Shown here: positions 1-64,000 of the stretch, piece by piece
Layout: every line of letters starts with the position of its first letter
Position numbering within the stretch: the first letter of the stretch is position 1
DNA from: Candidatus Kapaibacterium sp.
Lineage (GTDB): Bacteria; Bacteroidota; Ignavibacteria; Kapaibacteriales; UBA2268
NCBI GenBank assembly: GCA_963665665.1
Contig: OY762428.1
Coordinates: 4,160,001 to 4,224,000, forward strand
Reading direction: 5' to 3'
Length of the DNA stretch: 64,000 nucleotides
The notes under the pieces: generated by a model
Databases searched by the model: none
The model's input: only the letters and a program-made list of their open reading frames with translations
What the model was told of the DNA's origin: nothing
Translations under genes and position numbers: made by a program

Positions 1-1
1 T

Positions 2-64
2 CAAAAAGTGATATTTGATGATAATGGGATGGATTTTATTCAACAACTAAGATATGCATTGTGA
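2..64 (+). CDS. possible 3' end of a gene entering from the left edge (...QKVIFDDNGMDFIQQLRYAL*)
   Basis: Open frame from base 2 to TGA at 62-64, followed by a hairpin at 120-155; too short to identify. Confidence 0.35.
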   Translation, partial: QKVIFDDNGMDFIQQLRYAL

Positions 65-113
65 ATGTGTCGAAAATAAATCAATAATCCGTTATTTTAT
101 TTGTTGAGATAAC

Positions 114-155
114 AAAAAATCCCGATTGAAAACAGAGTTTTTGAATCAATCGGGA
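114..155 (-). terminator. intrinsic terminator-like hairpin after the epimerase gene
   Basis: TCCCGATTGA...TCAATCGGGA inverted repeat with an A-tract at 114-119 (U-tract on the minus strand). Confidence 0.6.
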
Positions 156-179
156 GAAAAATATAAAATATGTTAAATC

Positions 180-1118
180 TTATTGGCCTGCCAATTTTTC
201 CCTGATACCTTTGAAATAATCGGCTGTTATTTTCAATCCATCGGCAAAATCAACATCAGGAGACCAATTGAATTCATTCTTCAGCCTGGCATAAGAAATA
301 ACCGACCTGCGTTGTTCACCGTCCTTTGCAGGCCCATGAATTTCTTTGCATCCCGAACCTAAAGATTCATTCAGAATGTTAAATATGAAGTTTACGTCAG
401 TTTCAATTGCAGTACCAACATTATATGGGCCGGAAGCGTTTTTGTTAAGAGCCGCAACATTAGCTTTTACCACGTCGCCAACGAAAACATAGTCCCTGGT
501 ATTTTTGCCATCCCCGTTTATCACGGGCTGTTCGCCGTCAAGCATTTTGTTGGCGAATATGGCTACAACTCCGGCTTCACCTCTATGGTTCTGCCGAGGC
601 CCATAAACATTTCCGTACCTTAGAGCAACAAATTTTATTCCGTAAACATACTGATAGTAGTAAAGATATTTTTCATTTACAAGCTTGGCAATGCCATAAG
701 GCGAGCACGGGTTTGTCGGATGATTTTCATCAGCAGGAAAATATTCCTGATCTCCGTAAATTGCTCCTCCGGATGATGCAACGATGATTTTCTTTACTCC
801 GTGTTTCTTAGCAGCTTCATACAGGTTCAGGCTGCCAAGAACATTGGTTTCCGCATCCAGCCTTGGGTCGTCAACCGATATTCTTACATCAATCTGAGCT
901 GCCTGGTGATTAATAATATCAAACTTTTCTTCCTTAAAAATTTGGTCTATTGAAATATCATTAATGTCTTTTTGAATAAATTTTGCTTTCGGGTTTAGAT
1001 TTTCAAGCCTGCCTGTTGACAGATTGTCAATAATCACAACATCATGGCCGGCTTTAATATAAGCGTCGGTAATATGAGAACCGATAAATCCTGCTCCGCC
1101 TGTAACTAAAATTTTCAT
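180..1118 (-). CDS. galE: NAD-dependent epimerase/dehydratase, UDP-glucose 4-epimerase-like (extended SDR)
   Basis: Starts MKILVTGGAGFIGS (Rossmann GxxGxxG); YxxxK motif (PYGIAK), LRYGNVYGPRQ, RDYVFVGDV. Start moved to ATG at 1118. Confidence 0.85.
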   Translation of the reverse strand: MKILVTGGAGFIGSHITDAYIKAGHDVVIIDNLSTGRLENLNPKAKFIQKDINDISIDQIFKEEKFDIINHQAAQIDVRISVDDPRLDAETNVLGSLNLYEAAKKHGVKKIIVASSGGAIYGDQEYFPADENHPTNPCSPYGIAKLVNEKYLYYYQYVYGIKFVALRYGNVYGPRQNHRGEAGVVAIFANKMLDGEQPVINGDGKNTRDYVFVGDVVKANVAALNKNASGPYNVGTAIETDVNFIFNILNESLGSGCKEIHGPAKDGEQRRSVISYARLKNEFNWSPDVDFADGLKITADYFKGIREKLAGQ

Positions 1119-1290
1119 AAAACACCGATAATTAAAAATAATCATTAAAAAAGTTAACAAAATTATGAAACTTTAGGATACAAAACATATTGTAAAAGAG
1201 TTTTTTTCTTATTTGAAGATTTCTTTTTTTTATTGTAGAAAATTTTACTTATTTACATATTCGTATGTAGTATATATTTAAACAAATAAA

Positions 1291-4041
1291 ATGATAATAA
1301 AACGATTACTCTACCCTTTATTTATATTGATTTATATTACTGCATTCGGACAGGAAAAATCTGAATGGGAAACAATGATAAATTCTGCGAGAGAAAAGGC
1401 TTATAATTCTCAATTCGACACCGCCCTGGAAGAAGCTTTAGAGTCCGAGGCACTTGCTTTGAAGGAATTTGGTGAAAGCAGCCAATACATGGCTTCAAGC
1501 CTGCAGCTTACAGGGGAAATATACTATATGAAAGCAGATTTTAAAAATGCAATTAAATATTTCGATAAAGCTCTTGAAACCTATTCCCGGTCGATAGGAG
1601 AAAATAATGATCATTATTGTGCTGTGCTAAACAATCTTAGTGCCTGCCTTGAGAAAACCGGAAAATATCCCGAAGCGGAACGAAGGCTTGTCCGGGCAAT
1701 TGAAATAAAAAAGTCAATGCCTGCTACCGACAGTTTATCACTGGCAAAATCGCTTAATAACCTTGGCAGGATTTACCAGGAACTTGGCAAATACTCGGAG
1801 TCGGAAAATGCGTATCTTAATTCGGTTAAAATAAAAAATAAAGCAGGAAAAAACGATGATATTTCCTATGCCAGAACTTTACTCAATATAGGGTCTCTTT
1901 ACATAGAGCTGGGAAATTATAAAAATAGCGCGGAATACCTTGAAGGAGCATTTGATATATTCGAAAAGAATCAAAAAACATTTCCCGGGGAATATTTGAA
2001 TACAATTGTAAATCTTTCAATTGCATATAATGCTCTGGATAACAATGAAAAATCTCATATTTTTATTGAAAAGGCTAAGCAAATCGCAAAAAATCCGGAA
2101 AACATAAATTTCAAGGATCTTGCTGATGCATACTATAACCTGGCGATGATAGAATGGGAAGAGGGAAACGTTGCAAAAGCCGAGGAAAATTTTATGAAGG
2201 CATCCGGGATAATTGAGAATAGATTCGGTAACGGGCATCCCAAATATTCTTCCTGCCTGAATTCCCTGGGAATAATCCGCTGGCATAAGGGCGATTTGAA
2301 TGGTGCTTCGGAATTTCTGCAAAATGCTTTGTTCCTTCGTGGTAAAGTGCTTGGTAAAGATCATCCTGATTATGCTGTTAGCCTGAATAATCTGGCAGGG
2401 CTTATGAAAGATATGAATAAGCCTTCTGAAGCAGAAAAATATTATATCGAAGCGTTTGACAGCTATCTGAATCTTATTGATAGGACTTTTACATTTCTAA
2501 GCGAAAACGAAAGAACTGAGTTTTATGACGAATTGATGGACCGGTTTGAAATGTTTACTTATTTCGTCATTGAACGGCATAAAGAGAACCCTGCGCTTCT
2601 TTCAAAATTATTTGAATACAGGATGGCGACCAAAGCCATCATTATGAGCAGTGCCAGGGATTTGAGGAAGTTGATGTCTGAATCGGAAGACGAGAATACA
2701 ATTTCAAGTTTCGACAATTGGAAAGATATCAGGGAGAACCTGGTTAATATATACTCGATGAGTGCTTCGGAGATCAGTGCAAAAAATATTAATACTGACT
2801 CACTGGAAAAAGCTGCTGAAAAATTAGAGAAGAGCCTGGTAAGAGCCAATACAGAATTTAAAAAATATATCAGCGTTGATAGAAATTCCTGGCAGGATGT
2901 CAGGAATGTACTTGAAGATGATGAAGCGGCTGTTGAAATTATCAGATACCGCCTGTTCGACCGGAGATGGACAGATACAATATTTTATGCTGCTTTAGTA
3001 GTAACCAAGGAGACAAAAGAGCATCCGGAAATAGTTTTGCTTAAAGATGGTTATAAACTCGAAAATAAATTTATAAAAAATTATAAGAATTTTATTCGCC
3101 ACAGAATTGATGATTATGATTCGTACAGGCATTTTTACGAAAAAATTGATGCTAAAACCGGGAATAAAAATAAAATATATTTAAGTGCTGACGGGATTTA
3201 CCATTCGATAAATATAAATACCCTTATTGATAATAACGGGGAATATATTATTGGCAGACAATTCGTTGTGGTTGTAACTAATCTGAATGAGTTGCTATGC
3301 AAGTCAGGCAGCAGAAAACCCCGGAAAGCAGCCTTATACGGTTTCCCTGATTTTGAGTATAAAGCCGGTATTTCCAATGAAGAAAGGCCGCCGGTGAAAA
3401 TACCTGAGATTTCAGGTACCCGGGATGAAGTATTAATTCTGGATACCCTTTTCAGGAAGATGAACATCGATACAGATATTAAGATCAACAGGGATGCTTC
3501 CGAAATGAATTTCAAGCATGTTGGGGCTTATGATATTATTCATTTGGCATCGCATGGTTATTTCCTGCCGGAAAACGAAATGAAAAACCGAAAGAAAGCT
3601 TTTGGTATAAATGTTAAAAAAGCTGCTGTAAATCCATTATTACGTTCCGGAATATTGCTTTCTGGGGCAGCCTGGGCTTTTGGCGAAATGAACGGGGGAA
3701 GCGATAACGGAATACTAACATCATTCGAAGCAATAAATATTAATCTGGAAAGTGCTTCGCTTGTTGTTCTGAGTGCATGCGAAACCGGCCTTGGTAAAGT
3801 GAAAAACGGCGAGGGAGTTTATGGACTGCAAAGAGCCTTTATTGTTGCGGGTGCTGATAACCTGATTATGTCTTTATGGAAAATTGACGACAAAATCACA
3901 ACACATCTGATGGAAAAACTTTATCTGAATATTGTTTCCGGGCAAAATTACAGCGAGGCTCTTAGAAATGCTCAGTTAGCAATTAAATCAGAGTACAGGC
4001 ATCCTTATTTTTGGGGTGCTTTTGTTATTATTGGAAAATAA
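1291..4041 (+). CDS. TPR-repeat protein with C-terminal CHAT (caspase-like) protease domain and N-terminal signal peptide
   Basis: Kinesin-light-chain-type TPRs (SLNNLG.IY, HPDYAVSLNNLA); CHAT catalytic motifs HLASHG and VVLSACETGLG; ends HPYFWGAFVIIG. Confidence 0.9.
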   Translation: MIIKRLLYPLFILIYITAFGQEKSEWETMINSAREKAYNSQFDTALEEALESEALALKEFGESSQYMASSLQLTGEIYYMKADFKNAIKYFDKALETYSRSIGENNDHYCAVLNNLSACLEKTGKYPEAERRLVRAIEIKKSMPATDSLSLAKSLNNLGRIYQELGKYSESENAYLNSVKIKNKAGKNDDISYARTLLNIGSLYIELGNYKNSAEYLEGAFDIFEKNQKTFPGEYLNTIVNLSIAYNALDNNEKSHIFIEKAKQIAKNPENINFKDLADAYYNLAMIEWEEGNVAKAEENFMKASGIIENRFGNGHPKYSSCLNSLGIIRWHKGDLNGASEFLQNALFLRGKVLGKDHPDYAVSLNNLAGLMKDMNKPSEAEKYYIEAFDSYLNLIDRTFTFLSENERTEFYDELMDRFEMFTYFVIERHKENPALLSKLFEYRMATKAIIMSSARDLRKLMSESEDENTISSFDNWKDIRENLVNIYSMSASEISAKNINTDSLEKAAEKLEKSLVRANTEFKKYISVDRNSWQDVRNVLEDDEAAVEIIRYRLFDRRWTDTIFYAALVVTKETKEHPEIVLLKDGYKLENKFIKNYKNFIRHRIDDYDSYRHFYEKIDAKTGNKNKIYLSADGIYHSININTLIDNNGEYIIGRQFVVVVTNLNELLCKSGSRKPRKAALYGFPDFEYKAGISNEERPPVKIPEISGTRDEVLILDTLFRKMNIDTDIKINRDASEMNFKHVGAYDIIHLASHGYFLPENEMKNRKKAFGINVKKAAVNPLLRSGILLSGAAWAFGEMNGGSDNGILTSFEAININLESASLVVLSACETGLGKVKNGEGVYGLQRAFIVAGADNLIMSLWKIDDKITTHLMEKLYLNIVSGQNYSEALRNAQLAIKSEYRHPYFWGAFVIIGK

Positions 4042-4066
4042 TGTTATTCTTACAAGTTAGTATATT

Positions 4067-5488
4067 ATGACTTTTATTAGAAAATTTAAAAAAAATTACT
4101 TTTCTATTCCTGATAATCTGAAATATGAATTCTTCAGGGAAATAACAGAACAGAATGTCAGGTTGTTCAGATATATTCTCGGTATTTTTATTGTCTGGCT
4201 GTCAGTACTAATCGTTATTGATATTCGTGGAGTGTTAAATATAGGTTCGATAGAATCTGAAAATTACTTATATCCTGACATAATAATGCTGATAATTGCA
4301 GTTTTTTCATTTTTTTTATTTCTCCCCCGGAAAAATACGAGAACCATCTCTTTGCGGACAAAAGACCTGCTTATGAATATAATAATATTCACACTAACTA
4401 TCTGGAGTGCTTACGTTAATTATATCGAGGAATTGACTTCTGAATTTGCATATACCCTTATCCTGACATATTTATTGATTATTATGCTGCATATCGGATC
4501 AATATACAAATACCTGTTGTTTACAATTCCTTCTGTTATTTTATACTTAATCTTACATTTCAGTAAGATCGATTTTACAACATTATCACTTGAAATGAAG
4601 TTACCGGTTGTTTCTGTTGTTGTTTTCGGCTTGCCTTTGTATTGGTTTATTTATTCAACAAGGATCAGGAACTTTCTATTCAGGAAGAAGATCTTTGAAG
4701 CATACAGAAAATTGAGAAAGGAAAATTCTAAAAGAATAAAAATTGAAGGCCAGCTTAGAAATTCCAAGATTGAATTACAGGAACAGCTTGAAAAAGAAAA
4801 AGAACTGAACAGTTTGAAAATTGATTTTATAAATATGATTTCTCACCAATACAGAACTCCGTTGACAATAATATTGAGTTCATCCTACCTGATAGATCTG
4901 AGAACAAAGGAATTAAATGATCCGAAAATTGACAGGCATGTGATGAAAATTCAGTCATCAGCCAACCAGATGATAAAGCTTCTTGAAAATGTTATTACTA
5001 TTGGAAAGAACGACTCCGGAAGATCAGAAGAGCATATTACCAACTTTGATCTGATTCAATATGTTAAGAAAATATTCCGGGTTGTTAACGAGGATTATAA
5101 AAATGATCACAAGTTGAAAATTATTACAAGCCATGACGAAGTATATTTAAGAACCAAGTCCTGGCATTTGAACAATATATTATCAAATTTAATTTCTAAT
5201 GCAATTAAATTTTCTCCTGATAATCATCAAACAGATGTTATAATTGATGACAGGGATAAATATATAAACCTGACAGTAAAAGACTATGGTATCGGAATAC
5301 CTGAAGGCCTTTGCCGTAATGGTATGTTTACAGGTTTTATTCGTGGAGAAAACGTCGGTACTATTCCGGGTTTTGGCCTTGGTATGAATATCGTTAAGCA
5401 ATCAGCTGAAAAAATTGATGCAATAATTGACGTAAAAAGCGAAATAAATCAGGGTACTGAAATAAAACTCTCAATTCCTCAACAATAA
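4067..5488 (+). CDS. membrane-bound sensor histidine kinase (HisKA + HATPase)
   Basis: Several N-terminal TM helices; H-box ISHQYRTPL, N-box NLISNAIKFS, G1 DYGIGI, G2 GFGLGM. Confidence 0.88.
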   Translation: MTFIRKFKKNYFSIPDNLKYEFFREITEQNVRLFRYILGIFIVWLSVLIVIDIRGVLNIGSIESENYLYPDIIMLIIAVFSFFLFLPRKNTRTISLRTKDLLMNIIIFTLTIWSAYVNYIEELTSEFAYTLILTYLLIIMLHIGSIYKYLLFTIPSVILYLILHFSKIDFTTLSLEMKLPVVSVVVFGLPLYWFIYSTRIRNFLFRKKIFEAYRKLRKENSKRIKIEGQLRNSKIELQEQLEKEKELNSLKIDFINMISHQYRTPLTIILSSSYLIDLRTKELNDPKIDRHVMKIQSSANQMIKLLENVITIGKNDSGRSEEHITNFDLIQYVKKIFRVVNEDYKNDHKLKIITSHDEVYLRTKSWHLNNILSNLISNAIKFSPDNHQTDVIIDDRDKYINLTVKDYGIGIPEGLCRNGMFTGFIRGENVGTIPGFGLGMNIVKQSAEKIDAIIDVKSEINQGTEIKLSIPQQ

Positions 5489-5662
5489 ATAATATTCAAT
5501 TTCGTATCTATATAATTTTTTGTAAAATATTTTTAAATCCTTATCGTCTATTTGCTTAGGTGTGAATTTAAGTTTTTCGGTTCAAATCGGGATTTTGAAA
5601 TTTCAGAAAAATCTTTTATTATAGAAACTTTTGATACTTAAAAATATAAGAAACTAATTATT

Positions 5663-6445
5663 ATGCACTTCACTATTCAGATTTCACAAAGGTTAAATAA
5701 GCTAATCAGGTCTTTACATCAAAAGAAATTCCGCGATCAGAATTCGTTGTTTATTGCCGAGGGAGAAAGGCTTTGCCGGGAATTAATCGGGAGCAGGTAT
5801 GTTCCGGAATTAGCAGTTATAAGGGATTATCCATCACCGGAAATTATTGAGCTTGCTGAAAAATTTTCAGATGAAGGACTTCCGGTATATACTGCAAATA
5901 AAACTCATTTCGATCAGATGGCAGGAACAAAGTCGCCTCAGGGCATCCTAACCGTTATCAACATGGAAGACGATACAATTGATACGTCCAGACCATTTAT
6001 TGCTTTGGATGCAGTTGCCGATCCGGGAAATATTGGAACAATAATCCGTACAGCAGAGTGGTTTGGAATCGACCAGATAATTCTGGGCCGGGACTGCGCC
6101 GATAAATATAATTCCAAGACCGTCAGGGCTTCAATGGGTGCCATTTTTAAAAGTTCAATCGTACATGAACCGGATCTGAAAACATTTATCAGCGAAAACT
6201 ACAAGGATTTTGAGATATTCGGGGCTTCTCTTGATACCGACAAGATGCTTACAGGTTTAGGGCATGATCAGAAATTTGGTATTATTTTCGGTAACGAAGC
6301 AAATGGTATTTCTCCGGAGCTTGAAGAAGTAATAAACACTATGTTCAGAATAGAGGGCAACACTGAATCAGAATCTCTGAATGTTTCTGTTGCAGTTGGG
6401 ATTTCTTTGTATCATTTTGCATCGAATGGTAACGGTGCTAAATAA
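5663..6445 (+). CDS. TrmH/SpoU family RNA methyltransferase
   Basis: FIAEGER, DPGNIGTIIRTA, FGNEANGIS, ESLNVSVA SPOUT motifs. Confidence 0.92.
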   Translation: MHFTIQISQRLNKLIRSLHQKKFRDQNSLFIAEGERLCRELIGSRYVPELAVIRDYPSPEIIELAEKFSDEGLPVYTANKTHFDQMAGTKSPQGILTVINMEDDTIDTSRPFIALDAVADPGNIGTIIRTAEWFGIDQIILGRDCADKYNSKTVRASMGAIFKSSIVHEPDLKTFISENYKDFEIFGASLDTDKMLTGLGHDQKFGIIFGNEANGISPELEEVINTMFRIEGNTESESLNVSVAVGISLYHFASNGNGAK

Positions 6446-6532
6446 AATGAACTAAAAAATTTAATTATTGATAGAAATTACTAATTGGTTATATTGTACT
6501 TTGGTTTGTTGTTATAGTTAGGTCAATGTTTT

Positions 6533-7219
6533 ATGGATCCTTATTTTAAACTAATTTTGGTTACTTTTTTAAGTTATTTGCTTGGATCTTTCCCTACTGC
6601 TATTGTTGTGAGTAAGAAGTTCTTTGGTTTTGACATAAGGGAAAAAGGAAGTGGAAACATGGGAAGTACAAATGCTTTTCGTGTTCTTGGTATGAAGTGG
6701 GGCATAATTGTCCAGGTAGCTGATCTTCTTAAAGGAATCCTTGCAGTTGTAGTTATTGCATCTTTGCTCGGAGAAGGAATTACTTTCCCCGGGATAACAA
6801 TGTTCGAGGATATGACAGTTGTACGCCTTCTTGCCGGAGTCAGTGCGGTTATGGGGCATATTTACTCGATATTTGTTGGTTTCAAGGGCGGAAAAGGGAT
6901 TAATACCGCGGCAGGAATGCTTATTGGTATTGCTCCTGTTGACGTTGGAATTGCTTTGTTCTTCTTTATATTGGCGGTGATTTTTTCCGGTTATATTTCT
7001 CTTGGCTCAATAACTGCTGCCGTTGCTTTTCCAAGTTCAATTTTCTTCCGCTATAATATTCTTCATGACAACATTGAAGGATATTTTACATTGATTTATT
7101 TCGCTCTCGGCCTGATGGCTATTCTTATATATCAGCACAGGCATAATGTTCTCAGGCTGCTGAAAGGAACGGAAAACAGGTTTAGCAAACTGCACCTTGT
7201 GCGGTTGAAGAAAAAATGA
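6533..7219 (+). CDS. plsY: glycerol-3-phosphate acyltransferase PlsY
   Basis: YLLGSFP, DIREKGSGNMGSTNAFR, GH..SIF..FKGGKG, HRHNV.RL motifs; multi-TM. Confidence 0.95.
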   Translation: MDPYFKLILVTFLSYLLGSFPTAIVVSKKFFGFDIREKGSGNMGSTNAFRVLGMKWGIIVQVADLLKGILAVVVIASLLGEGITFPGITMFEDMTVVRLLAGVSAVMGHIYSIFVGFKGGKGINTAAGMLIGIAPVDVGIALFFFILAVIFSGYISLGSITAAVAFPSSIFFRYNILHDNIEGYFTLIYFALGLMAILIYQHRHNVLRLLKGTENRFSKLHLVRLKKK

Positions 7220-7270
7220 CGTTTTTTAGTTAAGTCCTTTTTTTAAGGGACTTTTTAGCAATAAAAAATT

Positions 7271-7309
7271 AAAAAAACCTTCCGTGATTGAAATCTGCGG
7301 AAGGTTTTT
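7271..7309. terminator. bidirectional intrinsic terminator between convergent plsY and pyrG
   Basis: AAAAAAACCTTCCG...CGGAAGGTTTTT stem with A and T tracts on both sides. Confidence 0.75.
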
Positions 7310-7328
7310 ATTTAATTATCGGCTTTTT

Positions 7329-8993
7329 CTATTTGGTTTTCTCTTTGGATTTTTTTCTGTCCAGAACTGCTTTGATAAAGTCAATAAACAGAGGATGGCC
7401 GGTAACGGCTCTGGATTTTAGTTCAGGATGGAATTGCGTGCCAAGAAACCACGGATGATCTGCAAGCTCTGCAATTTCAACAAGTGAGCCGTCCGGAGAT
7501 GTTCCGCTGAAAACCATACCTTTTTCTTCCAGAACCGGACGGAATTTGTTGTTTACTTCGTACCGGTGGCGATGCCTTTCTGATATATCATTTTCTTTAT
7601 AAGCAGCTATAGCTTTTGTGCCATCTGCCAGTTTACAGGGATAGGCACCGAGCCTCATCGTACCGCCCTTGTCTTTTACATTTTTCTGTTCTTCCATCAG
7701 GTCGATAACATTGTTATCTGTTTCTTCGAATTCAGCCGAGTGAGCTCCGTCCAAACCGCATACATGACGCGAGAATTCAATGATAGCACACTGAAGCCCA
7801 AGGCAGATTCCGAAGAAAGGCATGTTGTTTTCACGGACGTATTTAATTGCCTTTATTTTGCCTTCAATGCCCCTGGGGCCAAAGCCCGGACCAACAAGAA
7901 TTCCGTCAACATCCGAAAGCATTTCTTCAACATTTTCAGCAGTGATTTGCTCGGAATCAATCATGATAACATTCACTTTGGCATTATTAACTGATCCTGC
8001 ATGGGAAAACGCTTCAAGAATAGATTTATATGAATCCCTGTATTGTGTATATTTACCAACAAGGCCTACATTAACTTCTTTTCGGGGATTTTTTATTCTG
8101 TTTACAAATTTTGTCCAGGTTTTTAGGTCTCTTTCACCTGCTTCCATACCAAGTTTATTAAGAATGATCTCGTCCAGGTTGCTTTTGGCATACATTAACG
8201 GTACTTCGTAGATAGTGTTTTCCACATCTAAGCCCGCAATAACAGATTCAAGGTCAACATTGCAGAAAAGTGCAATTTTCTGCCTAAGATCCTTACTGAG
8301 CTTATGCTCTGACCGGCAAAGAAGTATATCGGGCCTGATTCCGTATTCCATTAGAAGCTTTACCGAGTGCTGCGTAGGTTTGGTTTTTAATTCACCGGCA
8401 CCCTGAATGAACGGAACATAGGTCAGGTGAACGCTAAGGGAATTCTGATGCCCTAATTCGATTGAAAGCTGCCTTTGAGCCTCGAAAAATGGCAAGGACT
8501 CAATATCTCCGACAGTTCCGCCAATTTCAACTAAAATAAAATCATATTTTCCGTCATAAACTGTCAGGCGTTTTTTCAGCTCATCAGTAATATGCGGGAT
8601 TACCTGTACTGTTTTACCAAGATAATGGCCGCGTCTTTCTTTCGAGATAACTTCAAAGTAAACCTGCCCGGCTGTGGCATTGTTATCTTTGGACAGCGAC
8701 TGTGCAATAAACCTTTCGTAATGTCCAAGGTCAAGGTCTGTTTCCGAGCCGTCATCAGTTACATATACTTCCCCGTGCTGGAAGGGGTTCATTGTGCCCG
8801 GATCAACATTTATATAGGGGTCGAATTTCATTATTGTTACCGAGTAGCCCCTTTGTTTTAACAAAAGGCCGATCGATGCCGAAGCAATTCCCTTGCCGAG
8901 AGAGGACAACACCCCGCCGGTAATGAATAGATACTTTGATTTTCCTGAAAAAGTCGGTTTTTTTGGCATATACTCGCTCATTTGATGAATCAT
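7329..8993 (-). CDS. pyrG: CTP synthase (start may be at 8981 or 8969)
   Basis: [54 protein letters not shown]. Confidence 0.98.
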
Positions 8994-9070
8994 TATAGTT
9001 ATTATTTTTCCGTTTTTAGTATTCTCAAAATTTAATAAATTTTTTGAAAATTGTTCAAATGTAACGAGAA

Positions 9071-9078
9071 CAAATATA
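9071..9078 (-). promoter_or_regulatory. Bacteroidota-type sigma-A -7 element upstream of pyrG
   Basis: Minus strand reads TATATTTG (TAnnTTTG consensus); the same motif recurs upstream of several other genes in the window. Confidence 0.45.
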
Positions 9079-9195
9079 ATGAAAATTGAATGAAAGGAAT
9101 AAAAGAAATTGGAATCGTTGAAAAAATGTGTGATATTTATGTTAATATTATTGTTGAAAATTTATTAACAAATTTCTAATAAGCATTATTTGATT

Positions 9196-10293
9196 ATGAA
9201 AAAAATTATTAGTTTTTTTGCTATTGCAATTATTTTCTGCTCCTGCGGTTTATTTGAAGATAATAAAAAATTGATGGTTTTCGAGTCTGAAACCCCTTGT
9301 TTTCCGGCTCTGTTGCCTGATACGTTGCTGAACATTTTCAGGGAAAATTATAAAATTGATGTGATCTATGACAATAATTGGTTGCTTGCGGATTCTGCCG
9401 ATATACTTATTGTCGATTACTTACACTATTTAAGTCGTTTTAAATTGATTTCTGATACAATTCCTAATAAATACATGAAATTCGCACTGAACAGTTCGGG
9501 CGGGATAATTCCATTTGCTTACAAGGAATACAAAATTTATTCTAATATTGCAGGTACTAATGAAGAAAAACCGATGGCTTCAAAAAGAAATTCCGGGCAA
9601 AACACCTTGACGGCCTTTGGAATACAAGCAAAGAACAGAGAAAACTTTCTTCCAAATTTTTATGCAGTATTCAATTACCTTGGTGGCAATTTTAATATCG
9701 CAGGAAAGGGTGGAATCTATAATTCAAAAAATATTATTGCTCTTGAAAAATATGCTGACCTGGCAGCAATGGGATTGATTGAAACTGAAAATGCCTTAAC
9801 TCATGCTTTGAAAAAAAACCAAATCAAAAACCTTATCAGGTTCGAAGACCGTTGCCTGAGAAATATTTCCGGAATTGAAGAAAATAATTTTCCGGATAAT
9901 CGCCGGTTCGGGGTTTTTAAAGTTATACTTATCAATAAAAAATCAGTAAATAAAAGTGAAGCTGATGAGTTTTTAAATTTCATTTTAACTGATTCATTAT
10001 CGGGATTTTTCAATATAGGATTACCGGATTTGCATTATACATTTCCGCTTAGCCAAAAAAATGATTTGATCGCTGATATCAGAAACTGGAATAAGCTTCC
10101 TGGTTTTAAAGATCTAAAGCATACGGAGGATAAGCTGTTCAGTCTTATCCGTGATGTATTAATTGGCAGGGAATCAGCATCTCAGGCCTTGAAATATTTC
10201 GAAAAATATGTATTGAAAAACAAAACAACAAGGCCTGATATTAATGAAATCAAAAAAGAGATTATGAAAATCAGAAAAAGAAAAATTAACTGA
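9196..10293 (+). CDS. lipoprotein, weakly resembling ABC-type extracellular solute-binding proteins
   Basis: Lipobox-like FCSC; C-terminal segment (ILINKKSVNKSEADEFLNFI ... G.ESASQAL) recalls sugar-binding SBPs; no transporter genes adjacent. Confidence 0.5.
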   Translation: MKKIISFFAIAIIFCSCGLFEDNKKLMVFESETPCFPALLPDTLLNIFRENYKIDVIYDNNWLLADSADILIVDYLHYLSRFKLISDTIPNKYMKFALNSSGGIIPFAYKEYKIYSNIAGTNEEKPMASKRNSGQNTLTAFGIQAKNRENFLPNFYAVFNYLGGNFNIAGKGGIYNSKNIIALEKYADLAAMGLIETENALTHALKKNQIKNLIRFEDRCLRNISGIEENNFPDNRRFGVFKVILINKKSVNKSEADEFLNFILTDSLSGFFNIGLPDLHYTFPLSQKNDLIADIRNWNKLPGFKDLKHTEDKLFSLIRDVLIGRESASQALKYFEKYVLKNKTTRPDINEIKKEIMKIRKRKIN

Positions 10294-10379
10294 TTCAAAT
10301 TTTTACCGAACCTTCAATTTTCATAAATTTGGTTTTACAACGTCATTCAATATGAGTGACACAATAAAATGGAGAAAAA

Positions 10380-11540
10380 ATGAGATTATTCAGGTTTTTT
10401 ATCATTTCAGTTATTATAATATTTGCTGGATTTACTAAAGGTAGCGGGCAGATTGCCATTATGAAGCATGATGCTGACAGCCTGGTAAAACTTGGGTCTT
10501 TTTACATATATAATGTAGAATTCGACAAAGCAAACGATTGTTTTGCCGAAGTAATTAAACGCTATCCTGACCATCCGGCGGGCTATTTCCTTGATGCCAT
10601 GGTTGAATGGTGGAGGATTTGGCTTTATCGTCACAACGAAACATGGGATGATATATTCCTGGAAAAAATTGATAGGGTTGTGGAACTTTGTGACAGCTAC
10701 CTGGATGAAAATCCTTCCGACATAACAGCTTTGTTCTTCAAGGGCGGTGCGATTGGTTTCAGGGGAAGATTTTACACTGTCAGGAAATCATGGCTAAATG
10801 CTGCTAATGACGGGAAAAATGCATTCGACATACTTCATGAATGCAAAAGGCTTGCACCCGGAAATCACGATATTATGCTGGGAACCGGTATTTATAATTA
10901 TTTTGCCAAGAAATTTCCTGAAATACACCCTGTATTGGAACCCATTATGGCCTTTCTGCCAAGGGGGGACATAAGGCTTGGCCTGCTTCAGCTGAAAGCC
11001 GCTGCCGAACTTGCAAGATATGCTGATATCGAAGCTCAGGTTATTCGTCTGCAAATATATTATCAGTTCGAAAAAGATTATAAGAAAACTTACAATATTG
11101 CGCTTAACCTGCACAATAGATTTCCTAACAATCCATATTTTCAGAGGTATGTTGGTAAAACATTGATAATTCATAATAAGCTGGATTCAGCCGAAATTAT
11201 TTGGAAAGAATTGCTCAGGCGTTATCTGGATAAAATGCCGGGATATGATATATATGCAGCTCGTGAGGGCTTGTATTATGTCGGGCACTGCCTTATGGCA
11301 AAAGGTAAGGAACAAGCAGCGCTGATCTATCTGAATAAATGTGTGGAAGCTTCTGATATTGTTGATGAGGAAGACAGTGGTTTCATGGTGCAGGCACATC
11401 TGAAAATTGCTAAGATTTATGACAAACTTGGTATAAGGGATAAGGCCGTGGATCATTATGAAATTGTTCTTGATATGGAAAATAAACAGGGAAGCCACAG
11501 CAAAGCCCGTAGATATCTTAAGAAACCTTATGGATCCTAA
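10380..11540 (+). CDS. exported TPR-repeat protein
   Basis: Signal peptide and helical TPR-like repeats (YPDHPAGYFL, FPNNPYF). Confidence 0.7.
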   Translation: MRLFRFFIISVIIIFAGFTKGSGQIAIMKHDADSLVKLGSFYIYNVEFDKANDCFAEVIKRYPDHPAGYFLDAMVEWWRIWLYRHNETWDDIFLEKIDRVVELCDSYLDENPSDITALFFKGGAIGFRGRFYTVRKSWLNAANDGKNAFDILHECKRLAPGNHDIMLGTGIYNYFAKKFPEIHPVLEPIMAFLPRGDIRLGLLQLKAAAELARYADIEAQVIRLQIYYQFEKDYKKTYNIALNLHNRFPNNPYFQRYVGKTLIIHNKLDSAEIIWKELLRRYLDKMPGYDIYAAREGLYYVGHCLMAKGKEQAALIYLNKCVEASDIVDEEDSGFMVQAHLKIAKIYDKLGIRDKAVDHYEIVLDMENKQGSHSKARRYLKKPYGS

Positions 11541-11558
11541 TTAATAAAAGAATATTTT

Positions 11559-12806
11559 ATGAAACAAATTTTATCAATTCTTGTTTTTTTATTTACTTAC
11601 AATCCGGCATTCCCGCAATTAGATCCTGCTGCCGGCGTTTTTCCCGGAATTGATGTTCTGGAGCAGAATAATTTTAAGGAAATTGAAGGAAAGAAGGTAG
11701 CTCTATTAACAAATCATGCTGGCCGTAGCAGAGATGGCAGGCTTACCCTGAATATCTTAAAAGAATCAGGTAAAGTTAACCTGACAGGCCTTTTTGTTCC
11801 CGAACATGGATTTTTTACAACAATACCTGCGGGAGAAAAAGTAAAAGATGATACTGTTTTTGGTGTCAGAGCATATTCTTTGTACGGAGGGAGTAAATCC
11901 CCGGATGACAATCTGCTGAAAAAATGCGATGTGGTTGTAGTTGATCTTCAGGATATAGGTATTCGTTCCTATACATATATATCCACAATGTACAATACCA
12001 TGAAGGCTTGTGCAAATGCCGGCAAACCGATAATTATTCTGGACAGGCCGAATCCGATTGGCGGCATTGTAGTTGACGGAGGAGTACTTGATGACAATGT
12101 GAGGTCTTTTGTGGGTATGGTTCCTGTTTCATATTTGCATGGCTGTACTTTCGGAGAGCTGGCGATGATGATAAACAATGAAGGCTGGCTTGGAACAAAA
12201 AAAGATTCCGGAAAGCTAAAGTGCGAACTGACTGTTATTAAAATGAAAGGCTGGGAAAGATGGATGGCCTGGGAAGATACAGGATTATTCTGGTATCCCA
12301 CTTCGCCTCACATCCCGTCAGTTAATGCAGTCAGGGGAGCTGCTGTTTTGGGTATTATCGGCGAATTAGGGATGATCAGCATCGGTATTGGTACAACATC
12401 ACCGTTCCAGTATCTTGGAAGTCCTGATTTCGACTACAAAAAATTTGAAGAAGTAATAGAGCATATTTCCTATAACGGATTAGTTCTTGACAAAGCCCGC
12501 TATCAGCCATTCTATGGTATGTACAGAAATAAAACATGCAACGGATACTATCTGACGTTCAGCAAGGACAATCTGGCAAGGTTTTATAGCAATGGCATAA
12601 ACGTGCTATATTCTTTGAATAGTTCTAATCCGGATCTACTTTCATCCTTGTCTTCACGCTCAAAAGATATGTTCAGAAAGGTCAGCGGTAAAGAAAACCT
12701 TCTTAATGCAATTATTTCTGGTTTAAGTTTGCCGGCAGTTATTCAAATTGCCAATGAAGGATTAGAAGATTTTTTACAAATCCGAAATAATTATTTAATT
12801 TATTGA
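11559..12806 (+). CDS. DUF1343 / NamZ family exo-beta-N-acetylmuramidase
   Basis: GIDVL, LF.PEHG, DLQDIGIRSYTYISTM, LDRPNPIGG, PTSPHIP signature motifs. Confidence 0.92.
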   Translation: MKQILSILVFLFTYNPAFPQLDPAAGVFPGIDVLEQNNFKEIEGKKVALLTNHAGRSRDGRLTLNILKESGKVNLTGLFVPEHGFFTTIPAGEKVKDDTVFGVRAYSLYGGSKSPDDNLLKKCDVVVVDLQDIGIRSYTYISTMYNTMKACANAGKPIIILDRPNPIGGIVVDGGVLDDNVRSFVGMVPVSYLHGCTFGELAMMINNEGWLGTKKDSGKLKCELTVIKMKGWERWMAWEDTGLFWYPTSPHIPSVNAVRGAAVLGIIGELGMISIGIGTTSPFQYLGSPDFDYKKFEEVIEHISYNGLVLDKARYQPFYGMYRNKTCNGYYLTFSKDNLARFYSNGINVLYSLNSSNPDLLSSLSSRSKDMFRKVSGKENLLNAIISGLSLPAVIQIANEGLEDFLQIRNNYLIY

Positions 12807-12873
12807 CAGATAGCTAATATCAGAAGCATTCGAAAATAAATTTTTCCTAAATTATTTGGGAGATTCCGGGAAA

Positions 12874-12881
12874 TATATTTG
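12874..12881 (+). promoter_or_regulatory. TAnnTTTG -7 element for the chemoreceptor-like/ODP operon
   Basis: TATATTTG ~55 bp before ATG 12937; supports that start over the TTG at 12856. Confidence 0.45.
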
Positions 12882-12936
12882 CATTTTTTACGATTATATA
12901 CGTATATTATATGAAAAACAACCGGGGACACAATTA

Positions 12937-13716
12937 ATGAATCATCTACTGTTTAAGTACAAAAACGACATAACCAAAGTTTTCGGAATAGGAGTTGATG
13001 TTCTCAATTCTACCAGACAGCTCAAAAGCATTTCCTTGGACCTTAAGCTACTTGCAATTAACGGTATAGTACAGGCAGCTAAAATCGGGAATAATCAGGG
13101 TCAGTCCCTGATAACTCTGTCAGCTTTTCTTTCTGATCTGCCTACGAAAATTGCTCCCGAGCTTGATGAGCTTGAAAAACTTGTCGGGCATTTATCCAGA
13201 CAGATCACTATCTGTTCGATAGCTGTCAGGCGCTTTATGATGTACAATATGGCATTGGCGAAAACAATTGACAGGGTTTCCCTGGAAACTGGTGCCAAAA
13301 CAAATTCCACAGACTTTAAACTCATGAACGTTTACGAACTTTCAAGAATATCCTCTCATGAATCATTTAGCGATGCAAAACCGATAAGTAAATCAAACCT
13401 GCATGAAATATCATTAAAGAATGAAGAAATTATGGAAACACTAATTGAACTTCTCAGGGATATTCATACAACAATTTCCAGGGCCAGGAACAGAATCGAG
13501 GAAGTTCGAAGGGATGGTTCAACTGCAAATTATATGGGTTCTTCAATATCTATTGAATCTGCATATCTGACAGATAATTCAGGTAGTTTCGACGGGCTTG
13601 TGTCGAATATAAAAAATATGGTTGAATCCCTTGAAGGTAATCTGAATACTATTCTTGATAAGATCAATTACGGCGATAAACTTCTTAACAGCCTGATGAG
13701 CATGAAAAACAATTAG
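12937..13716 (+). CDS. soluble chemoreceptor (MCP) signalling-domain-like protein with two hairpin-tip-like motifs
   Basis: LKLLAINGIVQAAKIG..QGQSL and YMGSSISIESAYL...SGSFDGLV both resemble the MCP tip consensus NLLALNAAIEAARAGE.GRGF.VV; no TM segments; coiled-coil composition. Confidence 0.6.
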   Translation: MNHLLFKYKNDITKVFGIGVDVLNSTRQLKSISLDLKLLAINGIVQAAKIGNNQGQSLITLSAFLSDLPTKIAPELDELEKLVGHLSRQITICSIAVRRFMMYNMALAKTIDRVSLETGAKTNSTDFKLMNVYELSRISSHESFSDAKPISKSNLHEISLKNEEIMETLIELLRDIHTTISRARNRIEEVRRDGSTANYMGSSISIESAYLTDNSGSFDGLVSNIKNMVESLEGNLNTILDKINYGDKLLNSLMSMKNN

Positions 13717-13736
13717 TAACCATACAGGATTTTTAC

Positions 13737-14537
13737 ATGAAAAGTGAAGTGATTTTTGATAACGGCGATCATAAATGGATTGTTCTGGGCCGCGATCCCG
13801 AGAAATCGAAAGAAGTAATAGACACCAATGAATACCTTATAATTAACAAGGATAATGCTATGCTTCTTGATCCGGGGGGAATTGAGATTTTTCCTCAGGT
13901 TTTAACTGAACTTACAAAATACGTTCCAACTGATAATATCAAAGTGATATTTGCCAGCCATCAGGATCCGGATATTTCTTCTTCACTGTCCATGTGGCTG
14001 GATCTGTGCCCTAATGTAAAGGTTTATTGCTCCTGGGTATGGACCGGATTTATTGCTCATTTTGGTATGGGTACCAGGCTGATCCTAAATCCTATTCCTG
14101 ATGAAGGTATGGAACTCAATATTGGTGGCAGTTCCAATTCTGTTTATTTTGTACCGGCACACTATTGCCATTCTTCCGGCAATTTCTCGGTTTATGACCC
14201 CAAGGCTGATATTTTGTTTTCCGGAGATATTGGTGCTGCACTTTTTCCTGAAGGCCATTCAGCTCCGTTGTTCGTTGATAATTTTGATGAGCATATAAAT
14301 TATATGAAGAATTTCCATCTTCGTTGGATGCCTTCCACCGGAGCGCTGAAAGATTGGGTTAAAAGGGTAAGGCTAATTAATCCTTCGATGATATGCCCCC
14401 AGCACGGCTCCATTTTCAAAGGAGAAGATGTTAATAAATTCCTGAATTGGCTTGAGCAGTTAAATGTTGCCCAGTGGGATGACGGAAGAGAAAGGACTGA
14501 TATAAATTCAACAGTCTGGATGAAATGGAAGAAATAG
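13737..14537 (+). CDS. metallo-beta-lactamase-fold di-iron protein, ODP (oxygen-binding di-iron protein) type
   Basis: LLDPGG, SHQDPD (ODP-type rather than HxHxDH), AHYCHSSGN, FSGDIG, CPQHG; no flavodoxin domain. Confidence 0.85.
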   Translation: MKSEVIFDNGDHKWIVLGRDPEKSKEVIDTNEYLIINKDNAMLLDPGGIEIFPQVLTELTKYVPTDNIKVIFASHQDPDISSSLSMWLDLCPNVKVYCSWVWTGFIAHFGMGTRLILNPIPDEGMELNIGGSSNSVYFVPAHYCHSSGNFSVYDPKADILFSGDIGAALFPEGHSAPLFVDNFDEHINYMKNFHLRWMPSTGALKDWVKRVRLINPSMICPQHGSIFKGEDVNKFLNWLEQLNVAQWDDGRERTDINSTVWMKWKK

Positions 14538-14547
14538 ATTTATGAAG

Positions 14548-14585
14548 AAAAAAAGGCTGCATTTTGAATAAATGCAGCCTTTTTT
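14548..14585. terminator. bidirectional intrinsic terminator
   Basis: AAAAAAAGGCTGCATT...AATGCAGCCTTTTTT between convergent genes. Confidence 0.8.
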
Positions 14586-14628
14586 AATTATCCATTTAAA
14601 ATTGTTCATTCAGTTAGAATAAATTAGC

Positions 14629-15123
14629 TTAAAACGCAGGTAATAATTCCTCGACAATAATTCCCACAGCTTCGTACAGGTCTTCTTCTTTTTTAAAAAT
14701 ATCTCTTGCCTGATATTGTGGGTGTGGTAATTTTAGTTTTACATCGTAAACATAAGCATTAAGTAAAAAACGGTTAGCCTGAATATTGAAATTCCCGGTA
14801 ACAACTTTTTTCACATTTAATTTTTTCGCAACTTTCCACATATCTGTCTGATACTGAGGGTTATTCGGGTCAAGATTCAGATCTGCCAGCATTATTTCTA
14901 CTGAATCAGCAGGAACAATATAATAAATGGTTCCGTTTTGCTCCAGATTTCCCATGGATTTAGTAAGGGAATCCTGAAGATTATAACTCCAGATGTTATA
15001 TTTCAGATCCCCGTCCATATTCTGAAACGGAAATATTGCAATTCTTACCTGAGAATAGGCTGTTATAATCGAGAATAGGAACAAGAGAATAGCCGAAAGA
15101 AACATTTTATATTTTTTCATCAC
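14629..15123 (-). CDS. exported protein, TolB-N/CsgG-like alpha/beta domain
   Basis: Signal peptide; RIAIFPFQN, AKKLNVKKVVTGNF...LNAYVYDV pattern typical of TolB-N/CsgG-like folds. Confidence 0.6.
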   Translation of the reverse strand: MMKKYKMFLSAILLFLFSIITAYSQVRIAIFPFQNMDGDLKYNIWSYNLQDSLTKSMGNLEQNGTIYYIVPADSVEIMLADLNLDPNNPQYQTDMWKVAKKLNVKKVVTGNFNIQANRFLLNAYVYDVKLKLPHPQYQARDIFKKEEDLYEAVGIIVEELLPAF

Positions 15124-15207
15124 AAATACCTAAAAAATTAAACAAGCTCCGGTATCAATATATCAAACGCCGGAGCCAATGTCAATTAAATTTTTATTAA
15201 ATGCTGT

Positions 15208-15513
15208 TTAATCTTCAATATTTTTTATAAATTCTTTCATTTCTTTAAAAGAATTGACCAATTTTTCTTCCATTTCCCGGGCTTTATCCCAGTTTTTTTC
15301 TTTAGCGTAGCCCATAAGCTCAATACCCATATTGGCAACTTCGTCAAGTCCGAATTGAAAACAGGAACCTTTAAGTGTATGAGCCATTCTGTATAGGTCA
15401 TCACCATTTTTTGTATCGATTAGTACGCTGAATTGTTCGTTAATGTCATTTATCCAGGAATCAACAAATTCCGGCAGCAGTTCTCTTACAAACGGATCTT
15501 CGGGAATTTTCAC
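15208..15513 (-). CDS. stand-alone Hpt (histidine phosphotransfer) domain protein
   Basis: AHTLKGS..QFG Hpt signature in a 101-aa helical protein. Confidence 0.9.
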   Translation of the reverse strand: MKIPEDPFVRELLPEFVDSWINDINEQFSVLIDTKNGDDLYRMAHTLKGSCFQFGLDEVANMGIELMGYAKEKNWDKAREMEEKLVNSFKEMKEFIKNIED

Positions 15514-15582
15514 TACATACCTCGTAAATTGATAATATTTACTTTCTATTAAGATAACTAAGAATTTCGAAATAAAAAAGTA

Positions 15583-15983
15583 CTTGCAGAGAAAACTATA
15601 AGCCGAATTCTGTCTAAGAGTAAATTAATACTCCGAGGCAACCATTTATCTTAGAATAACGTTGCCGCTATCCTTATGCAGCCTACCCCGGTAACTGTTA
15701 TAAAAACAGGGACGAACAGCCCCTTGCCTGAGGGCCGATACCTGTACTTGGCCTTGCTCCACGCGGGGTTTACCCTGCCGGCACGGTCACCCGTGCCGCG
15801 GTAGGCTCTTACCCTGCCATTTCACCCTTACCCAAAAAGGGCGGTATATTTTCTGTGGCACTATCCGTCAGCTCGTCAACAGACTTGCTGCCTTCGCGTT
15901 ACGAAGCGCGTTGTTCTACGGAGTTCGGACTTTCCTCATCAATCAGTTAATAAATTGACGCGGTTGCCCGTTTTCCCTGCAAG
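15583..15983 (-). ncRNA. rnpB: RNase P RNA (bacterial type A)
   Basis: Minus strand contains GAGGAAAGTCCG, AGTGCCACAGAAAA, GGTAAACCCCG, and 3' ACAGAATTCGGCTTAT; P1 formed by 5' CTTGCAGGGAAAAC and 3' GTTTTCTCTGCAAG. Confidence 0.97.
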
Positions 15984-16066
15984 AAATTTTCAAATAACAT
16001 AAAAACTGTCCAAAATCTAATATATCAGACTATTTGGACAGTTATAAATTTTAATAATGACAACAA

Positions 16067-16807
16067 TTATTTAAATTGTTCAACAGTACTGTCATCGATA
16101 TAAAATTCTTCAGGATACAAAATCCTTCCGCAGCTTTCGCAATCGTAAACTTCATCAAGGTTATTCCTGATCTCTACAATTTTCTGAGCAGGAAGTGCAT
16201 TGAAGCATCCGGAACATGAGTTTCTTAATACCTGAACCACTGTATCGGGATGGAAATTTCTTATGCGTTCATAGGAGTTATAGTACTTATCTTCAATTTT
16301 AGAGATAACAAGCTTTCTTTTATCATAAAGAATCTTTACCTCGTCGTTTTGTTCTGTGGCTAAAGACTGGAGTTCAAGCCTTACTTTTTCAGCATCATTT
16401 TCAGCTTCTTCAAAATCCTTTTTTTGCTGATCGAGTATTCCAAGAAGGTTTTCTTCTTTAATACCTTCAGTTCTCATCTGATCCGTGAGCCTTGTATGTT
16501 CGCTGCGGATATGAGCAATTTCCTTTGTAATCGCATCAAATTCTTTGTTGTTTCTAACTTTGAACTGCTGTTTGGCAAGCTTTTCTTCTTTGTCTTTCAG
16601 CTCGATCAGTGTGTTCTTGGTAGTGGCAACAAATTTTTTGATGTTTTCCAGGATATTTTCAGTATCCTTAACAATCATTTTGTTCTCGTGAGCCTTTTTT
16701 TCCTTTGTCTTAAGAACCTCGGGCAAATCTCCGAATTCTTCATGAAGTTCGTCGAGTCTGCTGTCGATATATCCCAAAACTGCCAGATAATGGATTTGAG
16801 ATTCCAT
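16067..16807 (-). CDS. coiled-coil protein with C-terminal C4 zinc ribbon (DUF164 / CT398-like)
   Basis: Long coiled coil followed by CSGC...CESCGRIL; immediately downstream of nif3, the usual arrangement. Confidence 0.9.
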   Translation of the reverse strand: MESQIHYLAVLGYIDSRLDELHEEFGDLPEVLKTKEKKAHENKMIVKDTENILENIKKFVATTKNTLIELKDKEEKLAKQQFKVRNNKEFDAITKEIAHIRSEHTRLTDQMRTEGIKEENLLGILDQQKKDFEEAENDAEKVRLELQSLATEQNDEVKILYDKRKLVISKIEDKYYNSYERIRNFHPDTVVQVLRNSCSGCFNALPAQKIVEIRNNLDEVYDCESCGRILYPEEFYIDDSTVEQFK

Positions 16808-17671
16808 TTATTCTACACCATATAATTTATTATTATTACGAAAAATATTCTGAGTTTGTAAATCCAGATAATTATCCGGGTTAGGGAAATACCTTACCGG
16901 ATTAGTAACAATGAAAGAAGAGAAAATATTAATATTTCCTTCTTCGGTCTTGTCTGATATAATTTTTGCAATAGCAGCAGGAACAAATTGCTCCATTTCG
17001 TAATGCCCCGGGTCAATAAGCATCATCCGGCCGTCTGCTGCGTGATATGTATGATAAGAGATGTCGGCAGTAATATATACGTCAAGGTCCTTTTTAAAAG
17101 CATCATTCAAAAATGAGCTTCCGCTGCCGCCTACAATTCCAATCCTTTCAATAGGACTTCCCTGCTTACCCTTGCCGAACCTTGCCGGCGAGCCGCACAC
17201 ACTGCATACTTTTTGCAGTAATTCTCTTTCGCAAATATGGCCTTTTGGCTTGCAGATAACTCCCATACCATAACCATCTTCATTTTTATCCGGTACAAGG
17301 AAATCGGTAACTTCAAGTCCGAGTAGATCGGCAAGTATTTTACTCGTGCCCTCGATAAAAACATCGAATCTGGTGTGCAGAGAGATAAGAGAAATATCGT
17401 TTTTAATCAATTTTGCAGTTACACGGCCAACCCTGTCCTGCATTTCTATAGCTTTCAGCGGCCTGTATATCAGGGGATGAAATACAACAATGCAGTCAGC
17501 ATCGTGAAGAACTGCTTCCTCGGCTACTTTGTCTGTCAGCTCGTAGGCAACCATCAGATTTTTGATCTGATTCTGTTCTGACTGTATTTGAAGCCCGATT
17601 CTGTCGCCTTCAAGTGCAGTACCTGAAGGAAAAAGATTTTCGAGTAAATCAATTAGTTGTTTTAGTTCCAT
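16808..17671 (-). CDS. Nif3-like dinuclear metal centre hexameric protein (YbgI)
   Basis: D.IGLQI, FHPLIY, HT.FD, YITADISYH, IDPGHYEME motifs. Confidence 0.92.
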   Translation of the reverse strand: MELKQLIDLLENLFPSGTALEGDRIGLQIQSEQNQIKNLMVAYELTDKVAEEAVLHDADCIVVFHPLIYRPLKAIEMQDRVGRVTAKLIKNDISLISLHTRFDVFIEGTSKILADLLGLEVTDFLVPDKNEDGYGMGVICKPKGHICERELLQKVCSVCGSPARFGKGKQGSPIERIGIVGGSGSSFLNDAFKKDLDVYITADISYHTYHAADGRMMLIDPGHYEMEQFVPAAIAKIISDKTEEGNINIFSSFIVTNPVRYFPNPDNYLDLQTQNIFRNNNKLYGVE

Positions 17672-17861
17672 TCCCAATATTTCAAATCACGAACATTTTT
17701 TTTTATACTGTCAAATTTTCTAAATTGCCGGAAATATTCAAATGCAAAACATTTGAACTGTAAAATTACGAAAGTTTATTTTATCTTACAATTTTTAAAG
17801 TTTTTAATTCGTTCTTCATAGTAAAAGAATATTTGATTAATTAATCAGAGACAGTTGCGAT

Positions 17862-18581
17862 ATGCCACACAGAACAATATTATTGAGCGCTATATTATTA
17901 TTTATTATTAACTTCACTAACACGAGAGCACAGACAAAAGGATCGGAGCCTGAAGAAAGGATCAGCATCGAGGATTCGGTTTTTATTTTCCATTCTCCCC
18001 GCCCTCTGGTTAATCCGGCAAATAAAGCTGTGAATCTGCTTAATGCCTGGGGAGCAGATGTGTTGTTTTCGAATAATGGTTTTGGTTTAGGTTTCTTTTA
18101 TCAAAGAAAACTTAATAGCAGTATGGCTCTGTCTGCCAATCTGGGGATATCAGGGGCCAGAAATACCGACGAATTTCAAGTTTGGAATCCTTACGAGGGA
18201 GAGTATGTGGTATACGGAAAAGTCCACAGATTGTTTATGTTTCCTTTAACACTAAGTTTGCAGCAGTATTTTCTTCAGGATGTATTGTTCGAAACCTTAA
18301 GGCCGCATATTTCACTTGGAGCCGGCCCCACGTTTATTCTTGCAGCGCCTTACAAACACGATTTTTTCAGTGATTTTGCTCATTCCGATACTTATGTCAG
18401 GCCCGGGGCGTTCCTTGGCTTGGGAGCTGACGTTGGAAAATACGGCAAAACTATCCTGGCCTTGAACATCAGGTATTATTATATTCCTTTTGGTGGTGAT
18501 GGAATAGAATCAGTATTGGATCACCCTATTAAGGATTTTGGGGGGGTGTTCCTTACGTTAACGATTGGTTCCAGGTATTGA
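17862..18581 (+). CDS. outer-membrane beta-barrel protein
   Basis: Signal peptide, amphipathic beta-strand pattern, C-terminal aromatic residue (LTIGSRY). Confidence 0.65.
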   Translation: MPHRTILLSAILLFIINFTNTRAQTKGSEPEERISIEDSVFIFHSPRPLVNPANKAVNLLNAWGADVLFSNNGFGLGFFYQRKLNSSMALSANLGISGARNTDEFQVWNPYEGEYVVYGKVHRLFMFPLTLSLQQYFLQDVLFETLRPHISLGAGPTFILAAPYKHDFFSDFAHSDTYVRPGAFLGLGADVGKYGKTILALNIRYYYIPFGGDGIESVLDHPIKDFGGVFLTLTIGSRY

Positions 18582-18599
18582 TAATAAAATATTGAAAAG

Positions 18600-18630
18600 A
18601 AAGAGCCCCGATATTGGGGCTCTTTTGTTT
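18600..18630. terminator. bidirectional intrinsic terminator
   Basis: AAAGAGCCCC-GATATT-GGGGCTCTTT perfect stem between convergent genes. Confidence 0.8.
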
Positions 18631-20409
18631 TTAACTGTTCTTTTTGATGTAATTTACCAGCCCCCTGGCCTCGAATATTTCCATTAATTGATCCGGAAGG
18701 GGGGCAAACCTGAGCTTTTTGTCCGCAATTTTTATATATCCTTCAATAAAGTTGATCATTACTTCATCGCCGGGATTATATATCTCTACTGCTTCGGGAA
18801 GAATGATTATGGGCAGACCCTGGTTCACCGAGGAGCGATAGAATATCCTGTTTACAGATTTTACTATTACAGCCTTTACGCCAACATGAGCAAGTCCTAC
18901 TGCCGGGTGTTCGCGCGAAGAACCGCATCCGAAATTATCCCCTGCAATTATGATGTCGTCCTTACGAACCTTCGCATGGAAATTCGGATCAAATCCCTCG
19001 AAAAGATGGGGCATAATAGCTTCGCCGTCCGAACTGAGAATATTATAAGTCAGATTACCGGCAAACATTTGGTCTGTATTCAGATTATCGGCATCCTTGT
19101 AATTCCAGACATTTTCGAATTTTCTGTTTTCATCATCATTTATACTAAGTGTGTTGCTGCTTTCTTTCCTGAAGGGATAAACTTCTTTGCCAGGTGTTTC
19201 CCTGGGATCGGTAATAACTCCTGTAATTGCAGTATGTGCAACCACTGCCGGTGAAGCAAGATAAATTTCGGCTTCTTTATTTCCCATACGCCCGAGGAAA
19301 TTTCTGTTTGCAGTGGAAATAACAGAGAAACCATCTGCAGGAATTCCCTGGCCGGTGCCGAGGCATGGCCCACAGGAAGAACTTAATACATTGGCACCGG
19401 CTTTTATCAGTTTGGTAATTACTCCTTCTTCTAAAGCCTGCAGGTATATTTCTTTCGAAGCGGGTACAACGAGCAATTGAAATCCCGGAGCAACCTGCTT
19501 TCCATCAAGTATTTCTGCCGCAATTCTCATATCTTCCAGGCGGCCGTTGGTACATGTGCCAATCAAACCCTGGTCAATTTTTTTACCGGCAACTTCTGCA
19601 ATTGCCATGACGTTATCAACATGGTGAGGCGCGGCAGTAAGCGGATATATTTCAGAAAGGTTTATATTGTATTCTTCAGCATAACGGGCATCCATATCAG
19701 CCCATACTCCGTCATATTTTTCGCCGAGATGTTCTTCCAAAACTTCGTCTGCCGGGAAAACAGCATTCTTGGCACCCATTTCCGATGCCAGGTTGGCAAT
19801 CGTCATTCTGTCTGATATCGACAAAGTTTTTACGCCCTCGCCATGATATTCAATCGACATATAATTGGCACCTGATGAAGAAATCATACCGATAATCCAG
19901 AGGGAAATATCTTTGGCATAAACGCCCGGCTTTAATTTCCCTTCGAGGGTTATTTTAATTGATTCCGGAACGCGGAACCATGTTTCTCCTCTTTTCCAAA
20001 GCCCGGCGGCTTCAGTTCTGTCAATTCCGGCTGCCAATGCATTGAAAGCTCCGGCAGTACATGTATGGCTGTCGCTGCCAACAACTATCATTCCGGGCCT
20101 TGCGTGATTTGCCATAAGCTGGTGGCAAATACCGCTTCCGGCATCATAGAATTTTTTGATTCCCTGCGAATTTACAATTTTCCTGATACTATTATACTGT
20201 GTAGCCAGCTTTGCATTCGTAGGAGGTGCGTTGTGATCCAACGCCACAAATAATTGATCCGGATCCTGTACTTGTTCTCCGTTCATTTTTTTGAAAGTCT
20301 GTGCAATACTTGCTGTATTATCATGAGTAAGAACCAGGTCTGGTTTTTTAAATACTATACTTCCTGATTCCGCGTCAAGTATTTTTTCAACAAATGTTTT
20401 TCCTGCCAT
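18631..20409 (-). CDS. aconitase-family dehydratase with fused large and small subunits (homoaconitase / isopropylmalate isomerase-like)
   Basis: GSDSHTCT, Fe-S cysteines GTCTNGR and CGPCLG, STANRNFLGRMG, then swivel domain NTDQ...NFGCGSSREH in the same ORF. Confidence 0.9.
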   Translation of the reverse strand: MAGKTFVEKILDAESGSIVFKKPDLVLTHDNTASIAQTFKKMNGEQVQDPDQLFVALDHNAPPTNAKLATQYNSIRKIVNSQGIKKFYDAGSGICHQLMANHARPGMIVVGSDSHTCTAGAFNALAAGIDRTEAAGLWKRGETWFRVPESIKITLEGKLKPGVYAKDISLWIIGMISSSGANYMSIEYHGEGVKTLSISDRMTIANLASEMGAKNAVFPADEVLEEHLGEKYDGVWADMDARYAEEYNINLSEIYPLTAAPHHVDNVMAIAEVAGKKIDQGLIGTCTNGRLEDMRIAAEILDGKQVAPGFQLLVVPASKEIYLQALEEGVITKLIKAGANVLSSSCGPCLGTGQGIPADGFSVISTANRNFLGRMGNKEAEIYLASPAVVAHTAITGVITDPRETPGKEVYPFRKESSNTLSINDDENRKFENVWNYKDADNLNTDQMFAGNLTYNILSSDGEAIMPHLFEGFDPNFHAKVRKDDIIIAGDNFGCGSSREHPAVGLAHVGVKAVIVKSVNRIFYRSSVNQGLPIIILPEAVEIYNPGDEVMINFIEGYIKIADKKLRFAPLPDQLMEIFEARGLVNYIKKNS

Positions 20410-20499
20410 CTTGTTCCCAATTTATGTTAAATCAAAAAATCATAACACACGAAACGCAAATTGTTAAATATTATGTAAATAATAAAATGAAAATTTTAC

Positions 20500-20528
20500 T
20501 GTAACGCACAGAAAACTAAATCGTCTTA
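20500..20528 (+). promoter_or_regulatory. ECF-type promoter (TGTAAC-N16-CGTC) just upstream of the ECF sigma gene
   Basis: TGTAAC at 20500-20505, CGTC at 20522-20525, 12 bp before the ATG; matches the AAC/CGT ECF pattern and suggests autoregulation. Confidence 0.6.
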
Positions 20529-20537
20529 TCAATTGAA

Positions 20538-21047
20538 ATGGAACTAAAAGATTTTAAAATACAGATATTTCCCGCTAAGGACAAGCTATACAGGCTGGCC
20601 AACAGGCTGCTCGGGAATCCGGACGAGGCAGAAGACTCCGTTCAGGACGTTTTCCTGAAATTATGGGATATTCGTAAAACATTGTCGCCGGTTAGTAATC
20701 CCGAAGCATTTGCAATGAAAATGATGAAAAACCTGTGTATTGACAAATTGAAGGCTGCCCGAAACAGAAACCAGCCGCTCGGTGACTTTGATATGCCGTC
20801 AGCAGCACCTTCACCCGACAGAATTGCAGAAAATACGGATACAGGTGAAAAGATCGGTTTGATAGTCGATTCATTGCCCGATACTCAGAAATTACTTTTC
20901 CACCTTCGGGAAATTGAGCAAATGGAATACGACGAAATTGAAAAAATTACAGGCCTTGCCAGGGGAGCAATAAAAACAAACCTGTCAAGAACCAGAAAAA
21001 AAATAAGAGAACAACTTATTACCCGGTACAATTATGAATACAAATAA
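20538..21047 (+). CDS. ECF RNA polymerase sigma factor
   Basis: Region 2 LYRLANRLLG...AEDSVQDVFLKLW; region 4 EYDEI...GAIKTNLSRTRKKI. Confidence 0.93.
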   Translation: MELKDFKIQIFPAKDKLYRLANRLLGNPDEAEDSVQDVFLKLWDIRKTLSPVSNPEAFAMKMMKNLCIDKLKAARNRNQPLGDFDMPSAAPSPDRIAENTDTGEKIGLIVDSLPDTQKLLFHLREIEQMEYDEIEKITGLARGAIKTNLSRTRKKIREQLITRYNYEYK

Positions 21048-21597
21048 TCAAAATATCGAAGAACTGGTAGCAAAATATCTTGAAGGCGAAACATCCCTTG
21101 CCGAAGAGAAACTGCTCCGCGAGATGCTGAAAAGCAATGATATTCCCGAGAAATTCCGGGAAATTGCCGAAATATTTTCCTTTGCAGAACGCGAAAGAGA
21201 TATTTACCCCAAAGGAAAAGATATTGAATCAATTGCAACGGCAAAAATTAAAAGGCGCAATATGTTACGATTGGATACCAGGAACGGCCGCCTGGGTTGG
21301 AAGATCACTTCCATTGCTGCTTCTTTTATTATAGCCCTCGCTATCTTTTTCTCAATGGGGGAGCCAACATCCAACGGCGACTATTCGGCCCTCAATTTCG
21401 AAAGTAATATCAAAGACCCTGATAAGGCCTACATCGAAACCCGGAAAGCCTTTTCAAAAATATCAATTAAACTCGGCCTTGCCCAAAAAGGAATGAACAA
21501 ACTTGAGATTATGGATGATAATATTAATAAACTCAATGATGTATCCAAGTTTGATGAAATTAGAAATTTAATTTTTAGAAGAAATAATTCGGAGTAA
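21034..21597 (+). CDS. putative membrane anti-sigma factor
   Basis: N-terminal KYLEGETSLAEEKLL motif typical of Bacteroidota anti-sigmas, one TM helix, overlaps the sigma gene. Confidence 0.75.
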   Translation: MNTNNQNIEELVAKYLEGETSLAEEKLLREMLKSNDIPEKFREIAEIFSFAERERDIYPKGKDIESIATAKIKRRNMLRLDTRNGRLGWKITSIAASFIIALAIFFSMGEPTSNGDYSALNFESNIKDPDKAYIETRKAFSKISIKLGLAQKGMNKLEIMDDNINKLNDVSKFDEIRNLIFRRNNSE

Positions 21598-21601
21598 CAA
21601 A

Positions 21602-22162
21602 ATGAAGAAAATGATTATCCTGTTCGCGGTAATGCTTCTTGCAGCAACAGCAAGCAATGCTCAGCACCCGATTGCAAAATTTATGGATAAATACGATGGT
21701 GCTAAAGACTTTACAGTTGTAAAAATGAACGAAGAAATGTTTGCCATGCTTGGCGATGCCATGGGAGACCCCAATGAAGAACTTGACGACATGGTTAAGG
21801 ATATCAGGGGCATTATGATAATGAACTATGAATACAAAAGCGGTGAAAACCTGAGTGAAAAACTTTATAAGGAAGTCCAGAATACCGTGCCGCTTGATGA
21901 ATATTCAACATTTATGACGGTAAACCAGGAAGATGAGAACGTACGCTTCCTTACTAAGAAAAAAGGAGCCAAAGTTGGGGAGTTTTTGATGATAGTACGC
22001 GAAAAGACCGAATTTACCCTGATATGGATTGTAGGAGAAATTGATATGAAAAAAATTGGCCAGATCGGTAAGCAGTTCAATATGATGGACATGATGAAGG
22101 GTAAAGAAAAAATGAAAGATAAAAAAGAAAAAGTTAAAAAAGGTAATGAAGAAGAAAACTAA
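21602..22162 (+). CDS. DUF4252-family exported protein
   Basis: Signal peptide; KY...KDFTVV.MNEEMF, C-terminal EF.LIWIVGEIDMKKI; ECF/anti-sigma/DUF4252 gene order. Confidence 0.75.
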   Translation: MKKMIILFAVMLLAATASNAQHPIAKFMDKYDGAKDFTVVKMNEEMFAMLGDAMGDPNEELDDMVKDIRGIMIMNYEYKSGENLSEKLYKEVQNTVPLDEYSTFMTVNQEDENVRFLTKKKGAKVGEFLMIVREKTEFTLIWIVGEIDMKKIGQIGKQFNMMDMMKGKEKMKDKKEKVKKGNEEEN

Positions 22163-22187
22163 ACTGAATAAAAATTGAACATTCCTG

Positions 22188-22222
22188 AAAGTCCCTGTCC
22201 GGATGAGACGGCAGGGATTTTT
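22188..22222 (+). terminator. intrinsic terminator
   Basis: TCCCTG...CAGGGA stem followed by a T-tract. Confidence 0.6.
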
Positions 22223-22491
22223 GTTTGGAGAATAAGAAATTTTATGAAACCAATAATTGATATTCGAAATAATATTAAAATCTTAAGCCCAATTATATAT
22301 AAGTGATATTCAGAATCCAACCCGTCAGCTCTCAATAAGGGGAATTATCCAATTCCAAAATCTATCGAAAGTGTTACCCGATCTAAAAACTATTTTGGTT
22401 TTAATAGTTAGTAATCTAAAGATATTAAACCAATATTTTGTATTTTTGTATTATAAGGTAGATATTATTAAAAAAACTTTTAGGATATAAA

Positions 22492-22944
22492 TTGGCAGAT
22501 AACGAAACGACTTACGTAGCTGATAAACTTGCTTTTTTCTGTGCGGATATCGCCGATGAAAAAATTTCCCGTGATATTTATATCATGAACCTTACTGATA
22601 TCGAAATTTCACCAGCAGATTACTTTGTTGTGTGTACCTGTGATACTGATGTTCAGTCCAGGGCGCTTGCCGATGCGATTGATAGGAAATCTAAAACAGA
22701 GGGCTATGGCAGGCCAAAAATTGAAGGTACTGACAGTGCACGTTGGATATTGCTCGATTTCTTTGACGTGGTTGTTCATATCATGCTGCCGGAAACCAGG
22801 AATTTTTATAAGCTCGAAAAATTATGGGGTGACGCTCACTTCCACAAAATTGATGAAGAGGGCAAACCTGTGGAAATAAAATTCAACCCGAAAGAATTAT
22901 ATACAGAATATACAGGCCAGGAAAATGAAGTACAGGAATATTAG
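22492..22944 (+). CDS. rsfS: ribosome silencing factor RsfS (Iojap)
   Basis: DYFVVCT, EG...WILLDFFDVVVHI...R.FYKLEKLW.DA. Confidence 0.93.
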   Translation: MADNETTYVADKLAFFCADIADEKISRDIYIMNLTDIEISPADYFVVCTCDTDVQSRALADAIDRKSKTEGYGRPKIEGTDSARWILLDFFDVVVHIMLPETRNFYKLEKLWGDAHFHKIDEEGKPVEIKFNPKELYTEYTGQENEVQEY

Positions 22945-24568
22945 TAACTATTTTGCCGATGCCCTAAAAAAAATGGGCCTTGAGGAAATTCCGGAAATTG
23001 CTTTTGAAACACCCAAAAATGCAGACCACGGTGATCTTTCTACCAATATTGCCATGCAGCTTCCAAAAATGTTGAAGAAACCACCAAGGGCTATTGCCGA
23101 GGAAATATTACAAAATATTGAAGCGGATGATGAAGTAATTGAAAAAATTGATATTGCAGGGCCGGGCTTTATTAATATTAAATTCACCCCGAAATATTAT
23201 TCCGCTGAATTGGAAGCTATCCTGAATAAGGCTGCTGATTATGGCAGGCAGGATGTCGGTAAAGGCAAAAAGACTATTGTTGAGTATGTTAGTGTTAATC
23301 CAACAGGACTCTTACACCTTGGTCACGGAAGAAATGCAGCTATAGGAGATACTGTATCAAACCTTTATGACTGGATGGGTTATGACGTAACAAGGGAATA
23401 TTATTTCAACAATGCCGGCAACCAGATGAACAATCTGGCCAAATCAATTTATGCCAGGTATATGCAAATAATCGACAGCCCTGAATTCCCATTTCCCGAG
23501 GACGGATACCACGGAGACTATATCAAAACAATCGCACAGGATATTGTTGATATAGAAAGTGATAAATATATAGCCGGAAGCGACGATGATATTGCTGCAC
23601 TGAGAAAAGCCGGGGAACTTTGGGCTTTTGATAAAATAAAAGCTACCCTTGGCAGGATGAATATCAATCAGGATAATTATTTCAACGAGGATTCACTCTA
23701 CTCGGACGGAAAAATTGAAAATATTATCAACGAGTTTAAAAACAAGGGCCTTGCTTATGAAAAAGACGATGCCCTGTGGCTTAAACTTAGCGAAATGGGA
23801 CTTCAGGACGACAGGGTGATTGTAAAATCAACAGGCGAACCAACATACCGCCTTCCGGATATGGCATACCACAGGGAGAAATTCGAACGCGGTTTTGACG
23901 TAATAGTCGATCTTTTCGGCTCGGATCATATTGCTACAATTCCTGATGTATTAACCGGTGTGAAATCACTGGGATATGATACTGATAAAGTTAAAGTGCT
24001 TATTCACCAGTTTGTAACTTTGATGGAAAACGGCGAGCAGGTGAAAATGAGTAAACGTACCGGTAAGAATTACACTCTTGACGATCTGCTGGATGAAGTA
24101 GGGGAGGATGTTGTTCGATTCTTCCTTATAATGCGCGGTATTAATACTCATCTGGAATTCGACCTTGACCTGGCAAAAGAACAAAGCGATAAAAACCCGG
24201 TATTTTATCTGCAATATGCACATGCTCGACTTTGTTCGATTTTTGACAACGCAATCGATAAAGATATAAATATTGATGATAAAGCTGATCTGACACTGTT
24301 AGTTGACAAATCGGAAATCAGCCTGATAAAAACGTTAATGAAGTTTCCTGACTATATTCGTCTGTCCTGCGACAAAGGCGAGCCAATGATACTTGCGGAA
24401 TATCTAAGGGATCTTGCCGCAGCTTTCCATGTATTTTATCATAACTGCCGGATTATCGGTTCTGAAGAAAAATTGATGCAGGCAAGGTTCAAATTGGCCG
24501 CAGCTACAAAGATAACATTGAAAAACGGACTTGATATTTTAGGTGTTTCTTCACCCGAGAGAATGTAA
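22925..24568 (+). CDS. argS: arginyl-tRNA synthetase
   Basis: HGDLSTNIA, AGPGFIN, VEYVSVNPTG.LHLGHGR (HIGH), KMSKR, YLQYAHAR, C-terminal PERM. Confidence 0.98.
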   Translation: MKYRNISNYFADALKKMGLEEIPEIAFETPKNADHGDLSTNIAMQLPKMLKKPPRAIAEEILQNIEADDEVIEKIDIAGPGFINIKFTPKYYSAELEAILNKAADYGRQDVGKGKKTIVEYVSVNPTGLLHLGHGRNAAIGDTVSNLYDWMGYDVTREYYFNNAGNQMNNLAKSIYARYMQIIDSPEFPFPEDGYHGDYIKTIAQDIVDIESDKYIAGSDDDIAALRKAGELWAFDKIKATLGRMNINQDNYFNEDSLYSDGKIENIINEFKNKGLAYEKDDALWLKLSEMGLQDDRVIVKSTGEPTYRLPDMAYHREKFERGFDVIVDLFGSDHIATIPDVLTGVKSLGYDTDKVKVLIHQFVTLMENGEQVKMSKRTGKNYTLDDLLDEVGEDVVRFFLIMRGINTHLEFDLDLAKEQSDKNPVFYLQYAHARLCSIFDNAIDKDINIDDKADLTLLVDKSEISLIKTLMKFPDYIRLSCDKGEPMILAEYLRDLAAAFHVFYHNCRIIGSEEKLMQARFKLAAATKITLKNGLDILGVSSPERM

Positions 24569-24656
24569 TTGTAGGGAAGATGTTAGCGATACTTCTTTTT
24601 TCTGATTCCTGAATAAAAGCAGACCTTTCCCATGATGAAATGATATTTATGAAAAC

Positions 24657-24688
24657 TGCTCGTTGGGATATTCGTATCCCGACGAGTT
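24657..24688. repeat. REP-like imperfect palindrome downstream of argS
   Basis: CTCGTTGGGATA-TTCG-TATCCCGACGAG hairpin. Confidence 0.5.
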
Positions 24689-24916
24689 GTGTTGAAAGGG
24701 TTTTTCAGAATTTTTCTTTCGGATGAGATAACCGAAACCTCATTCTGAAGGAGCTTGCGATAGAGTATAATGACAGTAGTCCTGATCCGTTAATAAAAAA
24801 ATCAAATGGTTATGAGGATAAGCCCGTAAATAAATATGTCGGTTATAATCATAATTATACCACAGAATTATATCTAAACTTTTAAATATTATCTGGTTTG
24901 GGAGGGGGCAGAAGGA

Positions 24917-25699
24917 ATTGCCGCCTTGTCTATAGGCATTGATGCCTTGGCCGGAGTTATTGCTGCCTTGGTCCAAATCAAAGCAAGAAAACCACCCCTG
25001 TATTCCCCTCCTACTTTAGGAGGGGATAAGAAGTTAAATATCATAGAATTAACTCCCCCTCCTTCCGAAGGATGCGACCGGGGTGAGGTAGGAGGGGGCG
25101 GAAGCAAAGCACCAATGTTTGATGATATTTCCGCCTTGTTTCGAAGCAAAGAAAGAAAACCACCCCTGTATTCCCCTCCTACATTAGGAGGGGATAAGAA
25201 ATTAAATATCATAAGATTAACTCCCCCTCCTTCCGAAGGATGCGACCGGGGTGAGGTAGGAGGGGTCAGAAGCAAAGAACCAAAGTTTTAACCTATTGCT
25301 GCTTTATTCTTCTTCAAAGCCCTCACCTTCGGGGAGGGTTTGGGAGGGGTCAGGAATATTGCTGCCTTGGTTGAAGTTATTGACGCCTTGGTCGGAGTCA
25401 TTGCCGCCTTGTTTGAAGATAATGAACTCTTGGTCGACACTATTGCAGCAATGTTTTGCTTTATTGATGCCTTGGTCGAAGTTATTGACGCCTTGGTCGG
25501 AGTTATTGATGCCTTGGTCGGAGTTATTGACGCCTTGGTTGAAGTCATTGATGCCTTGGTTGAAGTCATTGACGCCTTGGTTGAAGTCATTGCCGCCTTG
25601 TTTGAAGATAATGATGCCTTGGTCGGAGTCATTGACGCCTTGGTCGGAGTCATTGATGCCTTGGTTGAAGGCATTGAACTCTTGGTCGGAGGCAAAGAA
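24917..25699 (+). repeat. 21-bp tandem repeat array A (consensus ~GCCTTGGT(C/T)G(G/A)AGT(C/T)ATTGA(C/T)), interrupted by REP-like hairpins
   Basis: GCCTTG-type unit starts at 24923, 24944, 24965, 25133, 25301, then every 21 bp from 25364 to 25679 (16 consecutive units). Confidence 0.93.
24986..25278. repeat. two near-identical ~125-bp REP-like hairpin cassettes, 168 bp apart
   Basis: ACCACCCCTGTATTCCCCTCCTAC.TTAGGAGGGGA...CTCCCCCTCCTTCCGAAGGATGCGACCGGGGTGAGGTAGGAGGGG starts at 24991 and 25159. Confidence 0.9.
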
Positions 25700-25702
25700 C
25701 AT

Positions 25703-25997
25703 GTTCAGTAAGATCAACCAAGCGTTCAGTAAGATCAACCAAGCGTTCAGTAAGATCAACCAAGCGTTCAGTAAGGTCAAACAAGTGTTCAGTAAGATCA
25801 ACCAAGCGTTCAGTAAAGCCAACCAAGTGTTCAGTAAAGCCAACCAAGTGTTCAGTAAAGCCAACCAAGTGTTCAGTAAAGCCAACCAAGTGTTCAGTAA
25901 GGTCAACCAAGTGTTCAGTAAAGCCAACCAAGTGTTCAATGAGGCCAAATTTCACTACATTAAGGCCAAACAATGATTCAATAACTCCGGCCAAGGC
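25703..25997 (+). repeat. 21-bp tandem repeat array B (GTTCAGTAA(GAT/AGC)CAACCAAG(C/T)); 11 clean units plus a degenerate tail; inverted homologue of array A
   Basis: GTTCAGTAA at 25703 + 21n up to 25913; degenerate in-phase units continue past 26000. Confidence 0.93.
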
Positions 25998-26175
25998 GGT
26001 ATAAAGCCCTGCCAACAAAACATTTAGCCCAAACATTTGGATTCTGGTTCAAAACAGCGTTGAATTAAGGAAATTATCCGGTTCATTGAAACCACAGGAT
26101 AGGGAATTAAGGCCGGCGGCCGCTTCATTGGGGTGGAAGAACGGGTAAACTGAGCAAAAGAATGAGGTGTTATGT

Positions 26176-26285
26176 TGTCATTCCCCGACACGTCGGGGCA
26201 GGCTTCCGGAGCTTGCGACCGAAGAATCCATCTTTCTTGCGGATAATTTATGAAGAATGGATCCTTCGCTTCGCTCAGGATGACA
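26176..26285. repeat. REP-like palindromic element (TGTCAT...ATGACA) with a nested short palindrome
   Basis: Ends TGTCATT and GGATCCTTCGCTTCGCTCAGGATGACA; contains CCCCGACACGTCGGGG. Confidence 0.7.
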
Positions 26286-26309
26286 TGGAGTTTTACCATC
26301 GTCAAGTTC

Positions 26310-26535
26310 AATAGCCACGTGCTTTAGCTCGTGGATAAAGATGCAAGGTGCGGAGGCAAAGAAAAAGAATCCACCCCAGCCTGTCCCGACGTGTCGGGAA
26401 CTCGCTGCGCTCGCCACCCCTCCACGAGGGGAATTTTTCCGGAAATCCACCCCCGCCCTTTCCCGACTCGTCGGCGCCAGCGTGGGACAGGTGGCTTCTT
26501 CCAATTGTTAATTCTTAATTGTCAATTATCAATTA
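26310..26535. repeat. cluster of further short palindromes and AATT-based heptamer repeats
   Basis: CCACGTGCTTTAGCTCGTGG; CCCGACGTGTCGGG; CCCCTCCACGAGGGG; CAATTGT-TAATTCT-TAATTGT-CAATTAT-CAATT at ~26502-26534. Confidence 0.6.
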
Positions 26536-26550
26536 AGAAAACATTCTTTC

Positions 26551-29451
26551 CTACTTTATTGTAATTTCATCTGCAAAAATCCAGGCAAAACCATCGGGGC
26601 CGTGTCCGATGTGCCATTCAGGCAGAGCTCCCCGGCATTTAGCAATAACTTTAACATACCTGGCATTACGCGGGCTGAAGTTTTTAGTAATTTCTTTTGT
26701 TTCAGCAGAATTTCTTTCAATTAGTTCAATCTTTTCCGAAGCAAGCTTTTTAAATTCTTTGCCATCTGCTGATATGAAGTATTCCACTTCTGTCGGATAC
26801 ATTATCCAGCTTCTCTGGTCGCTAAGGAATCCTGTGCTGATTGTTGTTATTTCCCTGACACTTCCAAGATCGACAGTAGCATCCAGGTCTTTGTTTTCAT
26901 ATCCCTGCCAAACATTTGTTTTAAAATCATTGCTACCCTTTATACCGTCAATCAATGCATTGTCGCCTCCGGCATTGTATTGATTGGCATATTGGGTTTC
27001 CAGTTTAATTGACAGGTTCGGATCAATCTTCCTGAATGTTGTTTCCAGAACCGGGCTTTTTTCGTTGCCCTTTTGAGAATAAACTTTCAGATCGGCGTCA
27101 TCTGATATATAAAAAGGAACGGAATAATCTTTATATTCGGAATTATTAAGCGAGTAATATGTTTTTACATTATCATCAATATTTCCAAGGCTTACCAGCG
27201 TACTGTCGCGAAAAGAAAGCTCGCCGGTTTTAACAAATGAAGGAGGGACGATTTGGTAGTCGTCGATTGAAGTCGAGGGAATATTATCATCATGGCTTCC
27301 CCAATAGGTAGGTTTATTTGTCATTGAAAATTCAAGTTTACCGCCTTTCATAATATCGCCGTGTTTTATGAAGGAATAAGGATAATCCTTTCCATTCAAT
27401 TTAACAGATTCAATATATAGATTATTTTCAGAAAGGTTTTTGGCATTAATCCTGAAGGTTTTGCCGCTTTCAAGATTGATAACCGCGCTGCTAACCTGCG
27501 GCGCCCCGATAACATACTCATCCGAACCCGGGGTAACGGGATAAAATCCAATGGCCGAAAAAATATACCAGGCGCTCATCTGGCCGCAATCTTCATTGCC
27601 GGAAATGCCGTCGGGAGAGTTGTTGTAAAGTTCCGTGCAAATTTGCCTTACCAGCTTTTGGGTTTTGTGCGGTTTGTTGATAAAATTGTAGAGATAAGCA
27701 ATATGATGGCTTGGTTCGTTCCCGTGAGCATACTGTCCGATTAAACCGGAAATATCCGATTGGTGCCTTCCGGAGGTCTCTTCATTAGCAGAGAAAAGAG
27801 CATCAAGCTGCTTTTCCATAACATCTTTGCCGCCAATCAACCCGATGAACCCCGAAATATCCTGCGGTACATAAAAACTATACTGCCAGGAATTGGCCTC
27901 GGTATAGTTGAAGTTCACTTCATAAGGATCGAATGGGCTGAACCATGTATTGCGATATCGCGCGCGCATGAATTTTGTATCGGGATCAAGAATATTTTTA
28001 TAGTTCTGTGCACGTTTTACAAATCTTTGGTAATCAGTTTTATTATTTAATTCTTTAGCTATTTGCGCAATAGTCCAGTCGTCATAGGCATATTCAAGGG
28101 TTTTGGAAACCGATTCGGATTCCTCCTCCATCGGTATATAACCGAATTCTTTATATCCCTTCAACCCAAGATGATCCTGCATTGCACTGTGCTTCATTGC
28201 TTTGAAAGCTTCATTGGCATCATAATCGCGGATTCCTTTGATATAGGCATCTGAAATCACGGAAACGCCGTGATAGCCAATCATACATCCCGTGTAGCAA
28301 GCCGAAAGATCCCAGATGGGCATGATTCCGCCTTCGTTATATTTGGCAATCAAAGTTTTAATAAAATCATTCGTTCTTTCCTGTTCAATAATAGTAAACA
28401 GCGGGTGGCTGGCCCTGTAAGTATCCCAAAGTGAGAAAACAGTATAATAATTGAAATCAGAATTTTTATAAATTTTCAGATCAATTCCGCGATAAGAACC
28501 GTCAACATCCTGGTAAAGATTGGGTGCCAGTACGCTATGATATAAAGCTGTGTAGAATACTTCCTTTTCCTCGCGGATTTTAGTTTCTATCTCAATTTTT
28601 CTAAGCTGGCTGTTCCATATTTTCCGGGCATTTTCACGGACATCGGCAAAAGTTTTACCATGGATTTCAGCCTGGTAATTTGCTTTAGCTCCGGCAGCGC
28701 TTACCGGAGATATTGCGATATAAACATTAAGTTCTGCGCTTTCTTTATCGAATGTAAAAGCAGCCTTAGTATTTTTTTCAGCGCCTTCAGGTTTATAATA
28801 TTCAGTATTGATAATCGGCTTCGAGAATTTAATATAAAAGAAAAGTCTCTGATCATTTGCCCAGGCTCTTGAGCGTCGGAGTCCGGTAATTTCAGTATCG
28901 GAGATTTTATTTATTTCACAGTCAAGTAATCTGTCCCTGTGTTCCAGGTCAAGGATAACTACCTGCCCGGCGTTTTCCGGGTAAGTATATCTGTGAATTC
29001 CGCATCTCGGCGTAGTTGTCAGTTCAACTTTTATTTTGCTGTCTTCAAGCATAACAGAGTAATAACCCGGTGATGCAGTTTCATTTTTATGGCTGAATTT
29101 TGAGCAATAACCGATATTACCATCAGCCCCGTTATTGAAAACCACTTTATTTGTGGGCATAAGCAGGATATCACCATAATCCGAGCAGCCAGTACCGCTC
29201 AGGTGGGTATGGGTAAAACCATAAACAACGCTGTCCGAATAATGATAGCCGGAGCAGCCGTCCCAGCCTTCAAGCCGGGTATCGGGGCTAAGCTGCATCA
29301 TGCCGAATGGCAGAGTCGGCCCGGGGAAAGTATGCCCGTGTCCTCCCGTTCCAATAAACGGATTAACATACTCAGTCAGGTCATCCCGGCCAGAAAGAAC
29401 TTTTGACGAAAAAAGTAAACTGATCATTAAAAGTAGAAATATCTTTTTCAT
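26551..29451 (-). CDS. GH92 alpha-1,2-mannosidase with C-terminal Fn3-like and F5/8-type domains
   Basis: YVNPFIGT.GHGHTFPG, HLSGTGCSDYGD, FSLWDTYRA, HGNEPSHH, GNEDCGQMSAWY; signal-peptide start at ATG 29451. Confidence 0.95.
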   Translation of the reverse strand: MKKIFLLLMISLLFSSKVLSGRDDLTEYVNPFIGTGGHGHTFPGPTLPFGMMQLSPDTRLEGWDGCSGYHYSDSVVYGFTHTHLSGTGCSDYGDILLMPTNKVVFNNGADGNIGYCSKFSHKNETASPGYYSVMLEDSKIKVELTTTPRCGIHRYTYPENAGQVVILDLEHRDRLLDCEINKISDTEITGLRRSRAWANDQRLFFYIKFSKPIINTEYYKPEGAEKNTKAAFTFDKESAELNVYIAISPVSAAGAKANYQAEIHGKTFADVRENARKIWNSQLRKIEIETKIREEKEVFYTALYHSVLAPNLYQDVDGSYRGIDLKIYKNSDFNYYTVFSLWDTYRASHPLFTIIEQERTNDFIKTLIAKYNEGGIMPIWDLSACYTGCMIGYHGVSVISDAYIKGIRDYDANEAFKAMKHSAMQDHLGLKGYKEFGYIPMEEESESVSKTLEYAYDDWTIAQIAKELNNKTDYQRFVKRAQNYKNILDPDTKFMRARYRNTWFSPFDPYEVNFNYTEANSWQYSFYVPQDISGFIGLIGGKDVMEKQLDALFSANEETSGRHQSDISGLIGQYAHGNEPSHHIAYLYNFINKPHKTQKLVRQICTELYNNSPDGISGNEDCGQMSAWYIFSAIGFYPVTPGSDEYVIGAPQVSSAVINLESGKTFRINAKNLSENNLYIESVKLNGKDYPYSFIKHGDIMKGGKLEFSMTNKPTYWGSHDDNIPSTSIDDYQIVPPSFVKTGELSFRDSTLVSLGNIDDNVKTYYSLNNSEYKDYSVPFYISDDADLKVYSQKGNEKSPVLETTFRKIDPNLSIKLETQYANQYNAGGDNALIDGIKGSNDFKTNVWQGYENKDLDATVDLGSVREITTISTGFLSDQRSWIMYPTEVEYFISADGKEFKKLASEKIELIERNSAETKEITKNFSPRNARYVKVIAKCRGALPEWHIGHGPDGFAWIFADEITIK

Positions 29452-29648
29452 ATCATAAATCGCATATTTGTTCCTAATATTCATAACTTTCGAATATATG
29501 AAAATATGAGGTATAATAGGAGCAGAAATTGGAATATACCCCAAACCAAAGGAAGGTTCAATCCAATGTATCCTGTCTCCTTGCACTAAGTAATAATTTT
29601 TTGTATATTAAAATCAGTTAATTTATTTACATATTACCCGGAGACAGT

Positions 29649-31526
29649 ATGAGAAAAACATTCACAATTTTAAGTTTTTTCATTTCAATAGTTTTACTCA
29701 ATCCACAAACCCTGTTATCTCAAATTAGCAAAGAGAAATTTTTTAAGGAATATGCCAGGGAATTCCAAAAAGAAAAAATCAGATTCAACTTTGAAGATTA
29801 TCTTTCCAATAAAAATTCAAGCCTGAAAAAAGGAAATAACGATAGCCGTATAACATCCAATGATATTGAAAACCCGGTATCTACACTTGAAAATACCGAG
29901 TCTGAAATATCTATTGCCATAAATCCGCTGGATTCAAACAATATTATTATTTCCCCGATAAAAGGTGATGATCAAGACCCTGAAGGTGTTGCACTTTCCT
30001 GCCCGATATATTATACAAAAGATTTTGGTAAAACATGGAGAACCAGCAGTTTCAAAACCAAGCCTTTAAGGGATTTTGCCCTTGTAGCTGGTGGCGGCGA
30101 CCCCGTTCTGGTATTCGATTCCAAAGGAGTTGCATACTTAACATGGATTAATATATTCCTGACAGCTAAAGAAGATGAGGAACCTGACTCTGCTTTTGTG
30201 GGTATGTACTGGGCGTATTCCGAGGATGGAGGCGAAACATGGAAGCAGGAAGGAGACGGCATTCTTGGGCATTGCTTCGGCGGAAGTGAATATACACCGA
30301 ATCCCAATGAAATGTTCTCAAGGTTTTACGATAAACAATGGATGGCTGCTGACCATTCAGGAGGGCCTTATGATAATTCAGTTTATGTTTGCCTGATGGA
30401 TGTTGATATTGAAACCTATACGGTTCATCAGTATTTATTCAGGAAAGAAAACGGTGCTAAAGATTTTATACAGGTTCCCACCGATATTGCCCCTGCAATG
30501 TTCTATCCACAGTATTCATACCTTGATGTTGACGGATCGGGTACAATCCATTGCACATTTTCAGACTTTATTGGTTTTGATGCCGGATTTTTCCACGTAA
30601 GCTCAACAAACGGTGGCGAAAGTTTTGGTTGGGAAAACGAGATTGCGCTATATGCAGGAACCAACCAGATGACCGGAGTGGTTTCAACAGCCGGTATGGA
30701 AAGGCTATTCCCAGGTTCCTGCCTTGCTGCCGATAAATCTGATTCAGAATATGCCGATAATCTATACTTCAGCTGGACTTCAACAGGCGAAGGCCGGGAC
30801 GACGGAAATGGCCTTGATATCAAATTTTCAAAATCAGAGGATCATGGACTTACATGGTCTGATCCGATAACAATAAATGATGACCCCAAAGGCGTGGATA
30901 TACAGAACTATTACTCGATGATGGCTGTAAGCCCCGACGGCGTAATAGCAATAGCATGGTACGACAGGCGAGATGATGCCAACGATCTGAATACTGATAT
31001 TTACATGACCTATTCATTTGACGGTGGGGAAACCTTCATTCCAAATTTTAAAGTCACATCACAAGCCGCCGATTTTTCAATGATTGATGTGAAGAACCGT
31101 GGTTTCAGTATTGGTGAATACAACCAGATGGTAGCAACAAAAGGCTATGCAATACCTGTTTGGGCTGACGGAAGGAATAACAACGGTGATATAAACGTTT
31201 ATACTGCATTTGTGCCAATCAGCAGAAATCCTGTCTCGGTAGAATCACTATCTCCGGTCAATTCCGGATTCACTCTGCATGAACCTATACCAAATCCTGC
31301 AAAACAGGAAACTAAGATTAGTTTTTCGCTTAGGGAAGGAAGTAATATCAGGATAGATATCGTTGATATACAGGGAAATATTGTTATATCCATGGATAAA
31401 AAACGATATCCTGAAGGTGAAAGTTCGATGAATATTGATCTGTCTGAATTAGCAGACGGAGCCTATTTCTGCTATTTGTTTTCAAATAATGGATATGCGG
31501 TAAAGAAACTGAATGTTGTGAAGTAA
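29649..31526 (+). CDS. T9SS cargo protein: BNR/Asp-box beta-propeller (sialidase-like) plus type A C-terminal sorting domain
   Basis: Asp-boxes TKDFGKTW, SEDGGETW, STNGGESF, SEDHGLTW, SFDGGETF; CTD PNPA...IVDIQG...L.DGAYF...KKLNVVK. Confidence 0.88.
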   Translation: MRKTFTILSFFISIVLLNPQTLLSQISKEKFFKEYAREFQKEKIRFNFEDYLSNKNSSLKKGNNDSRITSNDIENPVSTLENTESEISIAINPLDSNNIIISPIKGDDQDPEGVALSCPIYYTKDFGKTWRTSSFKTKPLRDFALVAGGGDPVLVFDSKGVAYLTWINIFLTAKEDEEPDSAFVGMYWAYSEDGGETWKQEGDGILGHCFGGSEYTPNPNEMFSRFYDKQWMAADHSGGPYDNSVYVCLMDVDIETYTVHQYLFRKENGAKDFIQVPTDIAPAMFYPQYSYLDVDGSGTIHCTFSDFIGFDAGFFHVSSTNGGESFGWENEIALYAGTNQMTGVVSTAGMERLFPGSCLAADKSDSEYADNLYFSWTSTGEGRDDGNGLDIKFSKSEDHGLTWSDPITINDDPKGVDIQNYYSMMAVSPDGVIAIAWYDRRDDANDLNTDIYMTYSFDGGETFIPNFKVTSQAADFSMIDVKNRGFSIGEYNQMVATKGYAIPVWADGRNNNGDINVYTAFVPISRNPVSVESLSPVNSGFTLHEPIPNPAKQETKISFSLREGSNIRIDIVDIQGNIVISMDKKRYPEGESSMNIDLSELADGAYFCYLFSNNGYAVKKLNVVK

Positions 31527-31571
31527 TATTATATAAATATTTATTCTGACATTCTGAATTTATAATTGGAT

Positions 31572-31606
31572 AATACCCGCCTGAAATTTCCAGACGGGTA
31601 TTTTTT
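31572..31606 (+). terminator. intrinsic terminator
   Basis: AATACCCG...CGGGTATT followed by T-tract. Confidence 0.7.
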
Positions 31607-31793
31607 ATTCTGCGGGATTGAATATTAAGCGGATTTTTATTCTTAGTATTTTTTGCTGATAAATATTTTCCTACAGCCTTAAAAATATCAATTATTTAAG
31701 CCCTTTTTTTATTAACTTGCAAACTTGAATTATGTTTAGATAAGTTTTTACTTAGTTTATTATATTAATTTTAAGAATATGGAAGGATGTTAG

Positions 31794-33164
31794 ATGAAAA
31801 CACAAATCGAACCATTCAAGATAAAATCAGTAGAGGCAATACCGATAACAACAGTTGAAGACAGAGAAAAATACTTAGAAGAAGCATTCTACAATCCTTT
31901 TTATCTTAAATCAGATTACATTACTATCGACCTTCTGACAGATAGCGGAACAACTGCCATGAGTTCCAAACAGTGGGCACAGGTTATGGACGGCGACGAA
32001 GCTTATGCCGGTTCAAGGTCTTATTACAAATTTGAAAAGATAGTGAAAGAGATTACCGGATTTAAACATATTATCCCCACACATCAGGGCAGGGCAGCCG
32101 AAAGAATACTCTTTAATATCCTTGATGTTGAAGGAAAAACTGTTCCAAACAATACTCACTTCGACACTACTCGCGGAAACCTGGAATTCAACAAAGCTAA
32201 TGCTGTTGACCTTCTGAATGAAATTGGCAAGAAACCCGAAGTTGAAGCTCCTTTCAAAGGCAACATTGACCTTGACAAATTAAAAGCTACTATTGAAGAA
32301 GTCGGTGCAGAGAATGTGCCGGTATGTTTCCTGACTGTTACTAATAACAGCGGCGGAGGACAGCCCGTTTCCATGCAGAATATCCGCGAAACAAAAGAAT
32401 TACTCAAACAATATAATATACCATTATTCCTGGACTGCTGCCGTTTTGCAGAAAACGCCTACTTCATTAAGCAGCGCGAAGACGGATACCAGGACAAAAC
32501 TATTAAAGAAATTGCACAGGAAATGTTCTCCTATGCAGACGGCTGCACAATGAGCGCAAAAAAAGACGGTATGAGTAACACAGGCGGCTTTATCGGGCTG
32601 AATGATGAAGACCTTGCAGTAAAAGCTAAAACAGTCCTTATCGTTACCGAAGGTTTCATTACTTATGGTGGCCTGGCAAGACGCGACCTTGAAGCACTCG
32701 CTGTAGGTTTTGAAGAAGTATTGGATGAAAACTACCTGGCATACAGAACCGGACAGGTTAAATATCTTGGCGATATGCTTACAGAAGCTGGTGTTCCGAT
32801 TATACGCCCGACAGGCGGCCACGGAGTTTATATAGATGCTAAAGCATTCGCCCCGCACATTGCACCAAGGAATTATCCCGGACAGTCTGTTACACTGGAA
32901 ATATACAGAGTAGCCGGTATCAGGACTGTTGAAATTGGTTCGGTTATGTTTGGAAAAGAATTAGATAACGGAGAATTTGTTCCGGCAGCTATGGAACTTG
33001 TAAGGCTTGCAATTCCACGCAGGGTTTACACAAAGAGCCATATTGAATATATTGCAGAAGCAATTATTGAAGTCTATAAAAACAGAGACAAACTCCGCGG
33101 ACTGGAAATTGAATGGCAGCCGGAATTCCTGCGCCACTTCACAGCCAAATTCAAATACGTTTAA
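31794..33164 (+). CDS. tnaA: tryptophanase (beta-eliminating lyase family)
   Basis: EPFKIKSVE, DLLTDSGT, PTHQGRAAE, PLP lysine in MSAKKDG, RLAIPRRVYT; LRHFTA (His, tryptophanase-type) rather than LRFFTA (tyrosine phenol-lyase-type). Confidence 0.88.
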   Translation: MKTQIEPFKIKSVEAIPITTVEDREKYLEEAFYNPFYLKSDYITIDLLTDSGTTAMSSKQWAQVMDGDEAYAGSRSYYKFEKIVKEITGFKHIIPTHQGRAAERILFNILDVEGKTVPNNTHFDTTRGNLEFNKANAVDLLNEIGKKPEVEAPFKGNIDLDKLKATIEEVGAENVPVCFLTVTNNSGGGQPVSMQNIRETKELLKQYNIPLFLDCCRFAENAYFIKQREDGYQDKTIKEIAQEMFSYADGCTMSAKKDGMSNTGGFIGLNDEDLAVKAKTVLIVTEGFITYGGLARRDLEALAVGFEEVLDENYLAYRTGQVKYLGDMLTEAGVPIIRPTGGHGVYIDAKAFAPHIAPRNYPGQSVTLEIYRVAGIRTVEIGSVMFGKELDNGEFVPAAMELVRLAIPRRVYTKSHIEYIAEAIIEVYKNRDKLRGLEIEWQPEFLRHFTAKFKYV

Positions 33165-33183
33165 GATAAAAATATTATTAATG

Positions 33184-33210
33184 AAAAGCGGGATTTATGT
33201 CCCGCTTTTT
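33184..33210. terminator. bidirectional intrinsic terminator between tnaA and the TIR-PALP gene
   Basis: AAAAGCGGGA-TTTATG-TCCCGCTTTT. Confidence 0.8.
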
Positions 33211-33285
33211 CTATGATTTTCCAATAGAACTATCGAAGTAACAGGAAATCAACTTACCCAAACATAGTTAAAACCGGGAGTTGAA

Positions 33286-35370
33286 TTAAAAATTTTCATA
33301 CATCTGCTTCAAATCATTTACTTTTTTGGTTTTGCCGGTGTTTACGATAAGTATCCTGCTGTCCGATGGTATCTGATCTTTCATTTGAAGCATTAATGCC
33401 AGCCCGGCCAGCCCGGATGGTTCGCATTTAATATCCTGCGATCGGGCAACTTCTATTGCCTGCTTCACGATTTTTTCATCAACATAATAAATATCAGTAA
33501 GCGAACCTACACATGCATATTCGTTTTTCAACTCCCGGATATATTTCCTGAATGAATTTATGGAAGGCAGAAAATTCGAGAAGAGTTTATCCATCAAAGT
33601 ATCCGGTTGATTTGAAGATGCCCCGAAGTAATTGCATTTTTTGATTGTTTCAATATCAGAGAAAAATCTTGGATCGTGCTTTGAAACGTAGGAATAAAAA
33701 TATTCTATTTTAACGATATTTAAAATATTTATAAACAAATCACCAGTTCCGAAAGGAATAAAGCAAAATTCGGGTTTTTCGCGTAATATCTCGTAGCTCA
33801 TCCAGTCGTAATAATTGTCATGGGTAGGGTCAAGCACTTCGCGGTAAGTAATATCAATACCGTCCTTATTATCAGTTAAGGTTTTTATATCTTCTGATGA
33901 CAGCAGTTTTTCTGAAAGATCGCATTCATATAACTCACATCCGATATCAGAGATCGAATTCTTGATACCGGAATTCAGGTGGTGATCAACAAGAACTTTC
34001 AGACGAGTCGGTATACTGAACAGGTTGAACAGATGCTGAATAGCTATGGCAGCGCTGCCGGATGAAATTATCGACATTTGTGGCAGCGAATCGTTATCTT
34101 TGTATTTTAAAGCATCAATAAGAGATTTGTACTTGATAACAACCTCCCAGGCCAGCCTGTCCTTATGTGTACCGGTCGGGTTGGAACTCTCATCTTTCAG
34201 CCAGACGTTGCTGAATCCCGGAACATCAATCCGATAAGTATTCGATGCAGGAAATTTCGGCCTGTAAAATGGTTCGGGCGGGAATTCCGGTTTTTTCGGA
34301 TCATTGTTTGAAGGTATTTTTATCCGTTTGTAAGTGGTTTCAAGCCTGACATTAATATTTCGCAGATTCCTTTTGCCCGGCAACAACTTCTCCAAAGATT
34401 CCATGTTTTTGATCTTTGACAGAAAAATTTCATACAAAACGCTTGCCCTGCTGTTTCGAATAAGGTCAAGCACACCGTGGAGCTCTTCAATGATTTCCTT
34501 TATCTCGTCAAGTTCTTTTCTAAGCCTTTGGTAAAATACTTTCTCTTTTTTATCACCAACTATCAGTTTGTGATTTTCTTCAAGTTTCTCAATCCTCAGT
34601 TTCCAATATTTCAGCAGCTCGGAGCGGCCAAGTGAATCAAAAATATTAAAATCCCCGGAATAGCTGTCCTTTAAAAGAATATGAAAGGTATGTGCAAGAT
34701 ATAAATCCAGTTTATTGTTAGTGAAGTGGATCAGATCTTTTACACAGCTCTCATTTTGCAGATAGTCCCGGCTGATAAGGCTGAAGATATAAGTATTCTC
34801 GCCAAGGCCGGAATATAAATCGTCTATTGAACCCTTGCTGTAAGCCTGGGTATTACGGGATTCAGTTTCAACTTCCAGAAGAAAATTTGTTTCCAGGAAT
34901 TCCTTTATTCGTTCTGCCTCGGTCATGTTGTTCATGGTCGAGGAAATAATTATTTTAATTTTCCTTTCCTTATTGTCCCCGGTTTCCTGTTTCTTGCTGA
35001 TATTTCTCAGAAATTCGAACCTTGTTTTTCCATAGGCATAAAGGTAGCATATCTCGATATTATATTCCTGGAATCTTGAGTTGTCGCTATCCTTTTTTGT
35101 GTAAAAGAAATCCTTGAAGAAAGTATTACCCGGCACCAGGTCGGAATCGAACTGGCCTGCAATTGAAATTTTCAGGCCTTTACCGCTTTTCAGCTCATTA
35201 AGCCTCGCGTTAATAAAGTCCCTGAGTTCAGAATAATTTGGAAGGTGAGAGTTAAATTTTTTAAGTCCTCCTTCCTTCAGATATAAATTCTTCATATCAT
35301 CTCTCAGCCTGTCCATTTCGGGCTTATCTAATTGTATCCATCCGCTTTTCAGAATAATATTTTCAGCCAT
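33286..35370 (-). CDS. multidomain protein: putative HTH-like N-terminus + TIR-like domain + PLP-dependent fold-type II (threonine synthase-like PALP) domain
   Basis: TIR-like KIIISS...YIFSLISRDYLQNESCVKDL...ELLKYWK; PALP VWLKDESSNPTGTHKDR, SSGSA, IPFGTGD, CEPSGLAGLA, IVNTG. Likely start ATG 35370. Confidence 0.75.
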   Translation of the reverse strand: MAENIILKSGWIQLDKPEMDRLRDDMKNLYLKEGGLKKFNSHLPNYSELRDFINARLNELKSGKGLKISIAGQFDSDLVPGNTFFKDFFYTKKDSDNSRFQEYNIEICYLYAYGKTRFEFLRNISKKQETGDNKERKIKIIISSTMNNMTEAERIKEFLETNFLLEVETESRNTQAYSKGSIDDLYSGLGENTYIFSLISRDYLQNESCVKDLIHFTNNKLDLYLAHTFHILLKDSYSGDFNIFDSLGRSELLKYWKLRIEKLEENHKLIVGDKKEKVFYQRLRKELDEIKEIIEELHGVLDLIRNSRASVLYEIFLSKIKNMESLEKLLPGKRNLRNINVRLETTYKRIKIPSNNDPKKPEFPPEPFYRPKFPASNTYRIDVPGFSNVWLKDESSNPTGTHKDRLAWEVVIKYKSLIDALKYKDNDSLPQMSIISSGSAAIAIQHLFNLFSIPTRLKVLVDHHLNSGIKNSISDIGCELYECDLSEKLLSSEDIKTLTDNKDGIDITYREVLDPTHDNYYDWMSYEILREKPEFCFIPFGTGDLFINILNIVKIEYFYSYVSKHDPRFFSDIETIKKCNYFGASSNQPDTLMDKLFSNFLPSINSFRKYIRELKNEYACVGSLTDIYYVDEKIVKQAIEVARSQDIKCEPSGLAGLALMLQMKDQIPSDSRILIVNTGKTKKVNDLKQMYENF

Positions 35371-35721
35371 TACGTCACCGGAAATTAATAATATTTTCAA
35401 TAGATAAAGATACGAATATTTTGATAATTAGTTCATATCAGCAAATGAAAATTTAATCCCACCAGTATTATTCAACAGAGATCAACTACAGGTCACAATA
35501 AGCAACTGCTAATCATAATATTATTTTCAATATTTTTCTGAAATTCCGGATATTTAAATATTTTGAAGTAATTTAATTATTCCGGAAAGACGGCCCGGGA
35601 ATAAGGAAAACAAAATATTATGATAAATCCCATATTTTATTGTACATATAAAGGTATAATTTTTTCAATACAAAAAATCTTCTTAATTTTAAATGATTTA
35701 TAATTCTACTTATGGTCTGTT

Positions 35722-36717
35722 ATGAAATACTTTTGTTTTCTGATTATTCTGTTATTGCCTGTAAATTCATTCTGTGTGGATATCGATATAACCGGTTATG
35801 GCGCAACCGGATTCAAAACCTATGAAAGAAATTTTATTAACAAATATAAGCAGGAAACCTATTACGAAGGAAAACTCCAGACGGAAATTGAATTGAATAA
35901 AGACATTGAAGCACAGCTGGATTTCAGGGGAAATTCCAATGATAATTCCGTCAGGTTGAAGGAATTTTCAATAAAATTCGATGTTTATAAATATATGAAT
36001 ATCAAGGTAGGAAACGTAAAGAAGCCTTTCGGGTTCGAGCAGTTAGAAAATCGCGACGAACTGAAAACCGTGGAGCGTTCATACGCACAGGATAATCTGT
36101 CAGAAATGGGATATGGCGGACGAACAGTCAGCCTGATGTTCTATAATAAATTTAAGGAAAAGAATAATATACCGATAACCTACTATTTGTCATTTTATAA
36201 AAACAACTCTGATGTTTCCGGCCTGGCAGCAAGGTTTGTATATCATTTCGGAGATTTTGCCGCCGGGGGCGATTATATCTTTCGCCATTCCGGGGCAGCC
36301 CATCCAATGAACACTCATGGTTTTATGGCAGAATTTTTCTACGAGAAGAAAGATTTTTTCTCTGGCCTGGAAATTTTCGCTGCCAGCGACCCGATAGAAG
36401 GAATAAGACGTAAAATGATGGGGCTGGATAACCAGGTATTTACTTCAGGAATCAAATCGATTTCATCCATGAATATTGATATAGACGGTACAGTGTTCAA
36501 ATCGATTGAACCGGTTTTTCTTTTCAGTATATATTATCCTGAATTCGAAGAACATTCAAACCACGTAATACAGGTGCTGCCTGCCGTTAATTTTTACATT
36601 ACAAAAAAAGTAATGCTCAGGTTCAATGCTGATTTCCAGTTTACTAAGAATGAATTCAACACCGAGTATAGTACACTGGAATCCAAAGGAATTATCGAAC
36701 TGATGTTCAGGTACTAA
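35722..36717 (+). CDS. outer-membrane porin, OprO/OprP (phosphate-selective porin)-like
   Basis: Signal peptide; IKVGNVKKPFGFEQL....L.TVERS motif; beta-strand pattern; C-terminal MFRY. Confidence 0.7.
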   Translation: MKYFCFLIILLLPVNSFCVDIDITGYGATGFKTYERNFINKYKQETYYEGKLQTEIELNKDIEAQLDFRGNSNDNSVRLKEFSIKFDVYKYMNIKVGNVKKPFGFEQLENRDELKTVERSYAQDNLSEMGYGGRTVSLMFYNKFKEKNNIPITYYLSFYKNNSDVSGLAARFVYHFGDFAAGGDYIFRHSGAAHPMNTHGFMAEFFYEKKDFFSGLEIFAASDPIEGIRRKMMGLDNQVFTSGIKSISSMNIDIDGTVFKSIEPVFLFSIYYPEFEEHSNHVIQVLPAVNFYITKKVMLRFNADFQFTKNEFNTEYSTLESKGIIELMFRY

Positions 36718-36718
36718 T

Positions 36719-37852
36719 ATGAAATATGCTATCACAATATTGATCATTTTCTTTCTTTGGTCCTGCGGGGATCCTGTGAATCCTTATGACTCATCAAAAA
36801 TAAATACAATGCCTGTAATTGACTTCGAGATAGATTCCGAGGATTACAACGACCTGATGGAAAATAAATTACTTGATTTTTATACCCCATGCCTTGTTGA
36901 CTTCAAGGAAAATGTTTATAAATCTACTGTCCGGGCTATGGGTGCAGGTTCAAGATACCAGGCGAAATGGGCATATATGGTAAGCCTTGATGAAGGTAGG
37001 ATAATGGGGCTTGACAAATTCAATCTAAGCTCGCAGGCGTTCGACCGTACAATGCTGCATTCATATCTGGCATCAGGTATTTATGCTATGGCAGGTTTTC
37101 ATATTTTTGAATCAAATCCGGTATTCCTGAGGATTAACGGTAAAGAGAAAGGCCTGTATCCGTTGCTGGAAAGGATAGAGCCCGAGTTCTTTTCAAAAAG
37201 GGGGCTGAAAGTATTCGAGCTTTACAAATGCAAGTTGGGTTCAAAATTCACATTTGAACAAAGAAATAATCCCCAATTTGAATTTGTTAAAAAAATCCCG
37301 GATGATAATAATTATAACAGCCTGAAAGAAATGATCAGGGCAAGGGATACTCTGGAAATTGATAATATATTCGCGATAAATACATTTTTAGATTTAGATA
37401 TTTATTTGAATTATCATGCTTTAACTTCAATATTAAACAATAACGATGCTTTTAAGAATAATTTTTACCTGTGGAAGGAAACCCCTTACGAACCTTTCAG
37501 GCTGATCCCATGGGATTTTGATAAGTGTTTTTCGGGTAATTATAACGATCCTCCGGCAGGTTTCAACGAACTGATCACTAAATTCCTGGAAAATGAGGAA
37601 GTTCTGAATATATATAAACAAAAATTAAGAGCTTACCTTGACAGTCTGTTTACCGAGGAAAACTTATATCCGCGAATAGATTCGCTTGCAGAGCTTATCA
37701 GGGATGCTTACCAGATAGATCCCTACCTTGGCGATATTTATGATTTTGATTACGAGATATCCGAACTGAAGAAATTTATCCGGCAAAGAAGAGCATTTTT
37801 ATATTCAAATATTGATTCTTTCAGGGGCGTAGAAGATATTAATATACCGTAG
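36719..37852 (+). CDS. CotH kinase family lipoprotein
   Basis: Lipobox LWSC; LRING...GLY.LLERIE, N.D.FKNNFYL, LIPWDFDK.F, ..LK.FI..RR CotH motifs. Confidence 0.85.
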   Translation: MKYAITILIIFFLWSCGDPVNPYDSSKINTMPVIDFEIDSEDYNDLMENKLLDFYTPCLVDFKENVYKSTVRAMGAGSRYQAKWAYMVSLDEGRIMGLDKFNLSSQAFDRTMLHSYLASGIYAMAGFHIFESNPVFLRINGKEKGLYPLLERIEPEFFSKRGLKVFELYKCKLGSKFTFEQRNNPQFEFVKKIPDDNNYNSLKEMIRARDTLEIDNIFAINTFLDLDIYLNYHALTSILNNNDAFKNNFYLWKETPYEPFRLIPWDFDKCFSGNYNDPPAGFNELITKFLENEEVLNIYKQKLRAYLDSLFTEENLYPRIDSLAELIRDAYQIDPYLGDIYDFDYEISELKKFIRQRRAFLYSNIDSFRGVEDINIP

Positions 37853-37853
37853 C

Positions 37854-38621
37854 TCAGTTTGAATTTTTCTTTATTTTTTCCCATTGTGGCTTAAGATCGT
37901 ATTTCACGAAACCGTAATCAGGTTCAAGAGCTAAAGCTTTATCCATAAATTTTTTTGCCTTTTCTTTATTTTCCCTCAGAATCTCTAATTGAGCAAGATA
38001 AGCATAAATTTCTGCATCCCTGCCCCATATAATCCGGATACTATCCTGCTTGTTATTATTTGTTTGCAGGGCTTTCAGAAGAAATTTTTCTGCTCTGTCC
38101 TTATCACCCCCGAATGTTTCGGGAGTATGCATAAGGTGAGTTGCAGCAATCAGAAGCATTCCCGGGTTTGAGTTATCAATTTCGTAAGCATCTTCTATCC
38201 GGTTCTTTGCCTTCATACCAAGAAAAATTGCAGAAAGCGAAGACAGCGAGGATTTTTTTCCGTAGGCACAGGATATGAGCGCTTTTATTTCGCAATCGTT
38301 TTCGTTTCTTTCGTCCGCTTCAATCAGGTGGTCTAGTGCGCTATCAAAATAATCATAAGCTTTATCCGAATCGATATTATAATAAATTTTACCAAGCTGA
38401 ATGCAAAGTATTCCTGAATAGTAGCATGGAACCCAACTGTCAGATGTATCACAAAGAGCTTCGGACTGTTTGAGCAATATTTCCATTGAATCTGGGCGGA
38501 ATGAATAATACTGAGATTCTATCTGCTGTTTTAACGAATAATACTGATTATCCCCTGCCTGCAATGAAACTGCAATAGAGGAGAGTATGATTATAATAAA
38601 GAATTGAAGTATCTGTTTCAT
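37854..38621 (-). CDS. exported TPR-like helical protein
   Basis: Signal peptide from ATG 38621; TPETFGGDK..A...L.KAL and KALALEPDYGFV TPR-like segments. Confidence 0.7.
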   Translation of the reverse strand: MKQILQFFIIIILSSIAVSLQAGDNQYYSLKQQIESQYYSFRPDSMEILLKQSEALCDTSDSWVPCYYSGILCIQLGKIYYNIDSDKAYDYFDSALDHLIEADERNENDCEIKALISCAYGKKSSLSSLSAIFLGMKAKNRIEDAYEIDNSNPGMLLIAATHLMHTPETFGGDKDRAEKFLLKALQTNNNKQDSIRIIWGRDAEIYAYLAQLEILRENKEKAKKFMDKALALEPDYGFVKYDLKPQWEKIKKNSN

Positions 38622-38724
38622 AAATCCTTGTTGAAAAAAAATCAAATTTAATAAGAATTGAACTGACAGCCTTGGATTTTCTTATTTCAATTTATTATCA
38701 GTATGGATATTTATAGAAAAATTA

Positions 38725-38753
38725 AAAGTCCCGGCTGATTTCACCGGGACTTT
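38725..38753 (-). terminator. intrinsic terminator hairpin ~100 bp upstream of the TPR gene
   Basis: AAAGTCCCGG...CCGGGACTTT stem, U-rich downstream on the minus strand. Confidence 0.65.
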
Positions 38754-38854
38754 ACCCTTTGCTATCCCTGTGGCTGCATTGCGAAAACAGCCATAACGGG
38801 AAATGTTTCATAATGTACATTGTAATTAACCGTGGATAAGAATAAAAGTTACGC

Positions 38855-38889
38855 AAAAAAATAACCCCGCCGGCGAACCGGCAAGGTTA
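38855..38889 (-). terminator. intrinsic terminator after the DUF5829-like gene
   Basis: Minus strand AACCTTGCCGG-TTCG-CCGGCGGGGTT followed by a T-tract. Confidence 0.7.
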
Positions 38890-38910
38890 ATGATTGATTT
38901 TTAACAATGA

Positions 38911-39834
38911 TCAGAAAGTCCAGACAGCCGTTTTATCATCATTGAATTTTAGAACAGATTCAGGCCCGAATTTATATTCCTGCTGTCCGTATTTGTTGTC
39001 GTTCAATTTGAACTTCAACGATGTAATACCTTTGCATTCATCATTCTGCTCAACTATTTTAAAAAGTATTTCCGGGCCTTTGCAGTTTATTATCCCGTTT
39101 TTCTTATTGATTTCATATCCGAACAATGCCATTTCCCTGCAGAAGTCTTCTACTTTGTCGTCATCCATTGCTATCGTAATCTCGGTAATATTATTCATCA
39201 GGCGGGAATATTTATAATACCTGTTGTTATAAATTTTCCTGCTGATACCGCTGGTAGGGTAATCGCTTCCGGCCATAAGTTCTTTCAGGTAATCCTCGTG
39301 ATATTCAATTACAGTTGTATTCAGCTTTCCTTTTTCCTCATTACCGTCACATTTCAGGCAATAGAACCATGGAATTTCAGTACTTTCCAGTTTTCTTTTC
39401 CGCAGTACCTTTTTCACGTTAGGGTTCAGGTTTTCCCTGATATTTACAAATATATTATCAATTTCCCCGGGTTCTTCCGTTGACAGGCCCATAGCACAGC
39501 ACCCCCTGGAGTAATCTTTCCTGTCCCCTTCCTTGAAAATTTCCATGTATGTTGTCTCGCCTGTGATATATATCCCGCTCCATGTTTCCATATCATCGGC
39601 AGTAGCGGTATTAGTTATCAGGTCAGCGAATTCAGTTTTAAGGAATTCGGAATTGAGTATATCATTGTAAGTTTGTTCATCCAAAACCATATTTACATGG
39701 TTAAGATATACTTTTGGAGAATTGTATATCTTCGGTAATTCAAATTCTAATGTATCATCAGAACTACATGAAAAAAACAGACCAATAGCGAAAGCAATAA
39801 GCGAAGTGCATAATAATACCTTTTTCATAATCAT
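38911..39834 (-). CDS. lipoprotein, DUF5829 / VOC (glyoxalase-like) family
   Basis: Lipobox FFSC; LNHV.MVLD..TY..I..SEFL...FA, WSGIYITG.TTYMEIF pattern. Confidence 0.65.
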   Translation of the reverse strand: MIMKKVLLCTSLIAFAIGLFFSCSSDDTLEFELPKIYNSPKVYLNHVNMVLDEQTYNDILNSEFLKTEFADLITNTATADDMETWSGIYITGETTYMEIFKEGDRKDYSRGCCAMGLSTEEPGEIDNIFVNIRENLNPNVKKVLRKRKLESTEIPWFYCLKCDGNEEKGKLNTTVIEYHEDYLKELMAGSDYPTSGISRKIYNNRYYKYSRLMNNITEITIAMDDDKVEDFCREMALFGYEINKKNGIINCKGPEILFKIVEQNDECKGITSLKFKLNDNKYGQQEYKFGPESVLKFNDDKTAVWTF

Positions 39835-40270
39835 ACCTCCTGAAGAATAAGTGATCTTAATATCTTATATTTAAGAGGTCTGTATCCCGGCTGTCATATT
39901 ATATATCGCATGAATATAAGTCCTTGCTTTTATTTTATTCAAGATAATAAAAATTTAATATTTTGCAAGATTTAAAAATTATTTTTGTGTATATATTTAA
40001 TTTTTGCAATTTGATCAATATATCTATCGGTTTTTGGTGGCTTTTAACTTCGACTATAAGAATAACTTCAATCTGTTAAACAAGAATTATTCTAAATTAC
40101 GACCAGGTGAAAAGAAGTATTGATTTCACTTCAAATTTCGGATTACAATTGTTTTTAAAGTAACAAACTGATACAAAATGTGAAAAATATTTTGCTAATT
40201 ATTTTTAACATTTTTAATTTTACTAATATTGGAAATTGAAATGTTAAATTATGATTGCCCGAGGTTAAGC

Positions 40271-41314
40271 ATGTACAAATTATTTATTACCTTATTATTG
40301 GTGCTTACTATATCAGCTTTACAATTGCCAGCACAGAACACGAAAACCGGAGCAGACAGCCTGAATACAGGAGATACAAATACAAATATCGATAATTCAA
40401 CTATTTACGTTAAAATCAGAACCCATGCCGGGGATATTTATACTGGTTTTATGATAAGGAAAGATAAAGAATACACTGTAATAAAATCTGACGACGGAAA
40501 AATATTTTCGATTAAGAACAACGCGATATCTTCAGTAACCCAGGAAGATCACGATAAATTAACTGACATACAAAAGAAAGCTATGAAGCCTGTTCCCCAA
40601 TTTTCGAATATTTCATTGGCTTTTATGTCGCCTTCTTACGGCGTTGATAATGATCTCTCATTCTTCTCGGGCGTTTGGCTTTTAGCCGCAGATATAAATA
40701 TTGGCGAAACAACGCAAATAAGAGCTGAAATTCCCTATGCACATTTTGCCTCGGGTGATGTTAGTTACTCTGAATTTCAGAATATTTATATCGGAATGAA
40801 TTTTAATAATCTGACTATGGGCAGGGATATGATCTTCAGGGCAGGGCTGTTTCTGCCGGTAGTTTCCCCTGAAACATTCCTTAAAACCGGTATTTTGGCC
40901 TATCCCGGTGATAGTTATAACTATACACGATACTTACCGGATTGTGTTACTTTTCAGGGAATCTTTGACTATACGAAGTACTACCCCAATAATTTGTTAT
41001 TTCACCTGGTTGCCGGGCTTGATATACTTTACCAAAGTGAAGGCGAAGGGAATACAGATATATATCCGCGTTTCCTGTTCGGCCTGGGATATGATAACCG
41101 TGAGACCAGGTTTGTTTTCAATTTCAAAGGCTATATAATGCTGACAGAAGATTATGAATTCAGGGAAGAATTTGTAAATTCCCTGGCCTTTGAATTTTCT
41201 CACAAGTTCACTAATATCACACCAGTTGTTGAAATAACTCTCCCTCTTCAGGAAGACTTAGTTGACCTGATTGATTATCAATTAAAAATTGGAGCCTCAT
41301 ACAGGTTGAAATAG
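40271..41314 (+). CDS. outer-membrane beta-barrel protein with small N-terminal domain
   Basis: Signal peptide from ATG 40271; alternating strands; ends IGASYRLK. Confidence 0.6.
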   Translation: MYKLFITLLLVLTISALQLPAQNTKTGADSLNTGDTNTNIDNSTIYVKIRTHAGDIYTGFMIRKDKEYTVIKSDDGKIFSIKNNAISSVTQEDHDKLTDIQKKAMKPVPQFSNISLAFMSPSYGVDNDLSFFSGVWLLAADINIGETTQIRAEIPYAHFASGDVSYSEFQNIYIGMNFNNLTMGRDMIFRAGLFLPVVSPETFLKTGILAYPGDSYNYTRYLPDCVTFQGIFDYTKYYPNNLLFHLVAGLDILYQSEGEGNTDIYPRFLFGLGYDNRETRFVFNFKGYIMLTEDYEFREEFVNSLAFEFSHKFTNITPVVEITLPLQEDLVDLIDYQLKIGASYRLK

Positions 41315-41428
41315 CATATTAAGAGCAATTAAAATTAAAAACATTCGGGATTTTTTTGTAGATTAATAGCAGCCGGTTGCGGGGGGTAACCGGTATTGAT
41401 ATTATTTATATTATTTGCGGGTTTGGTT

Positions 41429-43066
41429 ATGAATTTGCACGAGCTATTGTCGAAAGCATTAGTAGTAATTCTTTTCTTTTCAATTACTTTGATCTCTAAC
41501 GCACAGGAAGAGGAACTGCCTGATCCTGAAGCGGAAGAACTGCTTGAAGAACCGGTTGTTGAAAAATCCGTTCCCGAAAAAAAGGAAACAAAAATTGAAA
41601 AAAAAGTAATTAAGCCCACACCACAAAAAAAAGTTATTCAAAAAGAAGATAAAGAAAAGAAAACTACTCCAAAACCAAAAGTAAAAACAAAAGCCAAAAC
41701 GGGTAATCAAAAGTCAAAGAAATCCCCAATTAAGAATCGAACTCCTTCGGTTACGGATATTAACGAAGAAGAAGACTCAATGAGCGGAACAATCGAGTGG
41801 CAGGTTGTTCTAAAAGATGACAACGGAAATATTGAATTGCCCAAGCGTTACAGAACATGGTGGTACGTTCGCTTAGACGGAGTAAACCCCAACAACGAGT
41901 CAAGGCTTCATATTATTGGCGACGGATTCCAGGGAGGATCAGTTGTCCTGCCTGTCTATTCCTATGATAAACAGAACTGGACCAGGCTAAGGCCCGAGAA
42001 TATCATCAGGGGGGAAGAAAAAGAGAATGATTTTAATTATACCGTAGTTAAAAGATTCGGGAAATCCCCGGTTTATGTGGCGAGATATTATCCATATCCC
42101 TACGCCAGGGTAAAAAAGCTGGTCAATAAATATAAATCAAATAAATATTTCAAATCAGAAATTCTCGGGAAAACTGCACATGGCAGGGATATGTATTTCT
42201 TCACTATAACTGATCCGTCAATACCTGATAAAGATAAAAAGAGGATATGGATACATTCACGTACCCATCCTTCTGAAACAGGCGCTTCTTTTGCAGTTGA
42301 AGGAATGCTGGAATATCTGCTTGGAAAATGCAATGAAAATTGCCGGGAAGCAGACTTAACAAAGTTAATTTTCAATATTGTGCCAATGGTTAATATCGAC
42401 GGCGTTGTGGAAGGCCGTGCCCGTGTAACACCCGATTCGAGCTATGACCTGGAAAGAATGTGGATCATCAACCCAAAAAATTACAGGTTACTTACGGATA
42501 GCGTCCCTCCTGAAGTGAAACTGATGCATACAAAAATTCTTGAACTTGATAAAAGCGGGCCTGAATTTATCGCAGCAATTAATATTCATACGAAAAATGC
42601 CTATCCTGAGTGGAAGCCATTTATTTACAGTAATTTCAAACCCGAGAACAAAGATTTTGGAAGTGAAGCGGATACATTATTCCGCCGTCAGCTTGGCTTT
42701 ATGAAGCTCCTGAGTGAGGAGTACTGCTGCGCCGATACACTTACTGTTCAGCAAAGTTTCGAGAGTAATATTCCCATGGAAAAGAAGAAATATCCCGAAG
42801 CATGGTGGTGGCTGAATTACAAGGATAAAGTTATGGCAGCCACACTGGAATTAACTTCCGGTTACGACGGCGGATTCGAAGAATGGTCAACTTACAGGGA
42901 CAATATGATGCTTGGCGAAGCACTCTGCAAAGCCCTTTATAAATATTACAGGCTGCATATTTCAGGTGAATATTTCAGGTACGAAGCACCGGAACAGGAT
43001 ATCGAAAAACTAATAAAATATTATCGCGGGCCGTATAAATTGAAAAAGAAGAAGCAGGGTAAGTAA
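41429..43066 (+). CDS. M14 zinc carboxypeptidase (cytosolic-carboxypeptidase-like) with signal peptide and long E/K/P-rich linker
   Basis: YYPYPY, RTHPSE (HxxE), IVPMVNIDGV..GR.R, DLERMW, INIHT, TLEL. Confidence 0.82.
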   Translation: MNLHELLSKALVVILFFSITLISNAQEEELPDPEAEELLEEPVVEKSVPEKKETKIEKKVIKPTPQKKVIQKEDKEKKTTPKPKVKTKAKTGNQKSKKSPIKNRTPSVTDINEEEDSMSGTIEWQVVLKDDNGNIELPKRYRTWWYVRLDGVNPNNESRLHIIGDGFQGGSVVLPVYSYDKQNWTRLRPENIIRGEEKENDFNYTVVKRFGKSPVYVARYYPYPYARVKKLVNKYKSNKYFKSEILGKTAHGRDMYFFTITDPSIPDKDKKRIWIHSRTHPSETGASFAVEGMLEYLLGKCNENCREADLTKLIFNIVPMVNIDGVVEGRARVTPDSSYDLERMWIINPKNYRLLTDSVPPEVKLMHTKILELDKSGPEFIAAINIHTKNAYPEWKPFIYSNFKPENKDFGSEADTLFRRQLGFMKLLSEEYCCADTLTVQQSFESNIPMEKKKYPEAWWWLNYKDKVMAATLELTSGYDGGFEEWSTYRDNMMLGEALCKALYKYYRLHISGEYFRYEAPEQDIEKLIKYYRGPYKLKKKKQGK

Positions 43067-43231
43067 ATCGGAATATTATAAAAAATATATTCATAAATCC
43101 GGAATCCACAAAAATTAATTTTCGCAATGTTTGTTGTCATAGAATTGTAATAATATCAAAGGTTTAGGTACTTTTTAGTCATCCTTCCGAAGGTTTATCC
43201 TGCGGAAGGATGAAAAATATTTAAGTATTTA

Positions 43232-44116
43232 TTATTTCATAACATTCAGAAGATCCTTGGACTGTTCCAGAAGTTCTTCGATATCAGAGATCACGAAATC
43301 AATACCGTTGGAGGAAAGTTCGGGGAAACGTTCCGACAGGTACTGCCAAACTTTGCTCTCTTCAATGCTTTCATAGTTCAATCCCTTATAAAAATCTGCA
43401 CCGTGCATTTCACAGATTATTCCTGCCAGGTTCACAATCGCCCCAAGATCTTTATGGTCGCCAAGTTTGTCGGGGTTGTTGTAATAGCTAATTAGTGCGG
43501 CAAGGTCATCAGGAAGTTTCCAGCTTTTGGCAATTTCTTTGCTTACTTCAAGGTGAGTAAGGCCAAATACACTGATTTCGGCTTCAATATCACTTTTTCC
43601 GTTTTCACTTACTTCATCAATTACCTGCAAATAATCTTTTAATTTATACTGGATCATAGCCAATTTACCCATCTGGTAAAGCAATCCCCCAATAAATTCA
43701 GACTCGCTGAAGTTTATTTTCAATTTTTGGGTAATGGATTTTGCAACTATACCGGTACTTGCGGAATGATTCCAGAATTTGTTCATGATTACGGCAGCTT
43801 CTTTTTGTGTGCTAAGCCAGAATTTCGAGAAAATTGATATTCCAAGGACAATATTGGTTAATTTACTAAAGCCAATCATCATTATGGCCTGCTGTATCGA
43901 GGTTATTTCCCTACGGGTGCCGTATAAAGGAGAATTGGCAATCTTAAGTAATTTTAATGTCAGGGATGGGTCTGTTTCAACAATTTTCAGCAGGTCGTGC
44001 ATATTCACATCTTCATTTTCGAGCAGGCTGAGTATTTTAGTTGCAACTGCCGGAAGTGTGGCAAATTCTCTGGTATTAACTATATCATTAACATTGGCCA
44101 TGTCATTAGCATCCAA
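43232..44116 (-). CDS. HDOD domain protein
   Basis: LPAVA, DPSLTLKLLKIANSPLYG...ITSIQQAI..IG, FWNHS, WKLP; HD position reads YQ. Confidence 0.9.
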   Translation of the reverse strand: MDANDMANVNDIVNTREFATLPAVATKILSLLENEDVNMHDLLKIVETDPSLTLKLLKIANSPLYGTRREITSIQQAIMMIGFSKLTNIVLGISIFSKFWLSTQKEAAVIMNKFWNHSASTGIVAKSITQKLKINFSESEFIGGLLYQMGKLAMIQYKLKDYLQVIDEVSENGKSDIEAEISVFGLTHLEVSKEIAKSWKLPDDLAALISYYNNPDKLGDHKDLGAIVNLAGIICEMHGADFYKGLNYESIEESKVWQYLSERFPELSSNGIDFVISDIEELLEQSKDLLNVMK

Positions 44117-44194
44117 TTTTTAAAAAACTTCATTTGAAAATTTACTTAAACCGGAATTAATATGAAAAAAAATATTGAGATACGCAAAAAGTAA

Positions 44195-44416
44195 TTAAAA
44201 TAATATTAATTTTTTCGTGATTCTATCACCGTCAATGTTGATTACGATGAAATAAACCCCTTTTGGCTGTTCAATTGGCAGTAATGAATTATTTTCATAA
44301 CCGTAAGTAGAATAAACAAGCTGCCCTGTAATATTGTAAACGGCAATTGATTTTACGAAACAATCAGACTTAATGATTATTTTACCGCCGGAAATAACAA
44401 TATCTATTTTCTTATC
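44195..44416 (-). CDS. T9SS type A C-terminal sorting domain in the -1 frame of the preceding gene (frameshift extension, no start codon of its own)
   Basis: -1 frame after the A9 run reads DKKIDIVISGGKIIIKSDCFVKSIAVYNITGQLVYSTYGYENNSLLPIEQPKGVYFIVINIDGDRITKKLILF*. Confidence 0.8.
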   Translation of the reverse strand, partial: DKKIDIVISGGKIIIKSDCFVKSIAVYNITGQLVYSTYGYENNSLLPIEQPKGVYFIVINIDGDRITKKLILF

Positions 44417-45336
44417 TTTTTTTTTACCGATGTTGTTATCCGGGGGTAGTAGTAGAGATGCGGCTTAATGCCAAAGTTTGATTCGCTCAGGGTGTAATAA
44501 CCGCCATTTTTAACATCCCAGCAAACTGCCTCGCCCTGGGGTTCGGGAATGTAGGGCAAAATGGCAGGATCACTAATGAATGCTTCTGCAAGCGGTTCGC
44601 CGGTTTTGCGGGAATAATAATAAATCTGGGCATAATCCTTCAGAATTATTTCGAGTCCGTCGGGGCTGATATCACCTCCCACTACTCCGGAACCTTCGAA
44701 TCCCATGTTGCCAATAGTTAATGTTGCAATATGCAGCAGTTCGTTTTTCTTATCGGTATTTTGCGGGTATTCAGCCACGTAAACCCTAACATTTTCCTCC
44801 CTTTTTGTTACAATGTATATATCTTTTGTCAGAGGGTCTATCATCAGAGTTTCCGCATCGCGGCTGCCGTCGGGATAATCAAGTTTTATTTCATCAATGT
44901 CTTTTAATTTTTTATCAAGCGGTACTTTGTCAAAATCAATGTCTGGTTCTTCAATCCGGTAAACATATATTTTGCCCCTTTTTGCATCATTATCGCCTAT
45001 ATCACCAACATAGATATAAGATTTACCGTCTTCAGGACCCGGGCCAACACAAATATCTTCAAGGTCATCTACATTGATTCCGTCAAGTTCAAATTCACCA
45101 ACAAGGTTTCCGTTGCGGTCAATTGCAAATATTCTGTCCTTATCACCCGAATCATTGTGAGTCCAGAAAATCCCGGGGTACTTTCTGCTTGCAGCCAGGC
45201 CGGAGGCTTCGTCAATTTTACCGGAAGCAAGTAATCCCAGGTCCTGCCTTTGGCCGAATTGGGGAACTTTATCTGATGATTCCGAGATAGATAATATTCC
45301 AAAGAAAATCGTCAATATTGCAAGTATTCTGTTCAT
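44404..45336 (-). CDS. exported beta-propeller protein (SdiA-regulated/phytase-like), zero-frame product
   Basis: Signal peptide; EASGLAAS...WTHNDSG, D.EDI, YVGDIGDN, DAETL, GDISPDG, QGEAVCW motifs. Confidence 0.8.
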   Translation of the reverse strand: MNRILAILTIFFGILSISESSDKVPQFGQRQDLGLLASGKIDEASGLAASRKYPGIFWTHNDSGDKDRIFAIDRNGNLVGEFELDGINVDDLEDICVGPGPEDGKSYIYVGDIGDNDAKRGKIYVYRIEEPDIDFDKVPLDKKLKDIDEIKLDYPDGSRDAETLMIDPLTKDIYIVTKREENVRVYVAEYPQNTDKKNELLHIATLTIGNMGFEGSGVVGGDISPDGLEIILKDYAQIYYYSRKTGEPLAEAFISDPAILPYIPEPQGEAVCWDVKNGGYYTLSESNFGIKPHLYYYPRITTSVKKKIRK

Positions 45337-45459
45337 ATCAATTTCAATTTCTCAAACAAACACAACACAAAATAATGAAAACAATTCGAAATATTAATTA
45401 ATTTTTGATATTTTTGATGTCATTATGTGTGTTAATTTTATTGTTAGTTGGAGTTATTG

Positions 45460-46899
45460 ATGACTGGCAAAATTTATTTTTTCATTGTTTTATTGTTACT
45501 ATCGACAGAAATATTAGCAAACGAGCATCCCTTTTCAATCAGAACCGGAAATATTATTGATTCAACCGAGGCGAAATATTTCTCCTTATTCCGTGATTAT
45601 AAAGGATTTGTAAAAGCAGAAATTATTGCTGATAGCGATGGCAGCAGGAAAATAAATATCGTTTATGAGCATGGTGAAGCAGATAAGACTATCGATCTTA
45701 CACCGGATCAATCAAAGAACCTGAGGCTTTATATCGAAAATTACGAGCTTTACCTGCATGAAGATATCGTTTTTGATAACTCGAAAATTCCGGATGCAAT
45801 ACAATTAGATCAGTCAAAGATCAGGGATTTTATCAACCTGGATTATTTTTTCAGGGATATGCCACCTGTAGAAATTGAATTAATTGACGGTGAAATGATA
45901 GATGATTGCGGATTGGTTGCTATTGTCGGGGATACACTAATACTGGCGAAAGAGAGGAACAGGTACAATTGGAGAGATGTTGAAAATTTCATTCCGATTC
46001 CATTTAATTATGTATTTGAATGTATGGTCGACGGCGTCGTTTACGAACTTCATGCCGAACCCGTGGACAGGAATGAACTTATCGATCATTACTCCGGGCT
46101 TCCCTTTTATGACCATCCGAAAAATGACTTCTCAATACCACCGGAAGTAAAAAACAAAAAGGGTTTGATCATGGCAAATGAGAAAACTCAGGTGATATTT
46201 GAAAGAGATAAATTATTTCCGATCCTTTGGAGGAAAAAGGATCTTTCAGATATTTTTTTTCTCAGTTGCTCATTTCAAATAATTACAAAAGAAGTAGTTT
46301 CGGAGAGTAGATTTGAAGTGGAAGATCAAATTCATGTTAAAAGAATATATCATGTCAGGGAACAAAAGAATAATAAAAATTTACAATCTGCTTTAAATTT
46401 AAATCTCGGATATTTTTTTAATAATCATATATTTCTTTATAGCGGATTAAAATTATTAGTATGTAGCAGCAAAGATGAAGAAGAAACATTCCGTGATAAA
46501 GGATTTTCATTAGCAGTTGGTATCGGATGGCATGATTTGCCGATTATTGACAGAATATATCCTGATCTGAGTTTTGGGATTATTCTTGAATGTGATTACA
46601 ACTTTTACAATTTTTACCACCAATTGTCAAGTCAGGGTGAAAAAACCTGGATACCAGAGCTTGTTTTGATTAAAGAAAAAAATTATCATTATAGCTTTTC
46701 TTTCAAACCTTATAGTAAATATAATTTTTTCGACAATATATCAGTGACTGCCACTTTTGTTTATGAATATCATCCTGTCAGTAATTATAGCACAAGTCAG
46801 TATATTTCCGATAGCCTTTGGCCCTCCTACTGGGAAATGATAAAAGATCAGAAATATTCCGGAATTGGCTTCAGTATTGGGATAGAATATATACTATAA
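45460..46899 (+). CDS. exported/outer-membrane protein, paralog 1 of 3
   Basis: Signal peptide; conserved N-terminal domain; C-terminal beta-barrel-like half ending IGIEYIL. Confidence 0.7.
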   Translation: MTGKIYFFIVLLLLSTEILANEHPFSIRTGNIIDSTEAKYFSLFRDYKGFVKAEIIADSDGSRKINIVYEHGEADKTIDLTPDQSKNLRLYIENYELYLHEDIVFDNSKIPDAIQLDQSKIRDFINLDYFFRDMPPVEIELIDGEMIDDCGLVAIVGDTLILAKERNRYNWRDVENFIPIPFNYVFECMVDGVVYELHAEPVDRNELIDHYSGLPFYDHPKNDFSIPPEVKNKKGLIMANEKTQVIFERDKLFPILWRKKDLSDIFFLSCSFQIITKEVVSESRFEVEDQIHVKRIYHVREQKNNKNLQSALNLNLGYFFNNHIFLYSGLKLLVCSSKDEEETFRDKGFSLAVGIGWHDLPIIDRIYPDLSFGIILECDYNFYNFYHQLSSQGEKTWIPELVLIKEKNYHYSFSFKPYSKYNFFDNISVTATFVYEYHPVSNYSTSQYISDSLWPSYWEMIKDQKYSGIGFSIGIEYIL

Positions 46900-47317
46900 T
46901 TATCAAGAGGTTAAAATGAGATACACTAAATTATTCGTTTCTATACTAATTATTCTTTTCTTTACTTGTTTTGAATTATTATCAATTGAATTTTCGCAAC
47001 GCACTGGCAACACAATTGATTCAACCGAGGCGAAATATTTCTCCTTATTCCGTGATTATAAAGGATTTGTAAAAGCAGAAATTATTGCTGATAGCGATGG
47101 CAGCAGGAAAATAAATATCGTTTATGAGCATGGTGAAGCAGATAAGACTATCGATCTTACACCGGATCAATCAAAGAACCTGAGGCTTTATATCGAAAAT
47201 TACGAGCTTTACCTGCATGAAGATATCGTTTTTGATAACTCGAAAATTCCGGATGCAATACAATTAGATCAGTCAAAGATCAGGGATTTTATCAACCTGG
47301 ATTATTTTTTCAGGGAT
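45556..47317 (+). repeat. exact 303-bp direct repeat (45556-45858 = 47015-47317), with a diverged third copy near 48478-48780
   Basis: Compared by eye from ATTGATTCAACCGAGGCG to TTTTTCAGGGAT. Confidence 0.9.
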
Positions 47318-48364
47318 CTGCCTGTTATTGAAATTCAACTTATCGACGGTGAAAGTATCGATGATGTTCGATTGGTAGCTGTTTTTAACGAAACACTGAT
47401 ATTAGCTCCGGATAGAGAAAAATATAACTGGCGGGATGTTTCAATATATATTCCTGTTTCATTCAAATATGTATTTGAATGTATGGTCGACGGCTCCGTT
47501 TATGAGCTTTATGCCGAACCCGGGGACAGGAATGAACTTATCGATCATTACTCCGGGCTTCCCTTTTATGACCATCCGAAACATCATATTTCAGTAACTC
47601 CTGATATTACTGTAAACATGAGTACTATTCGAAAAAATGAGGTTAAAGATATTGAATACATGCCTTACAAGGTTGTATCATATAGTAAACCATGGAAAAA
47701 AAGAGAATTAAATGGGATGTTCTTTATTGATTGTTCGTATCAGAAAGTTGCCAAGCAGGTAACTAAGGAACAAAAGTATGATATTGATGATATATTTTTC
47801 GAGGAGAGAGTTTATCATATTAAAGAACTAAAGGATAATAAAAGTAACCAGACTGCTGTAAACCTGGATTTCGGTTATTACCTGACCAATAATATTATTT
47901 TATACACGGGATTAAAATACCTCGCGGCAACTTCTGTTGATGATGAAGAGACATTCGAAGATAAAGGCTGGGCTTTAACACTGGGAACAGGCTGGGACGA
48001 TATTCCTTTCCTTGCTGAACTACAGCGTGATTTATATTTTGGTGTGAAACTAGAGGTTAATTATAATTTCAATACATTTCACCATCAGTTATCCAGCCAG
48101 GGAAAAACAACATGGATACCGGAAATTGTTGAGATCGAAGACGAAAATAATCATATCAGTTATAGTGTAAAGCCTTATGTCAAATATTGTTTTTACGATG
48201 ATTTCTCAGTTTTTGCTGAATACGTATATGAATATCATCCAAACAGTGCTTATAAAACCCGTGACTATATTGCAGATAATCATTGGCCTTCGTATTGGGA
48301 AATGGTTAACGGGCAGAAATATTCAGGAACGGGATTTAGTTTTGGAATATTATATTTATTGTAA
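46916..48364 (+). CDS. exported/outer-membrane protein, paralog 2 of 3
   Basis: Same architecture; 303 bp identical to paralog 1. Confidence 0.7.
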   Translation: MRYTKLFVSILIILFFTCFELLSIEFSQRTGNTIDSTEAKYFSLFRDYKGFVKAEIIADSDGSRKINIVYEHGEADKTIDLTPDQSKNLRLYIENYELYLHEDIVFDNSKIPDAIQLDQSKIRDFINLDYFFRDLPVIEIQLIDGESIDDVRLVAVFNETLILAPDREKYNWRDVSIYIPVSFKYVFECMVDGSVYELYAEPGDRNELIDHYSGLPFYDHPKHHISVTPDITVNMSTIRKNEVKDIEYMPYKVVSYSKPWKKRELNGMFFIDCSYQKVAKQVTKEQKYDIDDIFFEERVYHIKELKDNKSNQTAVNLDFGYYLTNNIILYTGLKYLAATSVDDEETFEDKGWALTLGTGWDDIPFLAELQRDLYFGVKLEVNYNFNTFHHQLSSQGKTTWIPEIVEIEDENNHISYSVKPYVKYCFYDDFSVFAEYVYEYHPNSAYKTRDYIADNHWPSYWEMVNGQKYSGTGFSFGILYLL

Positions 48365-48381
48365 TTTTTTAAGAGGACAAG

Positions 48382-49815
48382 ATGAATTTTAAAATATCCA
48401 TATTAGTAATAGTCTCAATTTTCATTTCATCCACAGAATTATTCCCGCTTGAATTTTCGCAGCGTACCGGCAACACAATTGATTCTGCCGAGGCGAAATA
48501 TTTCTCGCTGTTCAGGGATTATAATGGATTTGTAAAAGCAGAAATAATTGGTGATAGCGATGAAAGCAGGAAAATAAACATTGTTTATGAGCAGGGAAAA
48601 ACAGACAAAACTATTGACCTTGCCCCGGATCAATCGAAAAACCTTAGGCTTTATATTGATAATTACGAGTTTTACCTGCACGAGGATATTGTTTTTGATA
48701 ACTCGAAAATTCCGGAAGCTATACAAATAGACCAGGCTAAGATAAGAGATTTTATTAACCTTGACTTTTTTTTCAGGGATCTGCCTGTTAGCCATATTCA
48801 GCTTATTAACGGAGATGAACTGGACGATTATGCTTTGGTAGCTGTAAGCAAGGATACATTATTTATTTTGCCGGACAGAAAAAAATATAACTGGAGAGAC
48901 AATTTTGAAATTATTCCGCTGCACTTTAAATATGTTAATGCATGCAATGTTGAAGATGTGGATTATCTTTTTTACTACGACAGTTCATATAAAACAAAGC
49001 TTACCACAAGATACGAAGGAGTTCCCTTTTTTGACAGAATAAGAAACGAGGTTAATATGCCTCCGGATATTAATAATAACCGCGATCGGATTATGGACAA
49101 TGAGATCAGGGATATTGAGTATGATTCAACAAATATTTCTCAGTTTCATTGGGTTAACAATAATAAAAGCGGCCATTTCTTTGTTAATGTCAATTACCAG
49201 GATGTATCTAAAAGCCCCATGAAGGAACAGAGCTTTCATATTGATGATAGTTACTATGCGAAAAGGATCTATGAACTTGAAGAAAAAAAGGATAAACCAA
49301 GTTCTCAACAGTCCTTCAACCTTAATTTCGGTTATTATTTGAATAATACTTTTATGATTTTCGCCAACTACAAAATGCTGGCCGAAAGCAAAGAAAATGA
49401 TGATATTTTTCATGATGAAGGTTCTGCAATCGGGCTTGGGGTGGGGGTGGATGTAATACCATTCCTTAGCAATAAGATCAACCGGCTGTCGATATACACG
49501 AAAATAAGCCTTGATTATAATCTGTATACCTACCATATACAGATTGTAGATGCCCCGGGTGTATGGGGCCCTGATCAGGGGGAATACAGTGTTGATAATA
49601 ATCACCTGAGTATTACTATCGAACCGCGTTTGCAGTATTTGATATATAAAACTTTCGGTATAAATCTTTCAGGAGTATTTGAATATCATCCTTCTCAAAG
49701 TTATACTACTTTAAATCATCTTGGTAATACGGAGTGGGACATAAACTGGAAGGCAAAAGACGGGCAGCAATTTATCAGTTTTGGTTTTAATATAGGGCTG
49801 ATACTACATATTTAA
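48382..49815 (+). CDS. exported/outer-membrane protein, paralog 3 of 3
   Basis: Same architecture; N-terminal domain close but not identical to paralogs 1 and 2. Confidence 0.7.
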   Translation: MNFKISILVIVSIFISSTELFPLEFSQRTGNTIDSAEAKYFSLFRDYNGFVKAEIIGDSDESRKINIVYEQGKTDKTIDLAPDQSKNLRLYIDNYEFYLHEDIVFDNSKIPEAIQIDQAKIRDFINLDFFFRDLPVSHIQLINGDELDDYALVAVSKDTLFILPDRKKYNWRDNFEIIPLHFKYVNACNVEDVDYLFYYDSSYKTKLTTRYEGVPFFDRIRNEVNMPPDINNNRDRIMDNEIRDIEYDSTNISQFHWVNNNKSGHFFVNVNYQDVSKSPMKEQSFHIDDSYYAKRIYELEEKKDKPSSQQSFNLNFGYYLNNTFMIFANYKMLAESKENDDIFHDEGSAIGLGVGVDVIPFLSNKINRLSIYTKISLDYNLYTYHIQIVDAPGVWGPDQGEYSVDNNHLSITIEPRLQYLIYKTFGINLSGVFEYHPSQSYTTLNHLGNTEWDINWKAKDGQQFISFGFNIGLILHI

Positions 49816-49903
49816 TTTTCAAACAGGAAAAAAAATTTCATAAATTTGCCATCTTATTCGTTACTTATGAATTATATGGCATTTTATTTTTGGAAATGAT
49901 AGT

Positions 49904-51991
49904 ATGAATTTTATAAATCCTCTGGCATTATTTGGTTTATTTGCAGCTGGCATTCCGGTATTGCTGCACCTGCTAAATTTACGAAAACTTAAAACTGTTG
50001 ATTTCTCAACATTAAAATTCCTTAAGGAATTACAAAAAACAAAGATCAGGAAGTTAAAATTGAAACAGATCATACTTCTGATCCTTCGCACACTCCTGAT
50101 AATTTTTGCTGTTATGGCTTTTGCCAGGCCTACCATAGAAGGAACTATACCCGGACTTGAAACATATACCAATACAAGTTCCGTTATATTACTGGATAAT
50201 TCTTTCAGCATGGATATTTCAGACCACAACGGCAATCGATTTAATTATGCAGGAAAAAAAGTTCGTGAAATTCTTAATTCCATGAAGGAAGGGGATGAAT
50301 CTGCAATTATTCCTATGTCAGGCAACCTGCCGATTGAATACACATTGTCTTCCGATATTGAATTATTAAAAGATCAGGCAGCCTTGATCAATGTATTCAA
50401 TAGTTCATCAAGCCTTGACAGAACGCTGAAAAATGCCGGTATATTACTTAGCGATGCGAAGAATCTGAACCGGGAAATTTATATTATCAGCGACGCTCAG
50501 GAAAACATATTTGATCTGAATGATACTTTTGATATAATTAATACGAAGTCTCCGATGATGTTTGTACCTGTAGCGGAAAAATCATCAGAGGTTCAGAACC
50601 TTTCTGTTGATTCTATCAATGTAGTTACAAAGATATTTAGCGTGGAAAAACTTGTTGAAGTTGAAGCTTTTATTAAAAACAATTCCGGCAGCAACGTAAA
50701 TGCAGTTGTTGTCAGCCTTGTGTTCAACGGGGAAAGAGTTGCCCAAAGGGCAATAGACCTGCCGGCTGGTGAAACCCGCAGCCTGACAATAGCGGCCAAA
50801 CCGGACAGAGCCGGTGATTTTTCAGCGTCGGTTGTAATTGAAGGCGACGCACTGGAAATTGATAACAAAAGATATTTTGGTTTCTACATTCCACCTTCAC
50901 CGTCAGTGGCACTTATTTCTGAAAAAAAATCAGCCAGATTTATTAAATCAGCTATTGAAGCAGTTAACAGTGAAAGTGATAAAATCAGGTTGCAGGCTTT
51001 CGAACCTGAAAAACTACAATCGATAAATCCCGATAATTTTGACATGATTATCTTAGCTTCCGGTCCGGTTAAGGAATCTGATGCTGAAATATTAATAAAA
51101 TATACCGAAAAAGGCGGAAGCCTTCTAATATTTGCCAATGATATGGTACTTGACAAAGCATTTAACAAATTGGTTAGCGGTATTGGCCTTGGGATTGCTA
51201 AACCGGGCAAATTCAATATTGAAAATCCGGGCAAATTCAGTTCTCTTGATAAATTACACCCCTTGTTTGAAGGTGTTTTCAAGGGGGAAACCAATAATAA
51301 GTCCTTAGTTGAATCTCCTGAAATACTTAAATACAACTCTGTTAGCAGTGGAAATCCGATTATTTCTATTCCCGGGGCTTCATTTCTTAGCGAATCAAAG
51401 CTGGGAACTGGCAGAATTCTTTATTCTGCTGTATCTGCTGATACTGACTGGAGTAATTTCCCGGTTACCGGGCTGTTCCCGACATTGATATACCGAAGTA
51501 TTTATTACCTTACATCTGCCGGAGAAATAAATAAAAACACCGAAACTGGCAAGCCGTTTATGCTTTCTTTACCTATGAAGTTTTCAGCAGGAGGAGATTT
51601 CAGGATTATTTCACCCGACGGCACTGAATCTTTCAGGTCAGCTGCTAAGCTTGGTACTCGTTCAATACTACAATTCGACGATATACCAACCCCGGGAGTT
51701 AATATAATAAAAACCGCAAACGGCAAAACTATTGCCATGCTGACAGCAAATGTACCTGCAAGTGAATCAAAGATAGACCCTTTGGAAGCAGATGATATTA
51801 TCAGAAAACTTGAGCCTGTATCAGGAGGAAATGAAATAATTATTCTAAAAGATGATGAAGATATGGCGAAAAATATTATCCGGGCAAGGGCAGGTACAGA
51901 ACTATGGCAATTATTTATCATTGCTGCTATTTTGGCAGCCGTTGCCGAAATGCTTGTTGAAAGAAACAGCAAAAACGACATTGAATCCTGA
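49904..51991 (+). CDS. BatA N-terminal domain / vWA-like membrane protein with Ig-like and GATase-like domains
   Basis: MNFINP...PVLLHL...FSTLKFL...LLILR.L...AFARP (BatA), ILLDNSFSM and IISDAQ (vWA MIDAS), DNKRYF, C-terminal ELWQ TM anchor. Confidence 0.88.
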   Translation: MNFINPLALFGLFAAGIPVLLHLLNLRKLKTVDFSTLKFLKELQKTKIRKLKLKQIILLILRTLLIIFAVMAFARPTIEGTIPGLETYTNTSSVILLDNSFSMDISDHNGNRFNYAGKKVREILNSMKEGDESAIIPMSGNLPIEYTLSSDIELLKDQAALINVFNSSSSLDRTLKNAGILLSDAKNLNREIYIISDAQENIFDLNDTFDIINTKSPMMFVPVAEKSSEVQNLSVDSINVVTKIFSVEKLVEVEAFIKNNSGSNVNAVVVSLVFNGERVAQRAIDLPAGETRSLTIAAKPDRAGDFSASVVIEGDALEIDNKRYFGFYIPPSPSVALISEKKSARFIKSAIEAVNSESDKIRLQAFEPEKLQSINPDNFDMIILASGPVKESDAEILIKYTEKGGSLLIFANDMVLDKAFNKLVSGIGLGIAKPGKFNIENPGKFSSLDKLHPLFEGVFKGETNNKSLVESPEILKYNSVSSGNPIISIPGASFLSESKLGTGRILYSAVSADTDWSNFPVTGLFPTLIYRSIYYLTSAGEINKNTETGKPFMLSLPMKFSAGGDFRIISPDGTESFRSAAKLGTRSILQFDDIPTPGVNIIKTANGKTIAMLTANVPASESKIDPLEADDIIRKLEPVSGGNEIIILKDDEDMAKNIIRARAGTELWQLFIIAAILAAVAEMLVERNSKNDIES

Positions 51992-52243
51992 GATCATAAT
52001 GGCAAAAAAAAACCAGAGTGGTTATAATTCTTCAGCAATTTCAATTTTTTTATTGAATTATTGTGGAAAACTTTCCAATTCGATAATTTTTTTAAAAAGC
52101 TAAATTATTTATATTCTATTGTCTTGCGCTAACAGGATTCAATTTTGCCAATTCGCAGGGCTTAAGCGGCATATTTATTGAATTTGTATATTTGGGCGGG
52201 ATTATTATAATAAATAATTTGAATATTGGTGTTGAAATAGTCG

Positions 52244-52597
52244 ATGAAAAAGATTGAGGAATTTAACGAGAGAAGAGATAAGGGTAACAAAGCCATTTTA
52301 GGTGAGGACTTCCTACCCTATAAAAGGTTTTTTGCTCTTGACAGCAGAGCTTATGAAGAGGGTGCCATACCGGAAAAATATAAGGAATTGATGGGGCTTG
52401 TCGGCTCCATGGTTCTAAGGTGTGACGATTGTATAAGCTATCATGTTCAGAAAGCGGCAGATGCAGGCAGCAGCAGGGAAGAAATCAGAGAAGCATTCAA
52501 TATTGCTCTTGTAATCGGGGGATCGATAGTGATACCGCATCTTAGAAGAGCATTTGAAATTCTTGATGAATTATTACCGGCAGATAACAAAATTTAA
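52244..52597 (+). CDS. carboxymuconolactone decarboxylase / AhpD family protein
   Basis: KYKELMGL..S.VLRCDDCISYH CxxC motif. Confidence 0.9.
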   Translation: MKKIEEFNERRDKGNKAILGEDFLPYKRFFALDSRAYEEGAIPEKYKELMGLVGSMVLRCDDCISYHVQKAADAGSSREEIREAFNIALVIGGSIVIPHLRRAFEILDELLPADNKI

Positions 52598-52630
52598 ATT
52601 TGTTTGAAATTTGATTACGGATTATCATTT

Positions 52631-53518
52631 ATGTCATTCGAGAGATTTCAACAAAATACAGTAGTGGAAGAGTTGAAGAAAAATATTGAATCATGCAGAA
52701 AAGAACTGCTGGATATTCTTCATGACCTGCATGATATGGAAAATATCATTAAGCCCCGTATATTATTTATTTACGACAGCCATTTCGGCGATCTGGAACA
52801 GAAACTGAGAAGAAAAAGAAGAAAAGCATATAGTATGCAGAGAAAAGTAGAACTTCTTAATTCAAAGATTGCCAAAGGTGAAAAAATTGACGAAAATACC
52901 ATTGAAATAATTGATAAAATTGTTCAAAAAGAAATTGACCTTAAATCTTCACGGCCCGCCGATTCTAATCCTAACTACCAAAAAGATAAAGATGAAGTGA
53001 AAGAAATCAGTGAGGAAGAAATCCTCGATTTGGAAAAAGAATATTATGAATTGGCTGCTACAAACCAGGAAAACCTTGATCTTCCTTCAATGTATCGCCG
53101 CATTGTGAAAAAACTCCATCCTGATTTGAACGGCGAAACTGAAATTTATAAACGTTTTTGGTATAGCATTCAGGATGCATACAAAAAAGGTAATTTTAAC
53201 AGGATAAAACTTTTTCACAAAACAATATGCCCTGATGATAACAGGAAAAAGTATAGTAACACATATTCTGAAGAACTTAAGCTGAGAAATGATATCCGCC
53301 AGTTGAAAATGAATATTTCGGCTGAAAAACGAAAAATCGAACGTATGAAAAACAAAGAACCCTTTATTCTGGAAGATAAGTTGACTGATAGATTTTGGGT
53401 TGAAACACGCCAGAGTTCCTTGCGGAATCAGCTTTTTAAAGTAGATATGGATATTAAGGCCTACAACCGGCAGTTCAATATGTTGGCAGCGAACGTTCAG
53501 AACAGCCTGAATGCCTGA
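52631..53518 (+). CDS. coiled-coil protein with an internal J-like (HPD) domain
   Basis: MYRRIVKKLHPDLN....K.F..IQDAY in the middle of long coiled coils. Confidence 0.65.
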   Translation: MSFERFQQNTVVEELKKNIESCRKELLDILHDLHDMENIIKPRILFIYDSHFGDLEQKLRRKRRKAYSMQRKVELLNSKIAKGEKIDENTIEIIDKIVQKEIDLKSSRPADSNPNYQKDKDEVKEISEEEILDLEKEYYELAATNQENLDLPSMYRRIVKKLHPDLNGETEIYKRFWYSIQDAYKKGNFNRIKLFHKTICPDDNRKKYSNTYSEELKLRNDIRQLKMNISAEKRKIERMKNKEPFILEDKLTDRFWVETRQSSLRNQLFKVDMDIKAYNRQFNMLAANVQNSLNA

Positions 53519-53620
53519 CAGATTCCCTGCTTAGCAAAAGTAATATCTGAAAACCTTTTTTTCTACAGTAATTAAATTGTAATTTTGCAGGGAATAAAAT
53601 TACAAAACGATTGGATAAAC

Positions 53621-54388
53621 ATGAAAAAGAAAAAATCCGGTTCAGCCGCAAAAGACTCAATTAAAAAAGCAAATGAGCCGATCAGGCTAAATAAATTCCT
53701 TGCTGAATCCGGGCTTTGTTCCAGAAGAAAAGCTGACGAATACATAGAATCCGGCGTTGTTAAAGTTAACCGCAAAACTGTTAAGGAACTTGGAACAAAA
53801 GTAAAAAGAAGTGATTTTGTTACCGTAAACGGAGACCCGGTAGGCCTGCCTGATAAAATGATATATATATTACTTAACAAACCCAAGAATATTATTACCA
53901 CAACTAAAGATGAGTTAAACAGGCAAACTGTACTGGACATTGTTCGGAAACAAACAAGAATATTCCCTGTAGGAAGGCTGGACAGAAATACAACAGGAGT
54001 ACTACTGCTTACTAACGACGGTGATCTTGCTAACAAACTTACACACCCGAGATATGAAGTGCCCCGTACTTATAATGCCAGACTGGACAGAGATATCGAT
54101 GAAAAGGATGCCATCAATATTTCTAAAGGAATTGAACTTGATGACGGCCCTACTGGCAAATGCCAGGTTTTCATTCATCCCGAAAACAGGAGCAAAGTCT
54201 CACTTACCCTGTCTGAAGGCAGAAACCATGAAGTAAAACGAATTTTCGAAAAACTTGGGTATGAAGTAAAAAGCCTGGACAGGAAATTTTATGCAACATT
54301 ATCCACAAAGGGTTTAAAACGCGGAGAATATAGGCATTTGTTGAAAAAAGAAGTACTTGAACTGAAAAAAATGTTTTCCGGCAAGTAA
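53621..54388 (+). CDS. rluB: rRNA pseudouridine synthase, RsuA/RluB family with S4 domain
   Basis: RLNKFLA..G.CSRRKAD, PVGRLDRNTTGVLLLTNDG, EGRNHEVKR. Confidence 0.88.
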   Translation: MKKKKSGSAAKDSIKKANEPIRLNKFLAESGLCSRRKADEYIESGVVKVNRKTVKELGTKVKRSDFVTVNGDPVGLPDKMIYILLNKPKNIITTTKDELNRQTVLDIVRKQTRIFPVGRLDRNTTGVLLLTNDGDLANKLTHPRYEVPRTYNARLDRDIDEKDAINISKGIELDDGPTGKCQVFIHPENRSKVSLTLSEGRNHEVKRIFEKLGYEVKSLDRKFYATLSTKGLKRGEYRHLLKKEVLELKKMFSGK

Positions 54389-54477
54389 TAATTTGATATA
54401 AATTTAATTTATGTTTATATTTAAAGAAGCGTTTTTTTGAAATTTTAAAATTAAGTTACGCAGCTTAAAAGTTTGAT

Positions 54478-54951
54478 ATGAAAAATGTGATAATTATTCA
54501 ATTTATTATTCTACTATTGTCATCTGTAGCCATGGCTCAGGATAACAGGCTGGATAAATCCGCTGTTATCGGGGAAAATGTATTTGTTGGTGTGGATCAT
54601 CAGATTTCCGAAAAAGTGGCTGAATTCTTTAATGAATTAAAAGATAACGGCCCGGATAAAGCTTTCAATAAATTCCTGAAAAACAGCCCTATTATTGAAA
54701 GAAAAGATCAGCTGCAGGCCTTAATTGTCCAAACAAAAAGGGCAGTTAAACTTTATGGTGATTTTTTGGGATATGAACCTGTTAATTCGGAAGTTATTTC
54801 AGAATCTTTTGTTCGTGTAAGATATATTGGTAAACATTCCAAATATCCCATGCGCTGGATCTTCACATTTTATAAGTCCCCTAAAAGGGGTTGGATAATT
54901 ATCAATATTAAATTCGACGACTTGTCAGAATACTTCTTCTCGGATGAATAG
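54478..54951 (+). CDS. exported hypothetical protein
   Basis: Signal peptide (AMA cleavage); no recognised catalytic motif. Confidence 0.6.
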   Translation: MKNVIIIQFIILLLSSVAMAQDNRLDKSAVIGENVFVGVDHQISEKVAEFFNELKDNGPDKAFNKFLKNSPIIERKDQLQALIVQTKRAVKLYGDFLGYEPVNSEVISESFVRVRYIGKHSKYPMRWIFTFYKSPKRGWIIINIKFDDLSEYFFSDE

Positions 54952-54973
54952 AGCAATAAAATCTTGATTTTCC

Positions 54974-55006
54974 AGCCCGCCGAGAGTTTTCTGCGGGCTT
55001 TTTTTT
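54974..55006 (+). terminator. intrinsic terminator
   Basis: AGCCCGC...GCGGGCT followed by a long T-tract. Confidence 0.7.
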
Positions 55007-55027
55007 AATATATATGCGGGTAATAAC

Positions 55028-56407
55028 TTGGAAAGCCAATCAATTGTAGTTATGAAGTTCGGCGGAACATCGGTTGGATGCAGCCCGGGTTTCAGAAATA
55101 TTAAAAATATTTCAGAGAGAGAAGCCAGAAAGATAATTATTGTTGCGTCTGCAATGTCCGGTATTACTAATTCACTTATCGAGATTGTTGATTATTGTGG
55201 AAGTGCCCGAAAGCATGATGCTATTGAGCTTATTGACGATATTCAGAAGAAACATCTAAGTATGGCCATGGAATTGGAAATTGATACTGAGTCTGGGGCC
55301 TATATTGTTGAGAAATGTGATGAATTGCGCCGTCTTGTCTTTGCCCTTGATATCCTTGGCGAGGTCAGCCCCAAATCTTCAGACCTGATATTAGCCTATG
55401 GAGAGCTTCTATCGACTTTCCTGCTTTATAATTACCTGAAAAAAACTTCGAAAAAAGTTGATCTGATACCTGCCGGCTGTTTTATTACAACTGATTCTTC
55501 TTTTGGAGAGGCAAAAGTTGATATTGAACAAACCTGTTGTAAATCAATTGATACCCTTAATAACAATATTGATTCAGACATTGTTATAACCCAGGGATTT
55601 GCCGGAATAGACCCTGATGGCAAGATAACAACACTCGGACGCGGTGGCTCGGACTATTCTGCTGCATTAATCGCCAAGGGTATTCAGGCTGATGAACTTG
55701 ATATTTACACTGACGTTAACGGTATGATGACAACTGATCCCCGCATTGTACCTGAAGCTATGATAATCTCTAAATTATCATATATTGAGGCATCCGAGCT
55801 GGCATTTTTCGGGGCAAAAGTCCTTCATCCGAAAACTATTTATCCGGCAATAACAGCGAATATTCCGGTCTTTGTAAAAAATACTTTCCAGCCGGATTTC
55901 CCCGGAACTGAAATTACCACCCAGCCCGGTTCAAGGGAAATGGTAAAAGCAATAGCTGTAAAAAAAGGAATAACTGTTGTCAATGTTCATTCGGACAGTA
56001 TGCTGGGTTCCTACGGCTTCCTGAAAAAAGTATTCGATATTTTTGATAAATATGAAACTTCCGTTGATTTGGTTACAACTTCCGAAGTTAATATATCAAT
56101 GACAATTGACAATGATAAAAATATTGAAAAAGTTATAAATGACCTTCAAGAATTTTCAGATGTAAGTTTATTCAGAAAGAAATCGATAATTTCAGCAGTT
56201 GGCGACGGAATAAAGCAAACTGCCGGGATTGCATCAAGATTCTTCAATGCCCTGCGTGGTATTAACATATCAATGATAAGCCTTGGCGCTTCGGAAGTTA
56301 ACCTGAGTATAATTGTCGATGATGAAAATGCTGAAAAAGCTGTCACTTTATTACATAATGAATTTTTCTCTAATATCCGGGATACGGGAATATTTATAAA
56401 AATTTAA
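55028..56407 (+). CDS. lysC: aspartate kinase with two ACT domains
   Basis: VMKFGGTSV, TTLGRGGSDYSA, YTDV.G..T.DPR, FFGAKVLHP, TSEVNIS. Confidence 0.95.
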   Translation: MESQSIVVMKFGGTSVGCSPGFRNIKNISEREARKIIIVASAMSGITNSLIEIVDYCGSARKHDAIELIDDIQKKHLSMAMELEIDTESGAYIVEKCDELRRLVFALDILGEVSPKSSDLILAYGELLSTFLLYNYLKKTSKKVDLIPAGCFITTDSSFGEAKVDIEQTCCKSIDTLNNNIDSDIVITQGFAGIDPDGKITTLGRGGSDYSAALIAKGIQADELDIYTDVNGMMTTDPRIVPEAMIISKLSYIEASELAFFGAKVLHPKTIYPAITANIPVFVKNTFQPDFPGTEITTQPGSREMVKAIAVKKGITVVNVHSDSMLGSYGFLKKVFDIFDKYETSVDLVTTSEVNISMTIDNDKNIEKVINDLQEFSDVSLFRKKSIISAVGDGIKQTAGIASRFFNALRGINISMISLGASEVNLSIIVDDENAEKAVTLLHNEFFSNIRDTGIFIKI

Positions 56408-56437
56408 GCCCTTATTTTCTAATTGTAAAGGTAAAAA

Positions 56438-57661
56438 ATGACAACAATCTCAAATATAGATTTAAAAGAACTGGCTGAACAATTTGGCACTCCGGTTTAT
56501 GTTTATAATGCAGATAAGATCAGAAGCAACTACAAACGGCTGAAAGAAGCATTTGCATCGGTTTATCCCGATACCGATATACATTACTCTGTTAAAGCAA
56601 ACAGCAATATCAGGGTTCTGGAGGTTTTCAAATCAATTGGTGCGGGAGTTGACTGCTCCTCGCCTATGGAAACCATTCTGGCAAGGAAAGCTGGCTTTGC
56701 AGATGATCAGATTTTATATACCGGAAACTACGAAAGCCCGGAAGACCTGCAAACAGCTTATGCTCCGGGAGTAAGGCTTAACCTTGACGATATGTCGTCA
56801 TTCGACAGGTTAAAAAAAATTGCGATACCGGAAATGGTTTCTTTCAGGATAAATCCCGGAATCGGGCGCGGAGGCTTTGAAGGTATAACCACTGCCGGTG
56901 CTGATGCAAAATTTGGGGTACCTTATGAAATGGCTAAGGAAGCATACCAGGCAGCAAAAAATGCCGGTGTTAAAAGGTTCGGTATTCACATGATGACCGG
57001 TTCAAATAACCTGGAACCATATTATTTCGCCGAGGTAACTGAAAAGCTGATGACAATTGCCGGAAGGATTTTCGAGAACCTGGATATTGTACCTGAGTAT
57101 TTTGATATTGGCGGTGGTTTTGGCGTTCCTTATGACGATTACGAGCAGGAACTGAACATTGAACTTACCGCCAGGCTTGTGGCTGAAGCATTCCGCGAAA
57201 AATGTGATAAATTTGGATTTGGAACTCCAAAATTATTAATGGAGCCCGGACGCTATCTTATGGCCAATACCGGATACCTGATAACACAGGTAACCGGGGT
57301 AAAGAAATCATACAAAACATTCGTGGGCGTTGACGCAGGTATGAATACTCTTATACGCCCTGCCCTATACGGAGCCAAACACCGGGTTGAAGTTTACGGC
57401 AAAGAACTGAAAAATGATTTTGTTAACCTTTGCGGACAGATTTGTGAAAATTCAGATATTTTTGCGAATAATATTCCGTTCCCGGTTGCCGAGGAAGGCG
57501 ATATAGTTGTCTTCCGTGAAGCAGGAGCTTACGGATACGTAATGGCATCGAATTATAATAACAGGCTGCGTCCGGCAGAAGTATTGATAGAAAATGGAAA
57601 ATCAAGACTTATCCGGCGTCGTGAAACGCCGGAAGATATTTTGAGACTTTATGATATTTAA
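56438..57661 (+). CDS. lysA: diaminopimelate decarboxylase
   Basis: FGTPVYVY, YSVKAN (PLP lysine), KFG, DIGGGFG, EPGRYL, GQICENSD, GAYG..MASNYN.R.RPAEV. Confidence 0.96.
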   Translation: MTTISNIDLKELAEQFGTPVYVYNADKIRSNYKRLKEAFASVYPDTDIHYSVKANSNIRVLEVFKSIGAGVDCSSPMETILARKAGFADDQILYTGNYESPEDLQTAYAPGVRLNLDDMSSFDRLKKIAIPEMVSFRINPGIGRGGFEGITTAGADAKFGVPYEMAKEAYQAAKNAGVKRFGIHMMTGSNNLEPYYFAEVTEKLMTIAGRIFENLDIVPEYFDIGGGFGVPYDDYEQELNIELTARLVAEAFREKCDKFGFGTPKLLMEPGRYLMANTGYLITQVTGVKKSYKTFVGVDAGMNTLIRPALYGAKHRVEVYGKELKNDFVNLCGQICENSDIFANNIPFPVAEEGDIVVFREAGAYGYVMASNYNNRLRPAEVLIENGKSRLIRRRETPEDILRLYDI

Positions 57662-57674
57662 ATAATGAAAAACA

Positions 57675-59111
57675 ATGACAGAAAAACTTAAACAGATCGA
57701 CAATTATTGCTGGGAACTTCCCAAGGGTACAGTTGAAGGAATGAACGTTCCGGCCCATGTTTACGCCAACAAAGAAATGTTGAAACTTGTTGCCAGGGAC
57801 AGATCCCTGATGCAATTAACAAATGTTACAATGCTCCCGGGAATTCTCGGTCAGGCAGTAGTTATGCCTGATGTTCATGAAGGATACGGCTTCCCTATTG
57901 GCACTGTTGCAGCTATTGCATACGACGGCGGGGTTATATCTCCAGGCGGAATCGGATATGATATTAACTGCGGGGTCAGGCTGCTGAGAACCAATATGAA
58001 CCGGGGTGAAATAATGCCCAGGCTAAAAGAAATATCCAAAGCCATGTATGATGAAGTGCCATCCGGAGTGGGAAAAGGCGGAGGCGTAAAACTGAATATT
58101 CCGGAACTCGACAAAGTATTGAATAAGGGGGTTGAATGGGCAGTTAAAGAAGGCTATGCAAGCAAAAACGACCTGCTGCATATTGAATCCAACGGCTGCA
58201 TGAAAACAGCCGAAGCTTATTCTGTATCCGAAAAAGCAAAAGCACGAGGCAAAGACCAGCTTGGTACAATGGGTGCCGGAAACCACTTCGTGGAAATCAA
58301 TGCCGTACAGCAGATATTTGATCAAGAAGCAGCCGAGGCTTACGGACTTTACAAAGGACAGATAGTTATCCAGATACATACCGGGTCGCGCGGGCTCGGG
58401 CATCAGGTGGCGACGGATTATATTCGCGAAATGATGTCGCAGATGGATAAATTCGGCTATAAACTGCCGGACAGAGAACTTGTCTGCGCTCCTCTTGATT
58501 CCGATATTGGCAAAAGATATCTGGCAGCAATGTCTGCGGCGGCAAACTTTGCCTGGACAAACCGCCAGCTAATCACATGGGAGATAAGAAAAGCCTGGGA
58601 AGAAGTATTCGGCCATACCGACGGCCTGGAACTTGTTTACGACGTTGCTCACAATATCGCCAAAATCGAAAAACATACAATAGCCGGAAACAAAATTAAA
58701 ACTATTGTCCACAGGAAAGGCGCTACCAGGGCTTTCCCTGCCGGACACACCGAAGTACCCGAAGATTATCGCTCCGTGGGGCAGCCGGTTCTTATACCCG
58801 GCAGCATGGGGACAGCCTCCTACGTTCTCGCAGGAAAACCCGGCGGAATGGAAAGGTCATTTGGCTCCAGTTGCCACGGCGCAGGCCGGACTATGTCCCG
58901 CACAAAAGCACGAAAGAAAATATTCGGAAAAGACCTATACAAAGAACTAAGCGGCATGGGAATTCAGGTGCAGACAAAATCCCTTAAAGGCCTCGCCGAA
59001 GAAGCCCCGGCAGCCTACAAAGACGTTGAAACAGTAGTTGACGTAGTTCATGAAGCCGGAATTGCAGGCAAAGTTGCCCGGCTGAAACCATTAGCGGTGA
59101 TAAAGGGGTAA
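57675..59111 (+). CDS. rtcB: RtcB family RNA ligase (3'-phosphate / 5'-OH)
   Basis: MPDVH.GYGFPIG, GYDINCGVR, GNHFVE, HTGSRGLG, HRKGAT, SCHGAGR, EEAP.AYKD. Confidence 0.97.
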   Translation: MTEKLKQIDNYCWELPKGTVEGMNVPAHVYANKEMLKLVARDRSLMQLTNVTMLPGILGQAVVMPDVHEGYGFPIGTVAAIAYDGGVISPGGIGYDINCGVRLLRTNMNRGEIMPRLKEISKAMYDEVPSGVGKGGGVKLNIPELDKVLNKGVEWAVKEGYASKNDLLHIESNGCMKTAEAYSVSEKAKARGKDQLGTMGAGNHFVEINAVQQIFDQEAAEAYGLYKGQIVIQIHTGSRGLGHQVATDYIREMMSQMDKFGYKLPDRELVCAPLDSDIGKRYLAAMSAAANFAWTNRQLITWEIRKAWEEVFGHTDGLELVYDVAHNIAKIEKHTIAGNKIKTIVHRKGATRAFPAGHTEVPEDYRSVGQPVLIPGSMGTASYVLAGKPGGMERSFGSSCHGAGRTMSRTKARKKIFGKDLYKELSGMGIQVQTKSLKGLAEEAPAAYKDVETVVDVVHEAGIAGKVARLKPLAVIKG

Positions 59112-59141
59112 GGAATTATTTAAAACTAATGGCCTCAAACC

Positions 59142-59681
59142 ATGATTGATGCAGATTGGAAAACGAAAGTTTTTGAAATTGATGAAAGCAAGATACAGAA
59201 TTATTTGTTTGATCGTTTGAATTCAAATTCTATCAAAATGATCTTTATGTTCATTTTATTTTCCATCATTACATTGTTGCATTATCTGTTATCAAATATG
59301 GTTGAAATGTTCATTACAGTGCCATTTTACATTTTAGTTATCATAGGTGTCGGACATTGGGGAAATAAAAGAGTAAAAAAAGAATGTCAGAAATTGTTTG
59401 GAAGAAAATTTGAACTTACGAGATTTTGTATTGTTCAAAAATCAAATGATAAAATTGATAAGAAATTTGAATTTTATGATATAGCTCTGATTGAAAAATC
59501 AAGACTCGGAGCAAAAATTATAAAAGGAAATACTTTAACAAAGATTGATTATTATATGCCTAAAAGATATTCATCATTACACTTTGATGAATCTCGTTTT
59601 ATATTTGTTCCGAGCATTACTAAAGACTATGATGAGCTGATACAAACACTTGAAATATGCAAGAAAAATGCTTACAATTAA
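59142..59681 (+). CDS. hypothetical membrane protein (two TM helices)
   Basis: Two hydrophobic segments followed by a small soluble domain; AT-rich. Confidence 0.55.
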   Translation: MIDADWKTKVFEIDESKIQNYLFDRLNSNSIKMIFMFILFSIITLLHYLLSNMVEMFITVPFYILVIIGVGHWGNKRVKKECQKLFGRKFELTRFCIVQKSNDKIDKKFEFYDIALIEKSRLGAKIIKGNTLTKIDYYMPKRYSSLHFDESRFIFVPSITKDYDELIQTLEICKKNAYN

Positions 59682-59719
59682 TTATATTTATTACGTTAAA
59701 ATAATGCAGGAGTATAGAA

Positions 59720-60019
59720 ATGAAAAACAATGAAACCATTACGCTTGATGAATTCAAGGAAAAACACTACGGGCACAGGGGTACGAAGGAAATGGAGGAA
59801 CTTGAAGACGGATGGCAAAACTTCAGGCTTGGCGCGCTTCTGCACGAAGCGAGGCTGGAAAAAGGTTTAACCCGGGAAGAACTTGCAAAAAGAGCAGGTA
59901 CTACAAAATCATATATTTCAAAAATTGAGAATAATGTTAAGGAAGTGAAACTATCGACATTGCAGAAAATTGTTCAATAAGGTCTGGGTGGCAGGATTGA
60001 ATTTTCTATAATTATTTAA
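59720..60019 (+). pseudogene. XRE/HigA-like HTH antitoxin-type gene with a probable premature stop at 59978-59980
   Basis: ARLEKGLT.EELA..AGTTKSYISKIEN HTH; after TAA the frame continues GLGGRIEFSIII*, the usual C-terminal tail of this family. Confidence 0.6.
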
Positions 60020-60050
60020 TACCTTATTTTCCAACTATTTATAAATTATT

Positions 60051-60485
60051 ATGAAACCTACAGAAGAACAAATTAAACAAATGGCAGTTACCATTGACTC
60101 AGGATTCCGATGCTGTTTCCATAAAAAAACAGGAGAAATTATTAATATTATGGATGAAATGCATTGGGGATATACTGACGATCCTATTTGGGATGAAAAT
60201 CAGGATTATGTTGACCGGAATAAAGAGTTTTTTATCGAATTCGAACCAATGAAATCCCATGAATCCTTTAAAATAATGGAGGATTTTGCCGATAGCGTCG
60301 AAGATGAAAAATTACAGGACATGCTTTTTTACGCGCTTAACGGCCCCAAACCCTTCCGTAATTTTAAATACCATATAGATAATTCCGGAGAATACCGGCA
60401 AAAATGGTTTGAATTTAAAGCTCATCGAATAATGGAAAACATAAAAAATATTATCAAGGCAAACGAAGAATTTTTTGAGGAATAA
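60051..60485 (+). CDS. UPF0158 family protein
   Basis: SHESFKIMEDF...L..AL.G.KPFRNFK....W..FK pattern. Confidence 0.85.
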   Translation: MKPTEEQIKQMAVTIDSGFRCCFHKKTGEIINIMDEMHWGYTDDPIWDENQDYVDRNKEFFIEFEPMKSHESFKIMEDFADSVEDEKLQDMLFYALNGPKPFRNFKYHIDNSGEYRQKWFEFKAHRIMENIKNIIKANEEFFEE

Positions 60486-60905
60486 AGTAAAATAGGAAAT
60501 TATATATAGTTCAATAATTTATGTACAGTAAGATTTGCTTATGTTTAGTTAACATTTTCTTCAAACAGAATCTGTTGATATTGAAATATTTTGAAATAAC
60601 TGGTTTGTGATGGTTGATAATATTGAGAGAATTTGATGAGCAATATTGAATAATTAACAATTCTCAATAATTTATTTTGGCTATTTGTTGAATAATTACA
60701 GCATATAATTCCTGTACAGATGATTCTAAATGGTTTATTGAAAAATAAGCCTGAATTATCAAAATTTGGCAACAAAAGTATAGGAACCAGTTGTGCCGCA
60801 TATTTTTATTAATATTATATTCTTTTAGACCCTGGATTTTCGAAGATAAATGTTACAAACTTTAGTTATGATTTCTTATCTTTAATTTTTCTAATTTTGA
60901 TGATT

Positions 60906-62021
60906 ATGAAAATACTTGTAATAAACTGGCAGGATATTAAGAACCCGTTTGGGGGCGGAGCAGAGGTGCACATGCATGAAATATTTAAGCGTATTGCCGC
61001 CCGGGGACATGACGTTACAATTTATTGCTGCGAAGTGGAAGGCGAACCCAAAGAAGAAACTATAGACGGGATAAAAATTATCAGGAACGGCAGCCGAAGC
61101 CTTTTCAACTATACCGTGAAAAAAATGTACAAAAGTCGTTTCAGTCATGAGAATTTTGATATAGTTATCGACGATATTAATAAAATACCGTTTTATACTC
61201 CGCGTTTTGTAAAGGAACCTTTGCTGGCAATCAGCCACCATTTTTTCGGGAAAAGTATTTTTCGCGAGGCTGACTTTATTTCCGGAATGTATGTGTATCT
61301 TGCTGAAATGCTTGTTGATAAAGTTTATAAAAATACTCCTTTTGCGGTTGTGTCGCAATCCACTCTGGATGAATTTATTGAAAGGGGATTCGCCGGGGAA
61401 AACTTTACTATCGTTCCGAATGCTATTGAACCGGACGAATATCCTATGGCAGTTGGCCAAAAAGATGAAAACCCGGTAATATCATACTTTGGCAGGTTGA
61501 AAAAATATAAATCAGTTGATCATCTTGTAAGGGCTTTTGCCAACGTTGCCGGAAAATATCCTGATGCAAAACTCCATATACTTGGCCGGGGGGATTTTAT
61601 GCCGAAACTGAAGGAACTTGCCCGCCAACTTGGAGTTGCAGAAAAAACAACCTTTTTCGGATTTGTCAGCGATGAAGATAAAGTGAAACTCCTTAGCAAT
61701 GCATGGTGCATGGTAAACACATCAATGAAAGAAGGGTGGGGGATTACCAATATTGAAGCCAATGCCTGCGGAACTCCGGTGATTTCCGCCGATTCTCCGG
61801 GACTAAGGGATTCGGTAAAGGAGGGATTATCCGGCCGGCTTTATGAATATGGAAATGTTGAAAAACTGTCTGAAATATTAGTTGAATTGATTGAAAACCA
61901 GGATGAAAGAAACAAATTATATCATGGTTCAGTAGAATGGGCATCGTCTTTTTCCTGGGATAAATCAGCTGATATTATGCTGGAATTGTGCAGGAGAGTG
62001 ATAGAAGCAAAAAAATCCTGA
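60906..62021 (+). CDS. glycosyltransferase family 4
   Basis: NWQDIKNP.GGGAEVH, YFGRLKKYK, EGWGITNIEANACGTPVI (EX7E). Confidence 0.93.
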   Translation: MKILVINWQDIKNPFGGGAEVHMHEIFKRIAARGHDVTIYCCEVEGEPKEETIDGIKIIRNGSRSLFNYTVKKMYKSRFSHENFDIVIDDINKIPFYTPRFVKEPLLAISHHFFGKSIFREADFISGMYVYLAEMLVDKVYKNTPFAVVSQSTLDEFIERGFAGENFTIVPNAIEPDEYPMAVGQKDENPVISYFGRLKKYKSVDHLVRAFANVAGKYPDAKLHILGRGDFMPKLKELARQLGVAEKTTFFGFVSDEDKVKLLSNAWCMVNTSMKEGWGITNIEANACGTPVISADSPGLRDSVKEGLSGRLYEYGNVEKLSEILVELIENQDERNKLYHGSVEWASSFSWDKSADIMLELCRRVIEAKKS

Positions 62022-62071
62022 TATAATTTTAGTTTTGAAAGATAAATCATTGCAGCATTGATTCTGCTTCA

Positions 62072-62079
62072 TATATTTG
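62072..62079 (+). promoter_or_regulatory. TAnnTTTG -7 element upstream of ruvA (same motif at 22441, 49841, 52187, 53580)
   Basis: TATATTTG ~30 bp before the ruvA ATG; the motif recurs upstream of rsfS, the BatA gene, the CMD gene and rluB. Confidence 0.5.
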
Positions 62080-62108
62080 CATATTGATTTACTAACAAGT
62101 GAGCATCT

Positions 62109-62708
62109 ATGATTGCACAGCTACGAGGTAAGATTGTAAGCAAAACATCAACAGAAATTGTAATTGACTGCAACGGGGTTGGTTACCTTGCCAGTATTAC
62201 CGTTACAACTTCAGAGAAACTTCCCGGTCCCGGCGAAGAAGCTATGGTTTATACTCTTCTTATTCCCCGTGAGGATGCTCTTAATCTCTATGGATTCAGA
62301 GACGAGCAGGAAAGGCTTGCTTTTACATTACTGACTTCAATTTCCGGAATCGGGGCAAAAATTGCTTTGGGAATTCTTTCATCCTTGTCGATCGAGGAAT
62401 TACGCAGCCTGGTTATTGAGGGTAATACGCTTGCAATGACCAAACTGCCGGGTATAGGTAAGAAAACTGCCGGACGTATTATCCTGGAATTGAAAGATAA
62501 AATGCTCAAACTGGATATTGGCGACGGTATTATGGACTCAGGCGGTAGTTCCGCATTAATAAAACAGGAAGCTTTGGCTGCTCTTGTTACTCTTGGTTAC
62601 TCGCGATTAACGGCTGAAAAAGCTGTAAAAAAAGCTGCTGATGACCTTGGAACCGATGCAACCCCGGAAAACCTGATTAAAGTTGCACTTAAATACGCGA
62701 TGAAATAA
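62109..62708 (+). CDS. ruvA: Holliday junction branch migration protein RuvA
   Basis: MIA.LRG, GVGY, REDA..LYGF, ISGIGAKIAL, PGIGKKTA.RI.LELKDK, AL..LGY. Confidence 0.97.
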   Translation: MIAQLRGKIVSKTSTEIVIDCNGVGYLASITVTTSEKLPGPGEEAMVYTLLIPREDALNLYGFRDEQERLAFTLLTSISGIGAKIALGILSSLSIEELRSLVIEGNTLAMTKLPGIGKKTAGRIILELKDKMLKLDIGDGIMDSGGSSALIKQEALAALVTLGYSRLTAEKAVKKAADDLGTDATPENLIKVALKYAMK

Positions 62709-63485
62709 ATGCTTAAATTATTAGTAATACCAGGTATCGATATCCATAATGGTATGTGTACTTACTGCATTAGCGGTAACGAAGGCATGGAACAGCTTTA
62801 TGACGAATTCTCCAAAAATCCTGATAAACTTTGCTCTTTGCTGAGAAGGGAGAATTCCAGAAGTATTTTCGTTAAGGATAATGATTCATTTACCGGGGAC
62901 TTCGATAACAGCGATATTCTCCTGCAAATTCCCAAAGCTGTGGAAATACCGCTGGTTCTCTATATAAACAGAAGTAACTTTGAGGAGTATGCTTGGTTTC
63001 TGAACCAGGGATATTACCGTGTAATGATTGACGATATTGTTTATACTAATCCGGATGATACAAGGAAATTGATTGATAAATTCGGCTGCTCCCGTATAAT
63101 CTTTGGTTTTCTTGGAAAGAATGGTGAAAGGAATCTACCAGACGGAAGTATTATTACAATTGATGATTTTATTGATAAAATTAAGCCCTACAAGCCGCAA
63201 AGGCTGGTTTACGGTGATGACCAATGGATAGAAAGAAATGAGCCTGATAATAGTTTCCTGCTTGAATTAAGCAAAAAATTAAAATGCAGGGTTACTCTTT
63301 ATAATACTGTTAATTCACCACACCATTTGTGGAAACTGACGGAAATAGCACCTCAGGGAATTGATTCCGTAATCATAGGAAAGCCGATTTTCGATAATAA
63401 TTTTCCCTGCCAGAAATTATGGCGATTTGCCGAATCTTTGACAGAACCGGAATTGCAGGGAAAAGATAATAATCGGCAGAAATAA
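62709..63485 (+). CDS. HisA/HisF-related TIM-barrel protein (divergent)
   Basis: VIPGIDI..G.C start and GIDSVIIGK end resemble HisA; the middle is degenerate. Confidence 0.65.
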   Translation: MLKLLVIPGIDIHNGMCTYCISGNEGMEQLYDEFSKNPDKLCSLLRRENSRSIFVKDNDSFTGDFDNSDILLQIPKAVEIPLVLYINRSNFEEYAWFLNQGYYRVMIDDIVYTNPDDTRKLIDKFGCSRIIFGFLGKNGERNLPDGSIITIDDFIDKIKPYKPQRLVYGDDQWIERNEPDNSFLLELSKKLKCRVTLYNTVNSPHHLWKLTEIAPQGIDSVIIGKPIFDNNFPCQKLWRFAESLTEPELQGKDNNRQK

Positions 63486-63695
63486 AAATTTCGTATAAAA
63501 AATTAGAAATCTTTTTTTTTGGAAAATATCCTTGTTTTCAATGAAAAAAGGGGTTTATTCGCAGTGTTTTGTATAAATATGCTAATATTATTTTATCATT
63601 TTCAATTTTACTAACGCCAAAGTTTCTTATTTATCATATAAAAATAGTAAATTATATAGTGAAATTTGCAATAAAGAAATTCTGTTAAAGGATAT

Positions 63696-64000
63696 ATGAA
63701 AAAAAGATTTTCCATTTTATTTGTAAGCTGTTTTCTTTTAACTATTAATAATCTTTACTCATCCGATGAAAAACTCGTGATAGAATGGGCGGACAGCCTT
63801 GTGGGAAGTATGGCATCAAATGCACAGGTGCAGCGCTATGCCGGCAATGTCAGGATTAAGCACAAAGATATTAAGATTTTTTGCGATATTGCAACGGAAT
63901 ACCTGAGCCAGAATAGGGCGGAGCTGATAAGCAACGTGAAAATGCATCAGGACAATATGGTACTAACAGCGCCCCGGGCTGATTATGATGCAGCTACTGA
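63696..64000 (+). CDS. OstA/LptA-like beta-jellyroll protein (partial, runs off the window)
   Basis: MKKRFSILF signal peptide then IEWADSLVG...GNVRIKH....FCD.A..Y...N.AEL..NV...Q....LTA.RADY. Confidence 0.8.
   Translation, partial: MKKRFSILFVSCFLLTINNLYSSDEKLVIEWADSLVGSMASNAQVQRYAGNVRIKHKDIKIFCDIATEYLSQNRAELISNVKMHQDNMVLTAPRADYDAAT

Follow-up and report, generated by a model that had tools for sequence, protein, structure and literature searches.

A dispersed composite repeat with two inverted arrays of 21-bp units in a Candidatus Kapaibacterium genome

The gap between the convergent genes argS and GH92 of Candidatus Kapaibacterium sp. (assembly GCA_963665665.1) holds two mutually inverted arrays of 21-bp units. 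Are these arrays a property of this gene pair, do they encode a protein, and what could have placed two versions of one unit head to head? The locus lies within the window, a stretch of 64,000 nucleotides (contig OY762428.1, positions 4,160,001 to 4,224,000 of the forward strand), to which all coordinates below refer.

Architecture of the element

Domain matches confirm that the flanking ORFs are argS (Arg_tRNA_synt_N, tRNA-synt_1d and DALR_1) and GH92 (Glyco_hydro_92, 609 bits) and that they converge, on a gap of 1,982 nt. A first-pass annotation, made from the sequence alone, described the two arrays as filling this gap. Tandem Repeats Finder (TRF) recovers both of them, array A at 25357–25677 (period 21, 15.3 copies, 76% matches) and array B at 25702–25938 (period 21, 11.3 copies, 93% matches), but the arrays cover only ~580 nt, whereas the repeated composite to which they belong extends over ~24898–26500. 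The limits of the composite are apparent from the BLAST depth of 24301–26900 against its own genome, which rises from 0–1 to 29–118 at ~24901 and is at most 6 beyond ~26500.

The element (24898–26500) is oriented from its A arm to its B arm, which places it and its parts on the plus strand here. The left edge (24898–24957) consists of A-type 21-bp units in the phase of array A and holds the left arm (24944–24962) of a 19-nt inverted pair. It is followed at 24958–25288 by two copies of a 168-bp (8 × 21) higher-order unit, also called by TRF (period 168, 2.0 copies, 90% matches), each made of a 126-nt module rich in GC hairpins, present 48 times in the genome, and two A-type units. Next, a 42-nt (2 × 21) GC-rich hairpin module (25306–25347; stem-loop at ~25316–25341) is set within an A-type unit; its motif occurs 85 times in the genome, mainly inside A-type arrays. 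Array A proper (25357–25699) comprises about 16 units with a conserved core, CTTG[GT]T, as defined by a per-position profile of 276 canonical units. It meets array B, its inverted homologue, at a 10-bp palindrome (25697–25706) that yields an ATG on each strand, with GGAGG 8 nt upstream of the plus-strand ATG. By unit listing and count, array B contains 12 units (25701–25952). Degenerate B units had been traced to ~26160, but by eye they are visible only to about 26055.

Beyond array B lies a conserved unique right flank (25953–26180), in which most columns of an alignment of 41 copies are at least 90% conserved. Its first ~5 units keep the B phase and include the right arm of the 19-nt pair (25979–25997). 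The two arms of this pair are exact inverted copies over all 19 nt, as first reported. Rfam contains no family that matches at its gathering score; the weak hit to RAGATH-25 at 26048–26101 reaches 18.3 bits against a threshold of 49 (E = 0.25). The element ends in a mosaic of small palindromic modules (26170–26500), which differ in order and number among copies and here include an inverted pair at 26184–26204 and 26378–26398.

Several other details of the first-pass annotation hold as well. The four open frames through the arrays (25296–25976 and 25340–25711 on the plus strand, 25304–25948 and 25650–26036 on the minus strand) are present, as are their mirrored translations (LVEVIDA/LVGVIDA on plus, LVDLTER/LVGFTEH on minus). 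The units of period 21 are contiguous and lack spacers; thus, the locus is not a CRISPR array, in agreement with the earlier view.

No short-read contig from two independent studies crosses the arrays; the contigs end within the repeats, and the unit number given here is that of the assembly. This absence of a spanning contig for arrays A and B would be expected if the assembler had created the arrays or their inverted layout, a scenario that we consider extremely improbable. Contigs from both studies lead out of argS and enter the element's left edge at a common site, one matching 24300–24982 with 0 differences and the other 24300–25005 with 14 differences. A strain with about 98% identity is represented in two studies. 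Moreover, the architecture, junction and flank recur at 26–41 loci with individual unit patterns and numbers, and other assemblies contain related arrays.

Dispersal and location in the genome

The argS/GH92 arrays are one of about 57 dispersed copies of a ~1.6-kb repeat and are not specific to the gene pair, contrary to their original description as a feature of this gap. BLAST with two full copies as queries, that from argS/GH92 and one with an AT-rich spacer between its arms, returned 65 intervals of at least 300 bp at 57 loci, amounting to 97,418 bp or 1.8% of the 5.46-Mb genome. Period 21 accounts for 288 of the 861 rows of a genome-wide TRF run, and the longer periods are mostly multiples of 21. 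The right flank is common to 41 copies over ~550 bp, a 14-nt stretch spanning the junction is present in 26, and the arrays contain 7–21 units (36 arrays).

The location of the copies is not uniform. With ORFs of at least 150 aa as proxies for genes rather than gene calls, and with intervals that are not independent events, 27 of the 65 element intervals fall in convergent gaps, compared with 543 of 3469 ORF pairs (15.7%; binomial p = 5e-7). The enrichment between convergent genes that had been suggested is therefore found, but not the polarity that was to accompany it. The 41 copies that could be oriented divide into 16 in convergent gaps, 11 and 10 in co-directional gaps in either orientation and 4 in divergent gaps, so that the orientation of the element relative to its neighbouring ORFs is random. 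It follows that presenting the same sense to read-through from each flanking gene is not a property of the family. Nor is there a significant replication-strand bias. With fork direction taken from GC skew, which locates the origin at around 1.8 Mb and the terminus at around 5.1 Mb, 25 of 40 copies point the same way as the fork (p = 0.15).

The A-sense copy of the 19-nt inverted pair occurs at just 3 of 41 loci, so the pair is no conserved terminal repeat, and we rejected it as the termini of the element. Terminal inverted repeats, empty sites and a linked transposase were not found at the copies, and without empty sites no target-site duplications were identified; it is therefore dispersal alone that suggests mobility. 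The genome encodes one RAYT-like Y1 transposase (Y1_Tnp, 75.7 bits); the REP family flanking its gene is also found in some of the element mosaics. The 21-bp units do not flank this gene, and nothing was found to link it to the arrays. Other REP-like hairpins surround the element copies. Clustering of the genes neighbouring the 57 loci gave only generic families, none of them specific to the element; by eye, members of the largest share a common tail resembling a secretion C-terminal tail.

The 21-bp register

A single register extends through the element. Of 372 core motifs, 351 are in phase with one another at distances of up to 860 nt from the junction, and in the argS/GH92 copy all 17 share one phase modulo 21 out to 734 nt. 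The same register runs across both the 42-nt hairpin module and the 126-nt module. In 13 spacer-type loci the arms do not abut but are separated by a 546-nt (26 × 21) AT-rich block with a GC content of 9–16% and no stop-to-stop frame longer than 45 aa. The gap between the arms of these loci is 582 nt in ten cases and 666, 708 and 792 nt in the others, each exceeding a multiple of 21 by 36, and the A-arm and far-arm registers are offset by 15 modulo 21 in 13 of 13, as in the abutting loci. The idea of 21 bp as a constrained register is thus well supported, both by the cores and by the spacer loci.

Were the 42-, 126- and 546-nt modules independent insertions, a phase lock over all three would have a probability of about 1e-4. 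A purely selfish model does not predict it; what it requires is either that the lattice gave rise to all the modules in situ or that the register is under selection. The spacer bears on this choice, because it has a lag-21 signal of its own (autocorrelation 0.523, against a maximum of 0.467 in 500 shuffles), so that the phase lock, instead of being selected, may descend from a single ancestral array. In the best explanation, to which as a whole we give about an even chance, the AT-rich block would itself be a decayed array of 26 units.

Selection on the register would instead suit a phased DNA platform, in which a core repeated every 21 bp presents one face of the helix to a protein or superstructure, with opposite polarity in each arm. 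The AT-rich block could then serve as a centre of unwinding or bending, comparable to iteron- or centromere-like arrays, or to gyrase- or IHF-binding BIMEs between convergent genes. We consider this possible, if unlikely. The register of the cores and the constant offset in the spacer loci are what such a platform would require, and within the unit the core is invariant while the remaining positions vary. Of 129 other genomes of the family, 12 contain arrays in which this core recurs every 21 bp, and one array type is 73–85% identical across genera. The element is in excess between convergent ORFs, a location also reported for BIME/REP elements (PMC3184786). However, a backwards control pattern also matches several genomes, so that the matches concern 21-bp arrays in general and not this core alone. 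A 10–11-bp sub-period is missing from five of six unit types (shuffle P 0.16–0.97), the unrelated C type alone giving 0.02; a half-period of this kind had been seen by eye and is refuted by the shuffles for those five. Neither a candidate binding protein nor a neighbour family specific to the element was found, about 57 origin- or centromere-like sites per chromosome would lack precedent, and the spacer's own periodicity again allows inheritance in place of selection.

Relationship between the two arms

The match of 14 of 21 positions originally quoted between one A unit and the reverse complement of one B unit is borne out for those units. Between genome-wide consensus units the figure is 13/21, compared with 9–10 in direct orientation. 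When each of 20,000 shuffles was scored by its best match over all rotations on both strands, a score of at least 13 had P = 0.017 and of at least 14 P = 0.003; the similarity of the arms is thus better than that of shuffled controls. Two units are identical in 22% of cases when adjacent, in 15% when farther apart in the same array and in 4.8% when taken from different arrays.

A single strand spanning both arms is predicted to fold into a long hairpin of −190.5 kcal/mol on the plus strand (z = −10.65) and −182.9 kcal/mol on the minus strand (z = −9.99). The types of the two arms co-vary, as arms swapped between loci fold at −90.9 kcal/mol when of the same type and −83.1 kcal/mol when of different types (36 loci), and the complementary core position is correlated between arms (Spearman 0.54, n = 35). 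Cognate arms, at −89.5 kcal/mol, fold no better than same-type non-cognate arms; hence, there is no compensation at the level of the locus.

These features bear on whether the element acts as RNA. Read-through from either side would fold the arms into a bidirectional terminator, a 3′-end stabilizer, an RNase III substrate or a source of antisense RNA, as has been proposed for REP, BOX and SPRITE elements. The hairpins on both strands, the covariation of arm types and the convergent-ORF excess, a bias also reported for SPRITE and REP (PMC3184786), all fit such a role. On the other hand, any inverted repeat gives this stability as a by-product, and cognate arms show no compensation at the locus. 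The arms show a 2-nt offset about the junction palindrome, as judged by eye, 25 of the 41 copies lie outside convergent gaps, no Rfam family matches, and terminator-like sites are not in excess (4 found, 2.6 expected). We therefore regard an RNA-level role as rather improbable.

Tests for a protein-coding function

No part of the element has a coding signature. Variation in the right flank and in the B units lacks 3-periodicity. In the best frame of the A units the entropies of the three codon positions are 0.37, 0.66 and 0.58, the second being the most variable, and TAA appears in this frame in 7 of 276 units. Among 24 rare single-step unit variants, synonymous changes are in excess in no frame; the ATG frame has 3 synonymous, 19 non-synonymous and 2 stop changes, where 24.6% synonymous would be expected. 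By eye, stop-bearing unit variants stand ahead of many hairpin modules.

The proposal to be weighed is that one arm frame is translated, making the copies a large paralogous family of genes for variable, coiled-coil-like heptad-repeat micro-proteins. Its candidates are the plus-strand frame from the junction ATG, (F-S-K-V/I-N-Q-V/A)n of 60–140 aa, and the convergent frames of L-V-x-x-I-D type. The junction start carries ATG with GGAGG 8 nt ahead of it in 26 of 41 copies, ATG only in 6 and no in-frame ATG in 9. Shine-Dalgarno motifs are enriched before long ORFs in this genome (GGAG, 15.5% versus 3.4%). Of the 26 frames, 21 end at a conserved stop just past the array, 3 a further 51 nt on and 2 prematurely. 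In Pfam the frame gives weak matches to 51 families of coiled-coil type, the best being Alanine_zipper at 25.2 bits with a cut-off of 23.1, and hydrophobic residues hold the same heptad positions across unit variants. The codon-usage score is highest for the convergent frames listed earlier (A 0.23, B 0.31; real-gene mean 0.27), although over seven codons it is very noisy by calibration. A 78-aa ORF covering an entire A-like array in genome G468 also speaks for translation.

Against this stands the absence of a coding-type substitution pattern in any frame, which gives the coiled-coil micro-gene first suggested no support. In addition, 15 of 41 copies lack the ATG with GGAGG, units with an in-frame TAA and other stop-bearing variants occur, and the lattice passes through the AT-rich block, where no frame is open. 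Protein language-model recognition is low (885 and 1071, whereas 2300 is reached by 91 in 100 known families), and a promoter scan showed no excess (5 found, 3.6 expected). A search with the minus-strand frame 25653–26036 through array B had no match. Other protein searches returned P0001 and five further proteins carrying the same modules. Two of the five belong to this genome; the only matches from elsewhere are P0001, on a 1.05-Mb contig, and three proteins on contigs of 51–93 kb. With a start in 26 of 41 copies, no coding-type frame and weak, generic Pfam matches, the element does not look like a protein-coding heptad-repeat gene, and translation in some form appears distinctly unlikely.

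Proposed origin and significance

With about an even chance of being correct, we favor a non-coding, dispersed, foldback-like satellite or mosaic element that has expanded in this lineage, a reading built on the observed composition, dispersal, phase lock, local homogenization and lack of a coding signature. The element would be a lattice of 21-bp units in which the two arms, A on one side and B or its variants on the other, are inverted copies of one ancestral unit and either abut at the short palindrome or flank the 546-bp AT-rich block, as in 13 loci. A single inverted duplication of a tandem array probably produced the arms, before the element began to spread. Whole units would then be gained and lost within each arm by slippage or unequal exchange, so that neighboring units become homogenized while the arms drift apart to 13–14 matches in 21. 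Copies may survive where they are least harmful, downstream of genes, and their persistence there would account for the excess between convergent genes. A single strand over both arms, such as a read-through transcript or a lagging-strand template, could form an imperfect hairpin of ~250 bp with side effects of the REP/BIME kind, for example RNA 3′-end protection, termination or a site for gyrase or another protein.

Some observations count against this reading. The cross-genus identity of the A type is high for neutral satellite DNA, and the 21-bp phase lock holds over three unrelated-looking modules. The junction ATG is preceded at 8 nt by a canonical GGAGG in a genome that uses Shine-Dalgarno sequences, and its frame stops at a conserved site in most copies.

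More speculatively, and with a clearly smaller chance of being true, the phase-locked satellite may represent a new kind of bacterial DNA structure, in which a core placed every two helical turns over 0.5–2 kb, with opposite polarity in the arms, is kept in register by selection even across the hairpin modules and the 546-bp center, in several genera, to organize DNA rather than to encode. Such organization might take the form of a protein filament, a site that handles supercoils or an insulator separating convergent genes. A selected register would point to a DNA-level function with a two-turn ruler in a little-studied lineage, whereas one that is only inherited would offer a clean natural system in which to study concerted evolution and how bacteria tolerate palindromes.

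Related arrays in other genomes

The array type shared between genera is A-type and was found in G468, a genome from another genus of the family. The 78-aa ORF of its A-like array is in the convergent-type frame of the first-pass annotation; the only other ORF of at least 40 aa over this array starts inside it. G468 is also matched by one module of the 26170–26500 mosaic, and genome G470 contains a stretch resembling the 42-nt hairpin module (89% over 35 nt, E = 7.5e-4). A further G468 locus, L030, possibly holds an inverted array pair; its center reads N.

Beyond these, the junction string was absent from the genome and metagenome contigs searched, a degenerate two-unit B pattern was absent from the metagenome and viral contigs searched, and P0001 had no match among the genome contigs searched. 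BLAST gave no match in 40 relatives or across 400 genomes from the class, and 72,556 plasmid and 50,697 phage records likewise yielded none. The literature searched contained no report of such arrays in this lineage. Gene callers turn the arrays into hypothetical proteins (P0001–P0006), and short-read assemblies are interrupted by them; as a result, elements of this kind are both mis-annotated and under-counted.

Comparison with known repeat families

Dispersed intergenic repeats, including REP/BIME, BOX, MIRU and NIME, are already known. What is unusual here is that one repeat family occupies 1.8% of a bacterial chromosome, that its foldback-type inverted arms are made of minisatellite units, that a single 21-bp register passes through all of its heterogeneous parts and that one unit type is conserved between genera.

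Eukaryotic foldback (FB-type) transposons have long inverted arms that are built from tandem sub-repeats and may or may not enclose a central loop. The element has the same organization, with two long inverted tandem-repeat arms that match at 13–14 of 21 positions, form a predicted hairpin and can surround the 546-bp block. Unlike in foldback transposons, the arms are internal and do not form the ends of the repeated DNA, which goes ~550 nt past the B arm as a unique flank on one side only, and neither a transposase nor terminal repeats or target duplications were found. We know of no bacterial member of the foldback type, nor did the literature searched, which was not exhaustive, contain one. 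The element also differs from a MITE, as its ends are a variable mosaic and the 19-nt pair lacks its A-sense arm at most loci.

Iteron-type plasmid origins consist of direct repeats about two helical turns apart beside an AT-rich block. Direct repeats of this spacing next to an AT-rich block are likewise found at 13 loci, but the element differs from iterons in its dozens of chromosomal copies, its up to 21–30 units, its inverted arms and the lack of an adjacent initiator gene or other neighborhood-specific gene family.

The internal module of BOX elements is about 45 bp long. It is therefore longer than the unit described here, and it is direct only and present in few copies, with no inverted second array or phase lock described. 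The likeness to BOX of Streptococcus pneumoniae lies in a modular, non-autonomous, dispersed structure with a tandem internal module of variable copy number, and BOX elements too have predicted RNA folding and in some cases small ORFs (PMC3184786). Similar to the MIRUs of mycobacteria, which form a tandem-repeat family at about 40–50 intergenic loci with frames open through the units and locus-specific copy number (PMC3184786), the element is an interspersed minisatellite of the MIRU/VNTR kind, with 36 arrays of 7–21 units and a flank common to 41 loci. In contrast, MIRUs have units of 40–100 bp, lie inside operons along the direction of transcription and have neither an inverted partner nor a ~1.6-kb composite.

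The BIME/REP clusters of enterobacteria and Pseudomonas resemble the element as high-copy intergenic mosaics whose short palindromic modules differ in order and number. BIMEs, however, are without long 21-bp arrays, inverted arms of 7–21 units and a lattice across all modules. With regard to REP/BIME and RAYT, palindromic modules do flank the arrays, and it is the mosaic REP family rather than the 21-bp units that flanks the Y1_Tnp gene. REPs are biased to gaps between convergent genes, with reported effects on mRNA stability and binding of gyrase and IHF (PMC3184786), and this positional bias of SPRITE and REP is the same as that of the element described here (PMC3184786).

Paired arrays in the argS–GH92 gap

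The paired 21-bp arrays are real and more general than the first-pass annotation could see: they are best read as a lineage-expanded, probably non-coding, foldback-like minisatellite/mosaic element. In Tandem Repeats Finder output, array A spans 25357-25677 (period 21, 15.3 copies, 76% matches) and array B spans 25702-25938 (11.3 copies, 93% matches); a two-copy 168-bp repeat precedes them at 24958-25288. The neighboring ORFs are indeed argS and a GH92 gene with an F5/8 type C domain, in convergent orientation, and the four long open frames with mirrored translations are as that annotation described them.

The inverted homology between the arrays also holds. The A unit and the reverse complement of the B unit originally compared are identical at 14 of 21 positions, and genome-wide consensus units agree at 13 of 21 when inverted versus 9-10 in direct orientation. 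Among 20,000 shuffles, each scored for its best match over all rotations and both strands, similarity this high is rare (P = 0.017 for at least 13 matches and 0.003 for at least 14). The exact 19-nt inverted pair linking 24944-24962 to 25979-25997 was confirmed as well.

The window copy begins at its left edge with A-type units, followed by two 168-bp (8 × 21) higher-order units, each containing one 126-nt hairpin-rich module, and then by a 42-nt GC-rich hairpin module inserted inside a unit. Array A next meets array B at the junction, a 10-bp palindrome (25697-25706) with an ATG on each strand. Beyond array B lie a conserved unique stretch and, at the right end, a mosaic of small palindromic modules whose order differs among copies.

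Several small features accompany the right side. The unique flank carries a small conserved hairpin (26048-26101), whose match to RAGATH-25 in Rfam scores 18.3 bits (E = 0.25), below the gathering score of 49. Positions 26184-26197 and 26385-26398 form micro-hairpins of the CCCGAC-N4-GTCGGG type. Directly after the GH92 stop codon is a 7/14-bp AT-rich tandem repeat (26502-26534), and the same stretch of ~45 nt also follows the element at two other loci.

A dispersed family in one genome

The two-array structure is not peculiar to this gap: the window holds one copy of a dispersed family. The window occupies 4,160,001-4,224,000 of a genome that is a single contig of 5,458,198 bp. Period 21 accounts for 288 of its 861 Tandem Repeats Finder rows, and longer periods are mostly multiples of 21: 42 (83 rows), 63 (56), 84 (33), and 105 and 126 (14 each). 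BLAST of the gap against its own genome places the limits of the repeated DNA at ~24898 and ~26500. With the window copy and one variant copy as queries, BLAST marks 107,905 bp, of which 65 intervals of at least 300 bp cover 97,418 bp (1.8% of the genome) and collapse to 57 loci.

A 14-nt stretch spanning the junction occurs 26 times (12 on the plus and 14 on the minus strand), always flanked by an A-type and a B-type array, one to each side. Searching with an anchor from the end of the B arm gives 41 copies, whose shared right flank of ~550 bp is at least 90% conserved in most columns. Several unit types make up the B arms of different copies, and the junctions are of three kinds. At 13 loci the far arm is of a further unit type, and between it and the A arm lies a conserved block very rich in AT (GC 9-16% per 100 nt). 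The 126-nt module is present in 48 copies and the 42-nt hairpin motif in 85; by eye, a few of the latter lie outside arrays as inverted doublets. The way the copies spread is unusual. In kind, the nearest systems are BIME/REP clusters, BOX elements and MIRUs (PMC3184786).

A common 21-bp register

All parts of the element share one lattice. In the 26 junction-bearing copies, 351 of 372 core motifs (CTTG[GT]T) fall in a single phase modulo 21, a phase that extends up to 860 nt from the junction and across the 42-nt and 126-nt modules. The window copy has all 17 of its motifs in phase, out to 734 nt. Exceptions are one locus where a block is displaced by 12 nt, and a few strays spread over three loci.

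The register persists where the arms are parted. In all 13 spacer-type loci the arms differ by 15 modulo 21, exactly as in the loci where they abut. The core-to-core gaps are 582 nt (10 loci), 666, 708 and 792 nt, each exceeding a multiple of 21 by 36, so that the common spacer contributes 546 nt, or 26 × 21. No reading frame crosses this spacer (longest stop-to-stop 45 aa). Its lag-21 autocorrelation is 0.523, ahead of lags 63, 42, 67 and 84, against a mean over all lags of 0.387 and a maximum of 0.467 across 500 shuffles.

Had the three module types been inserted independently and with arbitrary lengths, all would be multiples of 21 with a probability of ~1e-4. Either every part goes back to a single ancestral lattice with no net indels since, or selection maintains the register. 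Such strictness through heterogeneous modules is unusual.

Arm dynamics and predicted folding

Arrays comprise 7-21 units, with 12-14 in 21 of 36. Adjacent units are identical in 22% of pairs, units at lag 2 in 25%, and units at lags of at least 4 within an array in 15%, compared with 4.8% of pairs drawn from different arrays. The GG versus TT fraction among A-arm cores correlates with the complementary B-arm position (Spearman 0.54, n = 35). On swapping arms among loci, predicted folding energy is -90.9 kcal/mol within a type and -83.1 kcal/mol between types; cognate arms (-89.5 kcal/mol) fold no better than same-type arms. The co-variation by type fits shared ancestry or conversion rather than compensation at the level of the locus. 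The simplest history would be a single inverted duplication of a tandem array, predating dispersal, after which each arm would have been homogenized separately.

As a single strand, 25440-25960 is predicted to form one long imperfect hairpin (-190.5 kcal/mol, z = -10.65, and -182.9 kcal/mol, z = -9.99, on the two strands). In architecture, the nearest known elements are the foldback elements of eukaryotes.

Coding potential

All six frames were considered. In favor of translation, GGAGG lies 8 nt 5′ of the plus-strand junction ATG. The genome uses Shine-Dalgarno sites: the anti-Shine-Dalgarno sequence is present at the 3′ end of the 16S rRNA, and GGAG precedes 15.5% of long ORFs versus 3.4% of random positions. 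Of 26 copies, 21 end the junction-ATG frame at a conserved stop right after the array, three end it 51 nt further on and two end it prematurely. This frame weakly matches 51 Pfam families of coiled-coil type, at best with 25.2 bits against a cut-off of 23.1. Codon-usage scores are highest for the convergent frames of the first-pass annotation (0.23 for A and 0.31 for B, against 0.27 ± 0.12 per 100 codons for real genes), a very noisy measure resting on seven distinct codons.

Variation shows no three-base periodicity in the right flank or the B units; in A units it peaks at the best frame's second codon position, and TAA is present in 7 of the 276 canonical units. The B-type units number 427 (82 distinct), and the 24 rare single-step variants among them give no frame a synonymous excess, a comparison of low power; in the ATG frame three are synonymous, 19 non-synonymous and two stops, with 24.6% expected synonymous. 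The ATG with its GGAGG is absent from 15 of 41 copies, and recognition by a protein language model is low (885 and 1071). Also against coding, the lattice runs through a block without an open frame and the element's orientation is independent of its neighbors. We regard the family as most likely non-coding; translation of some frame is improbable, though a small chance is left to it.

Genomic placement

With ORFs of at least 150 aa as gene proxies, 27 of the 65 intervals lie between convergent, 31 between co-directional and seven between divergent neighbors. The genome-wide convergent share is 15.7% of 3,469 adjacent pairs (p = 5e-7 for the excess), and 16 of 41 oriented copies lie in convergent gaps (p = 2.6e-4). 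The suggested enrichment between convergent genes is therefore borne out, but not the suggested polarity, as the 21 co-directional cases split 11:10. There is no significant bias in replication direction (25 of 40, p = 0.15), and no gene family is specific to the neighborhoods of the loci.

Some neighbors resemble transposases. Three ORFs of identical length (370 aa), insertion-sequence transposase-like and starting at 997182, 2483304 and 136657 of the contig (G000:C1), directly adjoin three array elements, two of which end at one and the same short sequence beside these ORFs. A single RAYT-like Y1 transposase gene (153 aa, Y1_Tnp 75.7 bits) occupies 1489-1950 of the excised locus L016 (G000:C1:1821805-1822266). 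The REP-like hairpin family on both sides of it recurs in several array elements, within their mosaic right flanks.

Occurrence in other genomes

BLAST found no copy of the element in 40 relatives or 400 genomes of the class, most of them fragmented assemblies prone to losing such repeats. Exact or degenerate strings were absent from the genome, metagenome and viral collections, and no plasmid or phage matched. Protein searches retrieved P0001, an ORF bearing the same B-type repeat (1.05-Mb contig; 74% identity across 77% of the query), and three further ORFs, from contigs of 51-93 kb, that bear the same modules as the A side. In public short-read runs from two studies, the element is present at this same argS-adjoining site.

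The bare core at 21-bp spacing occurs in 13 of 130 genomes of the family, the own genome included (829 matches there, 20 in G468, seven in G470, three in G379 and one in each remaining genome); a backwards control pattern likewise matched in several genomes. G468, a complete genome of another genus, has one core array in a convergent-ORF gap beside REP-like hairpins. This array aligns to the A arrays described here with 85% identity across 82 nt and 73% across 172 nt (lowest E 6e-23). Apart from it, G468 shares only one generic palindromic module and is without B arm, junction or unique flank. That one unit type is conserved across genera is unusual.

G468 also has 21-bp arrays of its own, often two different ones side by side (L029:2263-2576, L030:2140-2638 and L032:1708-2911, in excised loci), with unit sequences mostly unlike those described here except for the shared short core. 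One locus there may hold an inverted array pair; its center reads N.

A second dispersed family of paired 21-bp arrays is present in the window-bearing genome, outside the window (G000:C1:4735815-4736350 and 3994230-3994700), with two direct arrays of different unit types and conserved flanks. Further copies are without the first array and the ATG. The copy at 4735815-4736350 has an in-frame stop within the first array, and in that at 3994230-3994700 an ORF has its ATG where the array starts and its stop where the array ends.

What the first reader, a model, noticed from the sequence alone, without database searches (positions are those of the whole stretch)
33286..35370. Putative HTH-TIR-PLP enzyme fusion: candidate new amino-acid-sensing regulator or conflict protein
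Seen: three modules in one ORF. (i) A ~135-aa N-terminus ending PGNTFFKDFF...FQEYNIEICYLYAYGKTRFEF, recalling the unannotated N-terminal HTH-like domains of Bacteroidota regulators. (ii) A TIR-like domain (IIISS; LISRDYLQNESCVKDL; IFDSLGRSELLKYWK) in which the usual catalytic Glu of the CxxEL motif is Asp (codon 34735-34737). (iii) A fold-type II PLP domain keeping the Schiff-base Lys (NPTGTHKDR, codon 34162-34164), with altered substrate loops (SSGSA for SSGN; PFGTGD). Established: bacterial TIRs are NADases or oligomerisation modules needing that Glu, and PALP domains are threonine/cysteine synthase-like enzymes. The known PLP-sensing regulators (MocR/GabR) use fold type I. I know no characterised protein with this architecture. 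Inference: a fold-type II analogue of MocR with a likely attenuated TIR as assembly module, or a metabolite-triggered TIR signalling protein.
Basis: partly seen in the sequence, partly recalled or inferred. Interest (0 to 1): 0.8.

Follow-up and report, generated by a model that had tools for sequence, protein, structure and literature searches.

The report
TIR-linked PLP enzyme of unknown function
This gene encodes a conserved but uncharacterised protein that joins an unknown front domain and an immune-type TIR domain to a vitamin-B6 (PLP) enzyme, a combination nobody has studied and whose chemistry is still unknown.

Summary
The ORF is real: 33286..35370 (-), 694 aa. All quoted motifs and both codon positions check out. 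It has four parts.

1. An orphan N-domain (1-~132). The model is confident, but it has no family or fold match (best Z 4.5).
2. A true TIR-family domain (~136-265). hhalign against canonical TIR_2 proteins gives 99.6 %, E 2.4e-24.
3. A two-helix hairpin that belongs to that TIR clade.
4. A divergent fold-type-II PLP module (346-694; Pfam PALP 60.9 bits) with its Schiff-base Lys.

The architecture is not a chance fusion. Sixty-eight full-length relatives (46-71 % identity) exist in FCB-group bacteria.

Both halves also occur separately. N-domain+TIR+hairpin exists alone (~340 aa). The PLP module exists alone (~340 aa, 52-54 % identical) in 1481 clusters, many named as CPR bacteria or DPANN archaea. 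It is also fused to other front ends.

The canonical TIR Glu is Asp here and is variable across the family (E in 39 of 71). The PLP catalytic residues are invariant.

Best reading: an accessory, TIR-scaffolded or TIR-regulated PLP enzyme, not an NADase. The HTH and MocR-like regulator idea is unsupported. Substrate and biological role remain unknown.

The parts
33286..35370 (-). Whole gene: 694 codons plus the stop at 33286-33288. An upstream in-frame TTG at 35400 is probably not the start.
   Evidence: ORF list, translation, and homologues that start at the ATG.
34975..35370 (-). Orphan N-terminal alpha/beta domain, residues 1-132. It has five helices and short strands. Invariant residues in 25 sequences include G10, W11, N45, Y46, P80, G81, N104, C108, Y109 and R117.
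   Evidence: AF2 pLDDT 88.6, pTM 0.83. No Pfam family. Best VIA Z 4.5 and no chain with Z>=5. Foldseek found nothing at E<=0.001. Invariant columns.
34576..34965 (-). TIR-family domain, about residues 136-265. Strands bA 139-144, bB 166-171, bC 193-199 and bD 228-232.
   Evidence: VIA: Cat1 TIR Z 10.0, PdTIR 9.6, AtTIR 9.5. The family profile retrieves TIR_2 proteins, 74 of 76 checked. hhalign 99.6 %, E 2.4e-24.
34735..34737 (-). Asp212, at the position of the canonical TIR catalytic Glu (CxxEL).
   Evidence: hhalign aligns it to the Glu of CMFEL. Column in 71 sequences: E 39, G 12, D 9, N 4, H 4, S 2, Q 1.
34750..34752 (-). Glu207 of the Q-N-E motif, five residues before Asp212. It is almost invariant in the family.
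   Evidence: E in 70 of 71, Q205 in 70 of 71, N206 in 70 of 71.
34366..34575 (-). Helical hairpin, about residues 266-335. It continues the helix that begins at 246; the long helices are 246-271 and 277-306. It is part of the unit shared with canonical TIR_2 relatives.
   Evidence: AF2 secondary structure. Distant TIR_2 hits align over profile positions ~137-326.
33289..34335 (-). PLP module, residues 346-694. It consists of the conserved prefix IPSNNDPxKPEFPPxPFYxPxFPAS followed by the PALP core (386-679).
   Evidence: Pfam PALP. The whole module, prefix included, recurs as a stand-alone ~340-aa protein at 52-54 % identity.
34162..34164 (-). Lys403, the putative Schiff-base lysine in NPTGTHKDR.
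   Evidence: Invariant in A1, A13 and A14. It aligns to the FKDR/VKDR lysine of threonine synthase and O-acetylserine sulfhydrylase.

Best explanation
The gene encodes an accessory, stand-alone, four-part enzyme. Its conserved catalytic part is the C-terminal fold-type-II PLP module. That module belongs to an uncharacterised clade only distantly related to threonine synthase and cysteine synthase. It exists by itself in many CPR and DPANN organisms. The N-terminal half (orphan domain, TIR, helical hairpin) is a separately occurring module. Its TIR belongs to a clade otherwise found in conflict-type proteins. In this lineage the canonical TIR Glu is not conserved, so the TIR most likely acts as a regulatory, ligand-binding or self-assembly module that gates or scaffolds the PLP enzyme, not as an NAD+ hydrolase. 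The orphan N-domain would be the input or adaptor. Shown: the domain identities, conservation, modularity, patchy distribution and lack of conserved neighbours. Inferred: that the TIR is non-catalytic, that it controls the PLP module, and that the protein acts in stress or conflict rather than core metabolism. The substrate is unknown. It is not the threonine synthase of a threonine pathway.
For: The PLP module is intact. Pfam PALP scores 60.9 bits. K403, S437-G438, G541-T542-G543, E650-P651-S652-G653 and N677-T678-G679 are invariant in 25 of 25 sequences and are kept in the stand-alone forms. The module is autonomous: 1481 clusters of <=380 aa at E<=1e-10, 52-54 % identical including the PEFPP prefix. 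The same module is fused to at least three other front ends: TIR_2+hairpin of ~550 aa, a 185-aa unrelated domain of ~509 aa, and a 115-aa one in L002. The N-domain+TIR+hairpin also occurs alone at 338-371 aa. TIR homology. The TIR relatives carry EAD1/EAD7, TPR, LRR/Roc-COR and caspase partners. The Glu column is variable while E207, N242 and W256 are fixed. Distribution is patchy. In a sample of 401 phylum genomes only the window's own genome has the full-length form; one other genome matches the PLP part alone. None of 6 same-family genomes has it. There is no conserved neighbour among 29 full-length loci, and the window context is ordinary. The genome has no homoserine dehydrogenase and only one other PALP gene.
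Against: No biochemical or genetic data exist. Glu is still present in 39 of 71 family members, and Asp in the window protein could conceivably still act. NADase activity is therefore not excluded. Most neighbourhoods look like housekeeping and PADLOC does not recognise the protein. A conflict role therefore rests mainly on the TIR clade's usual company, plus one defence-island locus of the PLP-less form (n=1). Fold matches of the TIR domain are tied within 1 Z unit with receiver domains.
Confidence: 0.45

Rival explanations
1. It is a TIR immune or signalling protein. The PLP domain senses an amino-acid-like metabolite and triggers TIR assembly, followed by NAD+ cleavage or signal synthesis. 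The TIR is the effector.
For: The TIR clade's relatives are conflict-type proteins. The ~550-aa TIR_2-PALP forms aligned keep the canonical Glu. The PLP-less N-domain-TIR protein in L084 lies among toxin-antitoxin and ubiquitin-like conjugation genes. Distribution is patchy.
Against: The canonical Glu is replaced in 32 of 71 family members, including Gly in 12, whereas all PLP catalytic residues are invariant. That pattern fits a working enzyme better than a sensor. There is no PADLOC hit, no conserved partner gene, and no copy in viral, phage or plasmid collections.
Confidence: 0.15
2. It is a one-component transcription regulator. The N-domain is a divergent HTH that binds DNA. The PLP domain is the ligand sensor, a fold-type-II analogue of MocR/GabR, and the TIR serves for oligomerisation.
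For: By my count, about 33 of the 50 listed VIA rows for the N-domain are lambda-repressor-like (XRE, POU or CUT) DNA-binding domains, at Z 2.9-3.9 with 56-75 aligned residues. The last two helices (102-113 and 117-129, with Gly114 in the turn and invariant Arg117) can be read as a helix-turn-helix. That reading is my own inference from the sequence.
Against: All those Z values are below 5, and the tool's own guidance says such values may reflect only a common helix arrangement. There is no HTH family in Pfam at E<=10 on 71 members. Foldseek gave nothing and a PDB profile search gave nothing. By my count of K/R against D/E residues, the N-domain's net charge is about +2. The PLP module is a full enzyme that also lives alone. 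There is no conserved divergent target gene.
Confidence: 0.07
3. It is a plain metabolic enzyme. The PLP module does an ordinary amino-acid conversion, and the N-terminal half is an inert or merely structural relic of a past fusion.
For: Neighbourhoods are housekeeping-like. The stand-alone enzyme is very widespread and highly conserved. The catalytic Glu of the TIR has decayed.
Against: The N-terminal half is under strong constraint. Forty-two positions are invariant in residues 1-345 across 25 sequences of 38-61 % identity. Polar residues are almost fixed: S143, T145, N147, N148, E151, R172, D202, Q205, N206, E207, D235, N242 and W256. A relic would not keep these. The gene is absent from close relatives, which is unusual for core metabolism.
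Confidence: 0.2

Closest known systems
Uncharacterised TIR_2-PALP proteins of ~545-561 aa. One source names an example 'pyridoxal-phosphate dependent enzyme [Flavivirga aquimarina]'.
   Same: The same TIR clade, the same helical hairpin, and the same PLP module with the PEFPP prefix.
   Different: They lack the orphan N-domain. Their TIR passes Pfam TIR_2, and the three aligned keep the canonical Glu. In the tree their PLP modules lie outside the clade of the window's family. They are uncharacterised too.
Bacterial TIR_2-domain proteins of conflict systems (EAD-TIR, TIR-TPR, TIR-LRR-Roc-COR, TIR-caspase architectures)
   Same: A homologous TIR plus C-terminal helical extension (hhalign 99.6 %). 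Box-1-like, RD/RN box-2-like and S..Y...C..EL-like motifs are in register.
   Different: The window protein has Asp instead of the catalytic Glu, and its family does not conserve that column. Its partner domain is a PLP enzyme; among the 76 relatives scanned only 4 carry PALP.
Threonine synthase and O-acetylserine sulfhydrylase/cysteine synthase (fold-type-II PLP enzymes)
   Same: PALP fold family. Lysine motif NP(T/G)G(S/T)xKDR and C-terminal EPSG...TG motifs.
   Different: Only marginal similarity: E 0.003-0.05 against PDB, and 26.7 bits against a cut-off of 266 for the best NCBIfam thrC model. It reads His-Lys instead of Phe/Val-Lys, SSGSAA instead of the SGN loop (recalled), and has an extra 35-residue Pro-rich prefix. 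There is no threonine pathway in the genome.
Stand-alone ~340-aa 'PLP-dependent lyase/thiolase' proteins, many named by sources as CPR bacteria and DPANN archaea
   Same: The whole PLP module including the prefix, at 52-54 % identity, with all catalytic positions shared.
   Different: They have no N-terminal domains and form their own clade (38 of 40 sampled, SH-aLRT 99). Their function is also unknown.
MocR/GabR PLP-domain transcription regulators
   Same: The general idea of a PLP-fold domain fused behind an N-terminal module.
   Different: MocR has a GntR-type winged HTH and a fold-type-I domain (recalled). Here the N-domain has no detectable HTH family and the PLP domain is fold type II.

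Membership tests
TIR domain (Pfam TIR_2 PF13676 / TIR PF01582) | Flavodoxin-like alpha/beta fold of TIR type | tested here: met
   AF2 model of residues 1-345 has pLDDT 83. Best VIA rows: Cat1 TIR Z 10.0 (rmsd 3.6, 135 aligned), PdTIR 9.6, AtTIR 9.5, RPS4 9.1. Receiver domains are tied within 1 Z (9.3, 8.2).
TIR domain (Pfam TIR_2 PF13676 / TIR PF01582) | Profile-level sequence homology to bona fide TIR proteins | tested here: met
   The family profile finds 534 proteins at E<=1e-3. Of 76 distant hits scanned, 74 carry TIR_2 and 58 carry TIR. hhalign against them: 99.6 %, E 2.4e-24, 129 columns.
TIR domain (Pfam TIR_2 PF13676 / TIR PF01582) | The window protein itself passes the Pfam TIR model | tested here: not met
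   No TIR family at E<=1 on the whole protein, nor at E<=10 on residues 1-345 (part A). Forty-three of the 71 sequences scanned match TIR_2 at E<=10; the best is 9.5e-5.
NADase-type TIR | Conserved catalytic Glu in the alpha-C helix (CxxEL) | tested here: not met
   Asp212 in the window. Family column: E 39, G 12, D 9, N 4, H 4, S 2, Q 1 of 71. The register is fixed by hhalign.
NADase-type TIR | NAD+ cleavage or cyclisation activity | not testable with these tools
   Needs an enzyme assay.
Fold-type-II PLP enzymes (Pfam PALP PF00291) | Pfam model above the gathering score | tested here: met
   60.9 bits against a cut-off of 35, residues 386-679 covering profile positions 16-295 of 295.
Fold-type-II PLP enzymes (Pfam PALP PF00291) | Schiff-base lysine | tested here: met
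   K403 is invariant and aligns to the KDR lysine of 6cgq and 1ve1.
Fold-type-II PLP enzymes (Pfam PALP PF00291) | Gly-rich phosphate loop, and a Ser contacting the pyridine N | tested here: inconclusive
   G541-T542-G543 and E650-P651-S652-G653 are invariant, and EPSG aligns to EPGS of threonine synthase. Their structural roles are assigned from recall, not from a model of this domain.
Threonine synthase (ThrC) | Equivalog-level match and pathway context | tested here: not met
   The best NCBIfam thrC model scores 26.7 bits against a cut-off of 266. No homoserine dehydrogenase was found in a 99.5 %-complete genome.
MocR/GabR regulators | N-terminal winged-HTH DNA-binding domain | tested here: inconclusive
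   No HTH family in Pfam. Fold search gives only XRE-like rows at Z 2.9-3.9. DNA binding itself is not testable here.
MocR/GabR regulators | Fold-type-I (aminotransferase-like) PLP domain | tested here: not met
   The domain is PALP, fold type II.
Known anti-phage defence systems (PADLOC-DB 2.0) | Match to a defence-protein model, and a conserved partner gene | tested here: not met
   No PADLOC family at E<=1. No neighbour cluster is shared across all full-length loci.

The most novel reading that the evidence does not exclude
This would be a new class of TIR-coupled PLP effector. The orphan N-domain senses a trigger. The TIR-hairpin module assembles or binds a nucleotide-derived ligand through its conserved Q-N-E, N242 and W256 pocket. 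That switches on a PLP enzyme which either destroys an essential amino acid or makes an amino-acid-derived, possibly nucleotide-conjugated, product. The same enzyme, living alone in over a thousand CPR and DPANN protein clusters, would then be an unrecognised widespread activity.
Probability: 0.2. Interest if true: 0.85.

Novelty: new variant of a known kind. Interest (0 to 1): 0.6.

Why it matters
TIR domains are known as NAD+-cleaving or scaffolding modules of immunity. Fold-type-II PLP enzymes are known as amino-acid synthases and lyases. A conserved covalent link between the two has not been studied; five literature searches found no paper on it. The link suggests either a new way of regulating a PLP enzyme or a new immune output based on amino-acid chemistry. 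The work also exposes three uncharacterised families worth attention. The first is a very widespread, highly conserved stand-alone PLP enzyme that sources often name from CPR bacteria and DPANN archaea. The second is an orphan N-domain with a confident but unmatched fold. The third is a TIR subfamily that has let go of its catalytic Glu while fixing a neighbouring Q-N-E motif.

Tried and rejected
- **Self-association:** Complex prediction on two copies of residues 133-345 (TIR plus hairpin) gave no verdict (score 0.00). This is no evidence either way.
- **Defence and mobile-element collections:** PADLOC on the protein gave no hit. There were no relatives in viral contigs, plasmids or phages.
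- **N-domain:**
  - No Pfam family.
  - Foldseek PDB had nothing at E<=0.001.
  - VIA-wide best Z was 4.5.
  - The PDB profile search gave only a chance row.
  - ESM Atlas scores were all <0.9.
  - There is no paralogue in the own genome.
  - There is no detectable homology to the N-terminal domain of the 509-aa forms (hhalign probability 4 %).
- **Other TIR genes:** a Pfam TIR_2 search of the own genome found nothing at E<=0.01.
- **PDB sequence search:** the TIR-domain profile gave only a marginal TIRAP row (E 2.1).
- **Threonine-synthase role:** rejected. There is no homoserine dehydrogenase and the NCBIfam scores are far below cut-off.
- **tnaA link:** rejected as a conserved association. 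In the other 81 loci clustered, no neighbour fell in the same cluster as the window's tnaA-like gene.
- **Rfam:** the gene and its flanks gave only noise (E 0.25-0.99, far below gathering scores).
- **Expression:** no RNA holder is listed.
- **Context of the PLP-less N-domain-TIR form:** the metagenome scan returned only one usable locus (L084). The first attempt with a 12-sequence alignment failed for lack of a conserved stretch.
- **PADLOC on neighbours:** 106 neighbour clusters were scanned. They were drawn from 169 neighbours within four genes in 29 loci, one per cluster, with 5 proteins over 1000 aa skipped. Thirty-six families were hit; each of the 25 listed was hit by one or two members (Cas6, Cmr1, Csm3, SspH, RtcR, ZorB-like and others). 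This is too sparse to call an enrichment.
- **Literature:** searches found nothing relevant. Only the search listings were seen. Supplementary files were not consulted.
Full report
**The gene.** The minus-strand ORF ends at 33286. It can start at TTG 35400 or ATG 35370. Homologues begin at the ATG, which gives a 694-aa product (P0001). Codon 34735-34737 is Asp212 and codon 34162-34164 is Lys403. GC content is like the surroundings.

**The PLP module.** Pfam finds only PALP (PF00291): E 1.7e-16, 60.9 bits against a cut-off of 35, residues 386-679. NCBIfam gives threonine-synthase and cysteine-synthase models far below their cut-offs; the best is 26.7 bits against 266. A profile of the module alone reaches threonine synthase 6cgq at E 0.003 and O-acetylserine sulfhydrylase 1ve1 at E 0.008. 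The alignments cover the lysine motif and the C-terminal EPSG...TG motifs. These positions are invariant in 25 full-length relatives:
- K403
- S437-G438 (SSGSAA)
- G541-T542-G543
- E650-P651-S652-G653
- N677-T678-G679

The domain therefore looks like a working but very divergent fold-type-II enzyme. The genome has only one other PALP gene and no homoserine dehydrogenase (completeness 99.5 %). It is not the threonine synthase of a threonine pathway.

**The middle domain is a TIR.**
- An AlphaFold model of residues 1-345, built on 71 sequences, has pLDDT 83.
- VIA-align against 48,161 chains puts TIR domains on top for residues ~135-335: Cat1 Z 10.0, PdTIR 9.6, AtTIR 9.5, RPS4 9.1, SIGIRR 8.9. 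Receiver domains are tied within one Z unit (9.3, 8.2).
- Foldseek alone was weak (E >= 0.006) but listed many TIRs.
- The sequence evidence settles it. A profile of residues 1-345 searched against 1.8 billion representatives gave 534 hits at E<=1e-3. Most match only positions ~137-326.
- Of 76 such distant hits scanned, 74 carry Pfam TIR_2 and 58 carry TIR.
- hhalign of the middle-domain alignment against that set gives 99.6 %, E 2.4e-24 over 129 columns. LISRDYLQNESCVKDL lies on VISDKYLKSENCMFEL, so Asp212 sits on the canonical Glu.
- The window protein itself does not reach any Pfam TIR model. Forty-three of the 71 sequences scanned do at E<=10 (best 9.5e-5).
- The two long helices after the TIR core (246-271 and 277-306) are part of the shared unit.

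**The Glu column.** In 71 family members it reads E 39, G 12, D 9, N 4, H 4, S 2, Q 1. Other positions are almost fixed:
- Q205, N206 and E207: 70 of 71 each
- D235: 70 of 71
- N242, G248 and W256: 71 of 71 each

A residue essential for catalysis would not be Gly in a sixth of the family. A conserved polar surface nevertheless remains around the place where TIRs bind NAD+; that location is recalled, not modelled here.

**The N-domain.** Modelled alone, residues 1-132 give pLDDT 88.6 and pTM 0.83, with five helices and short strands.
- No chain reaches Z 5; the best is 4.5. By my count, about 33 of the 50 listed rows are lambda-repressor-like DNA-binding domains at Z 2.9-3.9.
- Foldseek, a PDB profile search, Pfam and the ESM Atlas gave nothing usable.
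- There is no second copy in the genome.

The HTH idea is therefore a weak lead, not a finding.

**Not a chance fusion.**
- One search found 258 relatives. Sixty-eight clusters of 690-721 aa cover at least 97 % of the protein at 46-71 % identity. Source names point to Bacteroidota, Ignavibacteria, Kapabacteria and 'FCB group' MAGs.
- A scan of species-representative genomes found 354 stretches encoding relatives.
- The form is patchy. In 401 genomes sampled from the phylum, only the window's own genome has the full-length form. One other genome (G348) matches only the PLP part. None of 6 genomes of the same family has it.

**Modularity.** The PLP module, with its prefix (I/V)PSxN(D/N)PxxPEFPP, occurs in several forms.

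| Form | Size | Evidence |
|---|---|---|
| Behind N-domain+TIR+hairpin (this protein) | ~700 aa | |
| Behind TIR_2+hairpin only, canonical Glu kept; 6 clusters carry both Pfam domains | ~550 aa | |
| Behind an unrelated 185-aa domain | ~509 aa |; hhalign against the N-domain 4 %, |
| Behind a further 115-aa N-terminus in G348 | 460 aa | |
| Alone, 52-54 % identical; 1481 clusters <=380 aa at E<=1e-10 | ~340 aa | |

- Sources often name the stand-alone proteins as Patescibacteria, Pacearchaeota, Nanoarchaeota or Micrarchaeia.
- Conversely, N-domain+TIR+hairpin occurs without any PLP module. Twelve proteins of 338-371 aa were aligned, and 9 of the 12 have Glu at the canonical position.
- I built a quick maximum-likelihood tree of 84 PLP modules (LG+G4, SH-aLRT only). 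The sample was every third ~700-aa and stand-alone sequence, every fourth 509-aa sequence, all 7 of the ~550-aa sequences, the window's own module, L002, and one outgroup.
  - The window's family is one clade (24 of 24, support 82).
  - It is sister to the 509-aa forms (joint support 99).
  - 38 of 40 stand-alone forms are a clade (99).
  - 6 of 7 of the ~550-aa forms are a clade (99).
  - The deep order and the root are unresolved, and the outgroup branch is very long.

**Neighbourhoods.**
- I clustered ORFs from 82 loci. The 29 full-length loci share no universal neighbour. Some blocks recur only among close relatives.
- Neighbours sampled are cytochromes, MgtE, DnaJ, an Lrp/AsnC regulator, peptidases and glycosyltransferases.
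- The window has argS, GH92, a BNR/T9SS protein, a beta-eliminating lyase (convergent), a porin-like protein (divergent), CotH, TPR and M14 genes.
- The 509-aa forms sit after ileS-lspA, or between a sigma/TonB-like pair and an amino-acid permease. They are in 23 of 61 genomes of one genus but only 1 of 121 sampled from the family.
- The single usable locus of the PLP-less form (L084) lies among MqsR/MqsA-Panacea, an LRAT/NlpC protein, JAB-ThiF, multiubiquitin, DUF6791 and ThiF genes.
- PADLOC on 106 neighbour clusters gave scattered hits, one or two members for each listed family.

**Reading.** These are the facts that need explaining:
- An invariant catalytic PLP module that can live alone.
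- A strongly constrained TIR-type front half that can also live alone.
- Loss of the strict TIR Glu in exactly the lineage that acquired the N-domain.
- Patchy distribution.
- No partner gene.

The simplest account is that the PLP enzyme is the working end, and the N-domain-TIR-hairpin is a control or assembly module borrowed from conflict-type proteins. I give this 0.45. The rivals are a plain enzyme with a structural front half (0.2), TIR as effector with PLP as sensor (0.15), and a MocR-like regulator (0.07). None is excluded.

That fits, but I did not test it.

**Novelty.** Five searches found no paper on TIR-PALP proteins or on this PLP clade (only listings were seen). The domains are of known kinds and the architecture is annotated automatically in databases. 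I therefore rate it a new variant of a known kind, with an orphan domain and an unknown reaction.

Noticed in passing
Outside the window: G000:C1:3690016-3690867 (L089); whole genome G000: The 5.46-Mb, 99.5 %-complete genome has only two PALP-family genes: one canonical gene and the target. It has no homoserine dehydrogenase. It therefore seems to lack the usual threonine synthase, tryptophan synthase beta and threonine dehydratase genes, and it may be auxotrophic for several amino acids.
   Followed up: partly
L084:5699-13209: A 342-aa N-domain+TIR+hairpin protein without a PLP module (8001-9029) sits in what looks like a defence island. The island holds MqsR-like toxin, MqsA/Panacea antitoxin, an LRAT/NlpC-like protein, a 157-aa unknown, JAB-ThiF (E1-like), multiubiquitin, DUF6791 and a second ThiF. 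Only one such locus was available.
   Followed up: partly
P0277-P0396; alignment A14: A stand-alone ~340-aa PLP enzyme has a Pro-rich PEFPP prefix. It forms 1481 clusters at E<=1e-10, and sources often name it from CPR bacteria and DPANN archaea. Mean column identity is about 75 % in an alignment of eight of them with the window's module. It has no known function and looks like a large uncharacterised enzyme family.
   Followed up: partly
L031-L082 (e.g. L042:9440-10978, L069:9461-10990): The 509-aa forms carry a different 185-aa N-terminal domain with no family match. Many read HKAR instead of HKDR after the lysine. They lie after ileS-lspA and before GAF and MutS-domain-V genes, or next to an amino-acid permease. 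They are found in 23 of 61 genomes of one genus. One copy is interrupted by a TAA (G535).
   Followed up: partly
window 31794-33164 (+): A beta-eliminating lyase (tryptophanase or tyrosine phenol-lyase type; Pfam E 2.6e-78) is convergent with the target, 121 bases away. In the other 81 loci clustered, no neighbour fell in the same cluster as this gene.
   Followed up: yes
L002:1411-2793 (G348): This is a 460-aa relative of the PLP module (41 % identity) with yet another N-terminus of ~115 residues. To my eye that sequence resembles an XRE-type helix-turn-helix. Pfam at E<=0.001 reported only PALP.
   Followed up: no

Follow-up and report, generated by a model that had tools for sequence, protein, structure and literature searches.

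Bacterial RNA polymerase slips efficiently on runs of nine A or T residues and adds up to six nucleotides, a property which is used by the dnaX gene of Thermus (excerpt of PMC5009743). In the dnaX genes of the Chlorobi group, two-ORF arrangements with runs of A7 to A10 are found (excerpt of PMC3711429). Poly-A runs are also located in genes of the T6SS, where tssM1 of Citrobacter rodentium and tssM3 of Yersinia pseudotuberculosis carry such a run before a premature stop codon and the C-terminal domain lies in the other frame; tssM1 (A11) yields 20–25% full-length product, and tssM3 of Yersinia is of opposite polarity (excerpt of PMC4256274).

The locus analyzed here is located in a 64-kb stretch of DNA, which is called the window in the following. 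It consists of a beta-propeller ORF, an A9 tract and, in the −1 frame, a C-terminal sorting domain (CTD) of the T9SS. As in tssM, a single gene would give rise to two length variants, and homologs of different species occur in opposite frames, with the window and its relative L003 on one side and the relatives L022 and L007 on the other. It differs from tssM in that the A11 run there lies in a structural part of the secretion machinery, with slippage that was measured (excerpt of PMC4256274), whereas the A9 run described here lies in a cargo gene and is known from its sequence. In addition, the part that would be switched here is the secretion signal itself. With dnaX of Thermus thermophilus the locus shares the run of nine A/T residues, predicted polymerase slippage and two possible products with a common N-terminus (excerpt of PMC5009743), and the dnaX genes of the Chlorobi provide a precedent in a phylum close to the label of the neighbours of this family (excerpt of PMC3711429). 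However, the zero frame of the Thermus gene encodes the long product and slippage leads to the short one, while the zero frame encodes the short one here (excerpt of PMC5009743), and dnaX is a cytoplasmic replication gene, unlike the propeller cargo.

The capD autotransporters of Campylobacter and the poly-A run of p78 in Mycoplasma are further examples of homopolymers in genes for exported proteins, with both frame states among relatives and a C-terminal export module downstream of the tract. In these genes the tract switches off the whole protein (excerpts of PMC7168839 and PMC3711429), whereas the upstream product in the window is a complete folded domain, of which a naturally CTD-less kind exists; its location would change, not its presence. 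No published T9SS CTD that is toggled by a frameshift was found in the literature searched.

A propeller ORF and a sorting domain in two frames

The zero-frame ORF (44404..45336, minus strand) encodes 310 amino acids with a leader-like hydrophobic N-terminus followed by a beta-propeller domain. It ends with TTSVKKKIRK and the stop codon TAG (44404-44406), which agrees with the ending given in the preliminary description. A putative Sec signal peptide, MNRILAILTIFFGILSISESSD, was read by eye and comprises approximately residues 1–22 (about 45271..45336, minus strand). The AlphaFold2 model of the ORF (mean pLDDT 89.2, pTM 0.86) shows a helix at residues 3–16 and a low-confidence stretch at residues 16–21 in this region. 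The top Foldseek matches of the model are NHL and YjiK propellers, among them the C-terminal domain of YjiK (3qqz; E 1.1e-8, TM 0.64 normalised by target) and the NHL domain of TRIM2 (E 1.0e-8) in the PDB. Judging from the model, the ORF is similar in fold to the YjiK/SdiA-regulated and the NHL-type beta-propellers. At the sequence level, no Pfam or NCBIfam family was matched at E<=0.01, and a profile of the propeller against PDB sequences gave a best match of E 0.12 and none lower. The family is large and belongs to the FCB group, with 7171 relatives among 8000 scored candidates, and the closest non-self protein is 55% identical to the propeller of the window. A terminator-like site on the minus strand was not found in 43900-45600, a region that includes the stop codons of both the propeller ORF and the CTD, which is uninformative either way.

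Translation of the −1 frame (44425..44195) gives 76 residues without a stop, ending with KKLILF before the TAA at 44195..44197 (minus strand). Past the tract, 73 codons are open in the frame which is reached by one extra A or by a −1 slip, and they comprise a K-rich linker and the T9SS type A CTD (44198..44416, minus strand). The peptide matches TIGR04183 with 40 bits (cut-off 23; E 2.8e-10) and PF18962 with 29.5 bits (cut-off 27; E 9.2e-7). By its matches above the curated cut-offs of both models it is a genuine CTD of type A, as the preliminary description had proposed, and together with the leader-like N-terminus it resembles the T9SS cargo proteins carrying such domains (TIGR04183/PF18962). 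It does not share the frame of the cargo, and it stands at the extreme C-terminus only after a change of frame at the A9 tract.

The CTD was also considered as a separate gene. The stop-to-stop ORF in the −1 frame extends over 89 amino acids (44195..44464), is closed by a TAA at 44465..44467 (minus strand), 13 codons upstream of the A9 tract, and contains no ORF of at least 40 amino acids starting with ATG, GTG or TTG. Since the frame is closed and has no start of its own, the CTD cannot be a separate gene, and the earlier statement to this effect is confirmed. All other sequence details of the preliminary description, such as the stop at 44195-44197 and the TAA upstream, proved right as well.

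Among 640 six-frame stop-to-stop ORFs of at least 40 amino acids in the window, only two match a local CTD profile at E<0.01, namely the −1-frame CTD and the in-frame CTD of an ordinary cargo gene (29649-31526), so that chance does not account for the former; no further out-of-frame CTD is present among these ORFs. The GC3 values of the two domains are equal (0.288 for the −1-frame CTD and 0.287 for the in-frame CTD at 31284-31523), and thus there is no compositional sign of decay. A local profile of NYPNPF-type CTDs barely detects the CTD of the window (11.1 bits). An ORF of 108 amino acids downstream of the GH92 gene was tried as a CTD and has no CTD match. A Pfam scan of 50 genes within the 64-kb window revealed no T9SS component. 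Among 127 candidates, neither an in-frame ("ON") copy of the gene nor a longer protein with an almost identical CTD was found at E<=0.001, which is weak evidence.

The A9 tract and its counterparts in relatives

The A9 tract, the proposed slippage site, is located at 44417..44425 on the minus strand (T9 on the plus strand), in the context ACA TCG GTA AAA AAA AAG ATA AGA AAA TAG, and the zero-frame stop falls four codons past it. A homopolymer scan of the window agreed with the earlier count of nine A residues. The scan revealed four 9-base runs and none of 10 or more; the A9 tract is the sole coding one and has the length, about nine or more A or T residues in a coding region, at which productive transcriptional slippage is expected. 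Lysine runs of KKK or longer occur six times in the 50 genes of the window. The other five all contain AAG interruptions and reach at most six A residues in a row, so that elsewhere in the window long A-runs are avoided in lysine runs, a point in favour of a slippage switch. In-frame A8 runs are present at 12 places, which counts against a slippage switch in that the avoidance of A-runs in the window is not strict. Moreover, with GTA making up 0.28 of the valine codons and AAA 0.76 of the lysine codons, codon usage alone yields a run of at least nine about one time in six once the peptide VKKK is given. That the frameshifted cases show a long A-run is thus in part due to ascertainment bias.

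The natural frameshift site of E. coli dnaX is accompanied by an SD-like stimulator upstream and a stem-loop downstream. Like this gene and IS elements, the locus in the window has a zero-frame A_AAA_AAG heptamer, which lies inside the A9 tract, and an alternative C-terminus in the −1 frame; in E. coli, A_AAA_AAG is far more shift-prone than related heptamers and is the natural dnaX site (excerpt of PMC5009743). The X_XXY_YYZ pattern is present in L003 as well. In contrast to E. coli dnaX, an equivalent conserved stimulator was not found in the window and L003. In the window, a modest stem-loop that starts 12 nt past the tract (−15.9 kcal/mol; z −2.04, with a stability matched by 8 of 200 shuffles) could act in this way, but the predicted structure of L003 is a different one and is not distinguished from shuffled sequences (z +0.08; 98 of 200). 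An SD-like element at dnaX-like spacing is absent from both, the GAGG of L003 directly adjoining the tract. The heptamer is also frequent elsewhere, with seven other in-frame copies in ordinary genes of the window.

Eighty relative loci, which do not include the window's own genome, were available for comparison. L073 was left out, as it has no anchor, and the junction was examined in the remaining 79 together with the window (80 sequences). In L003 (JAJRTW010000132.1), whose propeller is 49% identical to that of the window (66.5% for the ArgRS of the two genomes), the identical 12 nt GTA AAA AAA AAG are located at the homologous junction. They are followed by a −1-frame ORF of 91 codons, 85 of which are counted from the end of the tract. 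With a clade profile built from six in-frame CTDs, L003 reaches 17.9 bits and the CTD of the window 15.6, compared to 5.3 for the best of 400 shuffles. Against this, the L003 peptide does not pass the curated models: it reaches 13.7 bits with PF18962 (E 0.078) and has no TIGR04183 match at E<=0.01. The tract, the frames and the CTD of the window have a matching layout in this second genome, and a private mutation, which the preliminary description had raised as a possible outcome of an ortholog comparison, is not indicated.

In L022, GTA is followed by nine more A residues (A10), and L007 has an A9; in both, the tract is in frame with the CTD. Their linkers, KKKVKKD and KDKKKDE, resemble the read-through linker KKKDKK of the window. 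An A-run of at least nine within 135 nt past the propeller occurs in 4 of the 80 sequences, all of them in one clade (98% SH-aLRT). Within this clade the window and L003 belong to a polytomy and do not group as sisters, so that a single state kept over a long time fits the tree as well as two recent events do. At the DNA level, the out-of-frame state is present in two genomes and the in-frame state in two relatives. It is therefore not universally conserved, and both states are present among the homologs only across deep divergence. The earlier suggestion that orthologs also end in poly-lysine with an out-of-frame CTD applies to L003, and lysine tails recur in the clade, but L022 and L007 do not follow it. 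Three further members of the clade, L026, L040 and L045, have K-rich tails and no CTD in any downstream frame, which counts against a slippage switch and is the expected remnant of a gene that decayed after a frameshift. Around the propeller gene, no synteny of the window with L003, L007 or L022 was found.

Across the family, at least 45 of the 80 loci are short (CTD-less) and at least 23 are long (CTD-bearing). As both forms exist as ordinary genes, both locations are plausible functional states. The anchor motif is present in 311 fetched family proteins (152 short, 159 long). KKK just before the stop (K-tail) was found in 10 of the 152 short forms and KKK in the linker in 3 of the 159 long forms. 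On the tree, the K-tail proteins group together: 5 changes of the label suffice, compared to a mean of 9.3 when labels are shuffled, and none of 500 shuffles is as low, and the cluster includes a clade of four diverged K-tail proteins with 96% support. The DNA behind the junction was read for two of the ten K-tail proteins, the other eight being P0007, P0008, P0070, P0113, P0167, P0270, P0271, and P0272.

Proposed polymerase slippage and alternative explanations

The reading we favour is that a slippery A-tract has been conserved at the boundary between cargo and CTD, and that RNA polymerase slippage together with changes of tract length between lineages leads to CTD-less and CTD-bearing isoforms; we consider the chances of this reading to be about even. 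The A9 tract would then be a real and conserved slippery element between a Sec-exported propeller and a T9SS sorting domain. Standard decoding would end at the nearby zero-frame stop and give a CTD-less protein that is retained in the periplasm. A slip of RNA polymerase on the 9-A/T hybrid would add one A, a common outcome on bacterial runs of nine, and the resulting transcript would be read into the CTD, so that this form may be exported or anchored by the T9SS. A −1 slip of the ribosome on A_AAA_AAG would lead to the same product, though it seems less likely than polymerase slippage. The tract also differs by lineage: the window and L003 have an out-of-frame A9, whereas the tracts of L022 (A10) and L007 (A9) are in frame, and it may therefore also act as a heritable switch biased to ON or OFF. 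What we infer from the sequences compared is the slippage itself, the production of both isoforms and the location of each. The preliminary description had proposed a control of localization by recoding. The recurrence of the layout in L003 speaks for it, but the in-frame tracts of L022 and L007 show that the out-of-frame state is not general, a pattern that RNA polymerase slippage, phase switching or repeated loss of the CTD at a mutational hot spot would explain no worse than recoding.

A further-reaching version seems possible but rather doubtful. Here, the T9SS cargo genes of one FCB-group clade would keep the CTD permanently in the −1 frame behind a conserved GTA-A8-G, the recoded part of the gene would be the secretion signal, polymerase slippage would set the ratio of the periplasmic to the exported or anchored form, and the ten short K-tail proteins would be mis-annotated halves of longer genes.

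The alternative that survives best, although we regard it as unlikely, is that the A-run of the K-linker is a hot spot which has lost one A by replication slippage, leaving a stranded CTD that is too young to have decayed and any read-through as noise. Changes between the two lengths are indeed frequent in the family: on the 53 rows of the tree the label "long" requires 14 changes, and P0012 (long) hardly differs from P0019 (short) before the linker. L025 is frameshifted at a different A7, inside the propeller, and the mixed tract states of the relatives as well as the CTD-less K-rich tails of L026, L040 and L045 would be expected from such losses. However, the identical event would have to have taken place twice, independently and very recently, in genomes that are distant from each other, since the CTD frames are still open over 73 codons in the window and 85 in L003, and by our own estimate a neutral frame of this length is expected to gain a stop or an indel after a few percent of divergence. 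Likewise, uninterrupted tracts of at least nine have been kept in four diverged lineages, though a single synonymous AAG would stabilise them, and K-tail forms outnumber the in-frame K-linker forms by 10 to 3.

It is more improbable still that the true tract is an A10 with an ordinary in-frame CTD, from which one A was dropped in the consensus during assembly. Long-read assemblies typically err by calling long homopolymers too short, and the protein of the window lies on a single contig of 5,458,198 bases, which suggests a long-read assembly. In addition, the tract belongs to the longest homopolymer class of the window, and the frameshift at the A7 of L025 (649-kb contig) looks like a consensus error. 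The absence of runs of 10 or more from the window carries little weight in this respect, as only about two are predicted per 64 kb when the run lengths found in the window are extrapolated. All 12 coding A/T 8-runs of the window, on the other hand, lie in intact ORFs, and the 50 scanned genes show full-length domain matches and no split genes. The identical A9 in L003 comes from a contig whose name (k141_...) suggests a short-read assembly, and the ten K-tail proteins were drawn from NCBI, JGI, ENA and Logan sources.

A classical dnaX-type programmed −1 frameshift, which the preliminary description had named along with RNA polymerase slippage, is very improbable as the main route; tandem Lys-tRNAs would slip on A_AAA_AAG, with the A9 being incidental. 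Against it, the stem-loop is not conserved, an SD-like element at dnaX-like spacing is absent, the heptamer recurs in seven ordinary genes, the high shiftiness depends on a single tRNA-Lys that is found in only about half of the bacteria (excerpt of PMC5009743), and the distinguishing trait of the site is its run length, which is relevant to polymerases and not to the heptamer. No tRNA gene is present within the 64-kb window.

Consequences for T9SS cargo genes

If the observed layout reflects nothing but decay at a hot spot, it would still describe a simple and repeated route of CTD loss in the propeller family. If slippage at the tract takes place as proposed, T9SS cargo would join the short list of secretion-related genes with poly-A slippage (spa/mxi of the T3SS, tssM of the T6SS). 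Gene callers would enter such genes without their CTD, as "hypothetical protein, ~310 aa", and predictions of the T9SS secretome would under-count cargo in MAGs of Ignavibacteria, Kapabacteria, and Bacteroidota. For the cell this would mean that the export tag is toggled while the protein is kept. Periplasmic and T9SS-exported forms would arise from a single promoter, in a ratio set by polymerase slippage or by a heritable switch of the tract length, and in this way one gene would tune the cellular location of its product.

The propeller gene and its A9 junction

The propeller gene lies on the minus strand (45336..44404) and codes for 310 residues with the C-terminus TTSVKKKIRK, its 3′ codons being TCG GTA AAA AAA AAG ATA AGA AAA TAG. 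They include a homopolymer run at 44417-44425, which reads T9 on the plus and A9 on the coding minus strand. In the frame reached by one extra A (-1 frame), 44425..44195 is translated into 76 stop-free residues ending in KKLILF before the stop, and this peptide matches both models of the T9SS type A C-terminal sorting domain (CTD), PF18962 with 29.5 bits (curated cut-off 27) and TIGR04183 with 40 bits (curated cut-off 23). The stop-to-stop ORF of this frame was listed at 44195..44464 (minus strand) among the six-frame ORFs. A separate gene for the CTD was ruled out, because a TAA closes the frame 13 codons upstream of the tract and the ORF listing of the window contains no start-defined ORF of at least 40 aa in this frame. 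Thus, the A9 run, the codons GTA AAA AAA AAG, the ORF end, the out-of-frame CTD and the upstream TAA are all present as given in the preliminary description.

The N-terminus of the 310-aa product is hydrophobic and leader-like as judged by eye, with a helix at residues 3-16 of the predicted structure. This model folds, with high confidence, as a beta-propeller (mean pLDDT 89.2, pTM 0.86). Among solved structures, it comes closest to NHL domains and the C-terminal domain of YjiK (E about 1e-8; 3qqz with TM 0.64, normalised by target), and no match was found to Pfam or NCBIfam models or to PDB sequences (best E 0.12). The family is large, comprising 7171 matches among 8000 scored candidates and 10062 cluster representatives at E<=0.001, labeled as Ignavibacteria, Kapabacteria, Chlorobi, Calditrichota, KSB1, Latescibacterota, Bacteroidota, and others. 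The best non-self match to the propeller of the window has an identity of only 55%. It occurs naturally in two forms, a short one of about 300-330 aa without CTD and a long one of about 380-415 aa with PF18962.

Among the 640 six-frame ORFs of at least 40 aa in the window, a CTD profile picks out only two at E<0.01, the CTD ORF of the propeller and the gene 29649-31526 (+), an ordinary BNR/sialidase-like T9SS cargo gene with an in-frame CTD (PF18962, 47.3 bits). It adjoins a GH92 alpha-mannosidase-like gene (26551-29586) without CTD. Divergent to the propeller gene are three tandem paralogs of about 480 aa each (45448-46899, 46916-48364, and 48382-49815, plus strand), for which family searches gave no more than a weak, sub-threshold resemblance to OMP beta-barrels (PF13505, E 0.0019). 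Over roughly 100 residues at the N-terminus, the first and the second paralog are near-identical, which suggests a recent duplication or gene conversion. A tandem-repeat block at 24958-25938 consists of two copies of a 168-nt unit (90% match), together with two 21-nt-unit arrays of 15.3 and 11.3 copies. Several frames are open, on the plus as well as the minus strand, leading to many overlapping ORFs; the block matches only Alanine_zipper weakly and may represent a repetitive protein or be non-coding. The sole Rfam match at the gathering threshold in the window is a bacterial RNase P RNA class A (15583-15979, minus strand, 283 bits), and the 64 kb as a whole are free of tRNA genes according to ARAGORN.

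Long A-runs and K-rich ends in related loci

Genome contigs were scanned using an 18-sequence alignment as query, which matched at least 600 stretches, at least 576 of them confirmed relatives; 80 loci were kept, and the genome of the window is not among them. A custom anchor motif classified 45 loci as short and 23 as long, with five cut by a contig end and seven without anchor. The long loci include L043, which shows 17 internal stops in straight translation and was kept out of the tree; its tblastn match (3001-4252) extends over 1252 nt for a 295-residue alignment, which could reflect an interruption of the gene or a composite match. In L018 (Microscillaceae MAG), a second full propeller copy directly downstream in another frame (3861-4838) forms a pair of tandem paralogs.

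For hidden CTDs, other-frame ORFs of at least 45 aa abutting the stop were inspected by eye in the short loci and the seven loci without anchor. Only L003 and L025 carry CTD-like ORFs, the remaining candidates being downstream genes or unrelated; family-model searches covered these two. The zero frame of L003 reads GAG GTA AAA AAA AAG AGC CGG GGC AAA TAA, and its -1 frame is open for 85 codons onward to a stop at 4179-4181. It shares with the window an identical tract, a homologous junction and an equal frame relation. The -1 peptide of L003 stays below the curated CTD models (PF18962, 13.7 bits, E 0.078; no TIGR04183 match at E<=0.01), and in-frame CTDs of its clade can also miss Pfam (PF18962, 17.0 bits for L007 and 18.8 bits for L015). 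With a profile built from six in-frame CTDs of the clade, leaving out both window and L003, L003 scored 17.9 bits and the window 15.6 bits, the best of 400 shuffles reaching 5.3. In L025 (Ignavibacteriales MAG, 649-kb contig), the frameshift is at another site, an A7 within the propeller before the last strand (3820-3850); the zero frame ends with GYYTLSEEKK, and the -1 frame supplies the last strand and a clear CTD of the NYPNPF type (TIGR04183, 38.5 bits). A sequence error in the assembly, or pseudogenisation, probably accounts for this shift.

Of 80 sequences (79 loci and the window; L073 was dropped as it has no anchor), four have an A-run of at least nine within 135 nt past the anchor. 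In the window and L003 the run is A9 with the CTD in the -1 frame. L007 has A9 (GAT AAA AAA AAA GAT) and L022 A10 (AGC GTA AAA AAA AAA GTA AAA AAA GAT), both with an in-frame CTD over the TIGR04183 cut-off (33.5 and 31.9 bits, respectively). The L022 tract equals the window motif plus one A, by which it is in frame. All four sequences belong to a single clade of 16 rows (98% SH-aLRT, 90-row tree), within which no branching order is supported, so the window and L003 need not be sisters, although they could be. The ArgRS of L003 shares 66.5% identity over 430 residues with that of the window, the RtcB of L022 61-64%, and no local synteny was found around the propeller gene between the window and L003, L007, or L022. 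By these values, L003 and L022 are distant from the genome of the window. The contigs of L007, L015, and L022 are titled 'uncultured Hyphomicrobiales bacterium' despite carrying an FCB-type T9SS cargo gene, and these labels look doubtful. Concerning orthologs, the expectation of a shared out-of-frame layout is borne out by L003, whereas L007 and L022 are in frame.

At the protein level, the anchor was found in 311 of 328 fetched family proteins. KKK follows the last strand in 10 of 152 short forms (K-tail: P0002 of the window, P0007, P0008, P0070, P0113, P0167, P0270, P0271, P0272, and P0275 of L003) and lies in the linker of only 3 of 159 long forms (P0088 of L007, P0134 of L022, and P0180). 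The closest relatives found with P0134 are nearly all short forms stopping just past the junction KKK. On a 53-row tree the K-tail label is clustered (5 changes, shuffled mean 9.3, 0 of 500 shuffles as low), and the cluster includes a clade of four diverged K-tail proteins with 96% support, sister to P0134. DNA was examined for two K-tail proteins out of ten (window and L003), both with an open -1-frame CTD. In a different sub-family, the near-identical P0012 (394 aa) and P0019 (331 aa; tree branches 0.064 and 0.069) part right after TSVAN at the linker, P0012 continuing into a CTD and P0019 ending after 13 unrelated residues, which looks like another linker frameshift.

Switch, decay, or artefact

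These data give an even chance to a conserved slippery tract which acts as an isoform switch. A rather doubtful alternative is that the linker is a mutational hot spot with repeated CTD loss in the family: long and short forms swap often on the tree, L026, L040, and L045 of the same clade have K-rich tails with nothing CTD-like downstream, and the long P0012 and short P0019 diverge exactly there. Furthermore, ascertainment bias accounts in part for the long A-run of the two frameshifted cases: at the given codon frequencies (GTA 0.28 of Val, AAA 0.76 of Lys), a VKKK peptide would by itself carry an A-run of at least nine in about 1/6 of cases. However, the stranded CTDs of window and L003 remain open and recognisable, uninterrupted tracts are kept in four diverged lineages, and K-tails outnumber in-frame K-linkers 10 : 3; these three points against pure decay are suggestive, not decisive.

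That the A9 is a homopolymer artefact of assembly appears unlikely. The single 5.46-Mb contig suggests long reads, and homopolymer frameshifts do occur in such MAGs, as in L025. On the other hand, all 12 coding A/T 8-runs of the window lie in intact ORFs, the A9 tract being the sole coding 9-run, and the domain matches from the 50 window genes scanned are full-length. In GC3, the out-of-frame CTD (0.288) is on a par with the in-frame one of the window (0.287), the A9 recurs in L003, whose contig name suggests a short-read assembly, and the K-tail proteins were drawn from several independent sources.

Classical -1 ribosomal frameshifting on A_AAA_AAG is quite improbable, a minor possibility: the RNA downstream of the tract folds with -15.9 kcal/mol (z -2.04) in the window but with z +0.08 in L003, i.e., without conserved structure, and neither sequence has an SD-like element at dnaX-like spacing.

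Proposed slippage at the tract and its predicted consequence

The heptamer alone is not special here, because seven of its eight in-frame copies in 49 window genes are in ordinary genes. The distinguishing feature of the site is its run length. Six runs of at least three Lys occur in 50 window genes, and the other five are all interrupted by AAG (longest A-run 6), although AAA makes up 76% of Lys codons. According to PMC5009743, runs of 9 A or T make bacterial RNA polymerase slip efficiently in vivo, with up to 6 nucleotides added, Thermus dnaX relies on a 9-A/T run for polymerase slippage, and the single tRNA-Lys behind high A_AAA_AAG shiftiness is found in about half of bacteria only. Two-ORF dnaX genes with A7-A10 are reported for the Chlorobi group in PMC3711429. 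A single extra A, which is what slippage most commonly produces, is exactly what the window requires, so RNA polymerase slippage at A9 is favored as the RNA-level route for opening the CTD frame; at the DNA level, the frame would be opened by changes in tract length between lineages. PMC4256274 gives 20-25% slippage for the A11 of tssM1 and describes the run of Yersinia tssM3 as lying in the reverse frame state, a parallel to window and L003 versus L022 and L007.

The interpretation in the preliminary description, that one gene yields a CTD-less and an exported isoform by recoding, is therefore supported in part: the layout does recur in relatives, and the -1 ribosomal mechanism and dual localisation are predictions. 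By its mechanism, the switch would fall into a known class, that of poly-A slippage and phase-type switches (tssM, spa13/mxiE, dnaX, phase-variable autotransporters). Subscription-only work aside, no description of a T9SS sorting signal under slippage or homopolymeric phase variation was found in the literature, and the new aspect would be the target, the sorting signal of a cargo protein. Even when truncated, the product comprises a whole domain, and such domains also occur naturally without CTD; thus the predicted A-tract switch, if true, would alter where the propeller goes, not whether it is made.
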